Positions 1 to 64,000 of a stretch of DNA of 64,000 nt are shown here, piece after piece. The stretch is from Spirochaetales bacterium (GTDB taxonomy: Bacteria; Spirochaetota; Spirochaetia; JABEVK01). The position numbers were made by a program, and so were the translations under genes. The notes beneath the pieces were generated by a model. It made no database searches. It was given only the letters and a program-made list of their open reading frames with translations, and was not told the DNA's origin. Numbering within the stretch: the first letter of the stretch is position 1; each line of letters starts with the position of its first letter. The DNA is taken from assembly GCA_037142615.1 (NCBI GenBank), contig JBAXAI010000001.1:332471-396470 (forward strand), in the 5' to 3' direction.

Positions 1-272
1 TCGCCGGGCAGGTCGATGCGGGAGCCATCGACGAGGGGGCCATCAAGAAGGAAGAGGCCATCATCCTTTCGATGACGAAAAAAGAAAGGAAGAATCCGCT
101 CATCTTGGGCCCGGTCCGCCGCAAGCGGATCGCCAATGGCTCGGGAACCTCCATTTTTGATGTGAACCAGTTACTGAAGAAGTTCGAGAAGACCAAATTG
201 ATGATGAAAAAGGTCGCGCGGAACAAAGGCATGCAGAATCAGATGATGCAACAGTTCGGCGGCATGAAGTGA
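1..272 (+). CDS. ffh: Signal recognition particle protein Ffh, C-terminal (M-domain) fragment; gene starts upstream of window
   Basis: In-frame translation from nt 3 gives ...AIILSMTKKERKNPLILGPVRRKRIANGSGTSIFDVNQLLKKF..., the conserved Ffh C-terminus. Lies immediately upstream of rpsP as in most bacteria. Confidence 0.8.
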   Translation, partial: AGQVDAGAIDEGAIKKEEAIILSMTKKERKNPLILGPVRRKRIANGSGTSIFDVNQLLKKFEKTKLMMKKVARNKGMQNQMMQQFGGMK

Positions 273-285
273 ACAAGGAGGAACG

Positions 286-534
286 ATGAGCGTTTCCATT
301 CGCCTGAAGAGATTCGGCGCCAAGAAGCGTCCCTATTACCGGATCGTGGTAACCAATTCCACAGCTCCGCGGGACGGAAAGACCATTGAGGAAGTAGGCT
401 ACTACCACCCGGTGGAAAAAGAAGGTCAGGTCAGTTTCAAGGCCGACCGGATCCGGGAATGGCTTTCCAAGGGTGCGCAGTTGTCACCGACGGTCAAGAG
501 CCTTCTCAACAAGAGCCAGTTCTTTCTCTCCTGA
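286..534 (+). CDS. rpsP: 30S ribosomal protein S16
   Basis: MSVSIRLKRFGAKKRPYYRIVVTNS...GYYHP is a classic S16 N-terminus. RBS AAGGAGG lies upstream. Confidence 0.9.
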   Translation: MSVSIRLKRFGAKKRPYYRIVVTNSTAPRDGKTIEEVGYYHPVEKEGQVSFKADRIREWLSKGAQLSPTVKSLLNKSQFFLS

Positions 535-562
535 GGAAAGATTCCGGTAAGGGAGATTTCAA

Positions 563-796
563 GTGGAAAAAGACCTGGTGGAGTACATTGCCAAGACACT
601 GGTAGACGAACCTTCCGAAGTGGTTGTCAATCAGATCGAAGGCGAAAAGTCAACGATTCTCGAACTCCGTGTTGCAGCGGACGACCTTGGCAAAGTGATC
701 GGTAAGCATGGCCGGATTGCCAAAGCCATCCGCACCGTCCTGAGCGCGTCGTCGACCCGTACCGGGAAGCGCTTCGTGCTCGAGATTCTGGACTGA
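563..796 (+). CDS. KH-domain RNA-binding protein (YlqC family)
   Basis: 77 aa with a GKVIGKHGRIAKAIR KH motif. GTG start. Sits at the conserved position between rpsP and rimM. Confidence 0.75.
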   Translation: MEKDLVEYIAKTLVDEPSEVVVNQIEGEKSTILELRVAADDLGKVIGKHGRIAKAIRTVLSASSTRTGKRFVLEILD

Positions 797-811
797 GGGT
801 TCTGAAAGCCC

Positions 812-1321
812 ATGGTACCTGAGGACTTTGTCGCCATCGGAAAGATTCGAACCGCTCACGGTCTGCTGGGTGAGGTCAAACTCGTCAGCTACTCCGGCGA
901 ATGGAAGCACTTTGAACGTCTGACCGAAGCGTTGGCGGTCAAAGGCGCGGTGGAGCGGACGCTGCTGGTAGAGTCCAGTCGCTGGGCCGGCGACAACTTG
1001 CTGATGAAGTTCCGGGGGATCGAACAACCCGAGGAAGCCAAGAGGCTGGCCGATTTGGAGCTCTGGGTTCCTAAGAACTTGGCGGCACCCTTGGCGCCAG
1101 GCGAGGTTTACCTCAAGGACCTGATCGGTTGCCAGTTGGTATTTGAGGGTAGGTCCGTCGCGACCGTCACCAGTTATCTGGAAGGCGGGCATACGGAACT
1201 GCTAGAAGTGGAAAAGTCCGAGGGGGGTGCCGCCGTGGTGCCCTACGCGGACCGGTATTTGGGAAACATCGACTTGACCGGTCGGACAATCGAACTCAAG
1301 GTGGACTGGATCCTGGAATGA
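812..1321 (+). CDS. rimM: 16S rRNA processing protein RimM
   Basis: AIGKIRTAHGLLGEVKLVSYSG... is a RimM-like N-terminus plus PRC barrel. Conserved position before trmD. Confidence 0.8.
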   Translation: MVPEDFVAIGKIRTAHGLLGEVKLVSYSGEWKHFERLTEALAVKGAVERTLLVESSRWAGDNLLMKFRGIEQPEEAKRLADLELWVPKNLAAPLAPGEVYLKDLIGCQLVFEGRSVATVTSYLEGGHTELLEVEKSEGGAAVVPYADRYLGNIDLTGRTIELKVDWILE

Positions 1322-1331
1322 GGACCACCCC

Positions 1332-2000
1332 GTGAAGTTTACCGTCCTGAGTCTGTTTCCCGAGATCTTGGAAGGCTTTTTTCAGTCCTCACTGATGAAA
1401 AAGGCCGTGGAAAGAGGTTTGGTTGCCATCGAGTTCGTGAATATCCGTGACTTTGCCACGGACAAACACCGAACGTGCGATGACATCCCTTATGGTGGTG
1501 GCGCAGGTATGGTTCTGAAACCGGAACCTCTGGCAAGAGCCCTGGATTCTGTGGGGGCTGGCCAGAAAAGAACCCTCTATCCGACACCGTCCGGACGTCT
1601 GTTCAAGCAGGCGACCGCTCAGGAACTGGCTGCGGAAGAAGAACTCGTCTTCATCTGTGGCCGGTATGAAGGAATTGACCAGAGAATCATTGACGAATAT
1701 GTCGATGACGAAATTTCTTTGGGGGACTATGTGATGTCTTCCGGAGAGATCGCGACTTTGGTTATCATCGATGCGGTGTACAGGTTGCGTGAAGGGGTTA
1801 TCAAGGCGCATTCGCTAGAGGAAGAGAGTTTCTCTGGCGGGTTCCTTCTTGAGTATCCGCAATACACGCGGCCGGAGTTGTTCCGCGAGCGGACGGTTCC
1901 TGAGGTGCTTCTTTCGGGGCACCACAAGAACATTTTGCAGTGGCGCAGTACACAGAGCCTCGAAAAAACAAAACGTTTGCGACCCGACTTGTTGGGTTGA
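1332..2000 (+). CDS. trmD: tRNA (guanine37-N1)-methyltransferase
   Basis: [12 protein letters not shown]...[17 protein letters not shown]...[13 protein letters not shown] are TrmD signature blocks. Confidence 0.9.
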
Positions 2001-2032
2001 TGTGTGACACAGAGACTGCAGAGGAGGATGAC

Positions 2033-2392
2033 ATGGACATCATCAAGGCGCTGGAATCAAGCCAGTTGCGCGAACTGACCCCTTTTTCCATCGGGGACCT
2101 GATCAAGGTGCATTTTAAGATTGTCGAAGGCAAGACTGAGCGAGTGCAGGTGTACGAAGGCACCGTCATTGCCATGAACCATGGGGGGGTCCGCAAGACT
2201 TTCACCGTGCGGAAAATTTCGTTCGGCGTGGGCGTGGAGCGTGTGTTCCCCTACCACTCACCCCGGATCGACATGGTTGAGCTTGTTCGTCCCGGGCGAG
2301 TCCGCCGTGCCAAGCTGTACTACCTGCGTGAACGCGTCGGTAAGTCGGCCAAGGTAAAGGAACTGATCAAGAAAAAGGTCGTCGCAGAATAG
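2033..2392 (+). CDS. rplS: 50S ribosomal protein L19
   Basis: MDIIKALE...[30 protein letters not shown]...[18 protein letters not shown] is L19. Internal ATG at 2033 chosen because it is preceded by GAGGAGGA; the ORF-track start at 1940 overlaps trmD. Confidence 0.9.
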
Positions 2393-2405
2393 AGTCGCGA
2401 GCATC

Positions 2406-3302
2406 GTGAACGAAGTTTCCGGTGTGATTTCCGTCCCCCTGGCCCCCGGTTCTCCGCGGATTCAGGGGGACGTTCTTTTGGTAAAAGTTCTTGTCCGCTT
2501 GGGCCACGATACGTGGCGAGTTGAACAGGGGTCTCTCCAACTCACCATCAAGACCTCCTCAGACCTGGTTCCCGGACAGCAGGTCAAGCTTCGTCTGGTT
2601 GGGCTCGGCTCCAGGCCGATATTGTCTGAACCGGCACTTCCATTCGGCCAGCCTCACTTAGGTGCCGCGACAGCAACGTTTGTCGCCCAGGGACTGACCT
2701 TGCTGCCAGAAAGGCTCAGGGCACTTGAACGATGGTGGAAAACCACGTCCTGGGTACCCGGCCCGGAAAGTGATACGTGGGGAAGGGCCTGGGAATCCCG
2801 CCGATGGCCCGAGAATGGGCCCGGTAGTGACAATCTCTTGTCGTGGATCGTCTGGGAACAAAACCTGCTTCGTGGTCAGGCAGAACCCCCACCTTCTCAG
2901 GACGGCTTCTGGGAACTCTGGAACAGCGTTCCTACTGTGGGTTCCCAACGCTGGGTTACCTGCCCATTCCAGTGGAGCATCGGGACCGACACCGGATGGG
3001 CCCTTCTGAAAGCCGCCATTGAACCATGGCGCTCAGAGATCCACTACTGGACCGTCGTGGCTGCTCCTGCCCATCACCCGGTTCGCCTTTCCGCGCGGAA
3101 GCAGAACCCTGGCTGGATCGTGCAACTTCAACTCTTGGGTTTAGAAGATTACCAGAAGGCGGTTTCCAGCTGGCGCGATTGGACGAAAGGAATCCTCGCC
3201 GAGTCGCCGGAATTGTCTCTCGAGCTCGCCGGCCCAACAACGCCGACCTTGGCAGCAGAGGTTGTCTTTAGGCAAACGGGTGGTGTCGATGAAGTCCGAT
3301 GA
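2406..3302 (+). CDS. Hypothetical Trp-rich protein at the position occupied by ylqG in Bacillus; possible FliK-like hook-length domain at the N-terminus
   Basis: 298-aa ORF with a GTG start directly after rplS. The N-terminal block DVLLVKVLVRLGHDTWRVEQGSLQLTIK...VKLRLVG resembles Flg_hook-type segments. No other recognisable family. Confidence 0.45.
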   Translation: MNEVSGVISVPLAPGSPRIQGDVLLVKVLVRLGHDTWRVEQGSLQLTIKTSSDLVPGQQVKLRLVGLGSRPILSEPALPFGQPHLGAATATFVAQGLTLLPERLRALERWWKTTSWVPGPESDTWGRAWESRRWPENGPGSDNLLSWIVWEQNLLRGQAEPPPSQDGFWELWNSVPTVGSQRWVTCPFQWSIGTDTGWALLKAAIEPWRSEIHYWTVVAAPAHHPVRLSARKQNPGWIVQLQLLGLEDYQKAVSSWRDWTKGILAESPELSLELAGPTTPTLAAEVVFRQTGGVDEVR

Positions 3303-3549
3303 GCTAGTAGTAGGCGTCAAGTACATTCCATCGGAGCCGGCCCCACGGCTTCTGTTCCGGGCCAAGGGCGAGCAGGCGCGGCGGATTCTGCTCCTTGCCA
3401 AGGAGTTTGGCGTGCCCATACGTTCAGAGGAACAACTAACGCCCTTGCTGTACCAACTCCCCGAAGGATCATGGATTCCAGAACGGCACTTTGAAGTTCT
3501 TGCTCAACTGCTGGCGGCAGTCTATCATCTAAAGCAGTCTCCAAAATGA
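3262..3549 (+). CDS. Stand-alone FlhB/EscU C-terminal-domain-like protein (YlqH-like)
   Basis: 95 aa of ARRILLLAKEFGVPIRSEEQLTPLLYQLPEGSWIPERHFEVLAQLLAAVYHLK, resembling the FlhB cytoplasmic-domain family. Translationally coupled to neighbours. Confidence 0.6.
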   Translation: MSLGKRVVSMKSDELVVGVKYIPSEPAPRLLFRAKGEQARRILLLAKEFGVPIRSEEQLTPLLYQLPEGSWIPERHFEVLAQLLAAVYHLKQSPK

Positions 3550-4511
3550 ACCCACAAAAAAACCTCGGCAACAAGCCGTCGCTCAGCCACTGGGACTTCC
3601 CAGACGATGCTGCCTCAACAAAGACTTATCTCGCTGCTCTCGAACAACTCCAGAAGCTTTTCATCGATGTCCAGCGTGATGCCTTCAGCCTTTCCGAGTT
3701 TGAGAAGTTCGTAAACTCCCTCGTCTCGACATTTCAAAGTCAGTCCTGGGGGCTCTTCCGCGTTTTTCTGGACCAGAAGGTATTCCAGGCCTCAACCGCC
3801 TCGACCTGCCTCAATACGGCCTTGGTTTGCTTTCTTTTCGCACGCGCTAATGCGTGGAGCGGTGAAAACACCGGGCTTCTGGTACGGGCGGCTTTGCTTC
3901 ATGACATCGGAATGCTGTTTCTGCCCCCTTCCGTGCTCCTCAAGGAAGGCAAACTCAGCGAAAAAGAACGGGCAATCCTCGAGAGTCACCCCTCGGTTTC
4001 CTTCGAGCTCGTCAAGAAGTGGGGAGAAAGCTTCGAAGCTACCCAAGTAGCTCTGCAGCACCATGAAGAGTGGAATGGCACCGGCTATCCTTCCAAAGCG
4101 GTCGGTTCCAAGATTCACCCTTGGGCCGGCACCGTTGCTGTCTGCTTGAACTTCGTGGCCCGCGTCACCCAACGAGGTTATCGAAACAGCGTAGTCGGCT
4201 ACGAGGCCGTCAAGAAGTTGATACAGGATCAGAATGTCCGTTTTCAACCCTCGATCGTGAAGGACTTCGTCAAGACTACGGGACTGTACCCGCCGGGAAG
4301 TATCCTCCTTCTTAGCGACGGGAGCATCGCCCGGGTCATCGCACTGACGCACACGAACGTCATGCGACCGCAGATCCGGATCTTGATTGACCACTTCGGA
4401 AGTCCGTTCCGAGACGACCGCGGGCCCTTGTTCGAATTGTCAGAAGCCCCGAAACTCTTCATCGCTCGACCTGTCAACCTGGAAGACCTGTTCCCCAAAG
4501 ATGTCAACTAA
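3546..4511 (+). CDS. HD-GYP domain phosphohydrolase (putative c-di-GMP phosphodiesterase)
   Basis: LLHDIGMLFLP (HD motif) and later HHEEWNGTGYP (GYP motif). 321 aa. Confidence 0.7.
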   Translation: MNPQKNLGNKPSLSHWDFPDDAASTKTYLAALEQLQKLFIDVQRDAFSLSEFEKFVNSLVSTFQSQSWGLFRVFLDQKVFQASTASTCLNTALVCFLFARANAWSGENTGLLVRAALLHDIGMLFLPPSVLLKEGKLSEKERAILESHPSVSFELVKKWGESFEATQVALQHHEEWNGTGYPSKAVGSKIHPWAGTVAVCLNFVARVTQRGYRNSVVGYEAVKKLIQDQNVRFQPSIVKDFVKTTGLYPPGSILLLSDGSIARVIALTHTNVMRPQIRILIDHFGSPFRDDRGPLFELSEAPKLFIARPVNLEDLFPKDVN

Positions 4512-4863
4512 AAAGGACGGAGACCTAGGCGAAGATACTGTTGCGCTCTGGTTGTCTTCGCAGGGATACCACATCATCAAAAGAAACCTCAGGTGTCCCG
4601 AGGGAGAGGTCGATATAATAGTGTACAGGGACGCATGTGTTGCCTTCGTCGAGGTAAAAGCCTGGAAGAAGTTCGGCATTGAGTCACTGGGACTCTCAAT
4701 CCATTCAGGAAAAAGGAGAAACATCATCCGAACAGCCAGATTTTTCCTTCGTCAGTACCCGGAATGGAAGCAGTTCCGTCCTCGTTTCGACGTGGCCTTC
4801 ATTGCCGCCGACAACAGCATCCATCATTTTCCAGATGCTTTTACGGAAGCAGGCTTCCAATGA
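4501..4863 (+). CDS. yraN: YraN-family (UPF0102) PD-(D/E)xK endonuclease-like protein
   Basis: GEDTVALWLSSQGYHIIKRNLRCPEGEVDIIVYRD...VAFVEVKAWK matches UPF0102. Start set to the internal ATG at 4501, giving an 11-nt overlap with the upstream gene instead of 125 nt. Confidence 0.7.
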   Translation: MSTKKDGDLGEDTVALWLSSQGYHIIKRNLRCPEGEVDIIVYRDACVAFVEVKAWKKFGIESLGLSIHSGKRRNIIRTARFFLRQYPEWKQFRPRFDVAFIAADNSIHHFPDAFTEAGFQ

Positions 4864-5015
4864 GCACCGACAACAAACCGGATGCCGAACGAATCCTTGA
4901 ACTTCGGAGAAAAATCCGTGAAGAGGAATATCTCAGCAAGGCCATCCAAGAAATGGCTTTGTTGTTGACAGAGAGCATCAATCGGAGTCATTTTCTACTT
5001 CATGAAAGAAAATAA
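4860..5015 (+). CDS. Small hypothetical protein (51 aa, helical)
   Basis: ATG at 4860 overlaps the yraN stop (ATGA). Translation is MSTDNKPDAERILELRRKIREEEYLSKAIQEMALLLTESINRSHFLLHERK. Identified only as an ORF in operon context. Confidence 0.3.
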   Translation: MSTDNKPDAERILELRRKIREEEYLSKAIQEMALLLTESINRSHFLLHERK

Positions 5016-5373
5016 TCAGGAACGCCGCGGTTCCCGTGGTCGACGTCGCTTTCGTCACGACCACGAAAGTCCACGGGTGGTGATTCCGCCCCAGGATTGT
5101 GCGGTTTGCGGCACTCCTATCGCTGAAATGGCCAGCGCTGTGGCGTGGAGCACCGAGAAACGACCTGCTCACTTTGACTGTGTCCTCCAAGAACTGACCA
5201 AGCGAGAAACTTTGGTCGATGCTGAGAAGATCGCCTACCTTGGTTCTGGCATGTTCGGCGTCATTGTGGAAAAAGAAAATAGCCGATTTGAGGTTCACCG
5301 GAAGATCATGGTGGATGATCCTGCGAGTGCGCCCGAATGGCGTCGGGAAATACGAACACTCTACAAAAGGTAG
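5002..5373 (+). CDS. Hypothetical protein with a CxxC...HxxC putative zinc-binding motif
   Basis: 123 aa containing DCAVCGTPI...PAHFDCV, with a basic N-terminus. Followed by a bidirectional terminator. Confidence 0.4.
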   Translation: MKENNQERRGSRGRRRFRHDHESPRVVIPPQDCAVCGTPIAEMASAVAWSTEKRPAHFDCVLQELTKRETLVDAEKIAYLGSGMFGVIVEKENSRFEVHRKIMVDDPASAPEWRREIRTLYKR

Positions 5374-5390
5374 TGAAATGGCTCCGGCGC

Positions 5391-5426
5391 AAAAAAAAAC
5401 TGACCCAGTTCGGGTCAGTTTTTTTT
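5391..5426. terminator. Bidirectional rho-independent terminator between convergent genes
   Basis: A9 - CTGACCC - AGTTC - GGGTCAG - T8. Perfect 7-bp GC-rich stem flanked by an A-tract and a T-tract. Confidence 0.65.
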
Positions 5427-5438
5427 GCACTCGCTAAC

Positions 5439-6143
5439 TCAGTATTTCGTGAAGGCGGCCAAAACCGACTCTGCTTTCTTGCGAACGGGCGTAATGTAGT
5501 TGCCGTTCTGGATCTTGATCAGGGCGGCGAACACTTCCTGGCTGACTCTCCCATTGTTCTTCTTGCCGAGCATCTCCAGCGAGGACACTGCGGCAAAAGC
5601 GAAATTGCTGTCTGGGCGGATCGCGTCTTGAGATTTGACAAGGTTGGTGATGACACTTTCCACACGAGCCGACTGGTCACCGCCTCCGATGAGGCCCAGA
5701 GAGTACACCGCCTCAGAAATCACCATGGGTTCAGGATCCTTGATCGCCATGTTGAGCAAAACTTCGCGCGCCTTGTCCCCACCTATTTGCCCTAGAAGTT
5801 CTGCGGCCTGCCGCCGAACTTCGGGATAGTCATTGATCACACGGCCGTTTTGGCGGATTTCACTTGTGGTGCCTTCGCCGCCAAGTTGATCCAAGAGTAC
5901 GATCACATCCACGCTCTTGTCGTTGACTTTGCCCGTCTCTACCATTTTGGCGATGAAATCGAGCGCCTTGATCTTCTCGCTGCGCCCCTGCTCGTTAACC
6001 AAGCTACGAACGACCTGAACTTCCACGCTGCTCTGCAGATAGACGTCCTCCACGGTCTTCGGTCCGGCCTTGTCTGTCGATTGCGCGAAAAGAAAGACGG
6101 GAGCCATCAACAGCCCATAAAGGAGGGGCAAAGACTTCTTCAT
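5439..6143 (-). CDS. Secreted HEAT/PBS-lyase-like repeat protein
   Basis: N-terminal signal peptide MKKSLPLLYGLLMAPVFLFAQS. Repeated helical motifs of the HEAT type (...AAELLGQIGGDKA..., ...AVYSLGLIGGGD...). Confidence 0.55.
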   Translation of the reverse strand: MKKSLPLLYGLLMAPVFLFAQSTDKAGPKTVEDVYLQSSVEVQVVRSLVNEQGRSEKIKALDFIAKMVETGKVNDKSVDVIVLLDQLGGEGTTSEIRQNGRVINDYPEVRRQAAELLGQIGGDKAREVLLNMAIKDPEPMVISEAVYSLGLIGGGDQSARVESVITNLVKSQDAIRPDSNFAFAAVSSLEMLGKKNNGRVSQEVFAALIKIQNGNYITPVRKKAESVLAAFTKY

Positions 6144-6159
6144 ACGTTCTCCTTGTTGC

Positions 6160-6777
6160 TTACCAAAATGATATCTTCCATTCTTTTCCGTACAATTTCA
6201 ACTGGTAAAGTAGAATTTTCTGGTTTTTTATGAGTGTATACGCCTCTACACGCTCTTCGTCCACGAACCGAATCTCGTCGACCATGACCTTGGAGCGACT
6301 GGGCACCACGACCCATTCGAAGTAGTCCTTCAGGGTCTTGAGGCGGATGGAATACTGTTTGAGCACGGCACTGTCGTTGGAAACCGCCTTCAGAAACACC
6401 GCGTCACTGTATTTCTTGAGGTAGGTGGAATCAAGGTGATTCTTCCATTCCTCGATATCCTTGCTGCTGATGGTGGCGTTGAGCCTATCGACAAGGTCGC
6501 GAATCTCCTTCAGGGAGGTGGTGTATTTCTCTTCTGAAACCTGAAACACATCGGAGGCGGGTGGGCTGGGCGGTATCACTTCAGGAATCGGCTCAGGGAC
6601 TGCGGTTACTACCGGTTCAACTACGACTACCGGTTCAACCGGTGGAGTCTCGACGACGGGGATCGCTTCCACCACAGGCTCAACTGAAGGAACAGGCGAC
6701 GGAGCGACAGGAGTTGAAACACAGGATACCGCCAACAGTCCGGAGGCCAAAAGGCAACAAAAGACCTTGGTACGCAT
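6160..6777 (-). CDS. Proline/valine-rich lipoprotein, hypothetical
   Basis: MRTKVFCCLLASGLLAVSC lipobox, followed by low-complexity PVxEPVV repeats and then a globular C-terminal domain. Confidence 0.5.
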   Translation of the reverse strand: MRTKVFCCLLASGLLAVSCVSTPVAPSPVPSVEPVVEAIPVVETPPVEPVVVVEPVVTAVPEPIPEVIPPSPPASDVFQVSEEKYTTSLKEIRDLVDRLNATISSKDIEEWKNHLDSTYLKKYSDAVFLKAVSNDSAVLKQYSIRLKTLKDYFEWVVVPSRSKVMVDEIRFVDEERVEAYTLIKNQKILLYQLKLYGKEWKISFW

Positions 6778-6857
6778 AGAGTCATACTAGGTTCTGGCGG
6801 CCTCTTTGTCAAAATGTTTCTTGACCTTATCCCGGTTCCAAGTTTAGGGTATGCGAC

Positions 6858-7346
6858 ATGCAAGCTGTGTTCCCAGGCACTTTCGACCCACCAACGAACG
6901 GCCACCTCAATTTGATCGAACGCTCGAGTCGGCTCATGGAGCGGCTCCTTGTCGTGGTTTCCGACAATTCCCAAAAAAACTGCCTGTTTTCGCCAGAACA
7001 GCGTCGTCAGTTTCTCGTAGAAATGACCCGGCACCTGCCGAATGTCGAGGTCTACGTCTGGGACAAACTCATCGTGGACTTCGCGAGCCAGCACGGCATC
7101 CGCACCATACTTCGAGGGGTACGGGCCTTTACCGACTTTGGCTACGAGTTTGAGCTCAGCATGGTCAACAAGGGCATCAACAGCCAGATCGAAACCTTCC
7201 TGATGCCAACCGATCCGCGTTACTTTGTCCTTCGTTCTTCAGCTATCAAGGAACTCGTGCGTTTGGATTGCGACGTATCAACCATGGTTCCCCCGGTGGT
7301 CGAGGCCGCTCTGAAAGAGAAGCACGCTCGTGGGGAGCTCGGCTGA
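6858..7346 (+). CDS. coaD: Phosphopantetheine adenylyltransferase
   Basis: MQAVFPGTFDPPTNGHLNLIERS is the canonical PPAT N-terminus (T/HxGH nucleotidyltransferase motif). Confidence 0.85.
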   Translation: MQAVFPGTFDPPTNGHLNLIERSSRLMERLLVVVSDNSQKNCLFSPEQRRQFLVEMTRHLPNVEVYVWDKLIVDFASQHGIRTILRGVRAFTDFGYEFELSMVNKGINSQIETFLMPTDPRYFVLRSSAIKELVRLDCDVSTMVPPVVEAALKEKHARGELG

Positions 7347-7362
7347 GAAGATCTCTTTCAAC

Positions 7363-7391
7363 TTGACACCCTATTGGAAATGGGATAAGTT
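7363..7391 (+). promoter_or_regulatory. Candidate sigma-70 promoter for rpmF-acpP-rnc
   Basis: TTGACA - 17 nt - TAAGTT, about 30 nt upstream of the rpmF start. Confidence 0.4.
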
Positions 7392-7421
7392 GATCCACGA
7401 AATTTTTCTGAGGGAAGGCGA

Positions 7422-7610
7422 ATGGCAACACCCAAGTTTAACACTTCCAAGCACCGAAGTCGCAAACGTCGATCGGCAAACATGAAGATCACGGTTCCGA
7501 ACCTGGTTTCCTGCGGCAACTGTGGAAACAAAGTTCTTCTGCATCGAGTATGCCCCAAGTGCGGTTTCTACCGCGGGAAGCAAGTTTTTGAACCCGAAGC
7601 AATGGCCTGA
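7422..7610 (+). CDS. rpmF: 50S ribosomal protein L32
   Basis: MATPKFNTSKHRSRKRRS...CGNCGNKVLLHRVCPKCGFY is L32 with its zinc ribbon. Confidence 0.85.
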   Translation: MATPKFNTSKHRSRKRRSANMKITVPNLVSCGNCGNKVLLHRVCPKCGFYRGKQVFEPEAMA

Positions 7611-7625
7611 GCAAAGGAGTGACCA

Positions 7626-7862
7626 ATGGACGAACTGTTTGAGAAACTGAAGAAGATCATTGTTGAGAAACTCGAAGTCGCCGAGAGCAAGGTAACCTTG
7701 GACAGCAAGATCCGCGAGGATCTCGGCGCTGACAGTCTGGATACCTATGAACTCCTCTACGCCATCGAAGAAGACATGGGAATTACTATTCCCGAGGACA
7801 AAGCTACCGAGTTTGAAAAGGTCGGTGATGTCCTGAACTATCTGCGCAGCCAACAGAAGTGA
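7626..7862 (+). CDS. acpP: Acyl carrier protein
   Basis: 78 aa with the LGADSLDTYELLYAIEEDMGI phosphopantetheine attachment motif (DSLD). Confidence 0.85.
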   Translation: MDELFEKLKKIIVEKLEVAESKVTLDSKIREDLGADSLDTYELLYAIEEDMGITIPEDKATEFEKVGDVLNYLRSQQK

Positions 7863-7868
7863 ACCTCG

Positions 7869-8645
7869 GTGGACGTGTTCGGTAAGCCGAAACCACCTCA
7901 AACTTCTGCACTGAACCCGGAAAGGAGACGGCAACTAGAGTTGTTTGTGTCGCTTTCCGGGGCCAGGTTCAAGAATCTGAGTATTCTGAACTTGGCACTC
8001 TCCCACCGTTCCTACGTCAATGAGGCCCAGGATTCCCGCGACAATAACGAGCGCTTGGAGTTTCTGGGCGATTCTGTCTTGGGGCTTGTCGTCAGTTCCT
8101 ACTTGGTGCAACACCTTCCAGACCGTCCCGAAGGTGAATTGGCGAAGATCAAATCCTTTGTTGTCTCGGAAGGTATTCTTTCCGTCTTGGCCAAAGCTTG
8201 GGGACTAGACTCTCTTCTCTTGATTGGAAAGGGCGAGGAGAACTCCGGCGGGCGAAACAAAAAGGCACTTCTGGCTGATGCCCTCGAGGCGGTCTTCGGT
8301 GCTTACTATCTCGACGCTGGTTTTGAAGAAGCCGAGAAGTTGGTGTTGGGGCTCCTGAAACCGCAGATTGCCCTTGTCTTGGAAGACCGCCATCAGAAAG
8401 ACTACAAAACTCTGTTGCAGGAATTGGTGCAGAAAGACTTTCGTACCTACCCCAAGTACACTTTGACCGACCGTGTCGGGCCGGATCATGACCGCACCTT
8501 CTATATGGATGTCAGCGTCGAGGGTCGGGTGCTTGGTAGCGGTTCCGGCAAAAACAAAAAAGAAGCCGAGCAAGTCGCGGCCGGGATTGCGTACGAAGCC
8601 ATCACTGGGACTTCAGGAACGAAAGAAGGGCCAAGCGTTCGTTGA
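7869..8645 (+). CDS. rnc: Ribonuclease III
   Basis: ALSHRSYVNEA...ERLEFLGDSVL is the RNase III signature. A C-terminal dsRBD (KNKKEAEQVAAGIAYEAI) is present. Confidence 0.85.
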   Translation: MDVFGKPKPPQTSALNPERRRQLELFVSLSGARFKNLSILNLALSHRSYVNEAQDSRDNNERLEFLGDSVLGLVVSSYLVQHLPDRPEGELAKIKSFVVSEGILSVLAKAWGLDSLLLIGKGEENSGGRNKKALLADALEAVFGAYYLDAGFEEAEKLVLGLLKPQIALVLEDRHQKDYKTLLQELVQKDFRTYPKYTLTDRVGPDHDRTFYMDVSVEGRVLGSGSGKNKKEAEQVAAGIAYEAITGTSGTKEGPSVR

Positions 8646-9822
8646 GCTCTGGTCGTTCCCAGACAAGCTTCAGCAGTCTCTGGAGTGTCGTGCCCACCTC
8701 GGGACCGGGGTTCAGTCCCGCTTGAATAAGGTCGTTGCCATTGACGGCCAATTCGGCGAGAAAAACAGGGGTTCCCGGCCGTTTCAAAGCCCGCAGCTCC
8801 TCAACGGTGTCCTGCGAAGGCAAAATGGCTCCAGACCGACTTAGGCACTCCAACACCGCCGCATGGTGTTCAATGACTTCTCTGGAGTTCCAATGCGACA
8901 GGATGGTACGGGAGCGTTCCAAGAGGGTTGAGCGGGACTCCAAAATGCGGATGGCCAGCAGCGGAGCCATCACCGAAGTGACCTCCAGGCTTGAGAGCTT
9001 GAGGTTTCTCAGCGTTGGCTCCCAGGAGCTCCTTTCCATCGCTGAACCAGCGGCAAGCCAGACAGACAAGCGCTGCAGGGGGTCGAGGAGCGCCCAGCAC
9101 TCGTACACCTCGGTAGCCAGCGGAATACATGCAAGTCCAGGGAACAGGAGGCGCAGCACACCTTGTTGCTCCAATGTGGGCCAAATGCGTGACACCGCCG
9201 TTGAGCCAAGGATCTTGAGCAGTTCGTCCCGGATCCGCTCACGCGAGACACTGCTCAGGTTGGGACTGAGTTCTACGGCTGCATCGAAGGTGCGTGGATC
9301 CCAGCCGAAATCGAATTGAGCCGCAAAACGAAAGAAACGGAGAATTCGAAGTGCGTCTTCCGTGAAGCGGTGAACGGGGTTGCCTATCGCTCGCAGGATC
9401 CTTTCCGACAAGTCGCTTTGTCCCCCATGAATATCGAGCAACTCTCCGTTACTAAGGTCGACTGCCATTGCATTGATGGTAAAGTCCCTTCGACTGAGGT
9501 CCTCTTCCAGGTTGGAAGTGTAGGTGACGCTATCGGGTCGGCGAGCGTCAGAGTAGGTTCCGTCAATGCGAAAGGTCGTTACCTCGAAGGCCTGTTTCCG
9601 GTAGAGTACGGTCACAGTCCCATGGCGGATTCCGGTCGGAATCACTCGGGGGAAGTAGGACATCACTTCGCCCGGGGTTGCATCGGTGGCAAAGTCCAGG
9701 TCGCTCGCACCGAGCCCCATCAGAAGATTTCTGACAGCACCCCCGACGAGATAAACCGAACGGCCGTGTTGCACAAAGACCTCAGAAAAGGGATGCAGCT
9801 TACTTAGCAGTTCGTCAAACAT
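8602..9822 (-). CDS. cca: CCA-adding enzyme / poly(A) polymerase family tRNA nucleotidyltransferase
   Basis: VYLVGGAVRNLLMGLGASDLDFAT is the head-domain motif. 406 aa. Its 3' end overlaps rnc convergently by about 44 nt. Confidence 0.75.
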   Translation of the reverse strand: MFDELLSKLHPFSEVFVQHGRSVYLVGGAVRNLLMGLGASDLDFATDATPGEVMSYFPRVIPTGIRHGTVTVLYRKQAFEVTTFRIDGTYSDARRPDSVTYTSNLEEDLSRRDFTINAMAVDLSNGELLDIHGGQSDLSERILRAIGNPVHRFTEDALRILRFFRFAAQFDFGWDPRTFDAAVELSPNLSSVSRERIRDELLKILGSTAVSRIWPTLEQQGVLRLLFPGLACIPLATEVYECWALLDPLQRLSVWLAAGSAMERSSWEPTLRNLKLSSLEVTSVMAPLLAIRILESRSTLLERSRTILSHWNSREVIEHHAAVLECLSRSGAILPSQDTVEELRALKRPGTPVFLAELAVNGNDLIQAGLNPGPEVGTTLQRLLKLVWERPELNERLALLSFLKSQ

Positions 9823-9837
9823 GCAACTACGTTAGGG

Positions 9838-10509
9838 TTGTACAAAACGAAAAGTCAAGTTTATCTTGGAGCCATGATCACTGCCATCCTTTCTTCCGGA
9901 GAACTGCTCAGTGGGGACCGGTTCAGAGGCCTTTTGCGGCAGTGTACGACGATCATCGCCGCCGACCGAGGTTTGTTGATGTTGCAGGGTACCGGCTTTG
10001 TTGCCGATGTGGCCGTGGGAGACCTCGATTCACTGCAGGAAAGTGGGTTGCCTTGGCGAGACTTGACCAAAGAAGTCCAAGCCTATTCATCTCACAAAGA
10101 CCTCACAGACACGGAATTGGCTGTCGAATTGGCTTTGGGTTCCGGTGCAGGATGTCTTTGGTTGTTCGGTGGAGGAGGGGGCCGGATGGACCACTGGCTC
10201 TCCAACTTGCGACTTTTCGAGAGCTCTCCAGCCATTGGGCGATGGTACACGCCCTTTGACATCGGATTCAGGTTGGGTGAAGGCTTGTCTTTGAGGCTTT
10301 CCGATGGCCGGGTCTCGGTATTTCCGGTCGGGCTCGGCCCCTGGCAGGCCTCCAGCCAGGGGCTCAGATGGCCGCTGGACCAGGTCGATTTTTCACGTTG
10401 GCACAGTTTGAGCAATGTCGCTCAGACGGGGGCAACAATCGAGTCTCAGCAAGGCGAGTTCCTGGTTCTTCAGGATTGGACCGGCGAATTGTTGGAGTCC
10501 CAAGCGTGA
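9838..10509 (+). CDS. Thiamine pyrophosphokinase (probable)
   Basis: 223 aa. IIAADRGLLML...VGDLDSL pattern typical of TPK catalytic and thiamine-binding domains. Confidence 0.55.
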   Translation: MYKTKSQVYLGAMITAILSSGELLSGDRFRGLLRQCTTIIAADRGLLMLQGTGFVADVAVGDLDSLQESGLPWRDLTKEVQAYSSHKDLTDTELAVELALGSGAGCLWLFGGGGGRMDHWLSNLRLFESSPAIGRWYTPFDIGFRLGEGLSLRLSDGRVSVFPVGLGPWQASSQGLRWPLDQVDFSRWHSLSNVAQTGATIESQQGEFLVLQDWTGELLESQA

Positions 10510-12254
10510 GCTCCACTTTTGAGGACCTTTCGGACTCCATTTCCCTTGACGAAAAGAAGGCACTGCTGGGGAAAATTCAGGCGAGTCTGAACCTGTCGGT
10601 AAAAGACACCGATAGCATCATCAGCAAGGTCGATGGCCCCGAGGAATTGCGCCACCGACTGACAAAAGAGGCCGAAAACCTGGGACTCCTTGAGCGTTTG
10701 GTCCTGCGGATCACGGGTTTCTTTCGCAGTCAGGCGGTTTACGAAGTCATGGCAGAGCGTAAACTGGCGCAGACGCGTGAGACACTGAAGACGAGGATGG
10801 GTTCCTTTGTTCATTGGGGACGAGAGGAACTGACCCCCGAGTTTGCAAAACGAGTTTACGATTTGTACTTTGACGCCGCCGCGCTGAGACCGGTGTTCGA
10901 TCAACTGTTTCAGCAACGTCTGACGCTGGAGGCCGGGGTCCTGCACCTATTGGCCGAAGAACATCCCGATGCTGCACATCAGCTCACTGATCTGTTTCCG
11001 GCGGATGAGATGGCTCGTCTTTACCGCTCGGAGCAGAAGCGGGGCGTGCTCCAGCAGCAACTCAGGAAGAAGCTTGAGGTCTACCTCATGGAGTTTCCGT
11101 CAGGAGTTCTTGAGCGCGTGAAAGGACGGCTCAAACCCGTCTACTACTTCAAACACGTTGTCAATTACCCCTTTACCTTTCTCTTGGACCTGTTTGGGCA
11201 CAATCCCGACAAGTCGGACCCCGTCAAGTATCCATACTTTGTCGGTTCGTCCTGGAAGAAGGCAGCCGGCTACCTTGAGCGCCTTTACTATGGAATCTAC
11301 CTTTGCACCAAGGTGGACTGGCAGGAAGGGTCGCTCAATGTCCTTGTTCAGGGAGTCGTTGACCGCATGGGTGACTCAAAAGGTGCTCTGACCGTGGAGC
11401 AGGTCAATAAACACCTAAGTTCCCTTCACACAACGGCTTTGGAACTTTCCACGAGGATTCCCTGGAAGGAATTGCTGCAATGGAGCTTCGGCGACCCTTA
11501 TTACTCGGTGAAGTTCTACCTTCCCAAGTTCTCGCTCAAGGAGTTCTACCAAAACACGCTCGAAATGCGTTTTCTGGAGCAACTTGATGACCTGCTGCCC
11601 CAGGTAAGGCAAGAGATTCTGACTTCGGAGCGCGCAACACTGTTTCAAAACGGCAACTACCAACCACTTGAGTACTATGTGCCCGGAGTGGGAACAGCCC
11701 TCGGTGGTCAACACCAACTCAAGGGCTTCCGCTATCCGGAAGCCCTCGGAATGCTTTGGGGCTTCCTAAACCAGCATTTCCTGCGCAAACATGTGCCCTT
11801 CCTTCAAAGCATGGGACGGATGTTGTATCAGGCCAACAAGAATCTTCTGCAACCCATGACCAACCTCGCCGACGACATGGTCAATCTGCGCGAGAAGGTT
11901 GCACGCTTTGACAAATCCCTCCATCCGGATATGGAGGAGGGTAAGGAGTTCCAGAAACTCAAGTACGAATTGGCGACAAAACCCACCAGCTATAAGCCGT
12001 TCATTCAGCTCGTCCAGAACAAAGACGATCAGGCCCGCGAGCTTGTTGAACGGGGAATCGAGAACCTGCAGGCGATGGCAACGTTCCTGTTCAACCTGCG
12101 AGAAAAAAACATACCGGTTGTGATGAATGTCCTTGCTATGCCTTACCTACTCGAGGGGCAGCAAGAAGATATTGCTCATGGGCTCGAAAGGATGCTGGTC
12201 GTGCTCCAAAAGACAGTCTTCATACTCAAGGAAGCAATCACCCTTGAAAGTTGA
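10506..12254 (+). CDS. Large hypothetical cytoplasmic protein (about 582 aa from the GTG at 10506), mostly helical, no recognisable family
   Basis: Long ORF with coding-like composition, translationally coupled between TPK and glgA. Start placed at the GTG at 10506 (overlapping the TPK stop) rather than the upstream ATG at 10368. Confidence 0.5.
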   Translation: MSSTFEDLSDSISLDEKKALLGKIQASLNLSVKDTDSIISKVDGPEELRHRLTKEAENLGLLERLVLRITGFFRSQAVYEVMAERKLAQTRETLKTRMGSFVHWGREELTPEFAKRVYDLYFDAAALRPVFDQLFQQRLTLEAGVLHLLAEEHPDAAHQLTDLFPADEMARLYRSEQKRGVLQQQLRKKLEVYLMEFPSGVLERVKGRLKPVYYFKHVVNYPFTFLLDLFGHNPDKSDPVKYPYFVGSSWKKAAGYLERLYYGIYLCTKVDWQEGSLNVLVQGVVDRMGDSKGALTVEQVNKHLSSLHTTALELSTRIPWKELLQWSFGDPYYSVKFYLPKFSLKEFYQNTLEMRFLEQLDDLLPQVRQEILTSERATLFQNGNYQPLEYYVPGVGTALGGQHQLKGFRYPEALGMLWGFLNQHFLRKHVPFLQSMGRMLYQANKNLLQPMTNLADDMVNLREKVARFDKSLHPDMEEGKEFQKLKYELATKPTSYKPFIQLVQNKDDQARELVERGIENLQAMATFLFNLREKNIPVVMNVLAMPYLLEGQQEDIAHGLERMLVVLQKTVFILKEAITLES

Positions 12255-12564
12255 TCTGGAGTTCGTCTTCTTCCGCCTTCTGGTGTTCTTCTTCCTCATG
12301 ACAATCATCCTGCTGACGATGTATCTGCTGGGTACCTACCAGAGCTTCATGGATAACACTTTGGTCACGCTTTTCTCGGCCTTCCGCTTCTTCGCCTGGC
12401 TCGGTCTGCTCATGTCCATTTTCTCGCAGGTGTTATTGTTGTCAAAGAAAGCGGTGACTGTACTTCGCCGGGTGTCAAATCTGTTGATTCTGGGCTTTTT
12501 TGGTTGCCTGTACTTCTTGGTTGAGTTCCTCAAGGCGTGGATCTACCCCGGAACACTTCCTTGA
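12244..12564 (+). CDS. Small integral membrane protein (about 3 TM helices), hypothetical
   Basis: Hydrophobic segments FVFFRLLVFFFLMTIILLTMYLL, LVTLFSAFRFFAWLGLLMSIF and LLILGFFGCLYFLV. A possible TTG start at 12244 overlaps the upstream stop; start uncertain (the ATG at 12298 is an alternative). Confidence 0.35.
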   Translation: MKVDLEFVFFRLLVFFFLMTIILLTMYLLGTYQSFMDNTLVTLFSAFRFFAWLGLLMSIFSQVLLLSKKAVTVLRRVSNLLILGFFGCLYFLVEFLKAWIYPGTLP

Positions 12565-14114
12565 GGCGTATCTGGTTGCTTTCCCGGGAAATGGAGGGCT
12601 GGGCCGAAGCTGGGGGGATCAAGGACGTTGTTCGAGATCAGGCCGTGGCCTTTGCCCGGTTGGGCTGGGAAACAAATGTTGTCCTTCCGCTCTACGGGTT
12701 TCTGCGACCGAAGGTCTTCGCTCAGGCGGCACTCCTCTGGCGAGGTTCGAGCCAGCACCCAGCCTTCGATGAGAACCCGATCGAGGTGTGGACCCTACAC
12801 CAGGCCGAGATGACACTTCACTTTGTTCGCATTCCCTCGTTTGAGGATAAGGACGGAATCTACACCTATTCCAGCGAGGACGCGGATCCTCAAGCCGGGA
12901 AGGTCAAAGGAACCGGGTACCTTGATACCTTCAAGATGAATCTTGAGTACCAGTGGGCCATCACCGACTATTGGTTTGCCAACCAAATAGAGCCCCAGTT
13001 CGTCTTGGGGCACGATGGTCACGCGGCGTTCTTGCCTGCGATTGCGCGGACCCACCCGGCGTATCGGGGCCACTTTCTCAGCACGAAGTTCTCCGTGCTG
13101 ATTCACAACGCAGGTCTAGGGTACCGCCAGGAGATGCCCGACTCGCCGTTTCACCGCGAACTGCTCCATTTGCCACTTCCCGTCCAAAAGCAGTGCCTGC
13201 TGGAATCTTGGCTCGATCCTATGGTTTCGGCCAGTCACCATGCGAGCCTTGCAACGGTGAGCGTGAACTATGCGCTCGAGCTCACCTCAGGCAAGAATGA
13301 CCATTGGTCAGGTACCTTCGGCCGCTTTCTGCGCGAGAACAGAGTTCCCCTGAAAGGGATCAACAACGGCATCGGGATGGATGACAAGGATCCTCGGAAG
13401 CAGTTGCAGCCGGGCTTCCCCCCATTTGACCCCTCAACTGGCGACTGGAAGGGAAAAACCCTTTGTCGCAGCCTCCTGCGGGAGCGAATTCTTTTGACTC
13501 CGTCTCTCATCCATGGTCGGATTTCCAACTGGAACAAGACGTTGTACATGAACCAAGGCCGATTGACGGGACAAAAGGGGATTGCCGCGCTCTGTGATCT
13601 CATCGAGAAGGCCCTCACTGAACAACCAGACGCTATCTTCATCGTAATGGCTCAGGGAGAACGTAAGTTCGAAGAACGACTCCTGTGGCTGGCCCGCAAT
13701 CACATAGAAAAGGGCCGTATGCTGTTCATCAACAAGTACGAGGACGGCATGGCAAGGCTGCTGTTTGCCGCTGCCGATTTTCTCGTGATTCCTTCTGAGT
13801 ACGAACCCTGCGGACTGACAGATCTCAAGGCCCAATTGATGGGAACGCTTCCTATTGTTCATCGCGTGGGGGGATTGGTTAAGGTCCTTGATGGGGTCAC
13901 AGGGTTCTCGTATTCACGCCACACCAGACCCGGGTTGTGGGGGGTTTTTCTCAAGACTTTGGAGTTGCAGAGGTCCAACCGGACCCAACTTGACCACATG
14001 CGCCGCACCGCCTTCGCCTCGGTACTTGAGAACTCGCAGTGGACCAGGATTCTCGAAGAGCACTACATTCCATGGTTGACACAAAGCCCAGCCTTTCCTA
14101 TCGTAGCTCAGTGA
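12537..14114 (+). CDS. glgA: Glycogen synthase (ADP-glucose-type glycosyltransferase)
   Basis: N-terminal REMEGWAEAGGIKDVVRDQAVAFARLGWETNVVLPLYG is the GlgA signature block (substitution variant of the KTGGL block). C-terminal GT-B fold motifs IPSEYEPCGLTDLKAQLMGTLPIVHRVGGL. Confidence 0.85.
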   Translation: MDLPRNTSLRRIWLLSREMEGWAEAGGIKDVVRDQAVAFARLGWETNVVLPLYGFLRPKVFAQAALLWRGSSQHPAFDENPIEVWTLHQAEMTLHFVRIPSFEDKDGIYTYSSEDADPQAGKVKGTGYLDTFKMNLEYQWAITDYWFANQIEPQFVLGHDGHAAFLPAIARTHPAYRGHFLSTKFSVLIHNAGLGYRQEMPDSPFHRELLHLPLPVQKQCLLESWLDPMVSASHHASLATVSVNYALELTSGKNDHWSGTFGRFLRENRVPLKGINNGIGMDDKDPRKQLQPGFPPFDPSTGDWKGKTLCRSLLRERILLTPSLIHGRISNWNKTLYMNQGRLTGQKGIAALCDLIEKALTEQPDAIFIVMAQGERKFEERLLWLARNHIEKGRMLFINKYEDGMARLLFAAADFLVIPSEYEPCGLTDLKAQLMGTLPIVHRVGGLVKVLDGVTGFSYSRHTRPGLWGVFLKTLELQRSNRTQLDHMRRTAFASVLENSQWTRILEEHYIPWLTQSPAFPIVAQ

Positions 14115-14115
14115 T

Positions 14116-14187
14116 GCCAACTTAGCTCAGGGGTAGAGCACGTGATTTGTAATCTCGTGGTCGTCGGTTCAATTCCGACAGTTGGCT
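14116..14187 (+). tRNA. tRNA, probably tRNA-Thr (anticodon TGT)
   Basis: Cloverleaf with acceptor GCCAACT/AGTTGGC, D-arm GCTCAGGGGTAGAGC, T-arm GTCGGTTCAATTCCGAC and anticodon loop containing TTTGTAA. The anticodon stem has one mismatch, so isotype is less certain. Confidence 0.6.
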
Positions 14188-14227
14188 TGACAAAGCTTTG
14201 CTGTTCGTTTAATTTTTGTCCGTCTTC

Positions 14228-14309
14228 GGGGAGATTCCAGAGTGGCCAAATGGGGCAGACTGTAAATCTGTTGCGAATCGCTTCGTAGGTTCGAATCCTA
14301 CTCTCCCCA
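14228..14309 (+). tRNA. tRNA-Tyr (anticodon GTA), class II with long variable arm
   Basis: Acceptor GGGGAGA/TCTCCCC, anticodon stem-loop CAGACTGTAAATCTG, T-arm GTAGGTTCGAATCCTAC, discriminator A. Confidence 0.8.
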
Positions 14310-14311
14310 AC

Positions 14312-14340
14312 AAGCCTTCTTTGCGGAAGGCTTTTTTTTT
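14312..14340 (+). terminator. Rho-independent terminator after the tRNA pair
   Basis: AAGCCTTC-TTTGC-GGAAGGCTT followed by T9. The next CDS start (ATG at 14342) abuts the T-tract. Confidence 0.5.
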
Positions 14341-14341
14341 G

Positions 14342-14785
14342 ATGTTGGAACCTTTTTACAAAGATGGTCTGAAGTTTGAGTGTACTCAGTGTCACGCGTG
14401 CTGTCGGCACGATCCGGGGTACGTGTTTCTTTCCCGGCCTGACCTCCAGGCACTCTGCCAGCAGTTGCATACTTCAGAAAACGACTTTGTCGAACGCTTT
14501 TGTCGCTGGGTTGACTTGGGTGACGGCCTAGTGCTGAGCTTGAGAGAAAAAAAGAACTTCGATTGCATCTTTTGGGATCAGGGTTGCACGGTGTACGCAA
14601 GCCGCCCTGTCCAGTGTCGAACATACCCGTTCTGGGAGAGTCCACTGAAATCACTCGAAAGCTGGACCTGGGAAGGACGTTACTGCCCGGGAGTCAACCG
14701 CGGTAAAGTCCATACCCAGAAAGAGATTGAGGCTGCACTGGCGAAGCGCCGCGAGTCACCGGTCATCCGGGGAGGACAACTTTGA
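14342..14785 (+). CDS. YkgJ-family cysteine-cluster (putative Zn/Fe-chelating) protein
   Basis: CTQCHACCRHDPGYVFL...FDCIFWDQGCTVYASRPVQCRTYPFW has the CxxCxxCC signature. Start moved to the internal ATG at 14342 because the longer ORF overlaps tRNA-Tyr. Confidence 0.6.
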   Translation: MLEPFYKDGLKFECTQCHACCRHDPGYVFLSRPDLQALCQQLHTSENDFVERFCRWVDLGDGLVLSLREKKNFDCIFWDQGCTVYASRPVQCRTYPFWESPLKSLESWTWEGRYCPGVNRGKVHTQKEIEAALAKRRESPVIRGGQL

Positions 14786-15729
14786 CCTTCCGCTTTTGGG
14801 GAACTCGGGGTTCGGTGCCGACACCTTTGTCACCGGCTGCCGTAAGGGCCAAGATCTCCTCAGTCCTGCAGCGGGTCAAAGCCATCGATGTAGCGAGCGT
14901 CGAGGCCAAAGAACGCTTTCTCGCGGGTTTGCCTGAGGAACTGTTCGGACACGTAGGTGGGAACACGACCTGTCTGGAAGTGGTTTCCCAACAGCAAACT
15001 GATGTTGTCTTCGTAGATGCGGGTACGGGACTGGTTGAGGCAGGCAGGTTCTATGAGACAAACTCAAAGGGACCCGTCCACTACCACATTTTTCTCACGC
15101 ACTTTCACTGGGACCACATCCAGGGACTGCCCTTTTTTCCGGGGCTCAACCGAAGTGAAAACACGATCACACTCTACAGCCCGGTCGGGGGGTTCGAGCG
15201 TTTCATCCACGAACAGATGCGGGCCCCATTTTTTCCTGTGCCGCTCTCTATTTTTCCGGCCCGCGTTGAGTTTTCGGAGCTCAAGGGCAGTCGGGTGACT
15301 CTGGGTTCGCTGATCGTTACCTGGAAGACAGTGCAGCACCCCGGGAGTTGTGTCTCGTATCGGTTTGATGCTGATGACAGAGCACTTGTCTTTAGCACCG
15401 ATACCGAACTCAGAGCGGCTGATTTTGTGAAAACCGGTGAAAACAACAAGTTCTACGAGGCCGTGGATGTGCTCGTGATGGATGCCCAATATACCCTCGG
15501 CGAAGCCATTGAAAAGGCAGACTGGGGTCACAGTTCAGCAAGCCTGGCCGTAGATTTTGCCGTTGAGTTTCACGTGAGATGCTTGTATCTCTTTCACCAT
15601 GAACCGTCGAATAGTGACGCCAAGATCGAGGAAATTGGCAGGCTGGCGCAATGGTACGCTGACCACAAGAAGGCTGGACATTTGGAAGTCAAGTTGGCCC
15701 GAGAAGGCCGTTCGCAGGTCATCACTTGA
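14782..15729 (+). CDS. MBL-fold metallo-hydrolase
   Basis: HIFLTHFHWDHIQGLPFF (HxHxDH metal-binding motif). 315 aa. 4-nt overlap with the upstream gene. Confidence 0.7.
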   Translation: MTFRFWGTRGSVPTPLSPAAVRAKISSVLQRVKAIDVASVEAKERFLAGLPEELFGHVGGNTTCLEVVSQQQTDVVFVDAGTGLVEAGRFYETNSKGPVHYHIFLTHFHWDHIQGLPFFPGLNRSENTITLYSPVGGFERFIHEQMRAPFFPVPLSIFPARVEFSELKGSRVTLGSLIVTWKTVQHPGSCVSYRFDADDRALVFSTDTELRAADFVKTGENNKFYEAVDVLVMDAQYTLGEAIEKADWGHSSASLAVDFAVEFHVRCLYLFHHEPSNSDAKIEEIGRLAQWYADHKKAGHLEVKLAREGRSQVIT

Positions 15730-15895
15730 GTAGCCTTGCCATTGAACTCCCAGAGACCGAAGCAAGGGCCTTGATCCGACTGCTGCATGACAGAGACCAT
15801 CAGGATGCCTTTCCTGAACTGTACGGCCAACTCCAGAAGCATTTCTTCGAAATGATGACGATCAGTGAGTTTCAGGCATTGGTTGGAGAAGATCT

Positions 15896-16885
15896 ATGAA
15901 ACTGTGGCTGCGTTTGGTGCTGGGAGGCGCCATGATTGCCCTTCTTTCGATGGGCATAGGCCTTGGTTGGCTCTGGAACGAAAACAAACCTAGCCCCGAT
16001 CGTGGAACGGTGCAAGTCACCATCCCGTCAGGAGAAGCGCTGGCAATCACCGCAGGCAGGCTGCAGGACCTACGGATCATTCGTTCCGCTGTCCTGTTCA
16101 AGTTGGTTGTTCAATTGAGCGGAGGTTCCAAAGCCTTTCCGCTGGGCACCTTTGCAGTACCCAGCGGGATGTCGGCCTTGGGGCTCGCCCAGTGGTTTCG
16201 AACCTCCACACCCATCCAAGTCAGGGTTACCATTCCCGAAGGTTGGACTGCGACCAAAATCGCTAGACTTCTGGAGGAAAAACAGGTTGTTGGTTCCGCA
16301 CAGTTCCTCGACAAAGTTCGGGCCGACTCTTTGGAGGGAACTCTGTTTCCTGACACGTATCTCTTTCCTTTGGGTGCCTCTGCCGAAGAGGTCGTTCGTG
16401 TCCTGGTACGGAACTTCGCCGAAAAGACATCGCCCCTTACTGGGGGTCTGGACCCCCAGTCTCTCCATAACGGTATTGTGATGGCCTCGATTATCGAACG
16501 GGAATACCGGGTCACTGACGAAGCTCCGCTGATCGGTTCGGTGTTCTGGAACCGATTGCAACGAGGAATCCCGTTGGCCTCTTGCGCGACGATCGAGTAC
16601 ATCCTTACAGAGATTCAGGGACGTCCCCACCCAAAACGCATCTTCTTTGTCTATACCCAGATCGAAAGCGCCTTCAACACCTATTTGCATAAAGGACTTC
16701 CCCCACAACCCATTTGCAACCCGGGCCTGACTGCTCTCAAAGCCGCCTTTCAGCCCGCCAAGTCAGAATACCTCTACTTTGTTGTCGCGGACCCAGGGAA
16801 GGGTTCACACCGATTCTCCAGTTCTTACGCCGACCACGAAAGGGCCCGCGAGCAGTACCTGAATACCTACATCTCAAAGAGCTGA
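15896..16885 (+). CDS. mltG: Endolytic murein transglycosylase MltG (YceG family)
   Basis: N-terminal TM anchor, then a YceG-like domain (...FAVPSGMSALGLAQWF..., IIEREYRVTDEAPLIGSVFWNRL, GLPPQPICNPGLTALKAAFQPA). Confidence 0.8.
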   Translation: MKLWLRLVLGGAMIALLSMGIGLGWLWNENKPSPDRGTVQVTIPSGEALAITAGRLQDLRIIRSAVLFKLVVQLSGGSKAFPLGTFAVPSGMSALGLAQWFRTSTPIQVRVTIPEGWTATKIARLLEEKQVVGSAQFLDKVRADSLEGTLFPDTYLFPLGASAEEVVRVLVRNFAEKTSPLTGGLDPQSLHNGIVMASIIEREYRVTDEAPLIGSVFWNRLQRGIPLASCATIEYILTEIQGRPHPKRIFFVYTQIESAFNTYLHKGLPPQPICNPGLTALKAAFQPAKSEYLYFVVADPGKGSHRFSSSYADHERAREQYLNTYISKS

Positions 16886-16886
16886 A

Positions 16887-18652
16887 ATGCTTTACGACGA
16901 AAAACTTCTGCAGGAGATTCTAGACAAGACCGACTTGGTCGAACTGGTAGGACGTTCGGTCACTCTCAAGGCGAACGGAAAACGCTGGTGGGGTCTATGC
17001 CCCTTCCATGATGAGAAGTCGCCGAGTTTCACCGTTAATGCAACCAACCAGTTCTTCTACTGCTTCGGTTGTCAAGAAAAAGGAAACGCGTTCGGCTTTG
17101 TCATGAAGCACGATCACCTCAGTTTCCCCGAAGCGGTCAAAGCGCTTGCTGCCTCGGCGGGCGTAGTGCTCGGAGAAGCCGCGGAACTCACGCAAGGGGA
17201 CAAGGAAAGGATGGCCTTGCATGAGTTGCTCGGGCGCCTTACGGGAACGTTTCACCACCTTTTGAATACCCATCCGGAGGCCGGAGCCGCCCGCGAACTG
17301 CTCAATCGTCGTGGTGTATCAGCCGAAATGGTCCAGAAGTTTCAGCTAGGCTACGCACTGCGTGAGTGGGGTTGGATGAAGAACTTCCTCCTCCAGAAGA
17401 GCTATAGCGAAGAGTTTCTGGCCCGTTCAGGACTTTTTAGCTCGCAGAACCGGGATGCCTTCCTTTTCGGGGGTCGTTTGCTGTTTCCGATCCGAGTCAC
17501 ACCCACCGAAACCGTAGGCTTTGGTGGCAGGCTTTTGGGCGATGGTTCAGGTCCGAAATACCTCAATTCTCCCGAAACCCTCGTCTTCCTGAAACGAAGG
17601 ACGCTCTATGCCTGGGATCAAGCACTACCCTCAATCCGAGAACGGCAGCAAGCTGTTCTTTGCGAAGGCTACATGGATGCTATCGCCCTGCATCAAGCCG
17701 GAATCACTTGGGCAGTGGCACCCCTCGGAACCGCCTTTACCGAAGAGCAGGCCCAACTCCTAAAACGTTACTGCCGTTCAGTTATCTGCCTCTTTGACAG
17801 TGACGAAGCCGGCCAAAAAGCCACTACCAAGGTCATCGAAATCTGCGAACCTCTGGATCTCAACACTTTTGTCGCCCGAACCGTCGGCAGCAAGGATCCT
17901 TCGGAACTCCTCGAAAAAGAGGGGCCACAAGCGCTTCGTCAAATGCTGGAAGAACCCAAGAAAGGTTTTGATTTTCTCGTCGATTTTCGCTATACTGCGT
18001 ATTCAGCGAACTCGAATGTCGACCTGCGAGGATTCCTGAGCGAGATGTTTGCCTTCTTGAGGCGCATTGCCAATGGAACCCTTCGGGAGACCTTCTTGAA
18101 CACGCTTGCCGGCTACTTGGGAGTGCAACGGGAGACCTTGAAAGAAGACTTTGACAAGGGAGACGCCAAGAAGACTACCCGGGCCCTGTCAGGTACTGTT
18201 GTTTCGGTGGTTGATTCCAAGTCGGTTCGGAGCGTTGAATGGACGCTCATGATGGCGGTGATGACCCAGCCTTCGCTTTTCGGGCGTCTGCGACGGGATT
18301 TCAGTCCTGAGACACTGACCGAGTCCAGGTCGAAGGAACTTTTTGAGGTTCTCGACGGACTCGCCCTGACCGAGAATGGAGCGTTCCCATTGGAAACCGT
18401 ACTTGAACGGGCTGGTGATGCAGCGTGGAAGGAAGACCTGGTTCGAAATGTGATGTCAGGCGAGTTTGAGGCAAACGCAGGTCAGGTGATCGACGATGGT
18501 CTGTTGTATTTGAAAAAGAGAAAGCTGATGCTTCAGAGGAAGCGGGTTGGTGAGAGGTTGCGACAGGTGGCGGGAGATTCTGAGGAAACCCAGAGGTTGA
18601 TGCAGGAGATTCTGTTCTTGGACCGGGAAATCACCCGCATGAAGGGGAATGT

Positions 18653-18656
<4 letters not shown>
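16887..18656 (+). CDS. dnaG: DNA primase
   Basis: CHC2 zinc finger [36 protein letters not shown], then a TOPRIM region ([24 protein letters not shown]). Confidence 0.9.
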
Positions 18657-20458
<1,802 letters not shown>

Positions 20459-20471
20459 TTAAGGACGGAAA

Positions 20472-21263
20472 ATGGAAGCCACTTTCGAGAAACTGAGGAG
20501 CCTTCAGGAGATTCTTTTTGCCAAGTTCAGGTTGGAGAAGGAAATCAATGAAATCCCCAAAGCCCTTGTGACCAAGACGGAGGTGCTCAACCGGGCCAAG
20601 AAGTCGTTTATCGAAAAGAACGAAGCGGCTGAAGCCATGAAGGGCAAGGTTCGCCGGCTGAATATCGAGTTGTCGGACGCCACAAAGAAGCGCGAAGACT
20701 TCGAGAAACAGATGGATCTGATAAAGACCCAGAAAGAGTACGAAGCTCTCGACAAGGAAATCCGGGAAGCTACTGAAAAAGAACAGTCACTGCGCAAGGA
20801 CATTGTCAAAGAAGAGAATGATCTTGAGGAGCTGCTGATTGGACTGGAAAAGCTCGAGAAGCAAATCAACCTCGATGAGCAAGAACTGAAGGAAGAAAGC
20901 GACAAAATTCAGGCGGAAGGTTCCTCCAAAAAGAACCGTCTGACCGAGTTGACTTCCGAAGAGAGAACAATCACTCCCGGAATGGATGAGGATATTCTTT
21001 TCAAGTTTGAGCGGATCATCAAGAGTAAAGAAGGCTTGGGCATCGTGCCTATCGTCAGCGGCGTTTGCTCTGGTTGCCATATCATTCTCCCGATGCAGTT
21101 TGTGAACGAGGTGCGGATGGAGAAGGAAGTCAAGTTCTGTCCCTATTGCAGCCGTATCCTCTATTTCCAGAGCGGCATGGATCCAGAGAAGAGGGACCAG
21201 ATCGAAGCGGGGTCTCTTGCGGAACTGATTGAGGATGAAGAACCCAACGACGACGAAGAGTAA
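20472..21263 (+). CDS. Coiled-coil plus C4 zinc-ribbon protein (COG1579 / DUF164 family; HP0958-like)
   Basis: Long coiled-coil N-terminal region and a C-terminal GVCSGCHIILPMQF...KFCPYCSRILY zinc ribbon. Confidence 0.6.
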   Translation: MEATFEKLRSLQEILFAKFRLEKEINEIPKALVTKTEVLNRAKKSFIEKNEAAEAMKGKVRRLNIELSDATKKREDFEKQMDLIKTQKEYEALDKEIREATEKEQSLRKDIVKEENDLEELLIGLEKLEKQINLDEQELKEESDKIQAEGSSKKNRLTELTSEERTITPGMDEDILFKFERIIKSKEGLGIVPIVSGVCSGCHIILPMQFVNEVRMEKEVKFCPYCSRILYFQSGMDPEKRDQIEAGSLAELIEDEEPNDDEE

Positions 21264-21267
21264 GGAG

Positions 21268-21650
21268 TCGAGCAGGCAGACTGGACCATCGCTGAGTTTG
21301 GCTCGACTTCGGGTCACGCGCAGAGGAAAGTCCGGGCTCCGGAGAACATGACGCCGGCTAACGACCGGGCGCCGTAAGGCGACAGACAGGGCCACAGAAA
21401 ACAAACCGCCTGGAGGAAACTCTTGGTAAGGGTGAAAAGGTGGTGTAAGAGACCACCGCGGGCGTAGCAATGCGGCCGGCAGGGCAAACCTCGTCAGGAG
21501 CAAAATCAAGCAGCAACGGAATGGTTCGTTCAACGTTGCGGGTCGATTGCCTTCGAAAGAACCCGCAAGGGTACTTCGAGACAGATGATGGTTGGTCTTT
21601 TGGGGACTTCCCGATCGATACAGAACCCGGCTTATAGGTCTGCCTGTTTT
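21268..21650 (+). ncRNA. rnpB: RNase P RNA (bacterial type A), ends approximate
   Basis: Universally conserved blocks are present: AGAGGAAAGTCCGGGCTCC (P4 5' strand), ACAGAAAACAAACCGCC, GTAAGGGTGAAAAGGTGGTGTAAGAGACCACC and ACAGAACCCGGCTTATAGGTC (P4 3' strand). The P1 helix CAGGCAGAC (21273-21281) pairs with GTCTGCCTG (21638-21646), followed by a T-tract. Confidence 0.8.
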
Positions 21651-21653
21651 TTT

Positions 21654-22583
21654 ATGAAAAACTTTCCCACGAGCCGAAAACGAAAACCACTGTCGCTCCT
21701 GAGTCGTCTCCTCATAATTCTCGCGATCGTTTCCCTGCTTTCAGCAGGCGCATTTTTCGTGGTTTCCAGCTTAAGTTCCAAAGTCGCGGTTGGTCCGACA
21801 CAAGTCAGTATCCTTGAACTCTGGAAGAACGGTAGCTACGATGAAATCATAACCAATGGAAATGAGGAACTCAAGTCAGTCCCGATGGATGTTGGAACGC
21901 TGGTCTTTTCGGGGTTTGCATACTTCCACAAGGGTGTCGCGGAGATTTCGGTAGAGAAGAAACTCCCGCTGATCAATTCCTCCATCATTACGCTTCGCAA
22001 AGCTCTCCTCGTGCAGAATGTTCCTTTAGTTCCGCAGATTCACTACATCCTCGGCAAGGCATACTTCCACAAGGGAAAGTTCTACGCCGATCTGGCGATT
22101 GAACACTTGAAACAGGCCGAAGCCCTTGGCTACTCTGCCTCCGATATTAACGAGTACTTGGGATTGTCGTATTCTCTGGTCGCCCGTTACGAAGAGGCCT
22201 CCGCTGAGTTCCTTCAGGCGGTGCAAAGATCCCCCTCCGACTTGCTCCTGTGGACTCTGGGCGAGACTTACTTCCAGATGCAGAAGATGGACAGCGCCAT
22301 CCTCTACCTCGGGAGGGCGATCGAGAAGACCAAGGACCGCGGCCTTGAACAGCGCTGTCATTTCCTTTTGGGAGACATCTACACCCGCCTCAAACAGTTT
22401 GATCAAGCTCAGGGGGAGTACAATACCATCCTTTCGCGGAACTCAAACTCAGCAGACGCCCATTTCTTTCTGGGTGAAATTGAGAATATGAAGGGGAACA
22501 AGGAGGCGGCCCGAACCGAGTGGCGAAAGGCTTTCAAGATCGATCCGCTGCACTTCAACGCCAACCAGAGGTTGTTCAACTAG
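21654..22583 (+). CDS. Membrane-anchored TPR-repeat protein
   Basis: N-terminal TM segment LLIILAIVSLLSAGAFFVV, then multiple TPR-like repeats (AxxYLGLSYSL..., ALxLGDIYTRLKQFDQAQGEY, FFLGEIENMKGNKEAA). Start set to the ATG at 21654, because the longer ORF runs into rnpB. Confidence 0.6.
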   Translation: MKNFPTSRKRKPLSLLSRLLIILAIVSLLSAGAFFVVSSLSSKVAVGPTQVSILELWKNGSYDEIITNGNEELKSVPMDVGTLVFSGFAYFHKGVAEISVEKKLPLINSSIITLRKALLVQNVPLVPQIHYILGKAYFHKGKFYADLAIEHLKQAEALGYSASDINEYLGLSYSLVARYEEASAEFLQAVQRSPSDLLLWTLGETYFQMQKMDSAILYLGRAIEKTKDRGLEQRCHFLLGDIYTRLKQFDQAQGEYNTILSRNSNSADAHFFLGEIENMKGNKEAARTEWRKAFKIDPLHFNANQRLFN

Positions 22584-22624
22584 GCTGATTTATGCTATCT
22601 TTCCTGTGATTTTCTGGGGGGGAC

Positions 22625-23668
22625 ATGAGTATTTTCAGCAACTTCTTTTCTTCATTTTCGTCGGACATAGGTATCGACCTGGGAACCTGCAATACCCTGA
22701 TTTACCTCCGCGGAAAAGGTATCGTCATCAACGAACCTTCTGTTGTCGCTGTGGAACGAGGCACCAAACGGGTTGTTGCAGTGGGCACGGAAGCCAAACA
22801 TATGCTTTGGAAAACACCTGGTGAAATCATTGCCATACGTCCCTTAAGAGACGGGGTGATCGCCGATCTGGAAACTACCGAGAAGATGATTCGCTACTTC
22901 ATCCAGAAAGTACTCCCCAAGCGGTGGTTCGTGAGGCCAAGAATGGTCATAGGGGTTCCATCCTGCATTACCGAAGTCGAGCGCCGTGCCGTCGAAGAGT
23001 CGGCGTACAAAGCAGGCGCCCGTGAGGTGAAGATCATTGAGGAATCTCTTGCCGCGGCCATTGGGGCAGATATTCCTATCTTCGAGCCGGCTGGACACAT
23101 GATCTGTGACATCGGAGGCGGGACGACGGAAATCTCGGTGATTTCGCTGGGAGGAATGGTTGTCACCAATGCCATACGCCTCGGGGGAGACGAGTTTGAC
23201 GAGGCGATCATAAAACACGTGCGCAACGTACACAACTTGATCATCGGCGAGCAGACGGCAGAGAAATTGAAGATCAGCATTGGCAATGCCGCACCCGACA
23301 AGACCATCGAAAAAATGGAAATCAAGGGTACAGATGCCATTACAGGGCTGCCACGTCGACTAGAAATTGATTCCATAGAAGTCCGTGAAGCTCTCCAAGA
23401 GCCCATCAACGTGGTCATCGAAGAAGTGAAGAAGACACTCGGTCAGACACCTCCTGAATTGGCGGCCGATATCGTCGAACGGGGAATTGTGATGACTGGT
23501 GGAGGGTCTTTGCTCAAGGGTCTTCCCAAACTCCTCGCAAAAGAGACGGGTGTACCCGTGTTCCTCGCCGAGAACGCACTCTATTGTGTCGCGTTGGGTG
23601 CAGGAATGTACTTTGACCAAGCCAAGCTCAACAACAACAGAAGTCTATACAACAACCTGAACACATGA
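22625..23668 (+). CDS. mreB: Rod shape-determining protein MreB
   Basis: [29 protein letters not shown] and the actin-fold motifs [16 protein letters not shown]. Confidence 0.9.
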
Positions 23669-24519
23669 GTAAGTCGTCTCCTTTCCAGCAGTTGCTCCTC
23701 CGGTACCGCCGGGGGGCAGTTCTGGTCGGATTGTTGCTTGCCTCATCCATCATGATCCTGTTCAACGGGACACCAGGAGTCTCCAGGCCTCAAGAGATCG
23801 GGCTAGCGGTATTTTCCTTCTTCCAGGGCACTGTGTCCCAGACCTTACATTGGTTTGGCCAATCGGCAGATTCGGTTTCTTCTTTCGCAGACTTGAAATC
23901 GCGGTACGACCAAGCAAGCGACAGACTCAAAAAATACGAGGGGAATGAACGAGAACTGGTGCTGTTGCGATTGGAAAACCAGCGGCTGAAGTCCCAGTTG
24001 GATTTCCATGCCTCGCTGTCTTATTTCAATGTTGCGGCCGAAGTCATCGGCAAAGACCCGACCCGTGTCTATTCGTCCATGGTGATTAACAAAGGTTACC
24101 TAGATGGCATCCGTATTGATCAGCCTGTTGTTGCCAACCAGAACGGAGTACCTGGACTGGTGGGAAAAATCGCAAGAGTAAGCTTGGCGTCGGCGATCGT
24201 TCAACCGGTGCTCGATGCTAATCTTTTCATTTCGGCGCGAATGGAAAACTCCCGCAACGAAGGGTTAATTTCGGGGAAGGGGAGCAACGAGGAAGTTCTC
24301 GTCATGAACTTCGTCAAGAAAAGGGCGGCTGCGGACATCTTTGCTGGGGACCTCGTCGTCACCTCGGGATTGGAGTCGATCTATCCAGCAGAATTGCTGA
24401 TAGGAAGGGTGAGGGGAGTCTCAAGCAAAGAGTATGAAACCAGTTTGAATATCGAGGTGGAGCCTGTTGTCGACTTCGCCAAGCTTGAGTACCTCTATGT
24501 CTTGAGGATGCAGTCATGA
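23665..24519 (+). CDS. mreC: Rod shape-determining protein MreC
   Basis: N-terminal TM, a coiled-coil ([16 protein letters not shown]) and a C-terminal beta domain. Position directly after mreB with a 4-nt overlap. Confidence 0.75.
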
Positions 24520-25028
24520 TCCGAGCAGGACTTTGGGCAATACTCATACTCGCTGTTCTGCTCTTGCTTCAGACAACCCTCATGAACCTAGTCGTTGTGG
24601 CTGGAGTAAAACCCGACATTCTTTTGATTGTTTTTGTCGTCTTGGCGTCTCAGAACGGTGGTTTGGTCAGTCAACTGGTCGGATTCGTCTTGGGATTGGC
24701 TATCGACATCGTCACGACAGCTCCCCTTGGCTACAATGCCTTCCAGTTCGCGCTCGCCGGCTACCTCTTCGGGCTAGGAAGAGGAAAAGTCTACTATGAC
24801 CCCTTCATCGTACCAGCCTTAATGGCAGTCCTGGCGACAGTGTATTCGTCGATCTGTGGCTACCTTGTGTCCCAGGTGTTTCAACTGGGGTTTCCTTTTC
24901 AGATGTACTTTCAAATCGGTTTCGTCGTTCAACTGCTTGTTAATCTGGTTGCGGCTCCGGTGACGTTCTTCCTGTTCAACTTCCTTAAGCAGCGCTTCCA
25001 GGATCCGAGGCGGGGCTTCGATGGGTGA
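24516..25028 (+). CDS. mreD: Rod shape-determining protein MreD
   Basis: 170-aa polytopic membrane protein between mreC and mrdA, with overlapping stops and starts. Confidence 0.65.
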   Translation: MIRAGLWAILILAVLLLLQTTLMNLVVVAGVKPDILLIVFVVLASQNGGLVSQLVGFVLGLAIDIVTTAPLGYNAFQFALAGYLFGLGRGKVYYDPFIVPALMAVLATVYSSICGYLVSQVFQLGFPFQMYFQIGFVVQLLVNLVAAPVTFFLFNFLKQRFQDPRRGFDG

Positions 25029-26874
25029 CCGAGCAAGCGGCTCTCCCGACAACAAGACCCCCCGGCTTATTGCAATTGGGGTTCTCCTTTCCAGCTTCGT
25101 CCTCTTGTATCTCGTGCAGTTGTTTTCGATGCAGATTATCAACAACGTCCGCTTCAGTCAGGATGCCACCCAGATATCTCAGAAGTCATTGCCCATTTCC
25201 GCCAAACGTGGTGAAATTTTTGACCGGTTCCATGACACGCCTCTTGTTCAAAATGTGGACTCTTTCCAAATCAGCTTTAACCCGGCAGAGGCGCCAGCCG
25301 AGCAGATTCCGCGCATTCTGTCGAGGCTCAGCGTGCTCCTCAAGGTGACTTTCTCGAGTCTCGACCAGAAAGTTCCAGCTAGTCTGTATTCGTCCTTCCA
25401 GAGCATCGAACTCAAGCGCGGAGTTGACTATCCAACAGTTTCCCAGATAGCCGAGCACAAAGAGGATTTCGGTGGTGTCACTTGGGAAAGCAATCCCATC
25501 AGGAACTACCTCAATCTGGGCTCGCTTGCGCATGTGATCGGCTATGTCGGAAGCATCAACCAGGAAGAGCTTCAGGTTCTGTACAATCAGGGGTATGGGA
25601 TGCGGAGCGTCATTGGCAAAAGTGGCATTGAAAAGAACTTTGATCTGGTGCTTCGCGGAAAGGAAGGGACGAGGTTCCGTACCGTCGATGTGAATGGGCG
25701 AAACGTCAGCAGCAATTCGAGCGATCAGATCATTCCTGAGTCCGGGAAAGACCTTATCCTTACCATCGACCGCCGCATTCAGATCCTCGCCGAAAAGGCC
25801 CTCGGCCCTCGAAATGGTTCGGTCGTCGTTTTGCGCCCATCGACCGGCGAGATTCTCGCGATGGTCTCGTATCCCTATTTTGATCCAAACAAATTCTACA
25901 CCGAGGAAGCCTCACAGGAGTTCACCCGCCTTCAAACGGACTCCACGTTTCCGCTCATGAATCGTAGTATCCAATCGGCTTATCCGCCTGGGTCCACTTT
26001 CAAGATCATCATGACGACAGCTATCCTCGGTGACAAGGTGCTCGACCCCAACCGAACCGTTGTATGCACTGGCTCTGTGGAAGTTGGTGACCGCGTATTC
26101 AAGTGCAATAAGCTCACAGGCCATGGTGTTGTCAATCTGGCTAAGGCGCTAGCCCAATCCTGCAACATCTACTTCTACAAGGCCGGACTCGAGAACCTCG
26201 GGATCGAGCGGATCGATGACTACTCCAACAAGTTCGGACTGGGTCAGCTCACCGGCGTCGATATTCCGGGCGAGATCGCAGGTCTGGTTCCGACGCGCAA
26301 GTGGAAGGAAAGGAACCTAAACTATCCATGGCTGGGCGGGGACACCGTGAATATTTCGATCGGGCAGGGGTACCTTCAGGTGACACCCATCCAGATGGCA
26401 AATGCCGTTGCGATGATCAGCAACATGGGAAGAGTTTACAGGCCCCACTTGGTGAAGTCCGTGCTCGACCCCCTCACCAAGAAAGTCGAGGAAACCCAGC
26501 CAGAGATCATCTCTGAGAATCCACTTACGCCAGAAATCTGGACTCAGGTCCAGAATAATATGCGGGGGGTCATCACCGAAGGGACTGCGGCTGTTGTCAT
26601 TACAACCAAAGCGGTCAAGGTTGCGGGCAAGACGGGTACAGCCGAAGACGGCGGAAAAGGGTCGTCTAACCATTCCTGGTTTGTCGCCTACGCTCCTTGG
26701 GACGACCCCAATCCGGACAATCGGATTGTGTTGGCGGTACAAGTCGAAAAGACCAACGAGTGGGAATGGTGGGCGCCAAAAGCTGCTGATATGATTTTTC
26801 AGGGAATCTTCGCGAATCAGACGTACGAAGAGGCAATACAAACTCTCAAACCTTGGTACATCAGCTGGCAATGA
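25021..26874 (+). CDS. mrdA: Penicillin-binding protein 2 (peptidoglycan D,D-transpeptidase)
   Basis: N-terminal TM, a PBP dimerisation domain, and the transpeptidase motifs STFK (PPGSTFKII), SCN (AQSCNIYF) and KTGT (AGKTGTAE). Confidence 0.85.
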   Translation: MGDRASGSPDNKTPRLIAIGVLLSSFVLLYLVQLFSMQIINNVRFSQDATQISQKSLPISAKRGEIFDRFHDTPLVQNVDSFQISFNPAEAPAEQIPRILSRLSVLLKVTFSSLDQKVPASLYSSFQSIELKRGVDYPTVSQIAEHKEDFGGVTWESNPIRNYLNLGSLAHVIGYVGSINQEELQVLYNQGYGMRSVIGKSGIEKNFDLVLRGKEGTRFRTVDVNGRNVSSNSSDQIIPESGKDLILTIDRRIQILAEKALGPRNGSVVVLRPSTGEILAMVSYPYFDPNKFYTEEASQEFTRLQTDSTFPLMNRSIQSAYPPGSTFKIIMTTAILGDKVLDPNRTVVCTGSVEVGDRVFKCNKLTGHGVVNLAKALAQSCNIYFYKAGLENLGIERIDDYSNKFGLGQLTGVDIPGEIAGLVPTRKWKERNLNYPWLGGDTVNISIGQGYLQVTPIQMANAVAMISNMGRVYRPHLVKSVLDPLTKKVEETQPEIISENPLTPEIWTQVQNNMRGVITEGTAAVVITTKAVKVAGKTGTAEDGGKGSSNHSWFVAYAPWDDPNPDNRIVLAVQVEKTNEWEWWAPKAADMIFQGIFANQTYEEAIQTLKPWYISWQ

Positions 26875-28190
26875 GCAACGAAACCACGCGGGCACCACTT
26901 CCAATCGACTCACTTCTGCTGATCTGCATTCTTGGGCTCATGACCATAGGTATCCTATTCATTTACTCGAGTGGCGTGAACTCCAGCGGGGTCCTCATCT
27001 CTTCGGAATACTTGAGGCAATTGCTATGGTCGGCACTGGCTCTTGCTGTTCTTGTTGTCTTCTCGTACTTCAACTACAACCTTCTCCGGGACTTCAGCCT
27101 CTGGATCTACCTTGTCTTTCTGATCCTCTTGGTTCTCACGCTGTTCTTTGGCAAAGTCGTGAATGGAGCCCGAGCCTGGCTCGGCATCTTCGGTCTTGGC
27201 GGACAGCCTTCAGAGTTCGCTAAGATCGCCACGATTCTCTTCTTGGCGCGTTTTCTCGAATCGCGACGGGCAAAGATTGGCGATTGGAAGGTGTTTCTTC
27301 AGGCCTTTCTGATCGTTTCGATTCCGATGGTTCTCATCTTGCGCCAGCCGGACACCGGGACCACGCTGGTCTTCATACCCGTCTTCTTGCTGATGGTTTT
27401 CATGGCTGGTGGCAAGTTTCGACATCTCTTCTTTGTGGCAGCAACAGGTATCGCTTCGCTTGTTCTGGCGCTTGTACCCTTCGTCGAGACGATCATCTAC
27501 CATGAATCCGATGGCATAGGCAGCCTCCTCGTCAACTGGAAAACCATGTTGGTCGTAGGGGGATTTCTGTTGACAATTCTCGGGGTGGCTGCCTATGGTT
27601 GGCTTCGGCTCAAGCGACGGGTCTTCTATTGGATACTGTTTCTCAGCTCCATTCTAGCCTTGGCTCTTGTGGTCTCAAGCGGCTTGAGGTTGGTTCTCAA
27701 AGAATACCAGATCATGCGATTCATCGTATTTCTTGATCCAAGCATCGACCCACGTGACTCTGGATGGAACCTCATACAATCGATTACCGCGATCGGATCA
27801 GGCGGTTTCTCTGGCAAAGGGTGGCTGGCTGGGACTCAGTCCCATCTCCGCTTCCTTCCGATGCAGAGTACCGACTTCATCTTTTCCGTGGTTGGAGAGG
27901 AATGGGGATTTCTAGGTGGACTGTTGGTCTTTGGACTATTTCTCGCAATCCTGTTCCGATTCCTGTTCATTATGCAGGCAATACGCGACCGGTATGGTGT
28001 CATTGTAATCTCCGGGTTTATTGGTGTTATTTTTACCCACGTTTTCGTCAACGTAGGAATGACCGTAGGCATCATGCCCGTAACAGGGATTCCGCTGTAC
28101 TTTCTGTCCTACGGTGGAAGTTCCTTGCTGGCCGCGTGCATGATGATGGGGATTGTGATGAACATTCACCATCGCCGGTTCATGTTCTGA
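26853..28190 (+). CDS. rodA: Peptidoglycan glycosyltransferase RodA (SEDS family)
   Basis: Polytopic membrane protein with SEDS blocks (QPSEFAKI..., PDTGTTLVF, VVGEEWGFLGG, GIPLYFLSYGGSS). Last gene of the mre operon. Confidence 0.85.
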   Translation: MVHQLAMSNETTRAPLPIDSLLLICILGLMTIGILFIYSSGVNSSGVLISSEYLRQLLWSALALAVLVVFSYFNYNLLRDFSLWIYLVFLILLVLTLFFGKVVNGARAWLGIFGLGGQPSEFAKIATILFLARFLESRRAKIGDWKVFLQAFLIVSIPMVLILRQPDTGTTLVFIPVFLLMVFMAGGKFRHLFFVAATGIASLVLALVPFVETIIYHESDGIGSLLVNWKTMLVVGGFLLTILGVAAYGWLRLKRRVFYWILFLSSILALALVVSSGLRLVLKEYQIMRFIVFLDPSIDPRDSGWNLIQSITAIGSGGFSGKGWLAGTQSHLRFLPMQSTDFIFSVVGEEWGFLGGLLVFGLFLAILFRFLFIMQAIRDRYGVIVISGFIGVIFTHVFVNVGMTVGIMPVTGIPLYFLSYGGSSLLAACMMMGIVMNIHHRRFMF

Positions 28191-28246
28191 GCGCAAGGTT
28201 TACCCTCTGTCGGTATGAGTAGACCAAATATTCATTATACGAACTT

Positions 28247-28531
28247 CTATTCGCGATTTCGGTTCAGCAGGCGGTATACCAAGACGCAGAAAATCGAGCT
28301 CACTACCGGAATTACATACTGAAGGATGATCTGAGCCATCAAGGGAGCTTGCCAGAGGCTCCGGAGCCACACTTCAACCATTGTACCTAGAAACGCACCA
28401 AGGACACTGAGCGCCAAGTCCAGGTAGATGATGCGTGAACCCCGAGAAGAAAAGAAACGCTGAAAAAGGACCGCTACAAGGAAGCCCGTCAAGAGCAATT
28501 GAACGGTCAGCGTGAACATGTTGTAGATCAC
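28247..28531 (-). CDS. Small 3-TM membrane protein (possibly GlsB/YeaQ/YmgE-like), last gene of the signalling operon
   Basis: 94 aa. Three hydrophobic helices. ATGA overlap with the upstream lipoprotein gene. Confidence 0.4.
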   Translation of the reverse strand: MIYNMFTLTVQLLLTGFLVAVLFQRFFSSRGSRIIYLDLALSVLGAFLGTMVEVWLRSLWQAPLMAQIILQYVIPVVSSIFCVLVYRLLNRNRE

Positions 28532-29250
28532 GATCGGACCATGATTCCCGAAATGATTCCCCAGGGAACAGGAGTACTGTAGTACTGAACGAAGGTTTCG
28601 CGGGACTCTGCGTAGGCAACGATAAAGAACTCGATCTCAAAGGACTTGGTAGCCGTAGTGACACTGGCGGAATCCATGTCCGAATCTGGTATCAATGTGA
28701 CTGCGTTCGCCAGGTCAGAGAAATTTGCGCTAATCCGTACCTCATTGGGAGTACTTAGGCTTCGGACCAAAACGATCTCCGTCAACTTTGTGCCCGTGGC
28801 CGAAACAATGCTCGCGGTTGGTTCGTCTACTGTTCCCGTGGCGAACTTCAGCGAAGCTAGAAATGCGCTGAAGTCAAGCACTACCGTCTGTTTGGAGGTT
28901 GTGTTGAGATCCATAGGCAACAGCGGATGAATCAACGTCGCCGAACTCAACCTCTTGTATCCAAGGGAAGTGAGTGTTTCGATTTTTGGTGTGGTGCTGA
29001 CCACGCCTGCATCGCGGGCAAGATTCGTCGTTGCGTTTAGCTGATCTGGATAGATCTTGTAATATACTTCGTAACCCAAGAAGTCACTCCCTCCATAGGT
29101 ACCCGGGTCGTGAGTAAGGGAGAGTCGGGTGTAGTCGGACTGTTGCTGATAGGTAACGGTCAGTACCGGTGCGTCGAGGCTTTGGTAGGTCTCAAGTCCA
29201 CACGACCAAAGTAGCACAGCAAGAACGGTTCCTGCGACCCTCCAAATCAT
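28528..29250 (-). CDS. Putative lipoprotein, hypothetical (240 aa)
   Basis: MIWRVAGTVLAVLLWSCG signal/lipobox-like N-terminus. Ser/Thr-rich beta-type sequence. No recognisable family. 4-nt overlaps on both sides. Confidence 0.45.
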   Translation of the reverse strand: MIWRVAGTVLAVLLWSCGLETYQSLDAPVLTVTYQQQSDYTRLSLTHDPGTYGGSDFLGYEVYYKIYPDQLNATTNLARDAGVVSTTPKIETLTSLGYKRLSSATLIHPLLPMDLNTTSKQTVVLDFSAFLASLKFATGTVDEPTASIVSATGTKLTEIVLVRSLSTPNEVRISANFSDLANAVTLIPDSDMDSASVTTATKSFEIEFFIVAYAESRETFVQYYSTPVPWGIISGIMVRS

Positions 29251-31610
29251 TTCTTGGAAACAACTTGAGGCGCGGCAAACCCATCAACAAAATCAACCAA
29301 CTCGTAGATCAGCACGGGCTTGTTCTTGCCCTTGACGCGAATGTTGTCAAGTTCACGGACCACAGCCCGCTCTTTGAAGTGCGAGTAGGTGTTTTCGCTG
29401 ATGATCACATTTGTTCCATATTCCTTGTTGGTACCTTCCAAGCGCGCGCCGAGGTTCACGTTGTCACCCATCAGTGTGTAGTTCATGCGCCCCTGCGAAC
29501 CCATATTACCGACCGTCATGATCCCGGAATTAAGACCAATTCCTATGTTGATCTTGCGATTTTCGGGCCATTCGGCGTTCATCTCTGCCAACTTCTCCAT
29601 CATCCGCAAGCCGCATTTGGCGGCAAGTTCGGCATGGTCCTTCTCTTCCAGGGGGGCCCCCCAGAAGCACATGATCTCATCCCCCACATACTTATCCAGT
29701 GTGCCCCGGTATTCATGGATCGTGTCTGTCATGGCAGTCAGATAGAGGTTTAGATGATTGACCAACTCCTGAGGGGACATGCCTTCAGAAAGCGAGGTGA
29801 ATCCACGAATATCCGAGAAGAGAACGGTGAGTTCCTTGTCGACTCCGCCAAGTTCAGGCGGATGTTCCATTAGTTGGCTAACGACATCCGGGCTGACGTA
29901 CTTTCCAAAGATTCCTCGTATCCGCTGTTTGTCGCGCTCTTCAGTCAGCGCGCGGTAAACGATAATCAGCAGGAACGTAAAGATGATTCCCGCCGCCAAG
30001 GGGGTGAAAGGGAATACAAACGAGGTGAGATCGAAAAGTAAGGCGGCACCGACGAACGAGACGAGAAAGAGTACCAACGTAACGGCGAGGGAAAGAATCG
30101 TTGGTGTTCGTGAGGCCAAGAATGCCACCAGCATAATCAGGACAAACATCGCCAGTATGACGTAGCCGACGGGAAGATCGAGAAGGAAGTTTTGTGTGAG
30201 TATTGTATTCAGGGCGTTGGCGTGAATTTCGACGCCGTACATCAGACCGTAAGGCGTTGTTTTTTCATCGTCAGCCACGCCGCTGCTGAAGGGCCCAACC
30301 ATCAGAACCTTATTTCCCAAAACACGGGTCTCTGGCCAGGTCGTGACGTCAGTTGACGGAGCTCTTGTCGCGTAACTGGAGTAACTCCGAACAGGGAACG
30401 TCTGATACTCATCGCCTTTCTCAGAAGAACGGGGACCCATGAAGTTGACGATCATGTTTCCCGCCTGATCAATGGGGATGCGAACTTCGGCTTGAGGGAG
30501 CCTGGACCAACTTCCACTCTCTACGGAATACGCCTCTGGCGCCGGGATAACTATCGCGTCGCCGAGGCTCACCGAAATATCGGCTGGTGTCTTGTGCCAG
30601 TAGTGTAGCGCCATGGAAAGCGTCACGGAAGGAAGAAATATATCTTGAACTTTCTGGATGAAAAAGACCTCGCGGATTTGGTCTGAACCTTCATCAGTCA
30701 CCTGACGTTTCAGGGCAATGGGTTCCAGGAAGGCCGGAAGACTGTCAAGAACCTGCTGAGTCAGCGGGACTGGCAAGTTCACTTTATTCCCAGTCTTATC
30801 GGTATAGGCGTATCGGACAAACTGATTCGTGTAATCCGTGGTATCGGGTTTCAGATCCTTGAGTTCGATGCTTTCGAGAACCTTTGTTATTTTTGCAACA
30901 AGCGTCTGGCGACGGAAGATCTTGTCCGCATCTGCAACAAAGGAAGCGTGTCCATAGCTCGCCGCCCCCTCTGCCAAAGGAATCAGCGGAGCATAGACTG
31001 TCTCAAAGCTGGGCATGTTTGCCCAGTCCCCTGTCACGTTCTTGACCGCCCCACCCCGCTGCCTCAAAACCTCAAGACGGTCAAACTGGATTTGGGACTG
31101 ATCCACATCCATGGTAGACGGCGCATAGATCGTTTCCATCACAACCCGCCCGTGGGACTTGATGGCGTCAGCAAATGCTACATCATTCTCTGCCTGACTC
31201 TCCCGATCGAGGAAGAAAAAGTCGAGAAAAACACTGTCTTCACGCTGATTTTGGTCCGTGATCCTGCTGAGGCTATTGAGCAAATCTGCATGAACGGACC
31301 GAGAGAAAGGCCAGCGCCCCAACGTCTCGATACTCCTATTGTCGATACCGAGAATCATGATATCCGGCGAAATCTTGTCATTCTTGGGCTTGACTGTGGC
31401 CCCTTCCTGCTCAAATTGAGGACTCACGATGTCACGCAGACGGAAGAATCCGTCCGTCGTTGACCGGTCCATGGGTTCAAAAATGCTAAAACCCGAGAAA
31501 AAGGCCAGCCAAGTGAAGAAGACAAAAACTAAGAAACCCAGGATAAGCCCAAAGTTCTTTGTTTCCAGGATTTTGCGGAGCCGACTCGCAGACGCTTTTT
31601 CTTCATTCAT
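29247..31610 (-). CDS. CHASE2 sensor-domain class III adenylate cyclase
   Basis: 787 aa. N-terminal TM plus large periplasmic CHASE2-like domain, then a TM bundle, then a cyclase core (FSDIRGFTSLSE...LDKYVGDEIMCFWGAP...MGDNVNLGARLEG). The Lys/Asp substrate-specifying pair suggests ATP. Confidence 0.8.
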   Translation of the reverse strand: MNEEKASASRLRKILETKNFGLILGFLVFVFFTWLAFFSGFSIFEPMDRSTTDGFFRLRDIVSPQFEQEGATVKPKNDKISPDIMILGIDNRSIETLGRWPFSRSVHADLLNSLSRITDQNQREDSVFLDFFFLDRESQAENDVAFADAIKSHGRVVMETIYAPSTMDVDQSQIQFDRLEVLRQRGGAVKNVTGDWANMPSFETVYAPLIPLAEGAASYGHASFVADADKIFRRQTLVAKITKVLESIELKDLKPDTTDYTNQFVRYAYTDKTGNKVNLPVPLTQQVLDSLPAFLEPIALKRQVTDEGSDQIREVFFIQKVQDIFLPSVTLSMALHYWHKTPADISVSLGDAIVIPAPEAYSVESGSWSRLPQAEVRIPIDQAGNMIVNFMGPRSSEKGDEYQTFPVRSYSSYATRAPSTDVTTWPETRVLGNKVLMVGPFSSGVADDEKTTPYGLMYGVEIHANALNTILTQNFLLDLPVGYVILAMFVLIMLVAFLASRTPTILSLAVTLVLFLVSFVGAALLFDLTSFVFPFTPLAAGIIFTFLLIIVYRALTEERDKQRIRGIFGKYVSPDVVSQLMEHPPELGGVDKELTVLFSDIRGFTSLSEGMSPQELVNHLNLYLTAMTDTIHEYRGTLDKYVGDEIMCFWGAPLEEKDHAELAAKCGLRMMEKLAEMNAEWPENRKINIGIGLNSGIMTVGNMGSQGRMNYTLMGDNVNLGARLEGTNKEYGTNVIISENTYSHFKERAVVRELDNIRVKGKNKPVLIYELVDFVDGFAAPQVVSKK

Positions 31611-31636
31611 GGAAGACCTCGTTCTCGTTTTGGGCT

Positions 31637-32329
31637 TTACTCGGAACCTAGCAGAATTATACGGTCATGTGCAAGTTTTGTCCAATTGGACTCAGGGTAC
31701 TTCTCAAGCAACGCCTTGTAGGCGGCCAGAGCGTCGGCTGTTTTCAACTGAAGCTCCAGGAGGTGGCCCTTGGTAAAGTACACCTGGGGCGCAAGCACCT
31801 GATTGATGGAGTACGTTTTCAGAAAGCCATCCAATAACGCCAACGCAGCAACGAGGTCGCCCGCTTCTTCCTGACAAACCGAAGCATTGACCATGCCGAT
31901 GGGAGCCAAGTAACTTTGAGGGTCTTTTTCTGAAATTGCAGCATAGACCTTGGAAGCCTCCGACCACTTCTTCTCTTCAGCGAGGAAGTTGCCGTGAAGG
32001 AACAACGCCTTGAGCAGACCGTAGGACACGGGGGCGTTCCTTTCCACGGCCGACAGTTCATCCTCGAGAGCCCTTCCCAGGGTTTCTTTCTTGGTTAGGT
32101 CACTTTCGGACTGCCAAGAAACAAAGTCGTCCTGGCTCTTTTCAATTCGGGACGCGTAGTCCTTCTTCGTCGAGGCGTCGATCTGTGACCAGATGGCCAA
32201 ACCCACAAGCACCACAATAATGACCGCCACGATTCCAATCAGCACCGTCCGGTATTTCTGGAGGAAGTTGCTCAAGCCGTGCTTCAATTGGGTTCGTAGC
32301 GGGATCACTTCCTTACTCTTGTCCGACAT
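31637..32329 (-). CDS. Single-pass membrane-anchored TPR-like protein (YfgM-like)
   Basis: TM helix VLIGIVAVIIVVLVGLAIW followed by a helical repeat domain. Start overlaps the stop of the sigma-54 activator gene. Confidence 0.5.
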   Translation of the reverse strand: MSDKSKEVIPLRTQLKHGLSNFLQKYRTVLIGIVAVIIVVLVGLAIWSQIDASTKKDYASRIEKSQDDFVSWQSESDLTKKETLGRALEDELSAVERNAPVSYGLLKALFLHGNFLAEEKKWSEASKVYAAISEKDPQSYLAPIGMVNASVCQEEAGDLVAALALLDGFLKTYSINQVLAPQVYFTKGHLLELQLKTADALAAYKALLEKYPESNWTKLAHDRIILLGSE

Positions 32330-33848
32330 CTTGTTCTCCTTTGTCGCGAATATCTAGCTGCAATTCTTTCATGAGTTTGGACAGGTATGTCCTTTGAATT
32401 CCAAGTTCACGGGCGGCCTTCGTCTGATTTCCGCCACAGTCACGAAGCGTCTTGTTGATCAGTCTGGTTTTATAGTCCAGTACAGAACTTTTGAGGTCAG
32501 CACCGTGGTGGGTGGACGACTCCTGGGTCAGGGGAAGCCCCCAGTCCTGTGCTGTGATCAAACTGTTTTCACAGACCAAGACGGCCCTCTCGACGACGTT
32601 TTTCAGTTCACGGACATTGCCAGGCCAAGGATAGGCAATCAATACCTCGAGGGCCCCGGACTCCCATCCCCGAACCGACCTGCCATGTTGCACGCTGTAG
32701 TGTTTAACAAAGAGGCCCGCAAGAAGTTCTATGTCAACTAGACGTTCTCGAAGGGGGGGCAACGAAACAGGGAGAACATGAAGTCGATAGTACAGGTCCT
32801 GACGGAATGCTCCGTCCTTCATCGCTCTTTCAAGTGGTTGATTGGTAGCCGCAACGACTCTCACGTCGGCAAAAAGTGAAACCGTTGATCCGACAGGCTC
32901 AAACACACGCGACTGGAGTACGCGAAGTAGCTTCGCTTGCAAGAGTGGCGTTAGGGTTGCAATTTCGTCGAGAAACAAGGTTCCACCGTCAGCCAGCTCA
33001 AAGCGGCCTTTTTTGTCCGTGACTGCGTCTGTGAAGGACCCTTTGACGTGGCCAAAGAGCTCGCTCTCGAGAAGGCTCTCGGGTAGGGCCGCACAGTTCA
33101 CCTTGATAAGGGGTCCCGAAGCGCGTGAACTGCCTTCATGAAGCATCTCTGCGATTCGTTCTTTGCCGGTACCGTTTTCTCCTAGAATAAGCACCGTCGA
33201 GTCCGTGGTGGCATACTTGCGGGTCAACGCGAGGACCTCGTTCATCTTTGGGTCACGGGTAACAAAGGCTTCCCCTCCGCTGTGTCCCTCCAGCGCAACA
33301 CTGAGCTTTGTCAGTTCATCTTTCATCAGCTTGACTGACTGGGCGTTGTGTATCGCCATTCCTGCCTGGTTGGCAAACAGCTCCACCCAAGTCATGTCCT
33401 CGGCAGAAAAGTCCTGTCCGTTGCGCTTGTTGATAAGCTCAAGTACGCCAACACACTCACCCAGAACCCTTAGGGGGACTGCAAGAATGTTTTGAGTTGG
33501 GTAGCCGATATCACGGGAAATCTGGGCCGCAAACCGCCGGTCCTTGGCAACGTCGGGAACGTGCAGTGGAACGTTGTGTTTGGCGACCCAACCGGCTATC
33601 CCCTCACCGTTCTTGAGAACGAAGGACTTGACCTCAGTGCCTTTAGGGCCCAAAGCCACGACGAACTCCAAGTTCGAGGTCACCTTGTTGAGCATCAGCA
33701 GGCTCGCCGACTCGCCCGAAGTCAACTCCATGGCAGAATCAAGAATCTCCTCGAACAACCCGTTAAGATCAAAAGAGCGGGAGTTGAGTTGATTGTTGAT
33801 TTCCAGAAAGACATCCAGCTTCTGGGGGTCGACAGGAGAGTGAAACAT
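32313..33848 (-). CDS. Sigma-54-dependent transcriptional activator (bEBP) with N-terminal GAF domain and C-terminal Fis-type HTH
   Basis: The GAF region is about residues 30-170. AAA+ core has Walker A GENGTGKE, the sigma-54 contact loop ESELFGHVKGSFTDA (a GSFTDA variant of GAFTGA) and an arginine finger. C-terminal HTH is NQTKAARELGIQRTYLSKLMK. Confidence 0.85.
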   Translation of the reverse strand: MFHSPVDPQKLDVFLEINNQLNSRSFDLNGLFEEILDSAMELTSGESASLLMLNKVTSNLEFVVALGPKGTEVKSFVLKNGEGIAGWVAKHNVPLHVPDVAKDRRFAAQISRDIGYPTQNILAVPLRVLGECVGVLELINKRNGQDFSAEDMTWVELFANQAGMAIHNAQSVKLMKDELTKLSVALEGHSGGEAFVTRDPKMNEVLALTRKYATTDSTVLILGENGTGKERIAEMLHEGSSRASGPLIKVNCAALPESLLESELFGHVKGSFTDAVTDKKGRFELADGGTLFLDEIATLTPLLQAKLLRVLQSRVFEPVGSTVSLFADVRVVAATNQPLERAMKDGAFRQDLYYRLHVLPVSLPPLRERLVDIELLAGLFVKHYSVQHGRSVRGWESGALEVLIAYPWPGNVRELKNVVERAVLVCENSLITAQDWGLPLTQESSTHHGADLKSSVLDYKTRLINKTLRDCGGNQTKAARELGIQRTYLSKLMKELQLDIRDKGEQDVGQE

Positions 33849-33871
33849 CGGACCTCATCCCAGGAAATCTC

Positions 33872-36226
33872 TTACTTCTTGAAAAGATCGCCCAGACGGA
33901 AACTGGAATGGTCGTCATCCTTCTGGATGTACTTCGAAATCTCTTCCTTCTGCTGCTGCTTGACGAAATCCTTCAGAGAAAGAGACAGCTTCTGACGCTC
34001 AACAGAGACTTCCATCACCAGGACTTTCAGTTTATCGCCTACGGTCAACGACTTCATGAAGTCATCGGCTGTCTGGTCACGGGTGTCACAGAGGTTCGAC
34101 TTGGGAATCAACCCCTCGATGTTGCCCAAGACACGCAAGAACACGCCAAACTCCGTCTTGCTGACAATGCTTCCCTCAATCGGTGTGCCGCGGGGATAGG
34201 ACTTTCGGAGACTCTCCCATGGGTCATCACCGACCTGCTTGACTCCGAGTCGAATGCGCCGAGCTTCGGTATCGACACTCAGCACCTTCACTTCAACCAT
34301 TTGCCCGTCCTTGAGTTCGCTGGTCGCGTTCTTGGACTTCTTGACCCAGGAGAGATCATCCACGTGAAGGAAGCCATCCACGCCCTCTTCCAAGGTCACG
34401 AAAGCGCCGACTGGAGTCACTTTCTTCACCGGAAGCGTAAGCACCTTTCCGACCGGGAACTTGACGGCGGCTTCGTCCCATGGATTGGCCGAAACCTGCT
34501 TGAGCCCCAGAGAAATACGAGTCTGTTCCATGTCGTAGGCAAGGATTTTCGTTTGAACAATGTCGCCGGGCTTCAGGACTTCCTTGGGGTGTGAAATCCG
34601 CTTGACCCAGGACATTTCAGAAATGTGCACAAGACCCTCGACGCCTTCTTCGATCTCGATGAAGGCACCGAAATCGGCCAATTTGGTGACCTTTCCGGTG
34701 ACCACGTCTCCGACTTTGAACTTCTTCTCAAAGAGGACCCAAGGGTTGACTCCGAGGGCCTTGAGGCTGAGGTTAATCTTCTTTTCGGTGGGATCGAGCT
34801 TGACGACCTTGAGCTTGATCTTGTCACCCTTCTGGACAAAATCCTTTGGTCGCGTCACGTGCCCCCAACTCATGTCATTGAGGTGCAAGAGGCCGTCAAA
34901 GCCTCCAAGATCCACAAAAGCACCGAACGAGGTGAAAGACTTGACTTCCCCTTCGACCACGTCGCCCTCTTTCGTCTTCTGGAAAAACTCGGATCTCTTG
35001 ACGTCTGTTTCGCGAAGCAACAAATCCCGTCGATTCAAAACGATGTTGGCAGTCTTTTCCCAGACAAGCTTCTCGACCAGAAACGAACCGACCTTTCCAA
35101 GCAGTTCCTCCGGAACTTCGACCCGCACCGAGTCGGCCTTAGACAAGGGAACGAAAGCTCGATACGTGTGACCGAGATCAACCTCGTACCCACCCTTCAC
35201 CACTTTTGTAAACTTTCCGGTAAGCGGCGTTTTCTTCTCATAGGCGTCGTTGAGTTGTTCCCGGAAAGAAATTGCGTCGGCTTTTTCCTTGCTGATTTCA
35301 ATACTGCCCTTGCTGGATTCCTTTCGTTCAAGCACGACCTTGACGCGGTCGCCGACTTGAGGAGGAGTCTGAAACTCCGTAAGGGGAATCACTCCGTCGG
35401 ACTTGTAACCAATTCCGATGCTGACGGAGTCAGACGAGACGGAAATGACCGTCCCTTCTACAAGGCTGCCTTCCTGGAGGTTTTCGAGATTCTTAAGGTA
35501 TTCTTCCTGAAGAATGGTCTGGTTGTTGTCGGTTTCTGCCATGGCTTGCAAAAAACTCCTGGATTGGGGGCTGGATGCGAGAACGATGTCGGCCACTCTG
35601 GCACAAACAGCAGCAATGGTCAAGTCAGAGCAGTCTAGGAAATGAACTCCAGGCATCACCACCAAGGGACCATGTTTCTTGTTCCGGTCGATCGAGTCGC
35701 GCTCGCGAATCGCGTCCAGGACTCTCTCATAGGCAACGTCCTCAGGACGCTCCTCGAAGCGTCGGCGGGCACGGACCTCGGGGGTTGCGTCAAGAAAGAG
35801 CCTGACGTCGGCCTCGGGGAACACGACGCTGGTGATATCTCGGCCCTCGCAAACTAAACGGTGCTTTTTGCCCAGACTCCGAAAAATCGCGTTGAACTGA
35901 CTGCGGACTTCGGGCACTTCTGACACTTGGGCCACCCACACGTCAACTTCAACCGAGTGAAGTTCCGAACCCAGCGGAACGCCATCGACCACGACGGCCC
36001 CATCGAGGAACTCCCAATGCAACGAGGCAGAAAAGGGAACCAAGACCTCGGGCAACCCCAGTTCTGTCGGAAGTAGTCCGGCGCTGAGTGCGCGATAGGT
36101 CAACGCGCGATAGAAACGACCGGTGTTGAGCACCAGACAGCCAAAAGAAGTGGCAAGGTGCCTGGCGATTGTGCTTTTTCCGACTCCGGCAGGACCATCA
36201 ATGGCGATGACCATGCGACTCCCCAC
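33872..36226 (-). CDS. cmk-rpsA: Bifunctional cytidylate kinase / 30S ribosomal protein S1 fusion
   Basis: N-terminus IAIDGPAGVGKSTIARHLA... is cytidylate kinase (P-loop plus CMP-binding region, about 220 aa), followed by multiple S1 RNA-binding repeats (GxV...GAFV...G..GLLH). Single 784-aa ORF. Confidence 0.85.
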   Translation of the reverse strand: MGSRMVIAIDGPAGVGKSTIARHLATSFGCLVLNTGRFYRALTYRALSAGLLPTELGLPEVLVPFSASLHWEFLDGAVVVDGVPLGSELHSVEVDVWVAQVSEVPEVRSQFNAIFRSLGKKHRLVCEGRDITSVVFPEADVRLFLDATPEVRARRRFEERPEDVAYERVLDAIRERDSIDRNKKHGPLVVMPGVHFLDCSDLTIAAVCARVADIVLASSPQSRSFLQAMAETDNNQTILQEEYLKNLENLQEGSLVEGTVISVSSDSVSIGIGYKSDGVIPLTEFQTPPQVGDRVKVVLERKESSKGSIEISKEKADAISFREQLNDAYEKKTPLTGKFTKVVKGGYEVDLGHTYRAFVPLSKADSVRVEVPEELLGKVGSFLVEKLVWEKTANIVLNRRDLLLRETDVKRSEFFQKTKEGDVVEGEVKSFTSFGAFVDLGGFDGLLHLNDMSWGHVTRPKDFVQKGDKIKLKVVKLDPTEKKINLSLKALGVNPWVLFEKKFKVGDVVTGKVTKLADFGAFIEIEEGVEGLVHISEMSWVKRISHPKEVLKPGDIVQTKILAYDMEQTRISLGLKQVSANPWDEAAVKFPVGKVLTLPVKKVTPVGAFVTLEEGVDGFLHVDDLSWVKKSKNATSELKDGQMVEVKVLSVDTEARRIRLGVKQVGDDPWESLRKSYPRGTPIEGSIVSKTEFGVFLRVLGNIEGLIPKSNLCDTRDQTADDFMKSLTVGDKLKVLVMEVSVERQKLSLSLKDFVKQQQKEEISKYIQKDDDHSSFRLGDLFKK

Positions 36227-36965
36227 TGCCCTTGGCCAGCATTTTCACTTCGGTCTCGGTGAGTTTTCGAAAACGGCCCGACTCGAGGCCGCGAAGAAGC
36301 ACCACACCAATTCGCATTCGATGGACCCGTTTGACTGTGATGTTGCGGCTTTGGAAGACCTTGCGGATCTCGCGGTTCTTGCCTTCGGAAAGGACTAAAC
36401 GGACCGAGTGAGGACCTGCCATGGCCCAGGACTGACACTGAAAATGCTCACCCTGAAACCAAAGTCCTTGTTGAAACTCTTCCAGCAACTCAATCGGGAT
36501 TTCCTTCTTGGTCTGGACCAGATATTCCTTTTCCACAGAACTGGAGGGATGGGAAAGGTGCCGCGCCCATTCGCCATCGTTGGTCAGCAGTAGCAAACCA
36601 CTGGTCATGTAGTCCAAGCGGCCCACCGTGAACAAACGTTCTTTGACAAACGGTTGGATAAGGTCGAGGGCTAAGTCGCGCTTGGCGTCGTCCTGGGTGC
36701 TGCAGACGTACTTGGAGGGCTTGTGCAGGACATAGTAAACCTTTCGCAAAGTTTGCGAGATTGCCCTCCCGTCGAGAGCGATCTCGTCGGTTTCGTTGAC
36801 CCTGGCGCCGGGCTCGCAGACCGTCTTACCGTTGACCTGGATGCGACCGTTCTGCAGTAATTCGACGGCAGACCGTCTCGAGGCCACACCGGCACGGGCC
36901 AGCCACACCTGTAGACGTATGCTTGCTCCCGATTCAGGATCCAAGTCAGTGTCGTTGGATTTCAA
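36198..36965 (-). CDS. rluB: Pseudouridine synthase, RsuA/RluB family (S4 domain plus catalytic domain)
   Basis: S4 domain IRLQVWLARAGVASRRSAVELLQNGRIQVNGK and catalytic VYYVLHKP...FTVGRLDYMTSGLLLLTNDGE. Confidence 0.8.
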   Translation of the reverse strand: MKSNDTDLDPESGASIRLQVWLARAGVASRRSAVELLQNGRIQVNGKTVCEPGARVNETDEIALDGRAISQTLRKVYYVLHKPSKYVCSTQDDAKRDLALDLIQPFVKERLFTVGRLDYMTSGLLLLTNDGEWARHLSHPSSSVEKEYLVQTKKEIPIELLEEFQQGLWFQGEHFQCQSWAMAGPHSVRLVLSEGKNREIRKVFQSRNITVKRVHRMRIGVVLLRGLESGRFRKLTETEVKMLAKGSGESHGHRH

Positions 36966-37515
36966 AGCGCTCCCTTTCGGCTTCGTCTAGTCTTGGCAGT
37001 TCAGCAATGCTGGACAAGCCGAAGAACTGAAGAAACTCTTTCGTCGTTCCGTATTGGACTGGGCGTCCGGGGGTATCTTTTCGACCGATTTCCTTGATAT
37101 AGCCCTTCTCGGCGAGAACTTTCAGCGTTCCAGTGCTGTTGACACCACGGATTCCGTCAATTTCAACCCTCGTCACGGGTTGTGAGTAGGCGATGATCGA
37201 CAGCGTCTCGAGCGCGGCTCTGGACATCTTTTCGTCGGTCTTCTTGCCGTAGTGATGTCGTAGAACTTCCATAAGGTCGCGACGAGGAATCAGAGAGAAG
37301 CCTCCGCCGAGTTCCGACAGCTCGACCCCGCTGCCAGAGCTTGAATAGCGAGCATGGAGAACTCCCAGCGCCCGCGTCACGGAAGCCTCGTCCAAGCGAG
37401 TGATGCGGGCCAAGGTTGCCAAATCAACCGGGTCGGACTCCAGAAAGAGGACAGCCTCGAGAAGGGCTTCCTCATGCGGCATCGGACAACCCCCGTTGAA
37501 CACGGATATCACCAT
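36946..37515 (-). CDS. scpB: Segregation and condensation protein B
   Basis: EEALLEAVLFLESDPVDLATLARI...VEIDGIRGVNSTGTLKVLAEKGYI is a ScpB winged helix. Confidence 0.8.
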   Translation of the reverse strand: MVISVFNGGCPMPHEEALLEAVLFLESDPVDLATLARITRLDEASVTRALGVLHARYSSSGSGVELSELGGGFSLIPRRDLMEVLRHHYGKKTDEKMSRAALETLSIIAYSQPVTRVEIDGIRGVNSTGTLKVLAEKGYIKEIGRKDTPGRPVQYGTTKEFLQFFGLSSIAELPRLDEAERERFEIQRH

Positions 37516-38209
37516 ACAGACGGCTCTGTGTCAGGCGAACCTGCCGGGATTTGACAAGTTCCAAGACCGCCAAGAACGCACAGATCACCTCAAGGAGGGA
37601 ATCGGGGCGCAGGATCAGATCTGTAAAGAGGAAGGGGCCCCGTGTCTCCAACAGTTCCAGAATCAACGTGATTTTCTCGTTGACAGTTACATCCTCGCGC
37701 AGATCCACCAAGCGCTCAGGGCTCAAGGTCTTCATGATTCGCGAGAAAGTCTGCAACAAGTCCCAAACTTCGACCTGTTCCCAAAACTCATCGGCAGCCT
37801 CGAAGGGCAAAACCGGCTGTTTCTTCTTCCGTTCCCAAATCCAGTCAGCTTCGCCTTCCTGCTCGGCCATGAGTTCGGCCAAGCGCTTGAACTTCTGGTA
37901 TTCGATCAGGCGAACCACAAGATCCTGGCGGGGATCGTCGAGTTCGTCCTCCTCGCCTTCGCGCTGGGGTAGCAGTGTGCGACTCTTGATGTAAAGTAAA
38001 GTGGCCGCCAGCTGATAGAACTCTGTGACCTGCTCGAGATCGATCTTCGTTGCCAATCGCAGAACTTCCAGATATTGCTCGGTGATGAGGGCCATCGGTA
38101 TATCGTAAATGTTGACCTCATTCTTGCGCACAAGGAAGAGCAAGAGGTCCAAGGGCCCCTCAAAGTCGGCGAGCTTGAAGGACTGTTTTTCAAATGCTGG
38201 GGAAACCAT
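37472..38209 (-). CDS. scpA: Segregation and condensation protein A
   Basis: FEGPLDLLLFLVRKNEVNIYDIPMALITEQYLEVL is the ScpA N-terminal signature. Confidence 0.8.
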   Translation of the reverse strand: MVSPAFEKQSFKLADFEGPLDLLLFLVRKNEVNIYDIPMALITEQYLEVLRLATKIDLEQVTEFYQLAATLLYIKSRTLLPQREGEEDELDDPRQDLVVRLIEYQKFKRLAELMAEQEGEADWIWERKKKQPVLPFEAADEFWEQVEVWDLLQTFSRIMKTLSPERLVDLREDVTVNEKITLILELLETRGPFLFTDLILRPDSLLEVICAFLAVLELVKSRQVRLTQSRLYGDIRVQRGLSDAA

Positions 38210-38221
38210 ACCGAGAAAAGA

Positions 38222-38707
38222 TTACCACGATTCGCAGCAACGCTCAACGCCTTGCGCCGCCAGACCCGAAAGGACCTCCGAAAGCAGCAAGTCATGAACT
38301 GGATGCCTTAGGCCCGGGGCGATTTCCACCAGTGGCTCAAGAACAAACTGGCGAACCAGCAATCCTGGATGAGGCAGAGTCAAGCGAGCACCTTCCAGTC
38401 GTCTGGAATCAAAGAGGAGCAAATCGAGATCCACCGTCCGGGGACCCTTGGGCCGAGCCGGATCGCGCCTGCGCCCGAGCCTGTTTTCCAGCATCTGCAA
38501 GCGTTCCAGCAATGTCCAAGGGGAGGAGTTCCAGACCCCAGACACCACAGCATTCCAGAAGGGAGGCTGATCGGTGTCAATAAGGGGAGCCGTGCGATAC
38601 AACGAGGAGCATCGCAAAGGCCCTAGCAGGAGTTCCAAGGTAGTCCGGGCAGAAGCGAAAGCTTCCAGCGTCCGCCCGTCATTGCCTCCGAGCCCCACGG
38701 CAACCAC
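38222..38707 (-). CDS. folK: 2-amino-4-hydroxy-6-hydroxymethyldihydropteridine pyrophosphokinase (HPPK)
   Basis: VAVGLGGNDG...LYRTAPLIDTDQPPFWNAVV...PRTVDLDLLLFD are HPPK motifs. Confidence 0.75.
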   Translation of the reverse strand: MVAVGLGGNDGRTLEAFASARTTLELLLGPLRCSSLYRTAPLIDTDQPPFWNAVVSGVWNSSPWTLLERLQMLENRLGRRRDPARPKGPRTVDLDLLLFDSRRLEGARLTLPHPGLLVRQFVLEPLVEIAPGLRHPVHDLLLSEVLSGLAAQGVERCCESW

Positions 38708-38709
38708 AG

Positions 38710-39930
38710 CTAGAAAAGTTCCGAATCCTCGGCCGTCGCGGGCGCCACAGGGACTACGGTAACCTTCGCGGCCTTGGTCTTCGGAGGCTCCAGGCCTGCC
38801 CCGGCTACCAGTGCCGCTGCGGCCAGCGCGTCGGCCGCGATGCGGTTGTTCACCGTCCCCAGGGGCTGGGAACCCGGAATGTCCCGATCCGGGAAAATCA
38901 GTTTGCGGAGCTTCTCTTCCAGGGTCTTGCTCAGTGCGACGTTTTTCTGGAGGAAGTCGCGCGCATTCTCGCGACCCTGCCCGATCCGTTCTTCACCGAA
39001 AGAGAACCAGGAACCGCTTTTTTGGACCAATTCAAACTTGAGCGCGCAGTCAAGAAGACTGCCGTAGTAGGAGATTCCCTGGCCAAACAGAATTTCAACC
39101 TCGGCTTTCCGGAAGGGAGGTGCAACCTTGTTTTTGACAACCTTGACCCGAACCAAGTTTCCAATGGCCTCATCCTGGCCCTTGTTGATGGTTTCAACCT
39201 TGCGAACGTCAAGGCGGACCGAAGCATAGAACTTGAGAGCGTTCCCTCCCGTGGTCGTTTCGGGATTGCCGAACATGACCCCAATCTTCATTCGGATTTG
39301 ATTGATGAAGATAAGGACGGCCCCCGACTTGGAAATAGTGCCCGTCAATTTCCGCAGGGCCTGACTCATCAATCGAGCCTGCAGACCGACGTGGGAGTCC
39401 CCCATTTCACCGTCAATTTCCGCTTGCGGTGTGAGGGCCGCGACAGAGTCTACAACGATGATATCAACGCCGCCGGAACGGACCAGCGACTCGGTGATTT
39501 CAAGGGCCTGCTCCCCGGTGTCGGGCTGACTGACCCACAGTTCCTCAATGTTCACGCCGAGGTTCTTGGCGTAGCCGGGATCAAGAGCATGTTCAGCGTC
39601 GATAAAGGCTGCCACCCCTCCGTTCTTTTGCGCCTGAGCGATGGCGTGCAAGGCCAACGTCGTTTTTCCAGACGACTCCGGCCCAAAGATTTCGATGATT
39701 CGACCCTTGGGGTAACCACCGATCCCGAGCGCCTCGTCAATGAGAATAGACCCCGAAGGGATGACTTCCAGCCCCTGCCCTATGGGTCCGTCACCCATTC
39801 GGATCAGCGAGCCCTTGCCAAACTGTTTCTCGATCTGGAGTCTAGCGGCGTCGAGCGCCTTGGACTTCTCTTCTTGATTGCCGGTACGCGAGGCTGTCAA
39901 AATGGGCGTTGTTTCTTTTTTGCTGGACAT
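38710..39930 (-). CDS. recA: Recombinase RecA
   Basis: [23 protein letters not shown]...[20 protein letters not shown], then the L1/L2 loops and a long Ala/Pro-rich C-terminal tail. Confidence 0.95.
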
Positions 39931-40032
39931 GGTCAGGTCTCCTTGCCCTTCCAGACGGAAGGGTACGGCGTCTTGCTTGAGACGTTGGCAAAGAATCTAC
40001 TCGGAATCCGGAGAATTGACAAGGAAACGGTA

Positions 40033-41136
40033 CTACGGGGATCGATAACCGACGACATGGATTCCCCGTGATTCGACGCTCCAGTGGCTACCCTCTACCT
40101 TCACCTGACCCAGAACGTCGACGACTTGGGAGTTCTTCAGAAGCGCTGCAAACCCGAGGTGGACGGGAACAACACCTTCGACGACTTGTCCGTCCTGGTA
40201 ACCCACTAACAGATCCAGGGTAATGGCGTCCGTTCCGCTCATCAGGTTGGAAACGACGCCCTTCCACTGCACGGTGCAACCCTCGTAGAGTTCCGGAAAG
40301 GCCTGAACGTCCCGAAAGTCGGCCGAAACTTCGGGTCGTGCGAAGTCAGGGACGTGGAGAAACGTCAGCAGCGTCCTGACCCGTTCTTTGGTGGCCGCAG
40401 GGGCATTTGACAAAAGAATCCGGTTGATCTCAAGCCGACAAAGCGAATCTTGGTAGTCTTGGAAGTACTTTTGGAGCTTTGTGAGGTGTTCGCGAAGCTC
40501 GTCTGCAGTCAGCGACACCCGGAAGGCCCCGGAATCCAGTAAAGGGGCCTCGGAAATGCTAGTGGAACTGAGCGCAAGGGAACCTTCGCGAACGCTGCCC
40601 ACAGGCACAGGCAGCCAACTGACACCCCACCAGATTCCCAGCGCCACACAGGGAATCAAGACGAGCACTCCGGTTACCAAGGGAATCCAACGCGGAAGTG
40701 CCACACTGCCTTTCCGTTTGGCTGCCCGGGGCAAGAGTGGATTGGTATCCAGAACCAACCTGCCTCCGGTCTCGGGCCCGCTGAGATACTCCCGCAGGCG
40801 CTCAAGGGCTTTTCGAGCGGGTCGGCACCCGGGGTTCTCATCCAGGACTTCCAGCGCTACCTTTACAGCCCCCGGATAGTCTTTGTTTCGGGCATTCACG
40901 GCGATGAGGGCCAAGAGGACTTGCTGGCGGTCGTCAGGTTCCAGCTGAAGTGCTCGCTCCAGATAGGTTTGCCCCCCCTTCCAGTCCCCGGCTCTCAGGC
41001 AGCAAAGGCCCAGAACCCGGTAAAAATCAGGATTGTTGCGGTTGCTAAGGATCTGAGGCTCAAGGAAGGAAATAGCCTCAGGAAAGCGTCCTCGCCGGTA
41101 GAGTTGCCAGGCCTGATCGAGGCGCGGATCGTCCAT
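40033..41136 (-). CDS. TPR-repeat protein with internal TM segment, hypothetical
   Basis: N-terminal TPR-like repeats (YRVLGLCCLRAGDWKGGQTYLERALQLEPDD), a TM helix LVTGVLVLIPCVALGIWWGV, and a C-terminal domain of unknown function. Confidence 0.5.
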   Translation of the reverse strand: MDDPRLDQAWQLYRRGRFPEAISFLEPQILSNRNNPDFYRVLGLCCLRAGDWKGGQTYLERALQLEPDDRQQVLLALIAVNARNKDYPGAVKVALEVLDENPGCRPARKALERLREYLSGPETGGRLVLDTNPLLPRAAKRKGSVALPRWIPLVTGVLVLIPCVALGIWWGVSWLPVPVGSVREGSLALSSTSISEAPLLDSGAFRVSLTADELREHLTKLQKYFQDYQDSLCRLEINRILLSNAPAATKERVRTLLTFLHVPDFARPEVSADFRDVQAFPELYEGCTVQWKGVVSNLMSGTDAITLDLLVGYQDGQVVEGVVPVHLGFAALLKNSQVVDVLGQVKVEGSHWSVESRGIHVVGYRSP

Positions 41137-41141
41137 GGACC

Positions 41142-42209
41142 TCAGGGCTGCACAGCCGCTGCCGCCGGTGTTGTCAGGCTGGACTTGTGGGACTCCAACT
41201 GCTCGAGAATCGCCTTGAAGAGTTTAAGGTCCTCGTCGGTCACCTTGGTCGCATCGACCAGTTTGGCGTTGATCTGAGTCATCAGGTTCTCAAGGCTTTG
41301 GAGGTCTTGCTTGACGAGTGAGGCACCGCCCCCTTCCTGCGTTCGACTTTCTTGCAGCAGATCGCTCAGAACGTTGGCGGTTCCAACCTTTGCGCCCGCG
41401 AAAGTGATCGCCGAGCGGTTCCCGAACATGAGCACGATGTCGCGGCTTGCTCCGGGCGCCAGGTCCTGCGCATCATAGTACTGGGCGACAGCAGAATCGT
41501 TGTAGCTGTACGGCAATTGATTGAAATCGCGCCCTTGGCGGAAGGCCATTTCCCAACTTGCATCGTCCAGTCGTTTCCAGTTGGCAAACACCAGCCTCGA
41601 AGGTGTCGTGGCCCCCTTGCCCAGCATCATCAACAACCCGATCTTCTCGTCCGTGGAAGAAGGACTAACCCACCAGTCCGGCAAGTTCCCTTCAAGCTTG
41701 CTTTCCGAGTTCACCGTTTCGCCGCCAGAAAGCTTGAAATGGTCCTTCTTCTCGCCCAGATTTGTGTCGATTCCAACGCGTACGGCAGGTCTCAACGTCT
41801 GCGTATCGGAGAGATTCGTCAGCGAGAGCGTTTCTTTGACTCCGTCGGCCACCGAAGAGGCGGCAGACGTAAGGAACTCAAAGGTCTGAGTCACCTTCAA
41901 AGTCTTTCCGGTCCACACGATTTTTCCCCCGACGGCGGTTGTTTCGGCGACGGGTACGTACGTGGAGTCTTCTCCGAGCACCGAGACCTTGTCTCCGAGC
42001 TGAATCTTGATTTTGGAAGTCGCCGGGTCGTCCGACGAATAAAGCGCAACAGGTACGGGATTGGCGATGTCGTCGGTGTAGATAACAGTCATGCGGCCAT
42101 TCTTGTCGCCCACATTCAGTTTGATCTTGCCTCGCTGAAGCTCAAAGCCGGTGGAAACGCCCGAAAATAGCGCGAGGGAAACAAGTGCAAAGACAACTTT
42201 ATTTCGCAT
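41142..42209 (-). CDS. Secreted hypothetical protein (355 aa)
   Basis: Signal peptide MRNKVVFALVSLALFSGVSTG. Beta-rich, Asp/Ser/Thr-rich sequence with no recognisable family. Overlaps both neighbours. Confidence 0.45.
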   Translation of the reverse strand: MRNKVVFALVSLALFSGVSTGFELQRGKIKLNVGDKNGRMTVIYTDDIANPVPVALYSSDDPATSKIKIQLGDKVSVLGEDSTYVPVAETTAVGGKIVWTGKTLKVTQTFEFLTSAASSVADGVKETLSLTNLSDTQTLRPAVRVGIDTNLGEKKDHFKLSGGETVNSESKLEGNLPDWWVSPSSTDEKIGLLMMLGKGATTPSRLVFANWKRLDDASWEMAFRQGRDFNQLPYSYNDSAVAQYYDAQDLAPGASRDIVLMFGNRSAITFAGAKVGTANVLSDLLQESRTQEGGGASLVKQDLQSLENLMTQINAKLVDATKVTDEDLKLFKAILEQLESHKSSLTTPAAAAVQP

Positions 42210-43107
42210 TTTGATCCTTCCAAGTCAGATAGAAGGACTTCAGGTCCAGCGCCCGGGACTTGAGCTCCAGAAGGGCAATGGTCTTGCTTTGGTCTGCCGC
42301 CTCGGTTACGACCCTCTCGGCACCCCCGGCCATCTGCACCTTGAGCGCAGCGATCTGCGCATCCTTCTGCTTGATCGTTTCTTCCAGGGTCGTCGTTCGG
42401 GCCCCCGTGTCGGTTGCCTGCAACTCGAGCAACTTCTTTTGGTAGGTCGCCAGCGACTGCTGGTAGGCTTTTTCACGCCGCTGAAACTCTTCTGCCGAGT
42501 TCATGGATTCGGTGTGGGACCACTGGAGAAGTTTCATCAGCTCATCCTCCCGTTGCTTCAGACTGATAACCGCCAGTCGGTACCGACTGGCTTCCAGCTT
42601 GAAGCTCGAGGGATAGCCCTGAACGATCCGGTTGTAGAAAACCGCGGCATCCTGATAGCGACCTAGGGACCAAGCCGACTCACCCATCCAGAACAGGGCG
42701 TTTGCCACCAGTTCACCGGTAGGCGAGATTTCCAGAAACTGTCCGAAGGCCTGCAAGGCCTTTTCAAAGTCATTCTGGGAGTAGGCGATGCGTCCTTTGA
42801 CGTAGGCCGCTTCCGTTTGACCAACGTCGCGGGGGAAGGTCTGGATGTAGTAGTCGAGATTGAGCGTCGCGTTGCCCGTATCGAGCAACGCCAAGTAGGT
42901 CTTGGACAACCAGAGGTAAGAGTCAGGGACGGCCCGAGTGGCCGGGTCTGCGACGACTTGCTGAAACAGACTAAGAGCCGACAGGTACTCGCCCCGCGAA
43001 TAGTAGTCCCTTCCCTGCTCGAGGAGCTTGAGCGAAGTGGAGTCGGTCTGGGCTTGAGCCAAGCTGGAACAGGCCAACAAGAGTGCTAGGAGAACGCTAC
43101 GGATCAT
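42199..43107 (-). CDS. Secreted TPR-repeat protein with C-terminal coiled coil
   Basis: Signal peptide MIRSVLLALLLACSSLAQAQ. TPR repeats (YLWLSKTYLALLDTGNA, AAYVKGRIAYSQNDFEKALQAFGQFL, ALFWMGESAWSLGRYQDAAVFYNRIV) and a coiled-coil tail. Confidence 0.5.
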   Translation of the reverse strand: MIRSVLLALLLACSSLAQAQTDSTSLKLLEQGRDYYSRGEYLSALSLFQQVVADPATRAVPDSYLWLSKTYLALLDTGNATLNLDYYIQTFPRDVGQTEAAYVKGRIAYSQNDFEKALQAFGQFLEISPTGELVANALFWMGESAWSLGRYQDAAVFYNRIVQGYPSSFKLEASRYRLAVISLKQREDELMKLLQWSHTESMNSAEEFQRREKAYQQSLATYQKKLLELQATDTGARTTTLEETIKQKDAQIAALKVQMAGGAERVVTEAADQSKTIALLELKSRALDLKSFYLTWKDQNAK

Positions 43108-43110
43108 TAT

Positions 43111-43779
43111 TCACCGCCTCAAAGACTTCAGTTGCCGAAGATACCCGGCCTGGTCGGGGGAATCGAAGAAGGCCGAACCCGTTACAAGAATATCGGCACC
43201 GGCCTTCACAATCTCAACGGCCGTCGTGGCGTTTACTCCGCCGTCGATGGAGATGCGAAACTTGTAGCCGCCTTGACTGCGGAGTTCTGCCAGACGAGCC
43301 AAACGCCCACTCGTCTCAGGAAGGTACTTCTGCCCACCAAAACCAGGGTTGATTCCCATGACAAGCACGAGATCCAAGTAGGGAAGCAGCGCGCTCAAGT
43401 GTTCTATCGGGGTCGAGGGAACCAGCGAGATACCCGCAAGCTTGCCGGCATCATGGATTCGTTGGACAAGTCGGTGATGATGTACGGCCGCTTCCCAATG
43501 AAACGTGACCGCGTCGGCGCCCGCCTGGATGTAGTTCTCGAGCAGGGCCTCGGGATGTTCCACCATCAGGTGGACGTCAAAGAACAAATCACTATGCTTG
43601 CGCATCGCCTGGATGAGTGGCGGACCAAAGGTCAGGTTGGGGACAAAATGGCCATCCATCACATCGAGGTGGATCCAAGACGCTCCAGCCGACTTGACCC
43701 GGGCCAACTCCTGAGCCAGGAACGCGAAGTCGGCCGACAGGAGCGAAGGCGCGGGGATAATCGAGTTTAGTTGTTCCAT
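43111..43779 (-). CDS. rpe: Ribulose-phosphate 3-epimerase
   Basis: IIPAPSLLSADFAFLAQEL...HLDVMDGHFVPNLTFGPP...MGINPGFGGQKY. Start set to MEQLNS (ATG at 43777-43779) because the longer ORF has a non-homologous N-terminal extension. Confidence 0.85.
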   Translation of the reverse strand: MEQLNSIIPAPSLLSADFAFLAQELARVKSAGASWIHLDVMDGHFVPNLTFGPPLIQAMRKHSDLFFDVHLMVEHPEALLENYIQAGADAVTFHWEAAVHHHRLVQRIHDAGKLAGISLVPSTPIEHLSALLPYLDLVLVMGINPGFGGQKYLPETSGRLARLAELRSQGGYKFRISIDGGVNATTAVEIVKAGADILVTGSAFFDSPDQAGYLRQLKSLRR

Positions 43780-43841
43780 AACTCTATTTCTAACAAAAAA
43801 ATGGGTCCCCCGTCCAGAATATTCGAAGAAAAACGCCTGAA

Positions 43842-43869
43842 TTGACTTAAATCCCGTCTTGGGTATAAT
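43842..43869 (+). promoter_or_regulatory. Candidate sigma-70 promoter for the hypothetical gene - greA operon
   Basis: TTGACT - 16 nt - TATAAT, 15 nt upstream of the ATG at 43885, in the divergent intergenic region with rpe. Confidence 0.45.
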
Positions 43870-43884
43870 GAAAAGGAAACCCTG

Positions 43885-44865
43885 ATGAAATCCGTTGCCG
43901 AAGATACCATCGCCAGTTCCGGTCAAAACCCGCTTTCGCGCCTCGACGACATCCTCCGGATTTCGTGCCTCAGCCTCCGATCAGGGAACTTTTCGGAAGC
44001 TGAAACAGTGGCTGAACAGGGTTTGGCCTTGGATTTCGAGGAGCCACGGGTCCTAGCCACGTTGAAGTGTGCAGTATTTTGGAAGGATCGGGCCACGCGT
44101 GTTGGCCTGATGACGGTTCCCGAGCAACGCGCCGACTATTTGTTGCGGGAATTGACAGGGTTTGAACGTCGATTCGTACCTCATCTGGATTGCCTGCTGG
44201 AAGAAGGGGTCGATGCAATCCGGCAATTCGTCTATCAACAGGCTGCCAGGTCCTTTCTCGAGCAGATCCCGTTCGAGGACGAGTCCAGAAAACCAGTGCT
44301 CTTGGTTAAGGCTGCCCGGGCCTTCAAGTGCAATGGTGACTTCGACAAGGCAATCGCCCACTTGGAAGAGGCACTTCAACTCCAAAAAGATGATTCTGCA
44401 TCCTTGGCTGAGATGGGTGACTGTTTCGAGATGACCAACGAGACCCGGAAGGCCAAGCTCTTCTTCCGGGAAGCCTTCTATTTGGGTGCCCAGGCCATTG
44501 ACTTGGAGTGTTTGCGTTCTGGAATGATCACAGAAGTCGTCGCCTCTCTGTCGAGTTGGGGCTACGGTCCCGAGGAACTGAAAGAATGGCTTCCGGTGCA
44601 TGCCGTTATCAGGGGTGCCTTCAACGTCAAGCGGGAACTCAAACCCTTGGAACTTGGGCACCTGAAGCAGGCTATCAACACCCTGAAGAACGAAATCCAG
44701 CTGAAGTCTCCCCAGCGTTCTTTGCTGGTACCACGGTTGATCAACAAGTATTTCTGGCTGATCGACCACTACTTGAGCGTCAAGGAAGAGCGGAACAAGA
44801 TTGAAGATGTTCTGCTCAATATCAAACTGCTTGACCCTCAAATCCATGAGCTGTACACCCACTAA
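43885..44865 (+). CDS. Hypothetical helical (TPR-like) protein
   Basis: 326-aa ORF, coding-like, with no recognisable catalytic motif. Immediately upstream of greA. Confidence 0.45.
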   Translation: MKSVAEDTIASSGQNPLSRLDDILRISCLSLRSGNFSEAETVAEQGLALDFEEPRVLATLKCAVFWKDRATRVGLMTVPEQRADYLLRELTGFERRFVPHLDCLLEEGVDAIRQFVYQQAARSFLEQIPFEDESRKPVLLVKAARAFKCNGDFDKAIAHLEEALQLQKDDSASLAEMGDCFEMTNETRKAKLFFREAFYLGAQAIDLECLRSGMITEVVASLSSWGYGPEELKEWLPVHAVIRGAFNVKRELKPLELGHLKQAINTLKNEIQLKSPQRSLLVPRLINKYFWLIDHYLSVKEERNKIEDVLLNIKLLDPQIHELYTH

Positions 44866-44880
44866 CCCAGGAGAAGAAGG

Positions 44881-47565
44881 ATGTCCGAAGAATTGATCAC
44901 GAAAATTGAGCAGATGCTGCATGAGGAAAAGTGGACGCGGACAGCGATCGGCGCTTACACGGTCACCCTCATCAAGGAACTGGACGCTCTCCTGACCCAA
45001 GTTGTGGATGCCAGCGCTCAGGAGGCAGTGCAGGAACTCTGCGAAGCCCACCTTGGAGAATCGAAAAACAGCATCGTCGCCCTCTATTTGTCGGGGATGC
45101 TGGCGTTGGAAAGGCAGATGCTGGACGATGCCCATCTCGTTAAGCTTGTGAACCTTTTCGCCCAGAACCTGAAGTGGCCCTTGGTAGAGCATATCTGCGA
45201 TCAGATTCTGAAGTACGGCGAGAACAAGTTTGCTCTGCGCAGCCTGATCGACTGCTACAAGAATGAGAGCAATGAGACCAGCCTCCACGATATTGAAGAA
45301 CGGCTGATCAAGGTCGATATTGAGGAAGCGGACATTGTTTTCAGTCTGGCTCAGCGCTTTGAGAAGGAAAAGAATCAGGCAAAGGCCGTGGAATACTACA
45401 AGAAAGGTATCCATCGCTTCATTTTCAAAAAGAACTTCAACCGCATCCGGGAAATCTGGCTCAAGCTGATTGAGTTTTGTCCGGACGAGACTGAGTACTT
45501 TGCTCAGGTAGAGCAGAAAGTCGCAAAGCTACTGGGAGCCGAGAAGGCCTGCCAACTGCTTGAGGACTTGTATCCACTGTTCCTTCAGAACAAGAAATAT
45601 GACGACGCCATTCAAGCCCAGTTACGCATCAGTCTTTACGAGCCAAAATCGCCCCAAGTCCGCCGTGAGATTATCTCGTGCCTCAAGTTGAAGTTTGCCG
45701 CCAACTCAAAAACCGAAGAATACCTGAGACTTTCGAACATCGGTGACAGTTGGAAGAGCGTGGCCGATGCTCTCGAGGATTTCAAGAAGCAAATGGCCTA
45801 CGAAAAGGGCAATTTTGTTTACCACAAGGCTTGGGGTGTTGGTCGCATCCGCGAGGTGCGAGACCAAGACTACCTGATCGACTTTGAAACCCAACGGAAC
45901 CAGAGTATGGGTCAGAAGATGGCAGTCGAAGCGCTGACGAGTCTGGAACGGGATGACATCCGCGTTCTGGCCGCGACTACAAAGCGCGAGGAACTTGCCA
46001 AGAAGATCAAGACCAACCCGGACTGGGCGCTCAAGATCTTGATTCGGAGTTTCGGCAACAAGGCCGACATGAAAGTCATCAAGGCTGTACTGGTTCCCAA
46101 GGTGCTGGAAGAACGTGAATGGACGACTTGGAGCACCAACGCCCGTAACCTCATCAAGGAGAGTACGGACTACGCGCTGAGCCCTGACAAACAAGATGAG
46201 TTCATGGTGCGAACGCAGCCGATTACCAAAGAAGAGAAAATCTACAATAAGTTCAAAGCTGAAAAGGACTTCTTCAAACGTGTTGCGGTCCTGGAAGAGT
46301 TCCTAGTCCATGGAAACAAGGAATCAGACTACTTTGGCGAACTGTTTTCCAGTTTCAGCAGCTACCTGAAATCCAACAAGGTCAATGAAGAAGTTATCGC
46401 TTCTTTTCTGCTCATCCAGGAACACTCGAAGGCCTTTCCCTTCATCAATCCGGGTACCAACCGCACGTTCATCGACTACTTCAACCAGATCGAGGAGCTT
46501 GAGCCCCTCTACCGGTCGCTGAACAATGCGGAACTGCGCGGCATTTTCCTGCATCAGGTCAAGTTAACTGTCCCCAATTGGGATCAGGTGTTTGTAAGGC
46601 TGTTTCCTATCACCCCAACCATGAGGATCATCGAAAACCTCAAAGGCGCAGGCAAGTCGGATGTGGTGCACAAGTTGTTCGAAGATCTCATGGAAAAGCA
46701 CAAGGATCTCAAAGAGCCCTTCTTTCATGCCGCCAAGATGGCCCTCGAAGGCAAGATTCCTTTCGGTGGCCGACTGACTGAGGAAAAGCTTATGATCACG
46801 CTTGTCCACGACTTGGACCTCACGTTCCGCGACATTCAGAACAAGAAAGACGTCACGGAAAACAAAAGGATCAACAAGCTCATCTTGGCGTTCCTCTTCA
46901 AGGACAAGGTGCTCGAAAAGTATCTGGAAGTCGCCGCCGAAGAGTCCGTTCGCCGCCTGTTCTCGCTGATTCAGGACGTACGCGACTTGAATGCGAACCT
47001 CAAGCAGGACGTGAAGGCCACCATTGCAGTCCGGTTTCCGAACTTGGTCGCCGCGGGTGAACCGCTTCCGATGGCAGTGTCCTCCCGCAAGGGCATCATG
47101 ACCACGCTCAAGATGTTCAACTCGAAGACCAAGGAACGTCAGAACATCGTCGACATCGAAGTTCCGAAGAATTCCAAGGAAATCGGTGATGCCATGGCCT
47201 TGGGCGACCTTAAGGAAAATGCCGAGTACCATGCTGCGAAAGAGCGTCAGACCATGCTGAGCGCGACGCTTACAACGCTCAACAAGGAACTCGAATCAGC
47301 AACGGTCATCGAACCTTCCGAAGTTGATCTCAGCAAAGTTTCTTTCGGGACAACGGTGACGCTGGTCAGCAATCTTGATAAGAAAACGGAAACCTACACA
47401 ATCCTGGGACCCTGGGAGTCGGATCCCGCGCATAACATTATCTCGTACCTGTCACCATTTGGCGATAAGCTGCTCGGGAGCAAGGTGGGTGAAGCCCTGA
47501 AGTTCACGATCAACGAGCGAAAGTGTGACTACGTGGTGAAGTCGGTGCTGGCAGCTAAGTTCTAG
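44881..47565 (+). CDS. greA: Transcription elongation factor GreA, long (spirochete-type) form with about 730-aa N-terminal extension
   Basis: The C-terminal about 160 aa carry the GreA signature ALGDLKENAEYHAAKERQ plus an FKBP-like C-domain (VSFGTTVTL...YTILGPWESD). The N-terminal region has no recognised family. Confidence 0.75.
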   Translation: MSEELITKIEQMLHEEKWTRTAIGAYTVTLIKELDALLTQVVDASAQEAVQELCEAHLGESKNSIVALYLSGMLALERQMLDDAHLVKLVNLFAQNLKWPLVEHICDQILKYGENKFALRSLIDCYKNESNETSLHDIEERLIKVDIEEADIVFSLAQRFEKEKNQAKAVEYYKKGIHRFIFKKNFNRIREIWLKLIEFCPDETEYFAQVEQKVAKLLGAEKACQLLEDLYPLFLQNKKYDDAIQAQLRISLYEPKSPQVRREIISCLKLKFAANSKTEEYLRLSNIGDSWKSVADALEDFKKQMAYEKGNFVYHKAWGVGRIREVRDQDYLIDFETQRNQSMGQKMAVEALTSLERDDIRVLAATTKREELAKKIKTNPDWALKILIRSFGNKADMKVIKAVLVPKVLEEREWTTWSTNARNLIKESTDYALSPDKQDEFMVRTQPITKEEKIYNKFKAEKDFFKRVAVLEEFLVHGNKESDYFGELFSSFSSYLKSNKVNEEVIASFLLIQEHSKAFPFINPGTNRTFIDYFNQIEELEPLYRSLNNAELRGIFLHQVKLTVPNWDQVFVRLFPITPTMRIIENLKGAGKSDVVHKLFEDLMEKHKDLKEPFFHAAKMALEGKIPFGGRLTEEKLMITLVHDLDLTFRDIQNKKDVTENKRINKLILAFLFKDKVLEKYLEVAAEESVRRLFSLIQDVRDLNANLKQDVKATIAVRFPNLVAAGEPLPMAVSSRKGIMTTLKMFNSKTKERQNIVDIEVPKNSKEIGDAMALGDLKENAEYHAAKERQTMLSATLTTLNKELESATVIEPSEVDLSKVSFGTTVTLVSNLDKKTETYTILGPWESDPAHNIISYLSPFGDKLLGSKVGEALKFTINERKCDYVVKSVLAAKF

Positions 47566-47570
47566 GTGAC

Positions 47571-47588
47571 GCCGGCCTCCGGGCCGGC
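47571..47588. terminator. GC-rich hairpin between convergent greA and HEAT-protein genes (possible terminator, no clear U-tract)
   Basis: GCCGGCC-TCCG-GGCCGGC, perfect 7-bp stem. Confidence 0.3.
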
Positions 47589-47607
47589 TAGTTCCTTGTC
47601 CAGGCGG

Positions 47608-48927
47608 TCAAGGGGTCGCTGTCCACGTTTTGAGGATGGCAGTCGCTTGAGCCTTGATGTTCACGTCGGGGTCCTTGACAGAAAGGTTTCGGACCACCGG
47701 CTCGTATTCCCGAAAATTGCCCGCGGCTATGGCCCTGAGAGCCAGAGAGCGGGATGTCACCGAGTCGTTGAGCAGAAGCACTCCAAAGAGCGTTCGGTAA
47801 GAATCGCGGGTGGGAAGCAAGGCTCCGGCGATCACCGGGGCCAATGCGCCGTTCTTAGCCTTGTTTTCTTCGTCCAACACCTTCTGAAGGGCTTCGCTTA
47901 CCCCGGACCACTTTTTGTCGATGGCCTGGTTGAGCGCTTCTCGCCAAACCGAAAAATCCGTCTTTCGGTCCGACAGGAGGGCCAAGACCGGCGTCGCGCC
48001 ACCATCGTAAGCAGCTAGGGCCCTCAGGCAGGCGGTACGAACCCGCGCTTCTGGGTCTTTCTTGACCCGGAAGAGAAGAATTTCCTGGAGTTCGGGAATC
48101 TTGAGGGTCGCAGCCGCGTCGGCTCCAGCCAAGCGCACATTGACCTGGGCGTCACGGAGGGCCTTGGTGAGGTCCGTGGCAAGTTCGAAGTGTCCGGGAA
48201 ACGAGCCAAGAGTGCCGACTGCTGCGGCCCTCAGGTCGCTGTTGTCGGAATCCAAAGCCGTTTGAACCAAGTTCCAGGCCCGCGCATCCCCAATTTTGCC
48301 CAAAGCAGCCAAGATGGTTCCCTGAAGCAGGGGCTCGTTGTCACTTTCCTCGTATTCTTTGAGAAGCGGGTCTACCGCGTCCCTGGCCTTCATTTCCCCT
48401 AGGGCCCAGATGATATCTGGCTTAAAGTTCACGTCGGTCTCTGCATCTTTGTAGATCTTGAGTATTTCGCCGACCCGCCCGGTCGCTTCGATCTTTGCCA
48501 ACGCACGAATGCTAGCCAGAGCCAAAGTCTTGTTCTTGTCCGTCATCAACTGGACGAAGACCGCTTCCGAGGCTTTCGACTTGATGCCCGTCAGGTAGGA
48601 AACCGCGGTCAGAAGAAAGCTGTTGGACTTCTTCTCTGGTTGGGAAAGCTCCTTGATGGCATCGTTTTCAAGATGATTGTCCTTGAGGTCGAGGAAATAG
48701 CCGAGTAGTAGTTCCTTGAGATCCGTGTTTCTGGCGGAGCGGAAGATCCCTGCCAATTCGTCCAGAAAGTCCCTGTTCTTTTCCTGCTGGAGGGTTCTGA
48801 CGAGGTCGATAATTTCGGTTTCGATGCCGAACTTGAGCGTCTGCAGTCTCTCTTCTTTCGGGGTCAAATCTGTTGCAAAGAGCGGTACCGCCAACAGAAC
48901 AGCAAGAAGCATCCGACTACGCTTCAT
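47608..48927 (-). CDS. Secreted HEAT-repeat protein
   Basis: Signal peptide MKRSRMLLAVLLAVPLFA. Many HEAT/PBS-lyase-like repeats (DxxVRxxAxxALG...). Start placed at the second ATG to limit overlap with murJ. Confidence 0.5.
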   Translation of the reverse strand: MKRSRMLLAVLLAVPLFATDLTPKEERLQTLKFGIETEIIDLVRTLQQEKNRDFLDELAGIFRSARNTDLKELLLGYFLDLKDNHLENDAIKELSQPEKKSNSFLLTAVSYLTGIKSKASEAVFVQLMTDKNKTLALASIRALAKIEATGRVGEILKIYKDAETDVNFKPDIIWALGEMKARDAVDPLLKEYEESDNEPLLQGTILAALGKIGDARAWNLVQTALDSDNSDLRAAAVGTLGSFPGHFELATDLTKALRDAQVNVRLAGADAAATLKIPELQEILLFRVKKDPEARVRTACLRALAAYDGGATPVLALLSDRKTDFSVWREALNQAIDKKWSGVSEALQKVLDEENKAKNGALAPVIAGALLPTRDSYRTLFGVLLLNDSVTSRSLALRAIAAGNFREYEPVVRNLSVKDPDVNIKAQATAILKTWTATP

Positions 48928-50566
48928 GGGAAACCTCCGGTGTTTCCAGCCGCGGACGAAAGAGCCGCCACGGCTGGATGCCAACTGCGAGCAGTGACAG
49001 AAATACGATTACTAAGGCGGAAAGTCCCTCGGCGACGAGAAGGCCCGCTGCAGGCCAAGTCAGGCCAGCGACCCACCATTTTCCGGTCGTACCAAGAGCA
49101 ACAAACCAAGCGAGAGTCACCGGCGTCAAGGCCAGCGCAACACGCAGCAGGAACCATCCCAACTCACCCAGTCGGCGCCAAGGCAAGGACTTCCAGGCCA
49201 AGACCAGCAAAGTCACAGCACCAACCAAGAAACCCGCGACGCTTCCCGCCGCAAGACCAAGGACGCCCAGCGGGGTCAACATCAAGGTCACTGAAACCAG
49301 GACGTCAGTGACGGCCCAGACAATGCTGACACGGAAAGGCGCCCGGAAGTCACCCTTTGCATAAAAGAAACGCTGGAGAAAATTGAAGACTCCAGACAAG
49401 AACAAGCCCCACGCCAACCACGAAAGAACGCGGGCGGCCAGTACGGTATTCTCGTAGGTGAAGGCACCCCGCTGAAGTGCCAAACCGATCAAGGGCTCAG
49501 CAAACAGAGAAAGAAGGAGGCCCGCTGGCAACAACAGGACCGCCTGGAGTTCGAGGCCCTGGACCATGGTCGCCGATGCGGCATCCCAATCTCGACCTGC
49601 CACCTGACGGCTCATCCGAGGGAAGTATACGGTGATCACCGAGGCCGACAGCACACCGGCCGGCAACTGCCAGAAGACGATGGCGTTGGCCAGTGACGAG
49701 ACACTGCCCTCGGGTAAGGTAGTCGCCAGAGTCATGGATATCTGCTGGTTCAGCAAAGAGATCCCGCTAATCATAAGTGCAGGACCCCATTTACGCAGGG
49801 TTTCTCGCATTTCCGGGATCCAGAAACGAAGCAGGGGTTTCGCAGAGTAACCAAGCCGCCGCAGGGGAAACCACTGAAGCAATACCGGAAGCAGTCCTCC
49901 AACAAGCACACCCGGAATCTGGGCATAGACATCCATCGTCGGCGCCCAGAGCAGGAGCGAGGCGATGACGGCAACCGAGAAGAGGATGGGACTGATTGCC
50001 GGAATCGCGAACTTCTGGTGAGTGTTTTCAACACCCATCATCACCGCGCTCCAACTGACGGGAATGAGAAACACAATGAACCAACGGAACAGATCGATGG
50101 CGAGCGCCTGCTTTTCGGATACTCCGCCAAAGGGCGCCAGCACGGCAATTACCGCAGGAGCAAAAACGATACCGGCGACCACCAGCGGAAGCAGCACAAC
50201 CAACTGGAGCATGAACAACGCCCGGACCAGCAGCCGTGCACGCGCCCCGGAAGCGTCAGCCTCAAGACTCCTGGAAAGAACCGGAATGAACGCTGTTGAT
50301 AAAGCCCCTTCGGCGACCAGTTTTCGCAGGTTCATGGGGATGGTAAAGACAGCGTTCAGCACATCCGCCTTCCACCCCTGACCAAAGAAGGCACTGACCA
50401 CAGCGCTTCTGGCAAAGCCAAGCAATCGGCTGGCAAAGGTGGCAACTCCGACAATGGCCGTATCAGACACGGGCGGCCTTCCTGCCAAAACGGTCAAGAA
50501 ACTGAACTTGAAAGGCCAAAAAACGGTCTTCTCGAATTGCCGCCCGGATTTGCCCCAAGAAGTCAT
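48917..50566 (-). CDS. murJ: Lipid II flippase MurJ (MviN family)
   Basis: N-terminal block ASRLLGFARSAVVSAFFGQG...NLRKLVAEGALSTAFIPVL and 12-14 TM segments. Start uncertain: the ATG at 50566 or the TTG at 50497 both overlap the tgt 3' end. Confidence 0.75.
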   Translation of the reverse strand: MTSWGKSGRQFEKTVFWPFKFSFLTVLAGRPPVSDTAIVGVATFASRLLGFARSAVVSAFFGQGWKADVLNAVFTIPMNLRKLVAEGALSTAFIPVLSRSLEADASGARARLLVRALFMLQLVVLLPLVVAGIVFAPAVIAVLAPFGGVSEKQALAIDLFRWFIVFLIPVSWSAVMMGVENTHQKFAIPAISPILFSVAVIASLLLWAPTMDVYAQIPGVLVGGLLPVLLQWFPLRRLGYSAKPLLRFWIPEMRETLRKWGPALMISGISLLNQQISMTLATTLPEGSVSSLANAIVFWQLPAGVLSASVITVYFPRMSRQVAGRDWDAASATMVQGLELQAVLLLPAGLLLSLFAEPLIGLALQRGAFTYENTVLAARVLSWLAWGLFLSGVFNFLQRFFYAKGDFRAPFRVSIVWAVTDVLVSVTLMLTPLGVLGLAAGSVAGFLVGAVTLLVLAWKSLPWRRLGELGWFLLRVALALTPVTLAWFVALGTTGKWWVAGLTWPAAGLLVAEGLSALVIVFLSLLAVGIQPWRLFRPRLETPEVSHEA

Positions 50567-51590
50567 GGAGAAACTGAAGATTGTGTTCCGTGGCCAACAT
50601 GGGTCCGAACATCTCATTGCACTTGAACATCTGTCGCAAATAGGCCCTGGAATAGCGCTGGCAGGCGCTACAGGGACAGTCCGTTTGAATCGGGGAAAAA
50701 TCTTTCTCGAACCGGGCCTTCTTCAGGTCGATGACTCCGTCCGGGGTGAACACTGAACCGTTTCGTGCGATTCGGGTGGGGTACACGCAGTCGAAAAGGT
50801 CAATACCATGCTCAACGGCCTTCAGAATGTAGTCGGGTGTCCCGATGCCCATCACATAGCGAGGCTTTTCGATAGGCAATAAGGGAGAAAGGACGGCGAG
50901 CATGGCCTCATAGACCCCAAACTCCTCGCCGACCGAAAGGCCACCGATTGCCAGGCCCGGAGTGTCCAGTTCGAGGATCTCGTGGGCACTTTGCCTCCTG
51001 AGATCGTCAAAGAACTGACCCTGGATGATTCCGAACAGGCGGCCATCGTACGATTGTGCCCTTTGCTTCCAGCGCTCGACGCTTTTGCGCGCCCAACGCG
51101 TGGTGGTTTTCAAGGCCTCTTCGGCCTGACGTCGGGTCGATTCGGGCCCGGTGCAAACATCGAGCGGCATCAAGATGTCGCTGCCGAACCCTTCTTGGAG
51201 TTCCACGACTGCTTCGGGAGTCAAGACATGGTAGCTGCCATCGATGTGGGAACGAAACTTCACTCCGTCCTCGAGGATCTTTCGGAACGGTGCGAGCGAA
51301 AAAACCTGGTAGCCGCCAGAGTCGGTCAGGATGTTGTGCCCCCACCCGCTGAACCGATGCAACCCGCCGGCCGCGCGAATCACGTCGATACCGGGCCTCA
51401 AATAGAGATGATAGGTATTGGCAAGGATCAGCCGGGTTCCCATGGCCTCAACCTTGGCATGCTCTATGGCCTTTACGCTGGCGTTTGTACCTACCGGCAT
51501 GAAAGAAGGAAGCTCAACGGTTCCATGAGGAAGTAGCATCGTCCCGGTGCGGGCGCGCGTTGTGGCATCTTGGTGGTCGATCGCAATCAT
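50463..51590 (-). CDS. tgt: Queuine tRNA-ribosyltransferase
   Basis: MIAIDHQDATTRARTGTMLLPHGTVELPSFMPVGT aligns with the Tgt N-terminus. Zinc site CPCSACQRYSRAYLRQ. Start chosen by that alignment. Confidence 0.85.
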   Translation of the reverse strand: MIAIDHQDATTRARTGTMLLPHGTVELPSFMPVGTNASVKAIEHAKVEAMGTRLILANTYHLYLRPGIDVIRAAGGLHRFSGWGHNILTDSGGYQVFSLAPFRKILEDGVKFRSHIDGSYHVLTPEAVVELQEGFGSDILMPLDVCTGPESTRRQAEEALKTTTRWARKSVERWKQRAQSYDGRLFGIIQGQFFDDLRRQSAHEILELDTPGLAIGGLSVGEEFGVYEAMLAVLSPLLPIEKPRYVMGIGTPDYILKAVEHGIDLFDCVYPTRIARNGSVFTPDGVIDLKKARFEKDFSPIQTDCPCSACQRYSRAYLRQMFKCNEMFGPMLATEHNLQFLHDFLGQIRAAIREDRFLAFQVQFLDRFGRKAARV

Positions 51591-51598
51591 GGAAGCTC

Positions 51599-52672
51599 CT
51601 AAGTCCGGGCCCGCAGGAACAGAATCGCCCCCACAAAAGCACCTGCCATCACACCGATCGAAGCACCGGCCCAAGGCGGAAGGAAGCCCGTTTTTGCCAG
51701 CAATCCGGCGACCATCTGCAGGACAATGAATCCGGCGGAAACCAGCAAGCTGGTCAGCAGGCTCATGAGCAGAATGTTCTTGCGGAACCGGCCACCGACA
51801 GCAGCCGAGATCCAGATTACCACAAAGGGTGAGAAAGAAAAACTGATGCGTTGAAGGGTATCAGTTTCGGCGTCTTGCGAGGGCAATCCCCCCGCCTTCA
51901 ACGTCGCCACGTAGGTTCTTGCCTGGTCGAAGGTTAGCTCGTTGACCGCAACGGTCTTGCGCTGAAATCGTTGCGGTGGATCGTTCAGTGTGGGGTCCGA
52001 CCAAGTTTCCTCATATTTGTAGCCGATCTGGCCGGATACATCCCTGGTATAGAACTTCACCTTGTGAAACAACCAGCTTTGCCCCTTCCAGTCGGCCCAC
52101 TCGGCGTCAATTCTTTGCGAAAAGACGCTATCCTCGGATTTGAACACCAAAATGACACCGGTTAGCGTCTTCGAAGGATCGTTGTAGGTCGCAGCCGTGT
52201 AAACCATGGTGCCCTTGCGGGACAGCAGGGCCACGTTTGTGCTGCTGAGGCTCGACTGGCCATTGAGTGTGCGAGTGAGCTCAGCGCGAGTCTTCTCGGT
52301 TGGGATAACCCCCCGGTCGTTCCAAAAGAAAAGCAGCAGACTCGCCAAGGCACCCACGAAAAACAGCGGAAACACAAAACGCCGCAAGGACACACCCGAG
52401 CCCAGGATCACCACCAGTTCGTTGTGCCCATACAAGGTGCCCAAAACAAAAGAGACCGAGAACAAGAGGGCTGGCGATAGGGCCCAAGAGAGCGCCTGGG
52501 GAACGTAGAGCGCTGAAAGTGACAGGATCTGGAGGAACGGGACCCCGGCAGGCATCAGGCGCGAGACGTTCATCAGCAGGTCGGTCAACACCAAACTCAG
52601 GACAAAAAAGACAAGGGCAACCGCCAGCATGAGCAGAAATTGTGAAAGGAGGTAGCGGCCAAGAATCCTCAT
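51599..52672 (-). CDS. LptF/LptG-family LPS export permease (YjgP/YjgQ)
   Basis: MRILGRYLLSQFLLMLAVALVFF is a typical family N-terminus. Six TM with a periplasmic beta-jellyroll insert. Start set to give a 4-nt overlap with the upstream paralog. Confidence 0.7.
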   Translation of the reverse strand: MRILGRYLLSQFLLMLAVALVFFVLSLVLTDLLMNVSRLMPAGVPFLQILSLSALYVPQALSWALSPALLFSVSFVLGTLYGHNELVVILGSGVSLRRFVFPLFFVGALASLLLFFWNDRGVIPTEKTRAELTRTLNGQSSLSSTNVALLSRKGTMVYTAATYNDPSKTLTGVILVFKSEDSVFSQRIDAEWADWKGQSWLFHKVKFYTRDVSGQIGYKYEETWSDPTLNDPPQRFQRKTVAVNELTFDQARTYVATLKAGGLPSQDAETDTLQRISFSFSPFVVIWISAAVGGRFRKNILLMSLLTSLLVSAGFIVLQMVAGLLAKTGFLPPWAGASIGVMAGAFVGAILFLRART

Positions 52673-53919
52673 CGGCGCATCCGGACAAAGACGGGTATCG
52701 AGAGAACCAGGATGAGGATATTCGGGAGGAACATCGCGATCTCGGGGGTCCAGCGCCATTCCATGCTGAGGGTGCGCGCACCGAGAAGACTTCCCCAATA
52801 CAGCACGGCTGTCAGCAATCCAATGCCGATGATCCCGGTCATGCCACGCCGATTCTGCAGTACGGCCAGGGGAAAGGCCAAGAAAACAAAACAGATGCAG
52901 GCCAAAGGAATGGAGTACTTCTGATAAAGTTCGGTCTTCCAACTTTGGAGCTGACGGTCGGTCGGGTCGCGCCGGTCGAGCTCGGTCAGGCGGCTTGCCA
53001 GGTCAACCAAGGTTTGTCGGAGAGCTTCGTCCGTGCCCAACGAGTTCCAATACCCTGCCGTCAGACGGTTCCTGAGAACTTCACGGCCGCGCGCAAGTTC
53101 GTCCAGCTGCGCTTGAAAGTCTTTCTCCTTGAGTTGAATCTGGCGCGAAAGCTCGTACGAGGGCATTTCGCGCGGCCCCAGTGACTGGATCGAGGGGGCA
53201 AGATCCTTGAGGACGATGTTGTATTCCAAGGTTTTTGCACGGAAGGAGTCATACACGCCCGTCCGGCGGCTATCGGGTGTAACCCCTGTAACGTCTTCCA
53301 GGTGCAAAGTGATGACTCCCGGAAGTGCCGGATTCTCGGTCAAGCGGGCCGTCTTGGCGGTCAGAAGTCGGCTGTCATCCCGGGAGGTCTTGTCAAGCAC
53401 GCTGACGCCTCGGAAGGTCTTGCCATCGACGGCTCCCGTTACGATGAGCAGATTCTTATAGAACTTAACACTGTAGGCTCCCAGTTCCAGCTCTGGCGTC
53501 GAAAGAAGAAGATTCCGATAGACCTTGCCAAAGTTCACCGTGCCGGCGGGGAGTAGAACATCGTTGGCAAAGAATGACCCGGCAGCGAACAAACCTCCGA
53601 GCAGGAGGGCAGGAAGAAACAGCGTCCGGTGGGGAATCCCGCTCGCCTGAGAAGCGAGGATTTCCCGGTCACCTGCGAGCCGGCCGATTGACAGCAGGAT
53701 GCCCAGCAAGGAAGCAAACGGGGCCGTCAGTGCCAAGATGGCTGGTAACGAGTACGTCAGCAGGAGAAGGACTTCTTCGGCCGGTGCCTTTCTTTTGAGA
53801 AGTTCCTCAGCCAAGAGCAGGATCTGGTTCAAGAAGAAAATGAAGAAGAAGAAGAGAAAACTGACGGCGAAAGCCAGCAGGATTTCCCTAGCGATATACC
53901 ATCGGATCGTCATCTTCAC
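52669..53919 (-). CDS. LptF/LptG-family LPS export permease (paralog)
   Basis: MKMTIRWYIAREILLAFAVSFLFFFFIFFLNQ and the family TM topology. Tandem with the other paralog. Confidence 0.7.
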   Translation of the reverse strand: MKMTIRWYIAREILLAFAVSFLFFFFIFFLNQILLLAEELLKRKAPAEEVLLLLTYSLPAILALTAPFASLLGILLSIGRLAGDREILASQASGIPHRTLFLPALLLGGLFAAGSFFANDVLLPAGTVNFGKVYRNLLLSTPELELGAYSVKFYKNLLIVTGAVDGKTFRGVSVLDKTSRDDSRLLTAKTARLTENPALPGVITLHLEDVTGVTPDSRRTGVYDSFRAKTLEYNIVLKDLAPSIQSLGPREMPSYELSRQIQLKEKDFQAQLDELARGREVLRNRLTAGYWNSLGTDEALRQTLVDLASRLTELDRRDPTDRQLQSWKTELYQKYSIPLACICFVFLAFPLAVLQNRRGMTGIIGIGLLTAVLYWGSLLGARTLSMEWRWTPEIAMFLPNILILVLSIPVFVRMRR

Positions 53920-55495
53920 TCCAAACTCCTACACTTTGCCCTGTTGTTCCCCAGTACAGCCTGCCAGCTCGGCTGACCAGTGCCGAAATCCCCGCATCCG
54001 GAATGCCATCGGCGATCCCCAGATGTTGCAAAGGAAACCGTTGGCCATGCCAGAGTCCTTCATCCAAAGTTCCCCACCACGGATCGGTGCCGTTCCAGTC
54101 GATTGCAGTGACGAACTCCCGACCGCCGGAAACCAAGTTCCAACCCCGACCATCGAACAGCCAGAGTCCCTGGCCCCACGAACCCACCGCCCACAACGAC
54201 GTGCGTTTGCCATCGCCGGGTGCGAGCATGGCGCTCACGTTGGTGGGCCCACCGGAGACTGGCGACCAGAGGTCCTTCTGCCAGTGCCAAAGTCCGTTGT
54301 CTCTGGAACCCACCCAAAGGCCGCCCTGACCATCGGACACCACCGCATTGACAAACTGCGGCGCGTTGGAGCCAACGACTGCCTGCCATTGACCAGCGGT
54401 CCAAGACCAGAGCCCCTGCCCCAGGTGCGCGACCCAGAACTTCTCATCCTCTTCGACCCAAACATCTTGGATACGAAGTCCAGGCCAGTCGGGCGGGTAC
54501 GGAAACTCCTTCCAGCCCAAAGTCACCTTACTGTAGCGCGAGAATGACTTCTCTTTAAAGACGTAAACGAAAAATCGGCTGACCCTGACAAGCCTAACCG
54601 GGGCGATCTGTGACTTTGGCTTGTCGAGAACCAGCCATTCGCCTGTCGCCAACGACCTTCGGACGAGGCCGCCGTTCCACGTTCCAAGCCACAGATCGTC
54701 TTGGTCGAGCGCCAAGGTTGAGACAAAAGGATCAACGCCCTGTGGACGGAGGTCGATCTGCCCGAGAAACAACGATTGCCGCAACAATGCGGCTCGCGAC
54801 TGATCACCTTGCAAAGGGAGATACACCGGCCTCAATTGCCGCCAGGCTTCCTTCGCTTCAACCGCGTTTTTTTGGATCATGGCGAGATCCCAGATCTCAT
54901 CGAGAGCAAGGAAGTCACACTTTACCAGAATCTGGGCACGAGCACGCCAAAACCGCGCGCTGTCCCACAGTCCTGAGTCCGTGTGGGCCCGTTCCAAGTA
55001 GAAGGCGGCCCAGAACTTTTCCAGGGCATCAGTCGACTGCTCGTAACGGGCTTGCAGGGGAAAGATCCGCCGGGATAACGGCAGGTCGGCGCGGAACAGC
55101 GCCCTCCAAAAATCTCTTTCCGTCGTCCAAAAATGGCCGCTGACTCCAGTCCGTTCAGGCCAGCCAGGTACAGTGACCCAACCAAACGACAACCCCTCGG
55201 GATCGAAGGCAGGGGGGATCCACGCTTGAGTCACCGGCGCCCGCAAGACCAAGGCCGGCGGCGACTCATGGGGAGGCGGCGCTTTCTCGGCGACGATAGC
55301 CTCAGGCACCGTCTCCGGGGGGGGCGCTTCCACCTCTGGCAGACGTGGAAGCACCGGTGGCAAAGAAGGCTGAGGAGTCGTGCATGCGGCGAGCAGGCCC
55401 GCAGCCAGAATCCAAACCCGGATCAGCGGCGCCAAAATGTTTCCAGGGCTTTCGACGAACGAAGCCGAGTCTTCCCCCAGATTTCGAGGCTGCAA
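53888..55495 (-). CDS. Secreted/lipoprotein beta-propeller repeat protein, hypothetical
   Basis: LLAAC lipobox-like signal, a Pro-rich linker, then repeated GxLW/WxG motifs (LWLGTWNGGLV, GLWSWTAGQW, GLWVGSRDNGLWHW, GLWLFDGRGW) typical of beta-propeller blades. Confidence 0.45.
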   Translation of the reverse strand: MQPRNLGEDSASFVESPGNILAPLIRVWILAAGLLAACTTPQPSLPPVLPRLPEVEAPPPETVPEAIVAEKAPPPHESPPALVLRAPVTQAWIPPAFDPEGLSFGWVTVPGWPERTGVSGHFWTTERDFWRALFRADLPLSRRIFPLQARYEQSTDALEKFWAAFYLERAHTDSGLWDSARFWRARAQILVKCDFLALDEIWDLAMIQKNAVEAKEAWRQLRPVYLPLQGDQSRAALLRQSLFLGQIDLRPQGVDPFVSTLALDQDDLWLGTWNGGLVRRSLATGEWLVLDKPKSQIAPVRLVRVSRFFVYVFKEKSFSRYSKVTLGWKEFPYPPDWPGLRIQDVWVEEDEKFWVAHLGQGLWSWTAGQWQAVVGSNAPQFVNAVVSDGQGGLWVGSRDNGLWHWQKDLWSPVSGGPTNVSAMLAPGDGKRTSLWAVGSWGQGLWLFDGRGWNLVSGGREFVTAIDWNGTDPWWGTLDEGLWHGQRFPLQHLGIADGIPDAGISALVSRAGRLYWGTTGQSVGVWSEDDDPMVYR

Positions 55496-56694
55496 GGGCC
55501 ACGAACCATGTCTAGGACTCGAGAATGCTCCTCTCGCGTCACAGGAACTTCGAGGTTTACCAGCAGCGTATCGAGCGATTCACGCACGTCAAAGGAACGA
55601 TGAAAGTGCCACAGTCGCCCTACCCGGTTCTCCATCTTCTCTGAACCGAGAATCAGCCCACCAAGTAAAGCCAGACGCGCGTCTTCCCATTCCGTCTCGG
55701 TTGGCGGTTCAGTCTGCAGCCTCAGGATCTCCTCCCTGAGGACCTCTGCAATCGCGCGGCCGTGTTCGGGTGCAGCGGTGGCGAAAAACTGAAGGCCCCA
55801 CTCCGTTTCGGTGTCGAAAACTTGCGACGTGACGCTGTAACAAAGGCCACGAGACTCACGGAGACTTTGAAAAAGCCGGGAACTCATGGTCTCGCCCCAA
55901 AGCATCGAAAAAAACTGCCAAACCGTCGCCTCCCGTACGGTAGAAGGCTTTCCGAAATGCCAACCGCCCAAGACTTGCACCATCTGAAAGTCTGCGGGTA
56001 CCACCCGGCAGACGGGCGCTGTCCTGAAGGACGCGAGATGGAAGTTTGTCGCAGTCCCCAGTGCAACTCCGCCCAGGTGAAACCCCAAGTCGTTTGACAG
56101 GCTAACCTCATCCAGATTTCCGCAGGCGACGACGGTGAGCGAAGGAAGCACGAGGTGCGCCGAGTGCCACGAGCGAACGTCCCCGGCGGTCAGTAGCGCA
56201 AGACTCTTCTCGGTGCCTGCGACGGGGCGAGACCAGTCCCCGCGCGAAAGCAGGCTTAGAAAGGACTCGTAAGCCATCTCCTCAGGATCTTCCAGAGTTG
56301 CCAGAATTTCGTTTCGGATCACCTCTCGCTCGCGTTCAAGTTCCTCCACTGGAAAGTTCGGGTGAAAGCAGAGCTGAACAAGCACCTCGACGGCCGTTCG
56401 CCAGTGTTCGGCGGGCACGGTGCAGGTGAAAGCAATTTCTTCGCGATCAGTCCAGGCATTCAGATCACCACCGACCCTGTCGACTTTTCTGGCCAAGTCC
56501 GACGCTGAATACGCAAGAGTCCCCTTGAAGACCATGTGCTCCACAAGGTGTGCCAACCCGGCCTTGCCGGGAGGATCGGTACGCGACCCCGAGGGAAAAA
56601 AAAATCCCAGGGAAAACGCCTTGCTGGACAAGACTTTTTCCCACAGGATTCGTGAACCGCAGGGCAGCGCGCCGGATCCGAAGAGATCCGCCAT
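55423..56694 (-). CDS. M16-family zinc peptidase (insulinase-like)
   Basis: Inverted zinc-binding motif HLVEHMVFKGT (HxxEH) and M16 N/C domain architecture. Start placed at MADLFGS. Confidence 0.7.
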   Translation of the reverse strand: MADLFGSGALPCGSRILWEKVLSSKAFSLGFFFPSGSRTDPPGKAGLAHLVEHMVFKGTLAYSASDLARKVDRVGGDLNAWTDREEIAFTCTVPAEHWRTAVEVLVQLCFHPNFPVEELEREREVIRNEILATLEDPEEMAYESFLSLLSRGDWSRPVAGTEKSLALLTAGDVRSWHSAHLVLPSLTVVACGNLDEVSLSNDLGFHLGGVALGTATNFHLASFRTAPVCRVVPADFQMVQVLGGWHFGKPSTVREATVWQFFSMLWGETMSSRLFQSLRESRGLCYSVTSQVFDTETEWGLQFFATAAPEHGRAIAEVLREEILRLQTEPPTETEWEDARLALLGGLILGSEKMENRVGRLWHFHRSFDVRESLDTLLVNLEVPVTREEHSRVLDMVRGPCSLEIWGKTRLRSSKALETFWRR

Positions 56695-56707
56695 GCTGAT
56701 TCCTTTT

Positions 56708-58777
56708 CTAGACGTCGACGATGCTGAGGTTGAGCCGACCCATCTTGTCGAGCTCGACAAGGCGTACTTTCACGGTCTGGCCCTCTTTGAGGATGTCGCT
56801 CACCGAGTTGACCCGTTCTTTCGACATCTTCGAGATGTGGCAAAGGCCTTCTTTGCCGGGCAGGATTTCGATGAACGCACCAAAGTCCATCAGGCGTTTG
56901 ACCGTTCCGGTGTAAACCCGCCCAACTTCGGGGTCCTGCACCATACCACGGATCTTGGCTTCGGCGATCTCTGCGTTTTCGGCCTTTTTGCTGTAGATGG
57001 TGACGGTACCGTCGTTGTCGATGTTGATCTTTGCGCCGGTTTCCTCGCTGATGCCTTTGATGTTTTTTCCGCCGGGCCCGATGATCAGTCCAATCTTGTC
57101 AGGATCGACCTTCAACGTCAGGATCCGGGGGGCAAAAGAAGAAATCTGAGGTTTGGGAGTCGCCAAAACCTTGTTCATGATGCCCAGGATATGCATTCGG
57201 CCTTCTTTGGCTTGGCTCAGGGCTGTTGTCATGATCTCGCGGGTCACGTTGGACACCTTGATGTCCATCTGGAACCCGGTGATTCCCTTTTCCGTGCCAG
57301 CGACTTTGAAGTCCATGTCGCCCAGATGATCTTCCTCACCCAAAATGTCGGAAAGCACCTTGAACCGCTTGCCATCGGTGACCAAGCCCATCGCAATGCC
57401 TGCGACGGGACGCTTCATCGGTACCCCGGCCGCCAAAAGACTCAGCGAACCGCCGCAAACCGAAGCCATCGACGACGAGCCATTCGACTCAAGAACTTCA
57501 GAAACGACACGAACGGTATACGGGAAACTCGCGTAGTCGGGCAGAACGTTCTGAAGAGAACGCTGGGCCAAGTGTCCGTGGCCGATTTCGCGGCGGCCCG
57601 TCGACAAGCGGCCCGTTTCACCCACCGAGAACGGGGGGAAGTTGTAATGCAGCATGAAGGTAGCGCGCTTGTCGCCATCGATGGTGTCCATGATCTGCTC
57701 GTCGAACACCGTACCGAGGGTCGATACAGCCAGAGCCTGGGTTTCACCGCGGGTGAACAGGGCCGAACCGTGGGTACGCGGCAGGAGGTCGATTTCACAC
57801 GCGATGGGACGGATCTCGCTGGTGTTGCGACCATCACAGCGAAGATTCTTCGCGAGAATGCTCTCGCGAAGGATGTCGCGTTCCATGTCGTCGATGAGGG
57901 CGCTGATCAGGCCCGTTTCGCCTTCCGGGACCGAAGCGTCGAACTGGGCGTGCACTTCCTTGGCGACGGCCTTGATGGCGGCCACGCGCTCGAACTTGCC
58001 CTTGACGAAGCAGGCGGTTTCCATCTTGGCGGTGGCCCACTTTTCGATCTCGGGCTTGTTGGCCAGAGTCTTTTCGGCAAAGTTGGGCATGGGCAGCTTG
58101 GCCTTGCCGCAAAGCTTCACCAGTTCGTGCTGGATAGCGCAGAGCTGCTTGATGTAGCCCTCGGCCATTTCGATGGCGGCGAGCAGCATTTCCTCGGGAA
58201 CTTCCTTGGCTCCGCCTTCCACCATCGTGATCCCAGCTTCGGTGCCGGCAACGACGATTTCGCACTCCGACGCTTCGATCTCCTCAAAGGTCGGGTTGAC
58301 GATGAGTTCACCCTTGACGCTGGCAATACGCACTGCCGCCACGGGGCCTTCAAACGGAATGTCGGAAATCGCGACTGCCGCAAAAGCGGCAATCATTCCC
58401 ACCACGTCAGGAGGATTGATCTGGTCGGCCGAGATAGTGGTCGGCACCACTTGGATCTCACGGGCAAACTTCTTGTCGAACAAGGGCCTCATCGGGCGGT
58501 CGATCAGACGGGAGACCAGAATCTCCTTGTCGCGGGGACGGGCTTCGCGCTTGAGAAAGCCACCGGGAATCTTTCCGGCAGCGTAGTACTTCTCGTTGTA
58601 TTCCACGGAGAGAGGAACGAAATCCAACCCTTCCGTCGGGCTCGAAGCACAGCAGACCGTGGCCAAGACAACCGAACCGCCGTAGGTGGCGTAAATCGCG
58701 CCGTTGGCTTGTTTGGCCATCTTTCCTGTTTCCAGGATGAGTTCTTCTTTGCCCAGTTTCAGGCGTACTTGATGCAT
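56708..58777 (-). CDS. pnp: Polyribonucleotide nucleotidyltransferase (PNPase)
   Basis: Two RNase PH-like domains, a KH domain ([22 protein letters not shown]) and a C-terminal S1 domain ([20 protein letters not shown]). 689 aa. Confidence 0.9.
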
Positions 58778-58787
58778 GGGTTTTCCT

Positions 58788-59057
58788 TTACTTTCTCAGG
58801 CCCAGTTTCTCGATCAGGGCGCGGTAGCCAGCCAAGTTGGTGGTCTGCAAGTAGCGGAGCAACCGGCGGCGCTGGCCGACGAGCTGAAGCAACCCTCGAC
58901 GACTATTGTGGTCCTTCTTCGAAATCTTGAAGTGCTCGGTCAGATACTGGATCCGTGCAGTGATCAGCGCGATTTGGACTTCGGTCGAACCGGTGTTGGC
59001 GGCGGCGCCGCCGAAATCGGCGACAATTTTCGCCTTTTCTTCTTTACTAAGTGCCAT
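58788..59057 (-). CDS. rpsO: 30S ribosomal protein S15
   Basis: [16 protein letters not shown]...[22 protein letters not shown]...HNSRRGLL is S15. Internal ATG chosen. Confidence 0.9.
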
Positions 59058-59871
59058 TCTGTACTCCTTGTACAAAAACAATGTGCTCCAAACGTTCTCC
59101 CGGGGGAGACTCCCAGGTCAGGTCAGTTTCATTGACCGTCAAAAGCGTCGTTCGATCGTTGAGCCGACACTGGTAGAGACCGTTGGCCGGAACCAAGGTC
59201 TCGAACTCGTTCTTCGGGGCCCGCAAAAGGGTACCCAAACGTCGGTGGCTGGTCACCGGCAGATCATATTCCCGGCCGAGCAACTGGTTGGCCAAGAAAA
59301 TATCGCCACTTGCCAGCGCCCTCCGAATGCGAGAACTGCTCACGGCCTCTCCGGCAACGACAAACGGTGGAACCACCGTCAGTCGGGTCTGAGGGTCCGC
59401 CAGCCAACCGAGATCCGAAGCCGTTGTCCCAGAACCACTCCCAAAGGAAAAGTTCCAGCCCAGAACCAGCTTGCTGAACACGATAGACTTCTTCAGGACA
59501 AGGAAAAAATCCCTCCCGGCCATCTTACCGAAATCCGCTGAAAAGTCAATTGCGACAACGACTTCGACACCGAGTGCCTCAAGGGTGGCCAGCTTTCTTT
59601 CCCAGGTCATGAGATCGCCTGGATACTGGAGTTGGAGCACTTTCTTGGGGCTGGTCCGGAAGGTGATGACAAGAGGTCTTGCGTCCGGATACAGCGGGTT
59701 GTCGCGCACCTGCAACAAGTCCACCAGCGACCGGTGACCGAGGTGCAGACCATCGAAGACCCCGATCGTCGCGTTCCACGCCCCCGCCAGAACGTCGGTT
59801 CGACCAGTCAGCAGGTCCTGCCATTCGAGAACTCTCACGGGAGCGCCGCCTGAACGAAAACATAGGACCAA
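59047..59871 (-). CDS. ribF: Bifunctional riboflavin kinase / FMN adenylyltransferase
   Basis: [16 protein letters not shown] (nucleotidyltransferase motif) and a C-terminal riboflavin kinase region (GREYDLPVT...NGLYQ). Confidence 0.8.
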
Positions 59872-60707
59872 CGCCCCGCGCGACGTTCCACCACGGCACC
59901 CAAACGACCGGCCGAGTCCACCAAGGCCGCTCTCTCCTGCGGTAGGTCCATCAGTTCTGAGGACTGCCTCAACGGATCAAGACCTCTGCTGACTCCGTCC
60001 AGGTCGCGAACTTCCAGCAACGGAATATCGAGAATCTTCAGGGTTTCGTGCTCGTCCATAAAAACCTGCGGTTGCTCGGGCAAGGAGAAGGGACCAACAC
60101 GATGGCGGATCAACCGGCTCACGAAGGCACCGCATCCCGCCAATCTACCCCAGTCCCTCGCCAACGAACGGATGTAGGTACCCTTAGAGCAATGCACCCG
60201 AAGCGTCAGCACGGGGTTGGCCCAGCGAACGACGTCGAGTTCGTGCACAGTGATCGCTCGAGGGGGAATTTCCGGGCTCTCGCCGTCGCGAACTCTCTGG
60301 TAGGCGCGTTTTCCGTCGATGTGGACCGCGCTATATTGAGGAGGCACCTGATTCAACACACCCCGGAACTGGTTAGCATACGAAAGAAGCGATTCCAAGG
60401 GTGGAACAGGCCCTTCTGAGACCGTCGTGCCTTCGGGATCCAGGGTTGTTGTTTCCCTGCCGAAGGTAAAATCCGCCTCGTAGACTTTGTCAAAATCGGT
60501 GAAGAACGGTGTGAACTTGGTGAACTTCCCCGTCAAGACAACCAAAAGTCCCTGGGCGAACTGGTCCAAGGTCCCGGTGTGACCCAAGACCGTTCCATAT
60601 TCCCGTTTCAGGGGATAGAGCGCCTGAAACGAAGTGACTCCGGGCCGCTTGTTCAGCAGGATCATCCCGTTGGGAGTCGGCCTCTTGTCAGGAACGGTTG
60701 GCCTCAT
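59835..60707 (-). CDS. truB: tRNA pseudouridine(55) synthase
   Basis: GMILLNKRPGVTSFQAL...LGHTGTLDQFAQGLLVVLTGKFTK is the TruB catalytic Asp motif. Confidence 0.85.
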   Translation of the reverse strand: MRPTVPDKRPTPNGMILLNKRPGVTSFQALYPLKREYGTVLGHTGTLDQFAQGLLVVLTGKFTKFTPFFTDFDKVYEADFTFGRETTTLDPEGTTVSEGPVPPLESLLSYANQFRGVLNQVPPQYSAVHIDGKRAYQRVRDGESPEIPPRAITVHELDVVRWANPVLTLRVHCSKGTYIRSLARDWGRLAGCGAFVSRLIRHRVGPFSLPEQPQVFMDEHETLKILDIPLLEVRDLDGVSRGLDPLRQSSELMDLPQERAALVDSAGRLGAVVERRAGRWSYVFVQAALP

Positions 60708-61038
60708 CGATCAGTCGGTTGAGCTCCATCGACTTTTGAATGGAGTCATCGACAAAGAAGGCCAGTCGAGGCGTCGACCGCATGGCGAGCTTTTTGCCCA
60801 GGGTGCCTTGGATGAACCCCGACGCATGATTCAAGGCCTCCACGGCCTTCTCGACCGTGGAATCCTTTTGGAACGAACTGACATACACTTTGGCCTGACT
60901 GAGGTCGTTGCTGACTTTGACCAGGTTGATGGAAAGAAATGTGCTCACCCGGGGGTCTTTGATCTCCTGAGTCAGAATCATCTGGCTCAGAATCCCCTGG
61001 ATGAGACTTTCCACTTTCTTTGTGCGAACCTCTTTCAT
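60688..61038 (-). CDS. rbfA: Ribosome-binding factor A
   Basis: 116 aa. RTKKVESLIQGILSQMIL...DPRV..FLSINLVKVSNDLSQAKVYVS is RbfA. Confidence 0.8.
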   Translation of the reverse strand: MKEVRTKKVESLIQGILSQMILTQEIKDPRVSTFLSINLVKVSNDLSQAKVYVSSFQKDSTVEKAVEALNHASGFIQGTLGKKLAMRSTPRLAFFVDDSIQKSMELNRLIDEANRS

Positions 61039-61041
61039 CCG

Positions 61042-63939
61042 TTACCTGGCGTCGGCCGACTTGGACTCCGCAGGCTTCTTCTTTGCCTCAGCAGCCAGAG
61101 TCTCGGCAATGGTAGGGCCAAGCTTCTTCGCAATCTTGGTCTGCTCCACAACTTCAAAAATGTCCCCCACCCGCACATCGGTGTAATTGTCGACACTGAC
61201 ACCACACTCGAAGCCTTCCACGACTTCCTTGGCATCATCCTTGAACCTTCGGAGCGAGGCCACCTTTCCGGTGTAAATCTGAACGCTGTCACGCAGAACG
61301 TTGACAATCGACGTTCGCTTGATCTTACCAGAGGTGACCATACAACCGGCAACCAGACCGATCTTGGGCACCTTGATCGTATCGCGGACTTCGACTTGAC
61401 CGATGACTTCTTCCTTGACTTCGGGAGCCAACATCCCTTCCATGGCGCTGCGAATGTCTTCCACGCAGTCATAGATGATGTTGTACTTGCGGATCTCAAC
61501 CTTTTCGCGTTCCGAGAGTTGCAAGGCCTTGGGCGTCGGGCGGACGTGGAAGCCGATGATGATGGCCTGAGAGGCCATCGCCAGCGTCACGTCGTGTTCG
61601 ATGATGGCACCAGCCGAAGCATGGATCACGTTCACGCGGATCTCCATGGTCGACAGCTTCTCGAGGGCGGCCTGCAGGGCCTCCACCGAACCGTGCACGT
61701 CACCCTTGATGATGACCTTGATTTCCTGCACCTCACCGGCCTTGATGGTCGTATAGAGGTTGGCCAAAGTGACCTTCTTGACGTTGCGTGCTTCTTCAAA
61801 CTTGCTGAGGTCCTGACGTTTCTCGCTGATTTCACGCGAGGTTCGCTCATCTTCGGTGACGTTGAACGGATCGCCTGCGCCCGGAATACCGTTGAAGCCG
61901 AGAATCTCAACCGGCATCGAGGGCCCGGCTTCCTTGACCGGCTTGCCGCGGTCGTCAAACATGGCCCTTACCTTGCCAGGGAACACGCCACCGACAAAAT
62001 AGTCACCAACCTTGAGTACACCTTTCTGCACCAGCACCGAGGCCACTACGCCGCGGCCCTGATCGATCTTCGACTCGATCACCTTGCCCTCTGCCCGGCG
62101 TTTGCGGCTGGCTGTCAGTTCCATGACTTCTGCCTGAAGCAAGATCGCGTCGAGGAGTTCATCCAGACCGAGGCGTTTGAGCGCCGAAATCTGGCAGTAC
62201 ATGGTCGAACCACCCCAAGCTTCGGGAATCAGTCCGTAGTCAGAAAGCTGCTGCATCACCTTGTCGGGATTCGCCTCGGGAAGGTCGACCTTGTTGATCG
62301 CGACGATGATGGGAACCTTGGCGTCTTTGGCGTGATTGATGGCTTCAACCGTTTGAGGCATCACGCCGTCGTTAGCTGCGACGACCAGAACGACGATATC
62401 CGTGATCTGAGCACCGCGCGCTCTCATCAGAGTAAACGCTTCGTGACCAGGGGTATCCAAGAAGGTGACTTCTCCCTTCTCGTGCGAAACCCGGTAGGCA
62501 CCGATGTGTTGGGTGATTCCGCCGTGCTCGCCTCCCGCCACGTTCGTAGTGCGGATGGAGTCGAGGAGTTTCGTCTTCCCGTGGTCGACGTGGCCCATGA
62601 TGGTCACGATGGGCGGACGGTGAACAAGGTCTTCGGCATCGTCAGTTTCGGTCTCGATAACGGTTTCATCGTACAACGAAACGATCTTGACCTCGGTTCC
62701 GTACTCCGAGGCGAGAATCTGGGCCGTCTCGGCATCGATCTGCTCGTTGATCGTCACCATCATTCCCATGGCCATGAGTTTACCGATCAGAGTCGAGGCT
62801 TTGAGGTTCATCTTTCGGGCCAATTCGGCAACCGTGATGACTTCCATGATCTCGACTTCTTTGGGAACAGGATTCGCCTTGGCCTGTTGCTTCTTCATGA
62901 ACTGGTAGGCTTTGTCGAGCTGCTCTTTCTCTTTGTCGCGAATGTAGTTCTTTTCTTTCTTGGAGCGGAATTTCTTCGGCTGGCTACCCTTGGTCAGATC
63001 GACCGGAGGAGGAGTTCCCGGACCGCCGGGACGCGGGCCGTAGCCGGGACCGCCGGGACGCGGACCATAGCCGGGACCACCAGGACGCGGACCATAGCCG
63101 GGACCACCTGGACGGGGGCCGAAACCGGGACCGCCGGGACGCGGACCATAGCCAGGACCACCCTGACCCTGAGGACGAGGACCGTAATTGTTTCCTTGGT
63201 AGCCCTGACCTGGAGGCCGGTCACCATAGGGTCGAGGAGGACCGCCTGGAGCTCCGGGACCCTGAGGACGGGGACCATAATTATTGCCTTGGTAGCCTTG
63301 ACCCGGTGGCCGATCGCCAGGACCGGAACCCCAGCGGTTGGGAGGACGGTCGCCGTAAGGACGAGGTGCACCCGGTGCGCCTTGTCCTTGACCTTGAGGC
63401 CGGTCACCCCAGCGGGGGGGAGGTCGGTCCCCGGGGTTGCCACCGGGACCGATGGGGCTGGGACCCTGGGGACGAGGCTCGCCCCACCGGTTGGCGGGCC
63501 GGTCGCCATAAGGAGGCCGGGGGCCCTGTTCGCGGGGTGGACGTCCACTCTCTATCCTGAGCCCTTCGGGCTTGGGGCGATTGACGTCGGGCTGTACGTG
63601 ACGCATTTCCTGAGGACGCTTGGCGGCGAACTCAGCGACCTTCTGCGCCGTCAGTCGGGACTCGGGCGACACGAGACGGTCACCTGGTTTGACGGCGGGA
63701 GCTGACGAAGGCTCCTTGGCCGTGGGAATTGCGGGAACCGAGGGAGCCGCAGCGGCGGGGGAAGCTTCGTCGCGATGGACGGCAACCACTTTCTTGACCA
63801 CCGTCTTCTTCTTGACGACGACGACGGCCTTGCGCTTTTCGCTGTCCGAAACCGCTTCGGGAGCCGCAGCAGATACGGAAGGCTTTTCGTGCTTAATGAG
63901 AGTGGCCTTGGGCTTCTTGTTTTCCAATTCGTCAGACAT
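61042..63939 (-). CDS. infB: Translation initiation factor IF-2 with long Gly/Pro-rich repetitive N-terminal region
   Basis: G-domain [16 protein letters not shown]...DTPGHEAF...NKVD and conserved C-terminal domains. Residues about 130-310 are low-complexity GPRPGGPGY-type repeats. Confidence 0.9.
63018..63330. repeat. Imperfect in-frame tandem 27-nt repeats (plus longer nested repeats) inside the infB N-terminal region
   Basis: Units such as CCGGGACCGCCGGGACGCGGACCATAG recur head-to-tail, encoding [10 protein letters not shown] longer unit encoding [18 protein letters not shown] appears twice. Confidence 0.6.
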
Positions 63940-63945
63940 AATCTG

Positions 63946-64000
63946 TTATTTTTCCTCGGTTTCCTCTTCCTCAATCTCAAAACTCAAGCCGACTTTGCAG
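63946..64000 (-). CDS. 3' end of an upstream minus-strand ORF (acidic C-terminus ...KVGLSFEIEEEETEEK); partial, unidentified
   Basis: Reading the minus strand in frame gives a run ending in a TAA stop at 63946-63948. At this position most bacteria carry nusA, ylxR or an L7Ae-like gene upstream of infB. Confidence 0.25.
   Translation of the reverse strand, partial: CKVGLSFEIEEEETEEK

Follow-up and report, generated by a model that had tools for sequence, protein, structure and literature searches.

A deeply conserved three-gene module of predicted envelope proteins downstream of rpe in Spirochaetia

Introduction

The spirochete envelope is unusual in that its flagella are periplasmic, its peptidoglycan lies close to the inner membrane and its outer membrane is fragile. 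Several known envelope proteins bear on the locus described here. CpoB (YbgF) belongs to the Tol-Pal system, in which it coordinates cell division from the periplasm. This soluble protein joins a TPR domain of the YbgF type to a helical segment through which it oligomerises; its coiled coil is N-terminal, its TPRs are C-terminal and its gene is found with tol-pal. BamD (YfiO) is the TPR lipoprotein of the BAM complex, and TPR scaffolds accompany many polysaccharide secretion systems. RodZ is bitopic, with a cytoplasmic HTH interaction domain, one transmembrane (TM) helix and a periplasmic beta domain. Spirochetes themselves have FlbB and FlcA-FlcE, the collar proteins of the periplasmic flagellar motor. 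These TPR-rich proteins are confined to spirochetes, reside in the periplasm or in association with the inner membrane, and are encoded at sites scattered among housekeeping genes.

Two fold classes also bear on the locus described here. Galactose mutarotase (aldose 1-epimerase) has a beta-supersandwich fold and conserves a catalytic pair of His residues and a Glu. Related supersandwich domains occur at the N-terminus of GH94, GH65 and GH116 proteins, where they are non-catalytic and of a carbohydrate-binding type, and as the periplasmic P1 domain of YidC. The OB-fold class commonly binds oligosaccharides or oligonucleotides. Here we analyse three genes, A, B and C, in a 64,000-nucleotide stretch of DNA from a Spirochaetales bacterium (the window), which form an uncharacterised but ordinary-looking conserved operon.

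Results

A, B and C are tightly packed downstream of rpe

As originally predicted, three open reading frames lie next to each other on the minus strand of the window: gene A (42199..43107) encodes a predicted secreted periplasmic TPR protein of 302 aa, gene B (41142..42209) a predicted secreted protein of 355 aa from an uncurated family, and gene C (40033..41136) a predicted bitopic inner-membrane protein of 367 aa. The genes had been thought to overlap pairwise, and for A and B this is so: read directly from the sequence, their 11-nt overlap (42199..42209, minus strand; ATGCGAAATAA) carries the stop codon of A together with the start codon of B, which thus falls within the end of A. The supposed B/C overlap at 41136-41142 is instead a gap. 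The stop codon of B, TGA at 41144-41142, is followed by a 5-nt spacer (41137..41141, minus strand; ggtcc) and then by the ATG at 41136, the furthest-upstream start open to C.

Upstream of the module, the stop codon of rpe (ribulose-phosphate 3-epimerase; 43111..43779, minus strand; Pfam Ribul_P_3_epim, 6.6e-71) lies 3 nt before A. The likely start of rpe is the ATG giving MEQLNS... (222 aa) rather than the TTG at 43926 taken by the ORF tool; the Ribul_P_3_epim match starts at residue 59 of the 271-aa ORF, and rpe homologues measure 214-239 aa. A weak sigma-70-like site, identified by consensus scan only (43189..43217, minus strand; TTGAGA-17-GATATT, 9/12), sits within the 3' end of rpe and could act as an internal promoter for A-B-C. 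The gap between rpe and A amounts to 50-150 nt in most other lineages and thus leaves space for a promoter. No terminator-like site was found on the minus strand from rpe to the stop codon of C. Downstream, recA starts 102 nt past C and has its own promoter-like site ahead of it (39994..40022, minus strand; TTGTCA-17-TAGATT). Located just downstream of the stop codon of C, this site is the probable recA promoter and would set the downstream edge of the module. Genes for LptF/LptG and MurJ are also present in the window, and the sole match to the PADLOC anti-phage models was a spurious one (0.0049) to a coiled-coil stretch.

Gene order and packing are conserved in related loci

A, B and C all have homologues along their full length, among them 53 of B and 107 of C in a word-index search, and are therefore genes rather than chance ORFs; an exhaustive HMM search placed 339 cluster representatives in the B family at E<=1e-30. 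Synteny in relatives had been set beforehand as a test of the original prediction, and the order rpe-A-B-C was present in 30 of 30 distinct related loci. In these loci rpe-A-B-C is preceded by greA and a TPR gene pointing away from it, and the whole arrangement is kept down to 27% identity for C. These divergent genes, which adjoin the module, encode a long GreA and a second conserved cytoplasmic TPR protein (TPR326). The spacing from A to B was between -14 and +3 nt in 23 of the 25 loci where it was measurable, and that from B to C was 0-12 nt in most loci. This packing persists at 27-35% identity while flanking and downstream genes are reshuffled. These observations support A-B-C as a tightly packed, deeply conserved unit.

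The module had been described as wedged between rpe and recA, which is true in the window, but recA is not a conserved partner: dtd, nth and prs intervene in locus L027, and recA was missing within reach in 9 of 26 loci. In contrast, rpe was upstream of A in every locus that reaches far enough, and dtd often comes next after C. Thus, with gene order kept in all 30 loci, the stable neighbour of the module is rpe (often also dtd) and not recA. The neighbours rpe, dtd, recA and greA are housekeeping genes and provide no envelope context. The evolutionary rates of the three module genes exceed those of rpe and greA about 1.5-1.9 times, which is typical for envelope proteins. These rates covary within the module (partial r 0.43-0.50), although no more strongly than they covary with those of TPR326 and rpe, which are nearby but unrelated (0.19-0.48).

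A carries a signal peptide, envelope-type TPRs and a helical tail

The original prediction of a cleavable signal peptide and TPRs in A was borne out. The signal peptide spans about residues 1-19, with cleavage between AQA and Q, and signal peptides were present in all 24 A homologues read. Among these 24 no conserved lipobox Cys was found and most have sites of the Ala-X-Ala type; an LLAC-like string occurs only in A of the window (LLAC13) and in a few close relatives. The TPRs (about residues 27-200; Pfam TPR_16, 2.6e-14, and YfiO, 9.6e-8) are of the CpoB/YbgF-BamD type; A also has the conserved motif LMKLLQWSHTES...EEFQRREKAYQQ. For the TPRs, the nearest natural proteins are the periplasmic envelope TPR proteins YbgF/CpoB and BamD, as also seen among sequence matches in the PDB (YbgF 2xev, 7e-8; CpoB 6g5s, 5e-7; BamD 3qky and 9n2d). 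A tail extends from the TPRs to residue 302. It had been described as a coiled coil; the tail is conserved, and judged by this conservation and a crude heptad count, a helical structure with a partial heptad pattern is plausible.

A resembles CpoB in being a soluble protein with a YbgF-type TPR domain and a helical segment. However, the order of these parts is reversed, with the TPRs of A preceding the tail (about 200-302). Additional TPRs at the N-terminus and the motif QWSHEES, which is specific to the family, also set A apart. Furthermore, A scored below the cutoff of TIGR02795 (70.1 bits, 2.3e-19; cutoff 90.1) and far below that of NF008068 (36.3 versus 383), and its gene neighbours, in the window as in each of the 30 distinct loci, are rpe, B and C rather than tol-pal genes. 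We consequently rejected A as a CpoB/YbgF. BamD shares its TPR class with A. Scores against BamD models point both ways: with Pfam YfiO (PF13525) A reached 32.5 bits, above the cutoff of 25 but outscored by generic TPR models, and with TIGR03302 it reached 50.8 bits (1.5e-13), below the cutoff of 81.4. A was rejected as BamD on the absence of a conserved lipobox Cys in the family and on the long helical tail, which BamD does not have. A bamA gene was not found near the module in any locus.

B has a predicted beta-supersandwich fold

B has a signal peptide (about residues 1-20) that, as predicted, is conserved in its family, being present in 39 of 39 members, with no conserved Cys. The protein had been called an orphan of no recognisable family. 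This description stands at the level of curated families: neither B nor the 39 family members matched Pfam or NCBIfam, and a PDB sequence search with B returned no match. B is thus a member of a protein family outside Pfam, NCBIfam and PDB. It is, however, not without a recognisable fold. The AlphaFold2 model of B (pLDDT 79.5, pTM 0.72) contains a galactose-mutarotase-like beta-supersandwich at about residues 21-265, followed by a helical hairpin of 70 residues (about 280-346). Foldseek searches of the PDB with this model retrieved the N-domains of GH94, GH65 and GH116 proteins, the NDH subunit PnsB2, the mutarotase-like protein 3dcd (TMq 0.46, TMt 0.53) and YidC P1, with E values of 1e-7 to 1e-4 (1e-7 to 2e-5 for 3dcd, PnsB2 and the GH94 N-domains), a probability of 1.0 and modest whole-chain TMq values of 0.35-0.46.

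In YidC P1, as in B, a periplasmic supersandwich is followed by helices. Identity between B and the supersandwich domains is 8-14%, at which no sequence-level relationship is detectable, and B occurs by itself, joined to neither a catalytic nor a membrane domain. B was rejected as a GH94, GH65 or GH116 enzyme, since it has no (alpha/alpha)6 catalytic domain and its 355 aa end after the helical hairpin. It was also rejected as a galactose mutarotase, given that there is no match to Pfam Aldose_epim and that His is absent from the invariant columns of the 39 family members. The invariant residues are D148, E153, F158, E169, S182, N210, W211, R213, P233, Y234, D238 and S239, and the polar and aromatic ones among them (D, E, E, N, W, R, Y and D) suggest a binding site.

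C is probably a type-II membrane protein with an OB-fold ectodomain

The N-terminal domain of C (residues 1-120) consists of three TPRs (Pfam TPR_19, TPR_14 and TPR_2). It is followed by a linker with an invariant P136, one TM helix (about 150-174), a three-helix bundle (211-259) with the motif E-I-N-R-I-L-L-S-N-A, and an OB-fold barrel (288-364). In the AlphaFold2 model (pLDDT 90.0), Foldseek matched the TPR part and linked the barrel to the OB-folds of AspRS and RPA, with a further match to TTC5, which combines TPRs with an OB-fold. The TPRs and the single TM helix agree with the original prediction, which likened the triad to periplasmic machines; for the TPRs of C a periplasmic location is improbable. 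All 34 C homologues have one TM helix and no N-terminal signal peptide, the folded N-terminal domain comprises about 120 aa, and K+R residues across the 34 homologues number 119 upstream of the TM helix versus 79 downstream of it; the TPR domain is therefore most likely cytoplasmic. Judged from these sequence features, C is probably a type-II membrane protein that exposes the helical bundle and the OB-fold, rather than the TPRs, to the periplasm.

The architecture of C may be likened to that of RodZ-type adaptors, and its implied logic could be similar. The two have no sequence or fold relationship, RodZ having an HTH domain rather than TPRs and a different periplasmic domain; the comparison concerns how C may work and not the family to which it belongs.

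Treponema pallidum has a full-length orthologue of C

TP0944 of T. pallidum (TPANIC_0944, WP_010882387), annotated as a hypothetical protein and detected in proteomics, is a full-length orthologue of C (BLASTP, 28% identity over 365 aa, E 5e-42). It shares the layout of TPRs, TM helix, helical region and OB-fold with C, and their alignment shows the common motifs EIN(R/K)LL-SNA and LLVGY...LEGIVPV. TP0944 adjoins rpe (TP0945). Unlike C in the window, it has no A and B ahead of it and is followed by fliS (TP0943), from which it is separated by 48 bp, and then by two small hypothetical genes. The TPR326-greA pair is located apart from rpe and TP0944. A motif-based search covering part of the T. 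pallidum proteome did not find the motifs of A and B, and T. pallidum apparently has neither protein. Thus, C does not appear to be strictly dependent on A and B.

Discussion

Our preferred reading, held tentatively and with somewhat less than even confidence, is that A-B-C is a Spirochaetia-specific, inner-membrane-anchored scaffold that reaches into the periplasm and binds glycan, a function that we infer from architecture. In this scaffold, C would span the inner membrane in type-II orientation, dock a cytoplasmic partner through its three-TPR domain and project its helical-bundle and OB-fold ectodomain into the periplasm. A and B would both be soluble in the periplasm. A would contribute CpoB/BamD-type TPRs together with its helical tail, and B a beta-supersandwich, of the carbohydrate-binding type known from glycoside hydrolases, ahead of a helical hairpin. 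With their genes overlapping, A and B would be made in coupled amounts, and could assemble on or near C, possibly via their helical tails. The supersandwich and the OB-fold may then engage a periplasmic glycan, most plausibly peptidoglycan, glycan binding being suggested by fold class, and the module would organise or coordinate the layers of the envelope. An assembly or anchoring role may follow from the same architecture, by which the module might be compared both with CpoB and with bitopic adaptors of the RodZ kind, which link periplasmic machinery to a partner in the cytoplasm.

It is rather unlikely, but deserves consideration, that A-B-C supplies accessory components of the periplasmic flagellar motor, for example unassigned collar or stator-scaffold densities, with C embedded in the membrane and A and B peripheral in the periplasm. 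The collar of Borrelia is rich in TPR proteins (FlcA and FlcE), and it includes large densities that have no assigned protein, one of them predicted to come from a transmembrane or lipidated protein (PMC11750108; bioRxiv 10.64898/2026.05.29.728556). TP0944 lies close to fliS in T. pallidum, and because genes for the collar are dispersed between housekeeping and dcw genes (bioRxiv 10.64898/2026.05.29.728556), a non-flagellar neighbourhood does not exclude a role in the motor. However, outside T. pallidum a flagellar gene was next to the module in 0 of 30 distinct loci, and T. pallidum itself, which possesses a collar, apparently lacks both A and B. We also rejected A, B and C as known collar proteins, with which they have no significant sequence match and from which they differ in domain content. 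A scored 21.6 bits against the FlcA model (FlcA_CTERM, NF047371; cutoff 300), as expected of generic TPR similarity to the 900-aa FlcA, and B and C gave no match; compared by published domains, FlcD, with its beta-propeller, and FlcE, a lipoprotein encoded in the dcw cluster, are unlike any of the three (PMC11750108; bioRxiv 10.64898/2026.05.29.728556).

A second alternative, which we regard as distinctly improbable, is that B acts enzymatically on, or is dedicated to binding, a polysaccharide that is periplasmic or exported, for instance in glucan or glycolipid processing or export, with A as a TPR scaffold of the AlgK/PelB/BcsC type and C as the membrane adaptor. The best structural matches of B are all carbohydrate-active proteins, the acidic and aromatic residues that are invariant in its family would fit a sugar site, and TPR scaffolds are common in polysaccharide secretion systems. 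Yet the matched domains are non-catalytic N-terminal ones, B has neither an (alpha/alpha)6 nor any other catalytic domain, and it has no invariant His as needed for mutarotase chemistry. Furthermore, no glycosyltransferase, synthase, porin or transporter gene accompanied the module in any locus. The host encodes LptF/LptG and MurJ, while T. pallidum, which is free of LPS, apparently has no A and B, but this correlation comes from one reduced genome.

We give still less credence to C as a transmembrane signalling or sequestration device, in which the OB-fold ectodomain would detect a cue in the periplasm with the help of A and B, and the TPR domain would control whether a cytoplasmic factor is held or released. 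A cytoplasmic protein-binding domain, one TM helix and a periplasmic ligand-type domain parallel the layout of anti-sigma factors and one-pass sensors, C apparently persists alone in T. pallidum, and TPR326 and the long GreA are encoded divergently beside the module. However, neither an output domain nor an anti-sigma domain could be recognised in C, the module was not linked to a sigma factor or regulator in any locus, and TPR326-greA is apart from rpe and C in T. pallidum. Finally, that A, B and C are mere neighbours of unrelated function, held together by ancient gene order, is about equally improbable: although the whole region (greA, TPR326, rpe, dtd, recA, HPPK and scpAB) is unusually syntenic, rate covariation is not specific to the module and C occurs apart from A and B in T. 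pallidum, A and B continue to overlap or to lie no more than 3 nt apart, and B and C to lie a few nt apart, at 27-35% identity amid reshuffled flanks, and A, B and C are all envelope-targeted, which none of their neighbours is.

The preferred scaffold reading yields a testable model of topology and interaction, supported by the results, in which B and the C ectodomain are a candidate glycan-binding pair. Intact across Spirochaetia at 27-35% identity, the module is a stable target for study, and A-B-C is a candidate for unassigned envelope or motor densities. If it is only a lineage-specific scaffold, the advance would be incremental, yet it would still provide fold-level annotation for B and TP0944. 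A bolder possibility, to which we assign a low probability, is that A-B-C, comprising the new family of B and the family of TP0944, is a previously unrecognised spirochete trans-envelope machine, either a functional substitute for the Tol-Pal/CpoB type of coordination between wall and outer membrane or the missing membrane-anchored and peripheral pieces of the flagellar collar. The module is tied to an expressed hypothetical protein of T. pallidum, and if such a trans-envelope machine exists, TP0944 would gain a defined role in the envelope of the syphilis spirochete.

A, B and C form a coupled core next to rpe

Three minus-strand genes, A (42199-43107, 302 aa), B (41142-42209, 355 aa) and C (40033-41136, 367 aa), lie between rpe and recA in the window, and the ORF listing placed them at exactly the coordinates of the original prediction. 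Reading the DNA directly, we recovered the predicted overlap of A and B, which spans 11 nt with the ATG of B within the end of A (string ATGCGAAATAA). A second overlap, claimed for B and C, is absent: the TGA of B occupies 41144-41142, the first possible ATG of C lies at 41136, and a five-base spacer (ggtcc) separates the two genes. On the other side of the module, the rpe stop is 3 nt from A; translation of rpe probably starts at the ATG near 43779, since Pfam matches the 271-aa ORF only from residue 59 onwards and rpe homologues measure 214-239 aa. No terminator-like sites were found on the minus strand from rpe to the end of C, Rfam and tRNA scans gave no match in or around the module, and a PADLOC scan for a defence system was negative.

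Twenty-six loci were mapped by tblastn, one from an exact-protein look-up and 25 from a pattern scan of species-representative genomes, the latter all being MAGs whose recovery was limited by the peptide patterns used. All 26 share one gene order, with rpe-A-B-C running in one direction and TPR326 (encoding a 326-aa cytoplasmic TPR protein) followed by greA in the other, so that synteny of the module in relatives was borne out in every mapped locus. The rpe-A-B-C order was also kept around the furthest-diverged C homologues recovered (27-30% identity), where dtd comes next. The A to B spacing was -14 to +3 nt in 23/25 loci and the B to C spacing mostly 0-12 nt, whereas rpe to A ranged from -4 to about 150 nt. 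The coupled core is thus A-B-C, with rpe as a constant neighbour that may or may not share its transcript. The spacer between B and C is 68 nt in a few lineages (loci L022, L025 and L026, around 6975-7044) and 561 nt in locus L016 (7098-7660), so C is not tightly coupled to B everywhere.

The claimed position between rpe and recA holds in the window, but recA is inconstant elsewhere: recA-HPPK-scpA-scpB-rluB lies downstream of C in about half of the 26 loci, and in a closed 3.2-Mb assembly dtd, nth and prs stand between C and recA with rpe-A-B-C intact. The recA start in the window is 102 nt past C and preceded by a sigma-70-like site (40022-39994, minus strand). Given this promoter-like site and the inconstant neighbourhood, a functional link of recA to the module was rejected. 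RecA itself (38710-39930, minus strand, 406 aa) carries an Ala/Pro-rich C-terminal extension of about 60 residues past RecA_C, which ends at residue 344. Divergent from rpe-A-B-C, the TPR326 protein and a long, 894-aa spirochete GreA are encoded at 43885-47565 (plus strand), with a strong promoter-like site ahead of them (TTGACT-16-TATAAT, 43842-43869).

B has a predicted supersandwich fold and no recognised family

The middle protein had been described as lacking a recognisable family, and this proved true of B both alone and as a family: beyond coiled-coil noise, nothing was found in Pfam and NCBIfam with B itself, in Pfam with 39 of its relatives, or among PDB sequences with phmmer and a profile. 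A word-index search found 53 relatives, and an exhaustive profile search returned 1997 cluster representatives at E<=1e-3, 339 of them at E<=1e-30 and roughly 860 more between 1e-10 and 1e-30; the best 150 of the 1997 are all full-length, at about 330-460 aa. The named members all come from MAGs of Spirochaetales, Spirochaetia or Treponema and carry the label 'hypothetical protein', and a Treponema-biased profile search and two cluster look-ups likewise returned only MAG entries so named. A signal peptide was present in 39/39 members inspected, and a conserved Cys was absent.

Structure prediction with AlphaFold2 (20-sequence alignment, pLDDT 79.5, pTM 0.72) gave a beta-sandwich (about residues 21-265) with a helical hairpin after it (280-346). 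Foldseek matched this model to galactose-mutarotase-like supersandwiches in the PDB (E 1e-7 to 1e-4, TMq 0.35-0.46, identity 8-14%). These are the N-terminal domains of GH65, GH116 and the GH94 cellobiose/cellodextrin phosphorylases, as well as PnsB2 (an NDH subunit), the mutarotase-like 3dcd and, in YidC, the periplasmic P1 domain. The fold search proposed for the 355-aa protein yielded a mutarotase-like supersandwich, and the sequence searches placed B in no characterised family. Residues D148, E153, F158, E169, S182, N210, W211, R213, P233, Y234, D238 and S239 are invariant, and no invariant His was found in the family.

A is a secreted TPR protein and C a TPR protein with one TM helix

A consists of a signal peptide, TPRs at about residues 27-200 and a helical tail. 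Its best curated matches are YbgF/CpoB (TIGR02795, with 70.1 bits for a cutoff of 90.1) and BamD (TIGR03302, with 50.8 bits for a cutoff of 81.4), with 32.5 bits to Pfam YfiO, and its closest natural solved relatives are YbgF 2xev, CpoB 6g5s and BamD 3qky. Signal-peptide-like N-termini were present in 24/24 A homologues, mostly with Ala-X-Ala cleavage sites and no cysteine. Accordingly, the LLAC13 of A in the window does not represent a conserved lipobox, and the best reading of the family is one of soluble periplasmic proteins. For the same reason the identification of A as BamD was rejected, and score, domain order and gene context all set A outside CpoB. The helix directly after the TPRs is strongly conserved (LLKLLQWSHEESL...EEYQRREK.YEQ); the tail of A has heptad-like stretches by a crude count, and other family members have clear leucine-zipper-like runs there.

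C was modelled confidently (pLDDT 90.0), and the predicted TPR protein with a TM segment was recovered: three TPRs (residues 1-120), a linker with the invariant P136, a single TM helix (150-174), and a three-helix bundle with a five-stranded barrel (288-364). By Foldseek, the TPR part resembles generic TPRs and the barrel the AspRS and RPA OB-folds; over its whole chain, C has a weak match to TTC5, a TPR and OB protein. Residues 180-367 gave no sequence match in Pfam or PDB. Each of the 34 homologues has a single TM helix and lacks an N-terminal hydrophobic signal, and within 15 residues on each side of this helix they together total 119 K+R upstream versus 79 downstream. It is rare for a large folded N-terminal domain to cross the membrane unless a signal peptide directs it. 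Together, these features make an N-in, C-out topology likely, with the TPRs in the cytoplasm and the OB-fold in the periplasm.

The T. pallidum orthologue of C lies next to fliS

In the T. pallidum gene table, rpe (TP0945) adjoins TP0944, a 390-aa hypothetical protein, then fliS (TP0943), after which come two small hypothetical genes. TP0944, taken from the proteome FASTA in the PMC10600179 supplement, aligns with C over its full length (28% identity, E 5e-42); we found no main-text mention of it in the literature. The distance from TP0944 to fliS is 48 bp, and the next gene, TP0942, encodes a helical protein of 154 aa with the look of a flagellar chaperone (PMC8525777 and PMC10600179 supplements, whose tables list the genes without strand). 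Neither the A motifs (QWSH, WSHEE) nor the B motifs (ANWKR, PYSxND, NDSAV) gave anything relevant in the part of the PMC10600179 proteome searched; as the search covered this proteome incompletely, with some entries partial, A and B can be called absent from T. pallidum only tentatively. The TPR326-greA pair, conserved in every mapped locus, corresponds in T. pallidum to TP0017-greA-VWA, detached from rpe; this group and recA-scpA are kept elsewhere in the genome.

Other features of the window

MurJ, tgt and an LptF/LptG pair follow one another at 48917-53919 (minus strand), which means that an LPS export system is present in this spirochete; T. pallidum is without one, and A and B are also apparently missing there. 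At 21273-28190, the RNase P RNA (21273-21650, plus strand) overlaps the 5' end of a 332-aa TPR ORF (21585-22583, plus strand), whose true start is probably further downstream, and which directly precedes the mreB-mreC-mreD-PBP2-rodA elongasome cluster. A minus-strand signalling cluster (28528-33848) encodes a 787-aa CHASE2-adenylate/guanylate cyclase, a 230-aa TPR_21 (YfgM-like) protein and a GAF-sigma54 activator, beside a 240-aa ORF with no Pfam match. The 784-aa cytidylate kinase-ribosomal protein S1 fusion (33872-36226, minus strand) occurs in other spirochetes as well, and its true start may lie downstream of the GTG listed for it. A ribosomal S15 leader (59001-59111, minus strand; Rfam RF00114, 47.6 bits) adjoins ribF/truB genes, and three large ORFs have no Pfam match at E<=1e-5: 53888-55495 (minus, 535 aa), 56420-58930 (plus, 836 aa) and 60634-63705 (plus, 1023 aa).

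Discussion

We tentatively read A-B-C as a glycan-binding scaffold that is anchored in the inner membrane and reaches into the periplasm. That the three proteins are instead accessory parts of the flagellar collar or stator is unlikely; the main points in its favour are the fliS adjacency in T. pallidum and collar densities that have no assigned protein. However, none of the three matches a known Borrelia collar protein: FlcA shows only generic TPR similarity to A, FlcE is a lipoprotein encoded in the dcw cluster, and FlcD (BB0236), once considered for C, was rejected for its beta-propeller. Furthermore, the variable gene content downstream of C in the mapped loci never included flagellar or envelope-related genes. 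A role for B in polysaccharide processing or export, as its fold might suggest, is decidedly unlikely: B is predicted to share the mutarotase-like fold, but it has no catalytic histidines and lacks the catalytic (hydrolase) domain attached in GH94, GH65 and GH116. One-pass signalling by C, compatible with its single TM helix, is very unlikely. It is just as improbable, given the coupled core, that the three are mere neighbours. Mirror-tree partial correlations among them (0.43-0.50) did not exceed the values obtained with TPR326 and rpe, and this test did not discriminate between the scaffold and its rivals.

The module has no characterised counterpart, as originally supposed, B belonging to an uncurated family and C to that of TP0944. 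We found no surprising property of the module. Its building blocks, namely TPR scaffolds, a supersandwich and an OB-fold, are familiar, as is the notion that TPRs scaffold an envelope complex. The genes, targeting signals, predicted folds, packing and synteny are established by the analysis, and the complex, the topology, the ligand and the role are inferred. In the proposed scaffold, C would span the inner membrane, offering its TPRs to a cytoplasmic partner and presenting its helical bundle and OB-fold as an ectodomain to the periplasm. A and B, made in coupled amounts, would use their conserved helical segments to associate with C or one another, and the B supersandwich and C OB-fold may bind a periplasmic glycan, most plausibly peptidoglycan. 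A-B-C would thereby work much like the CpoB-type and RodZ-type coordinators, while standing outside those families.
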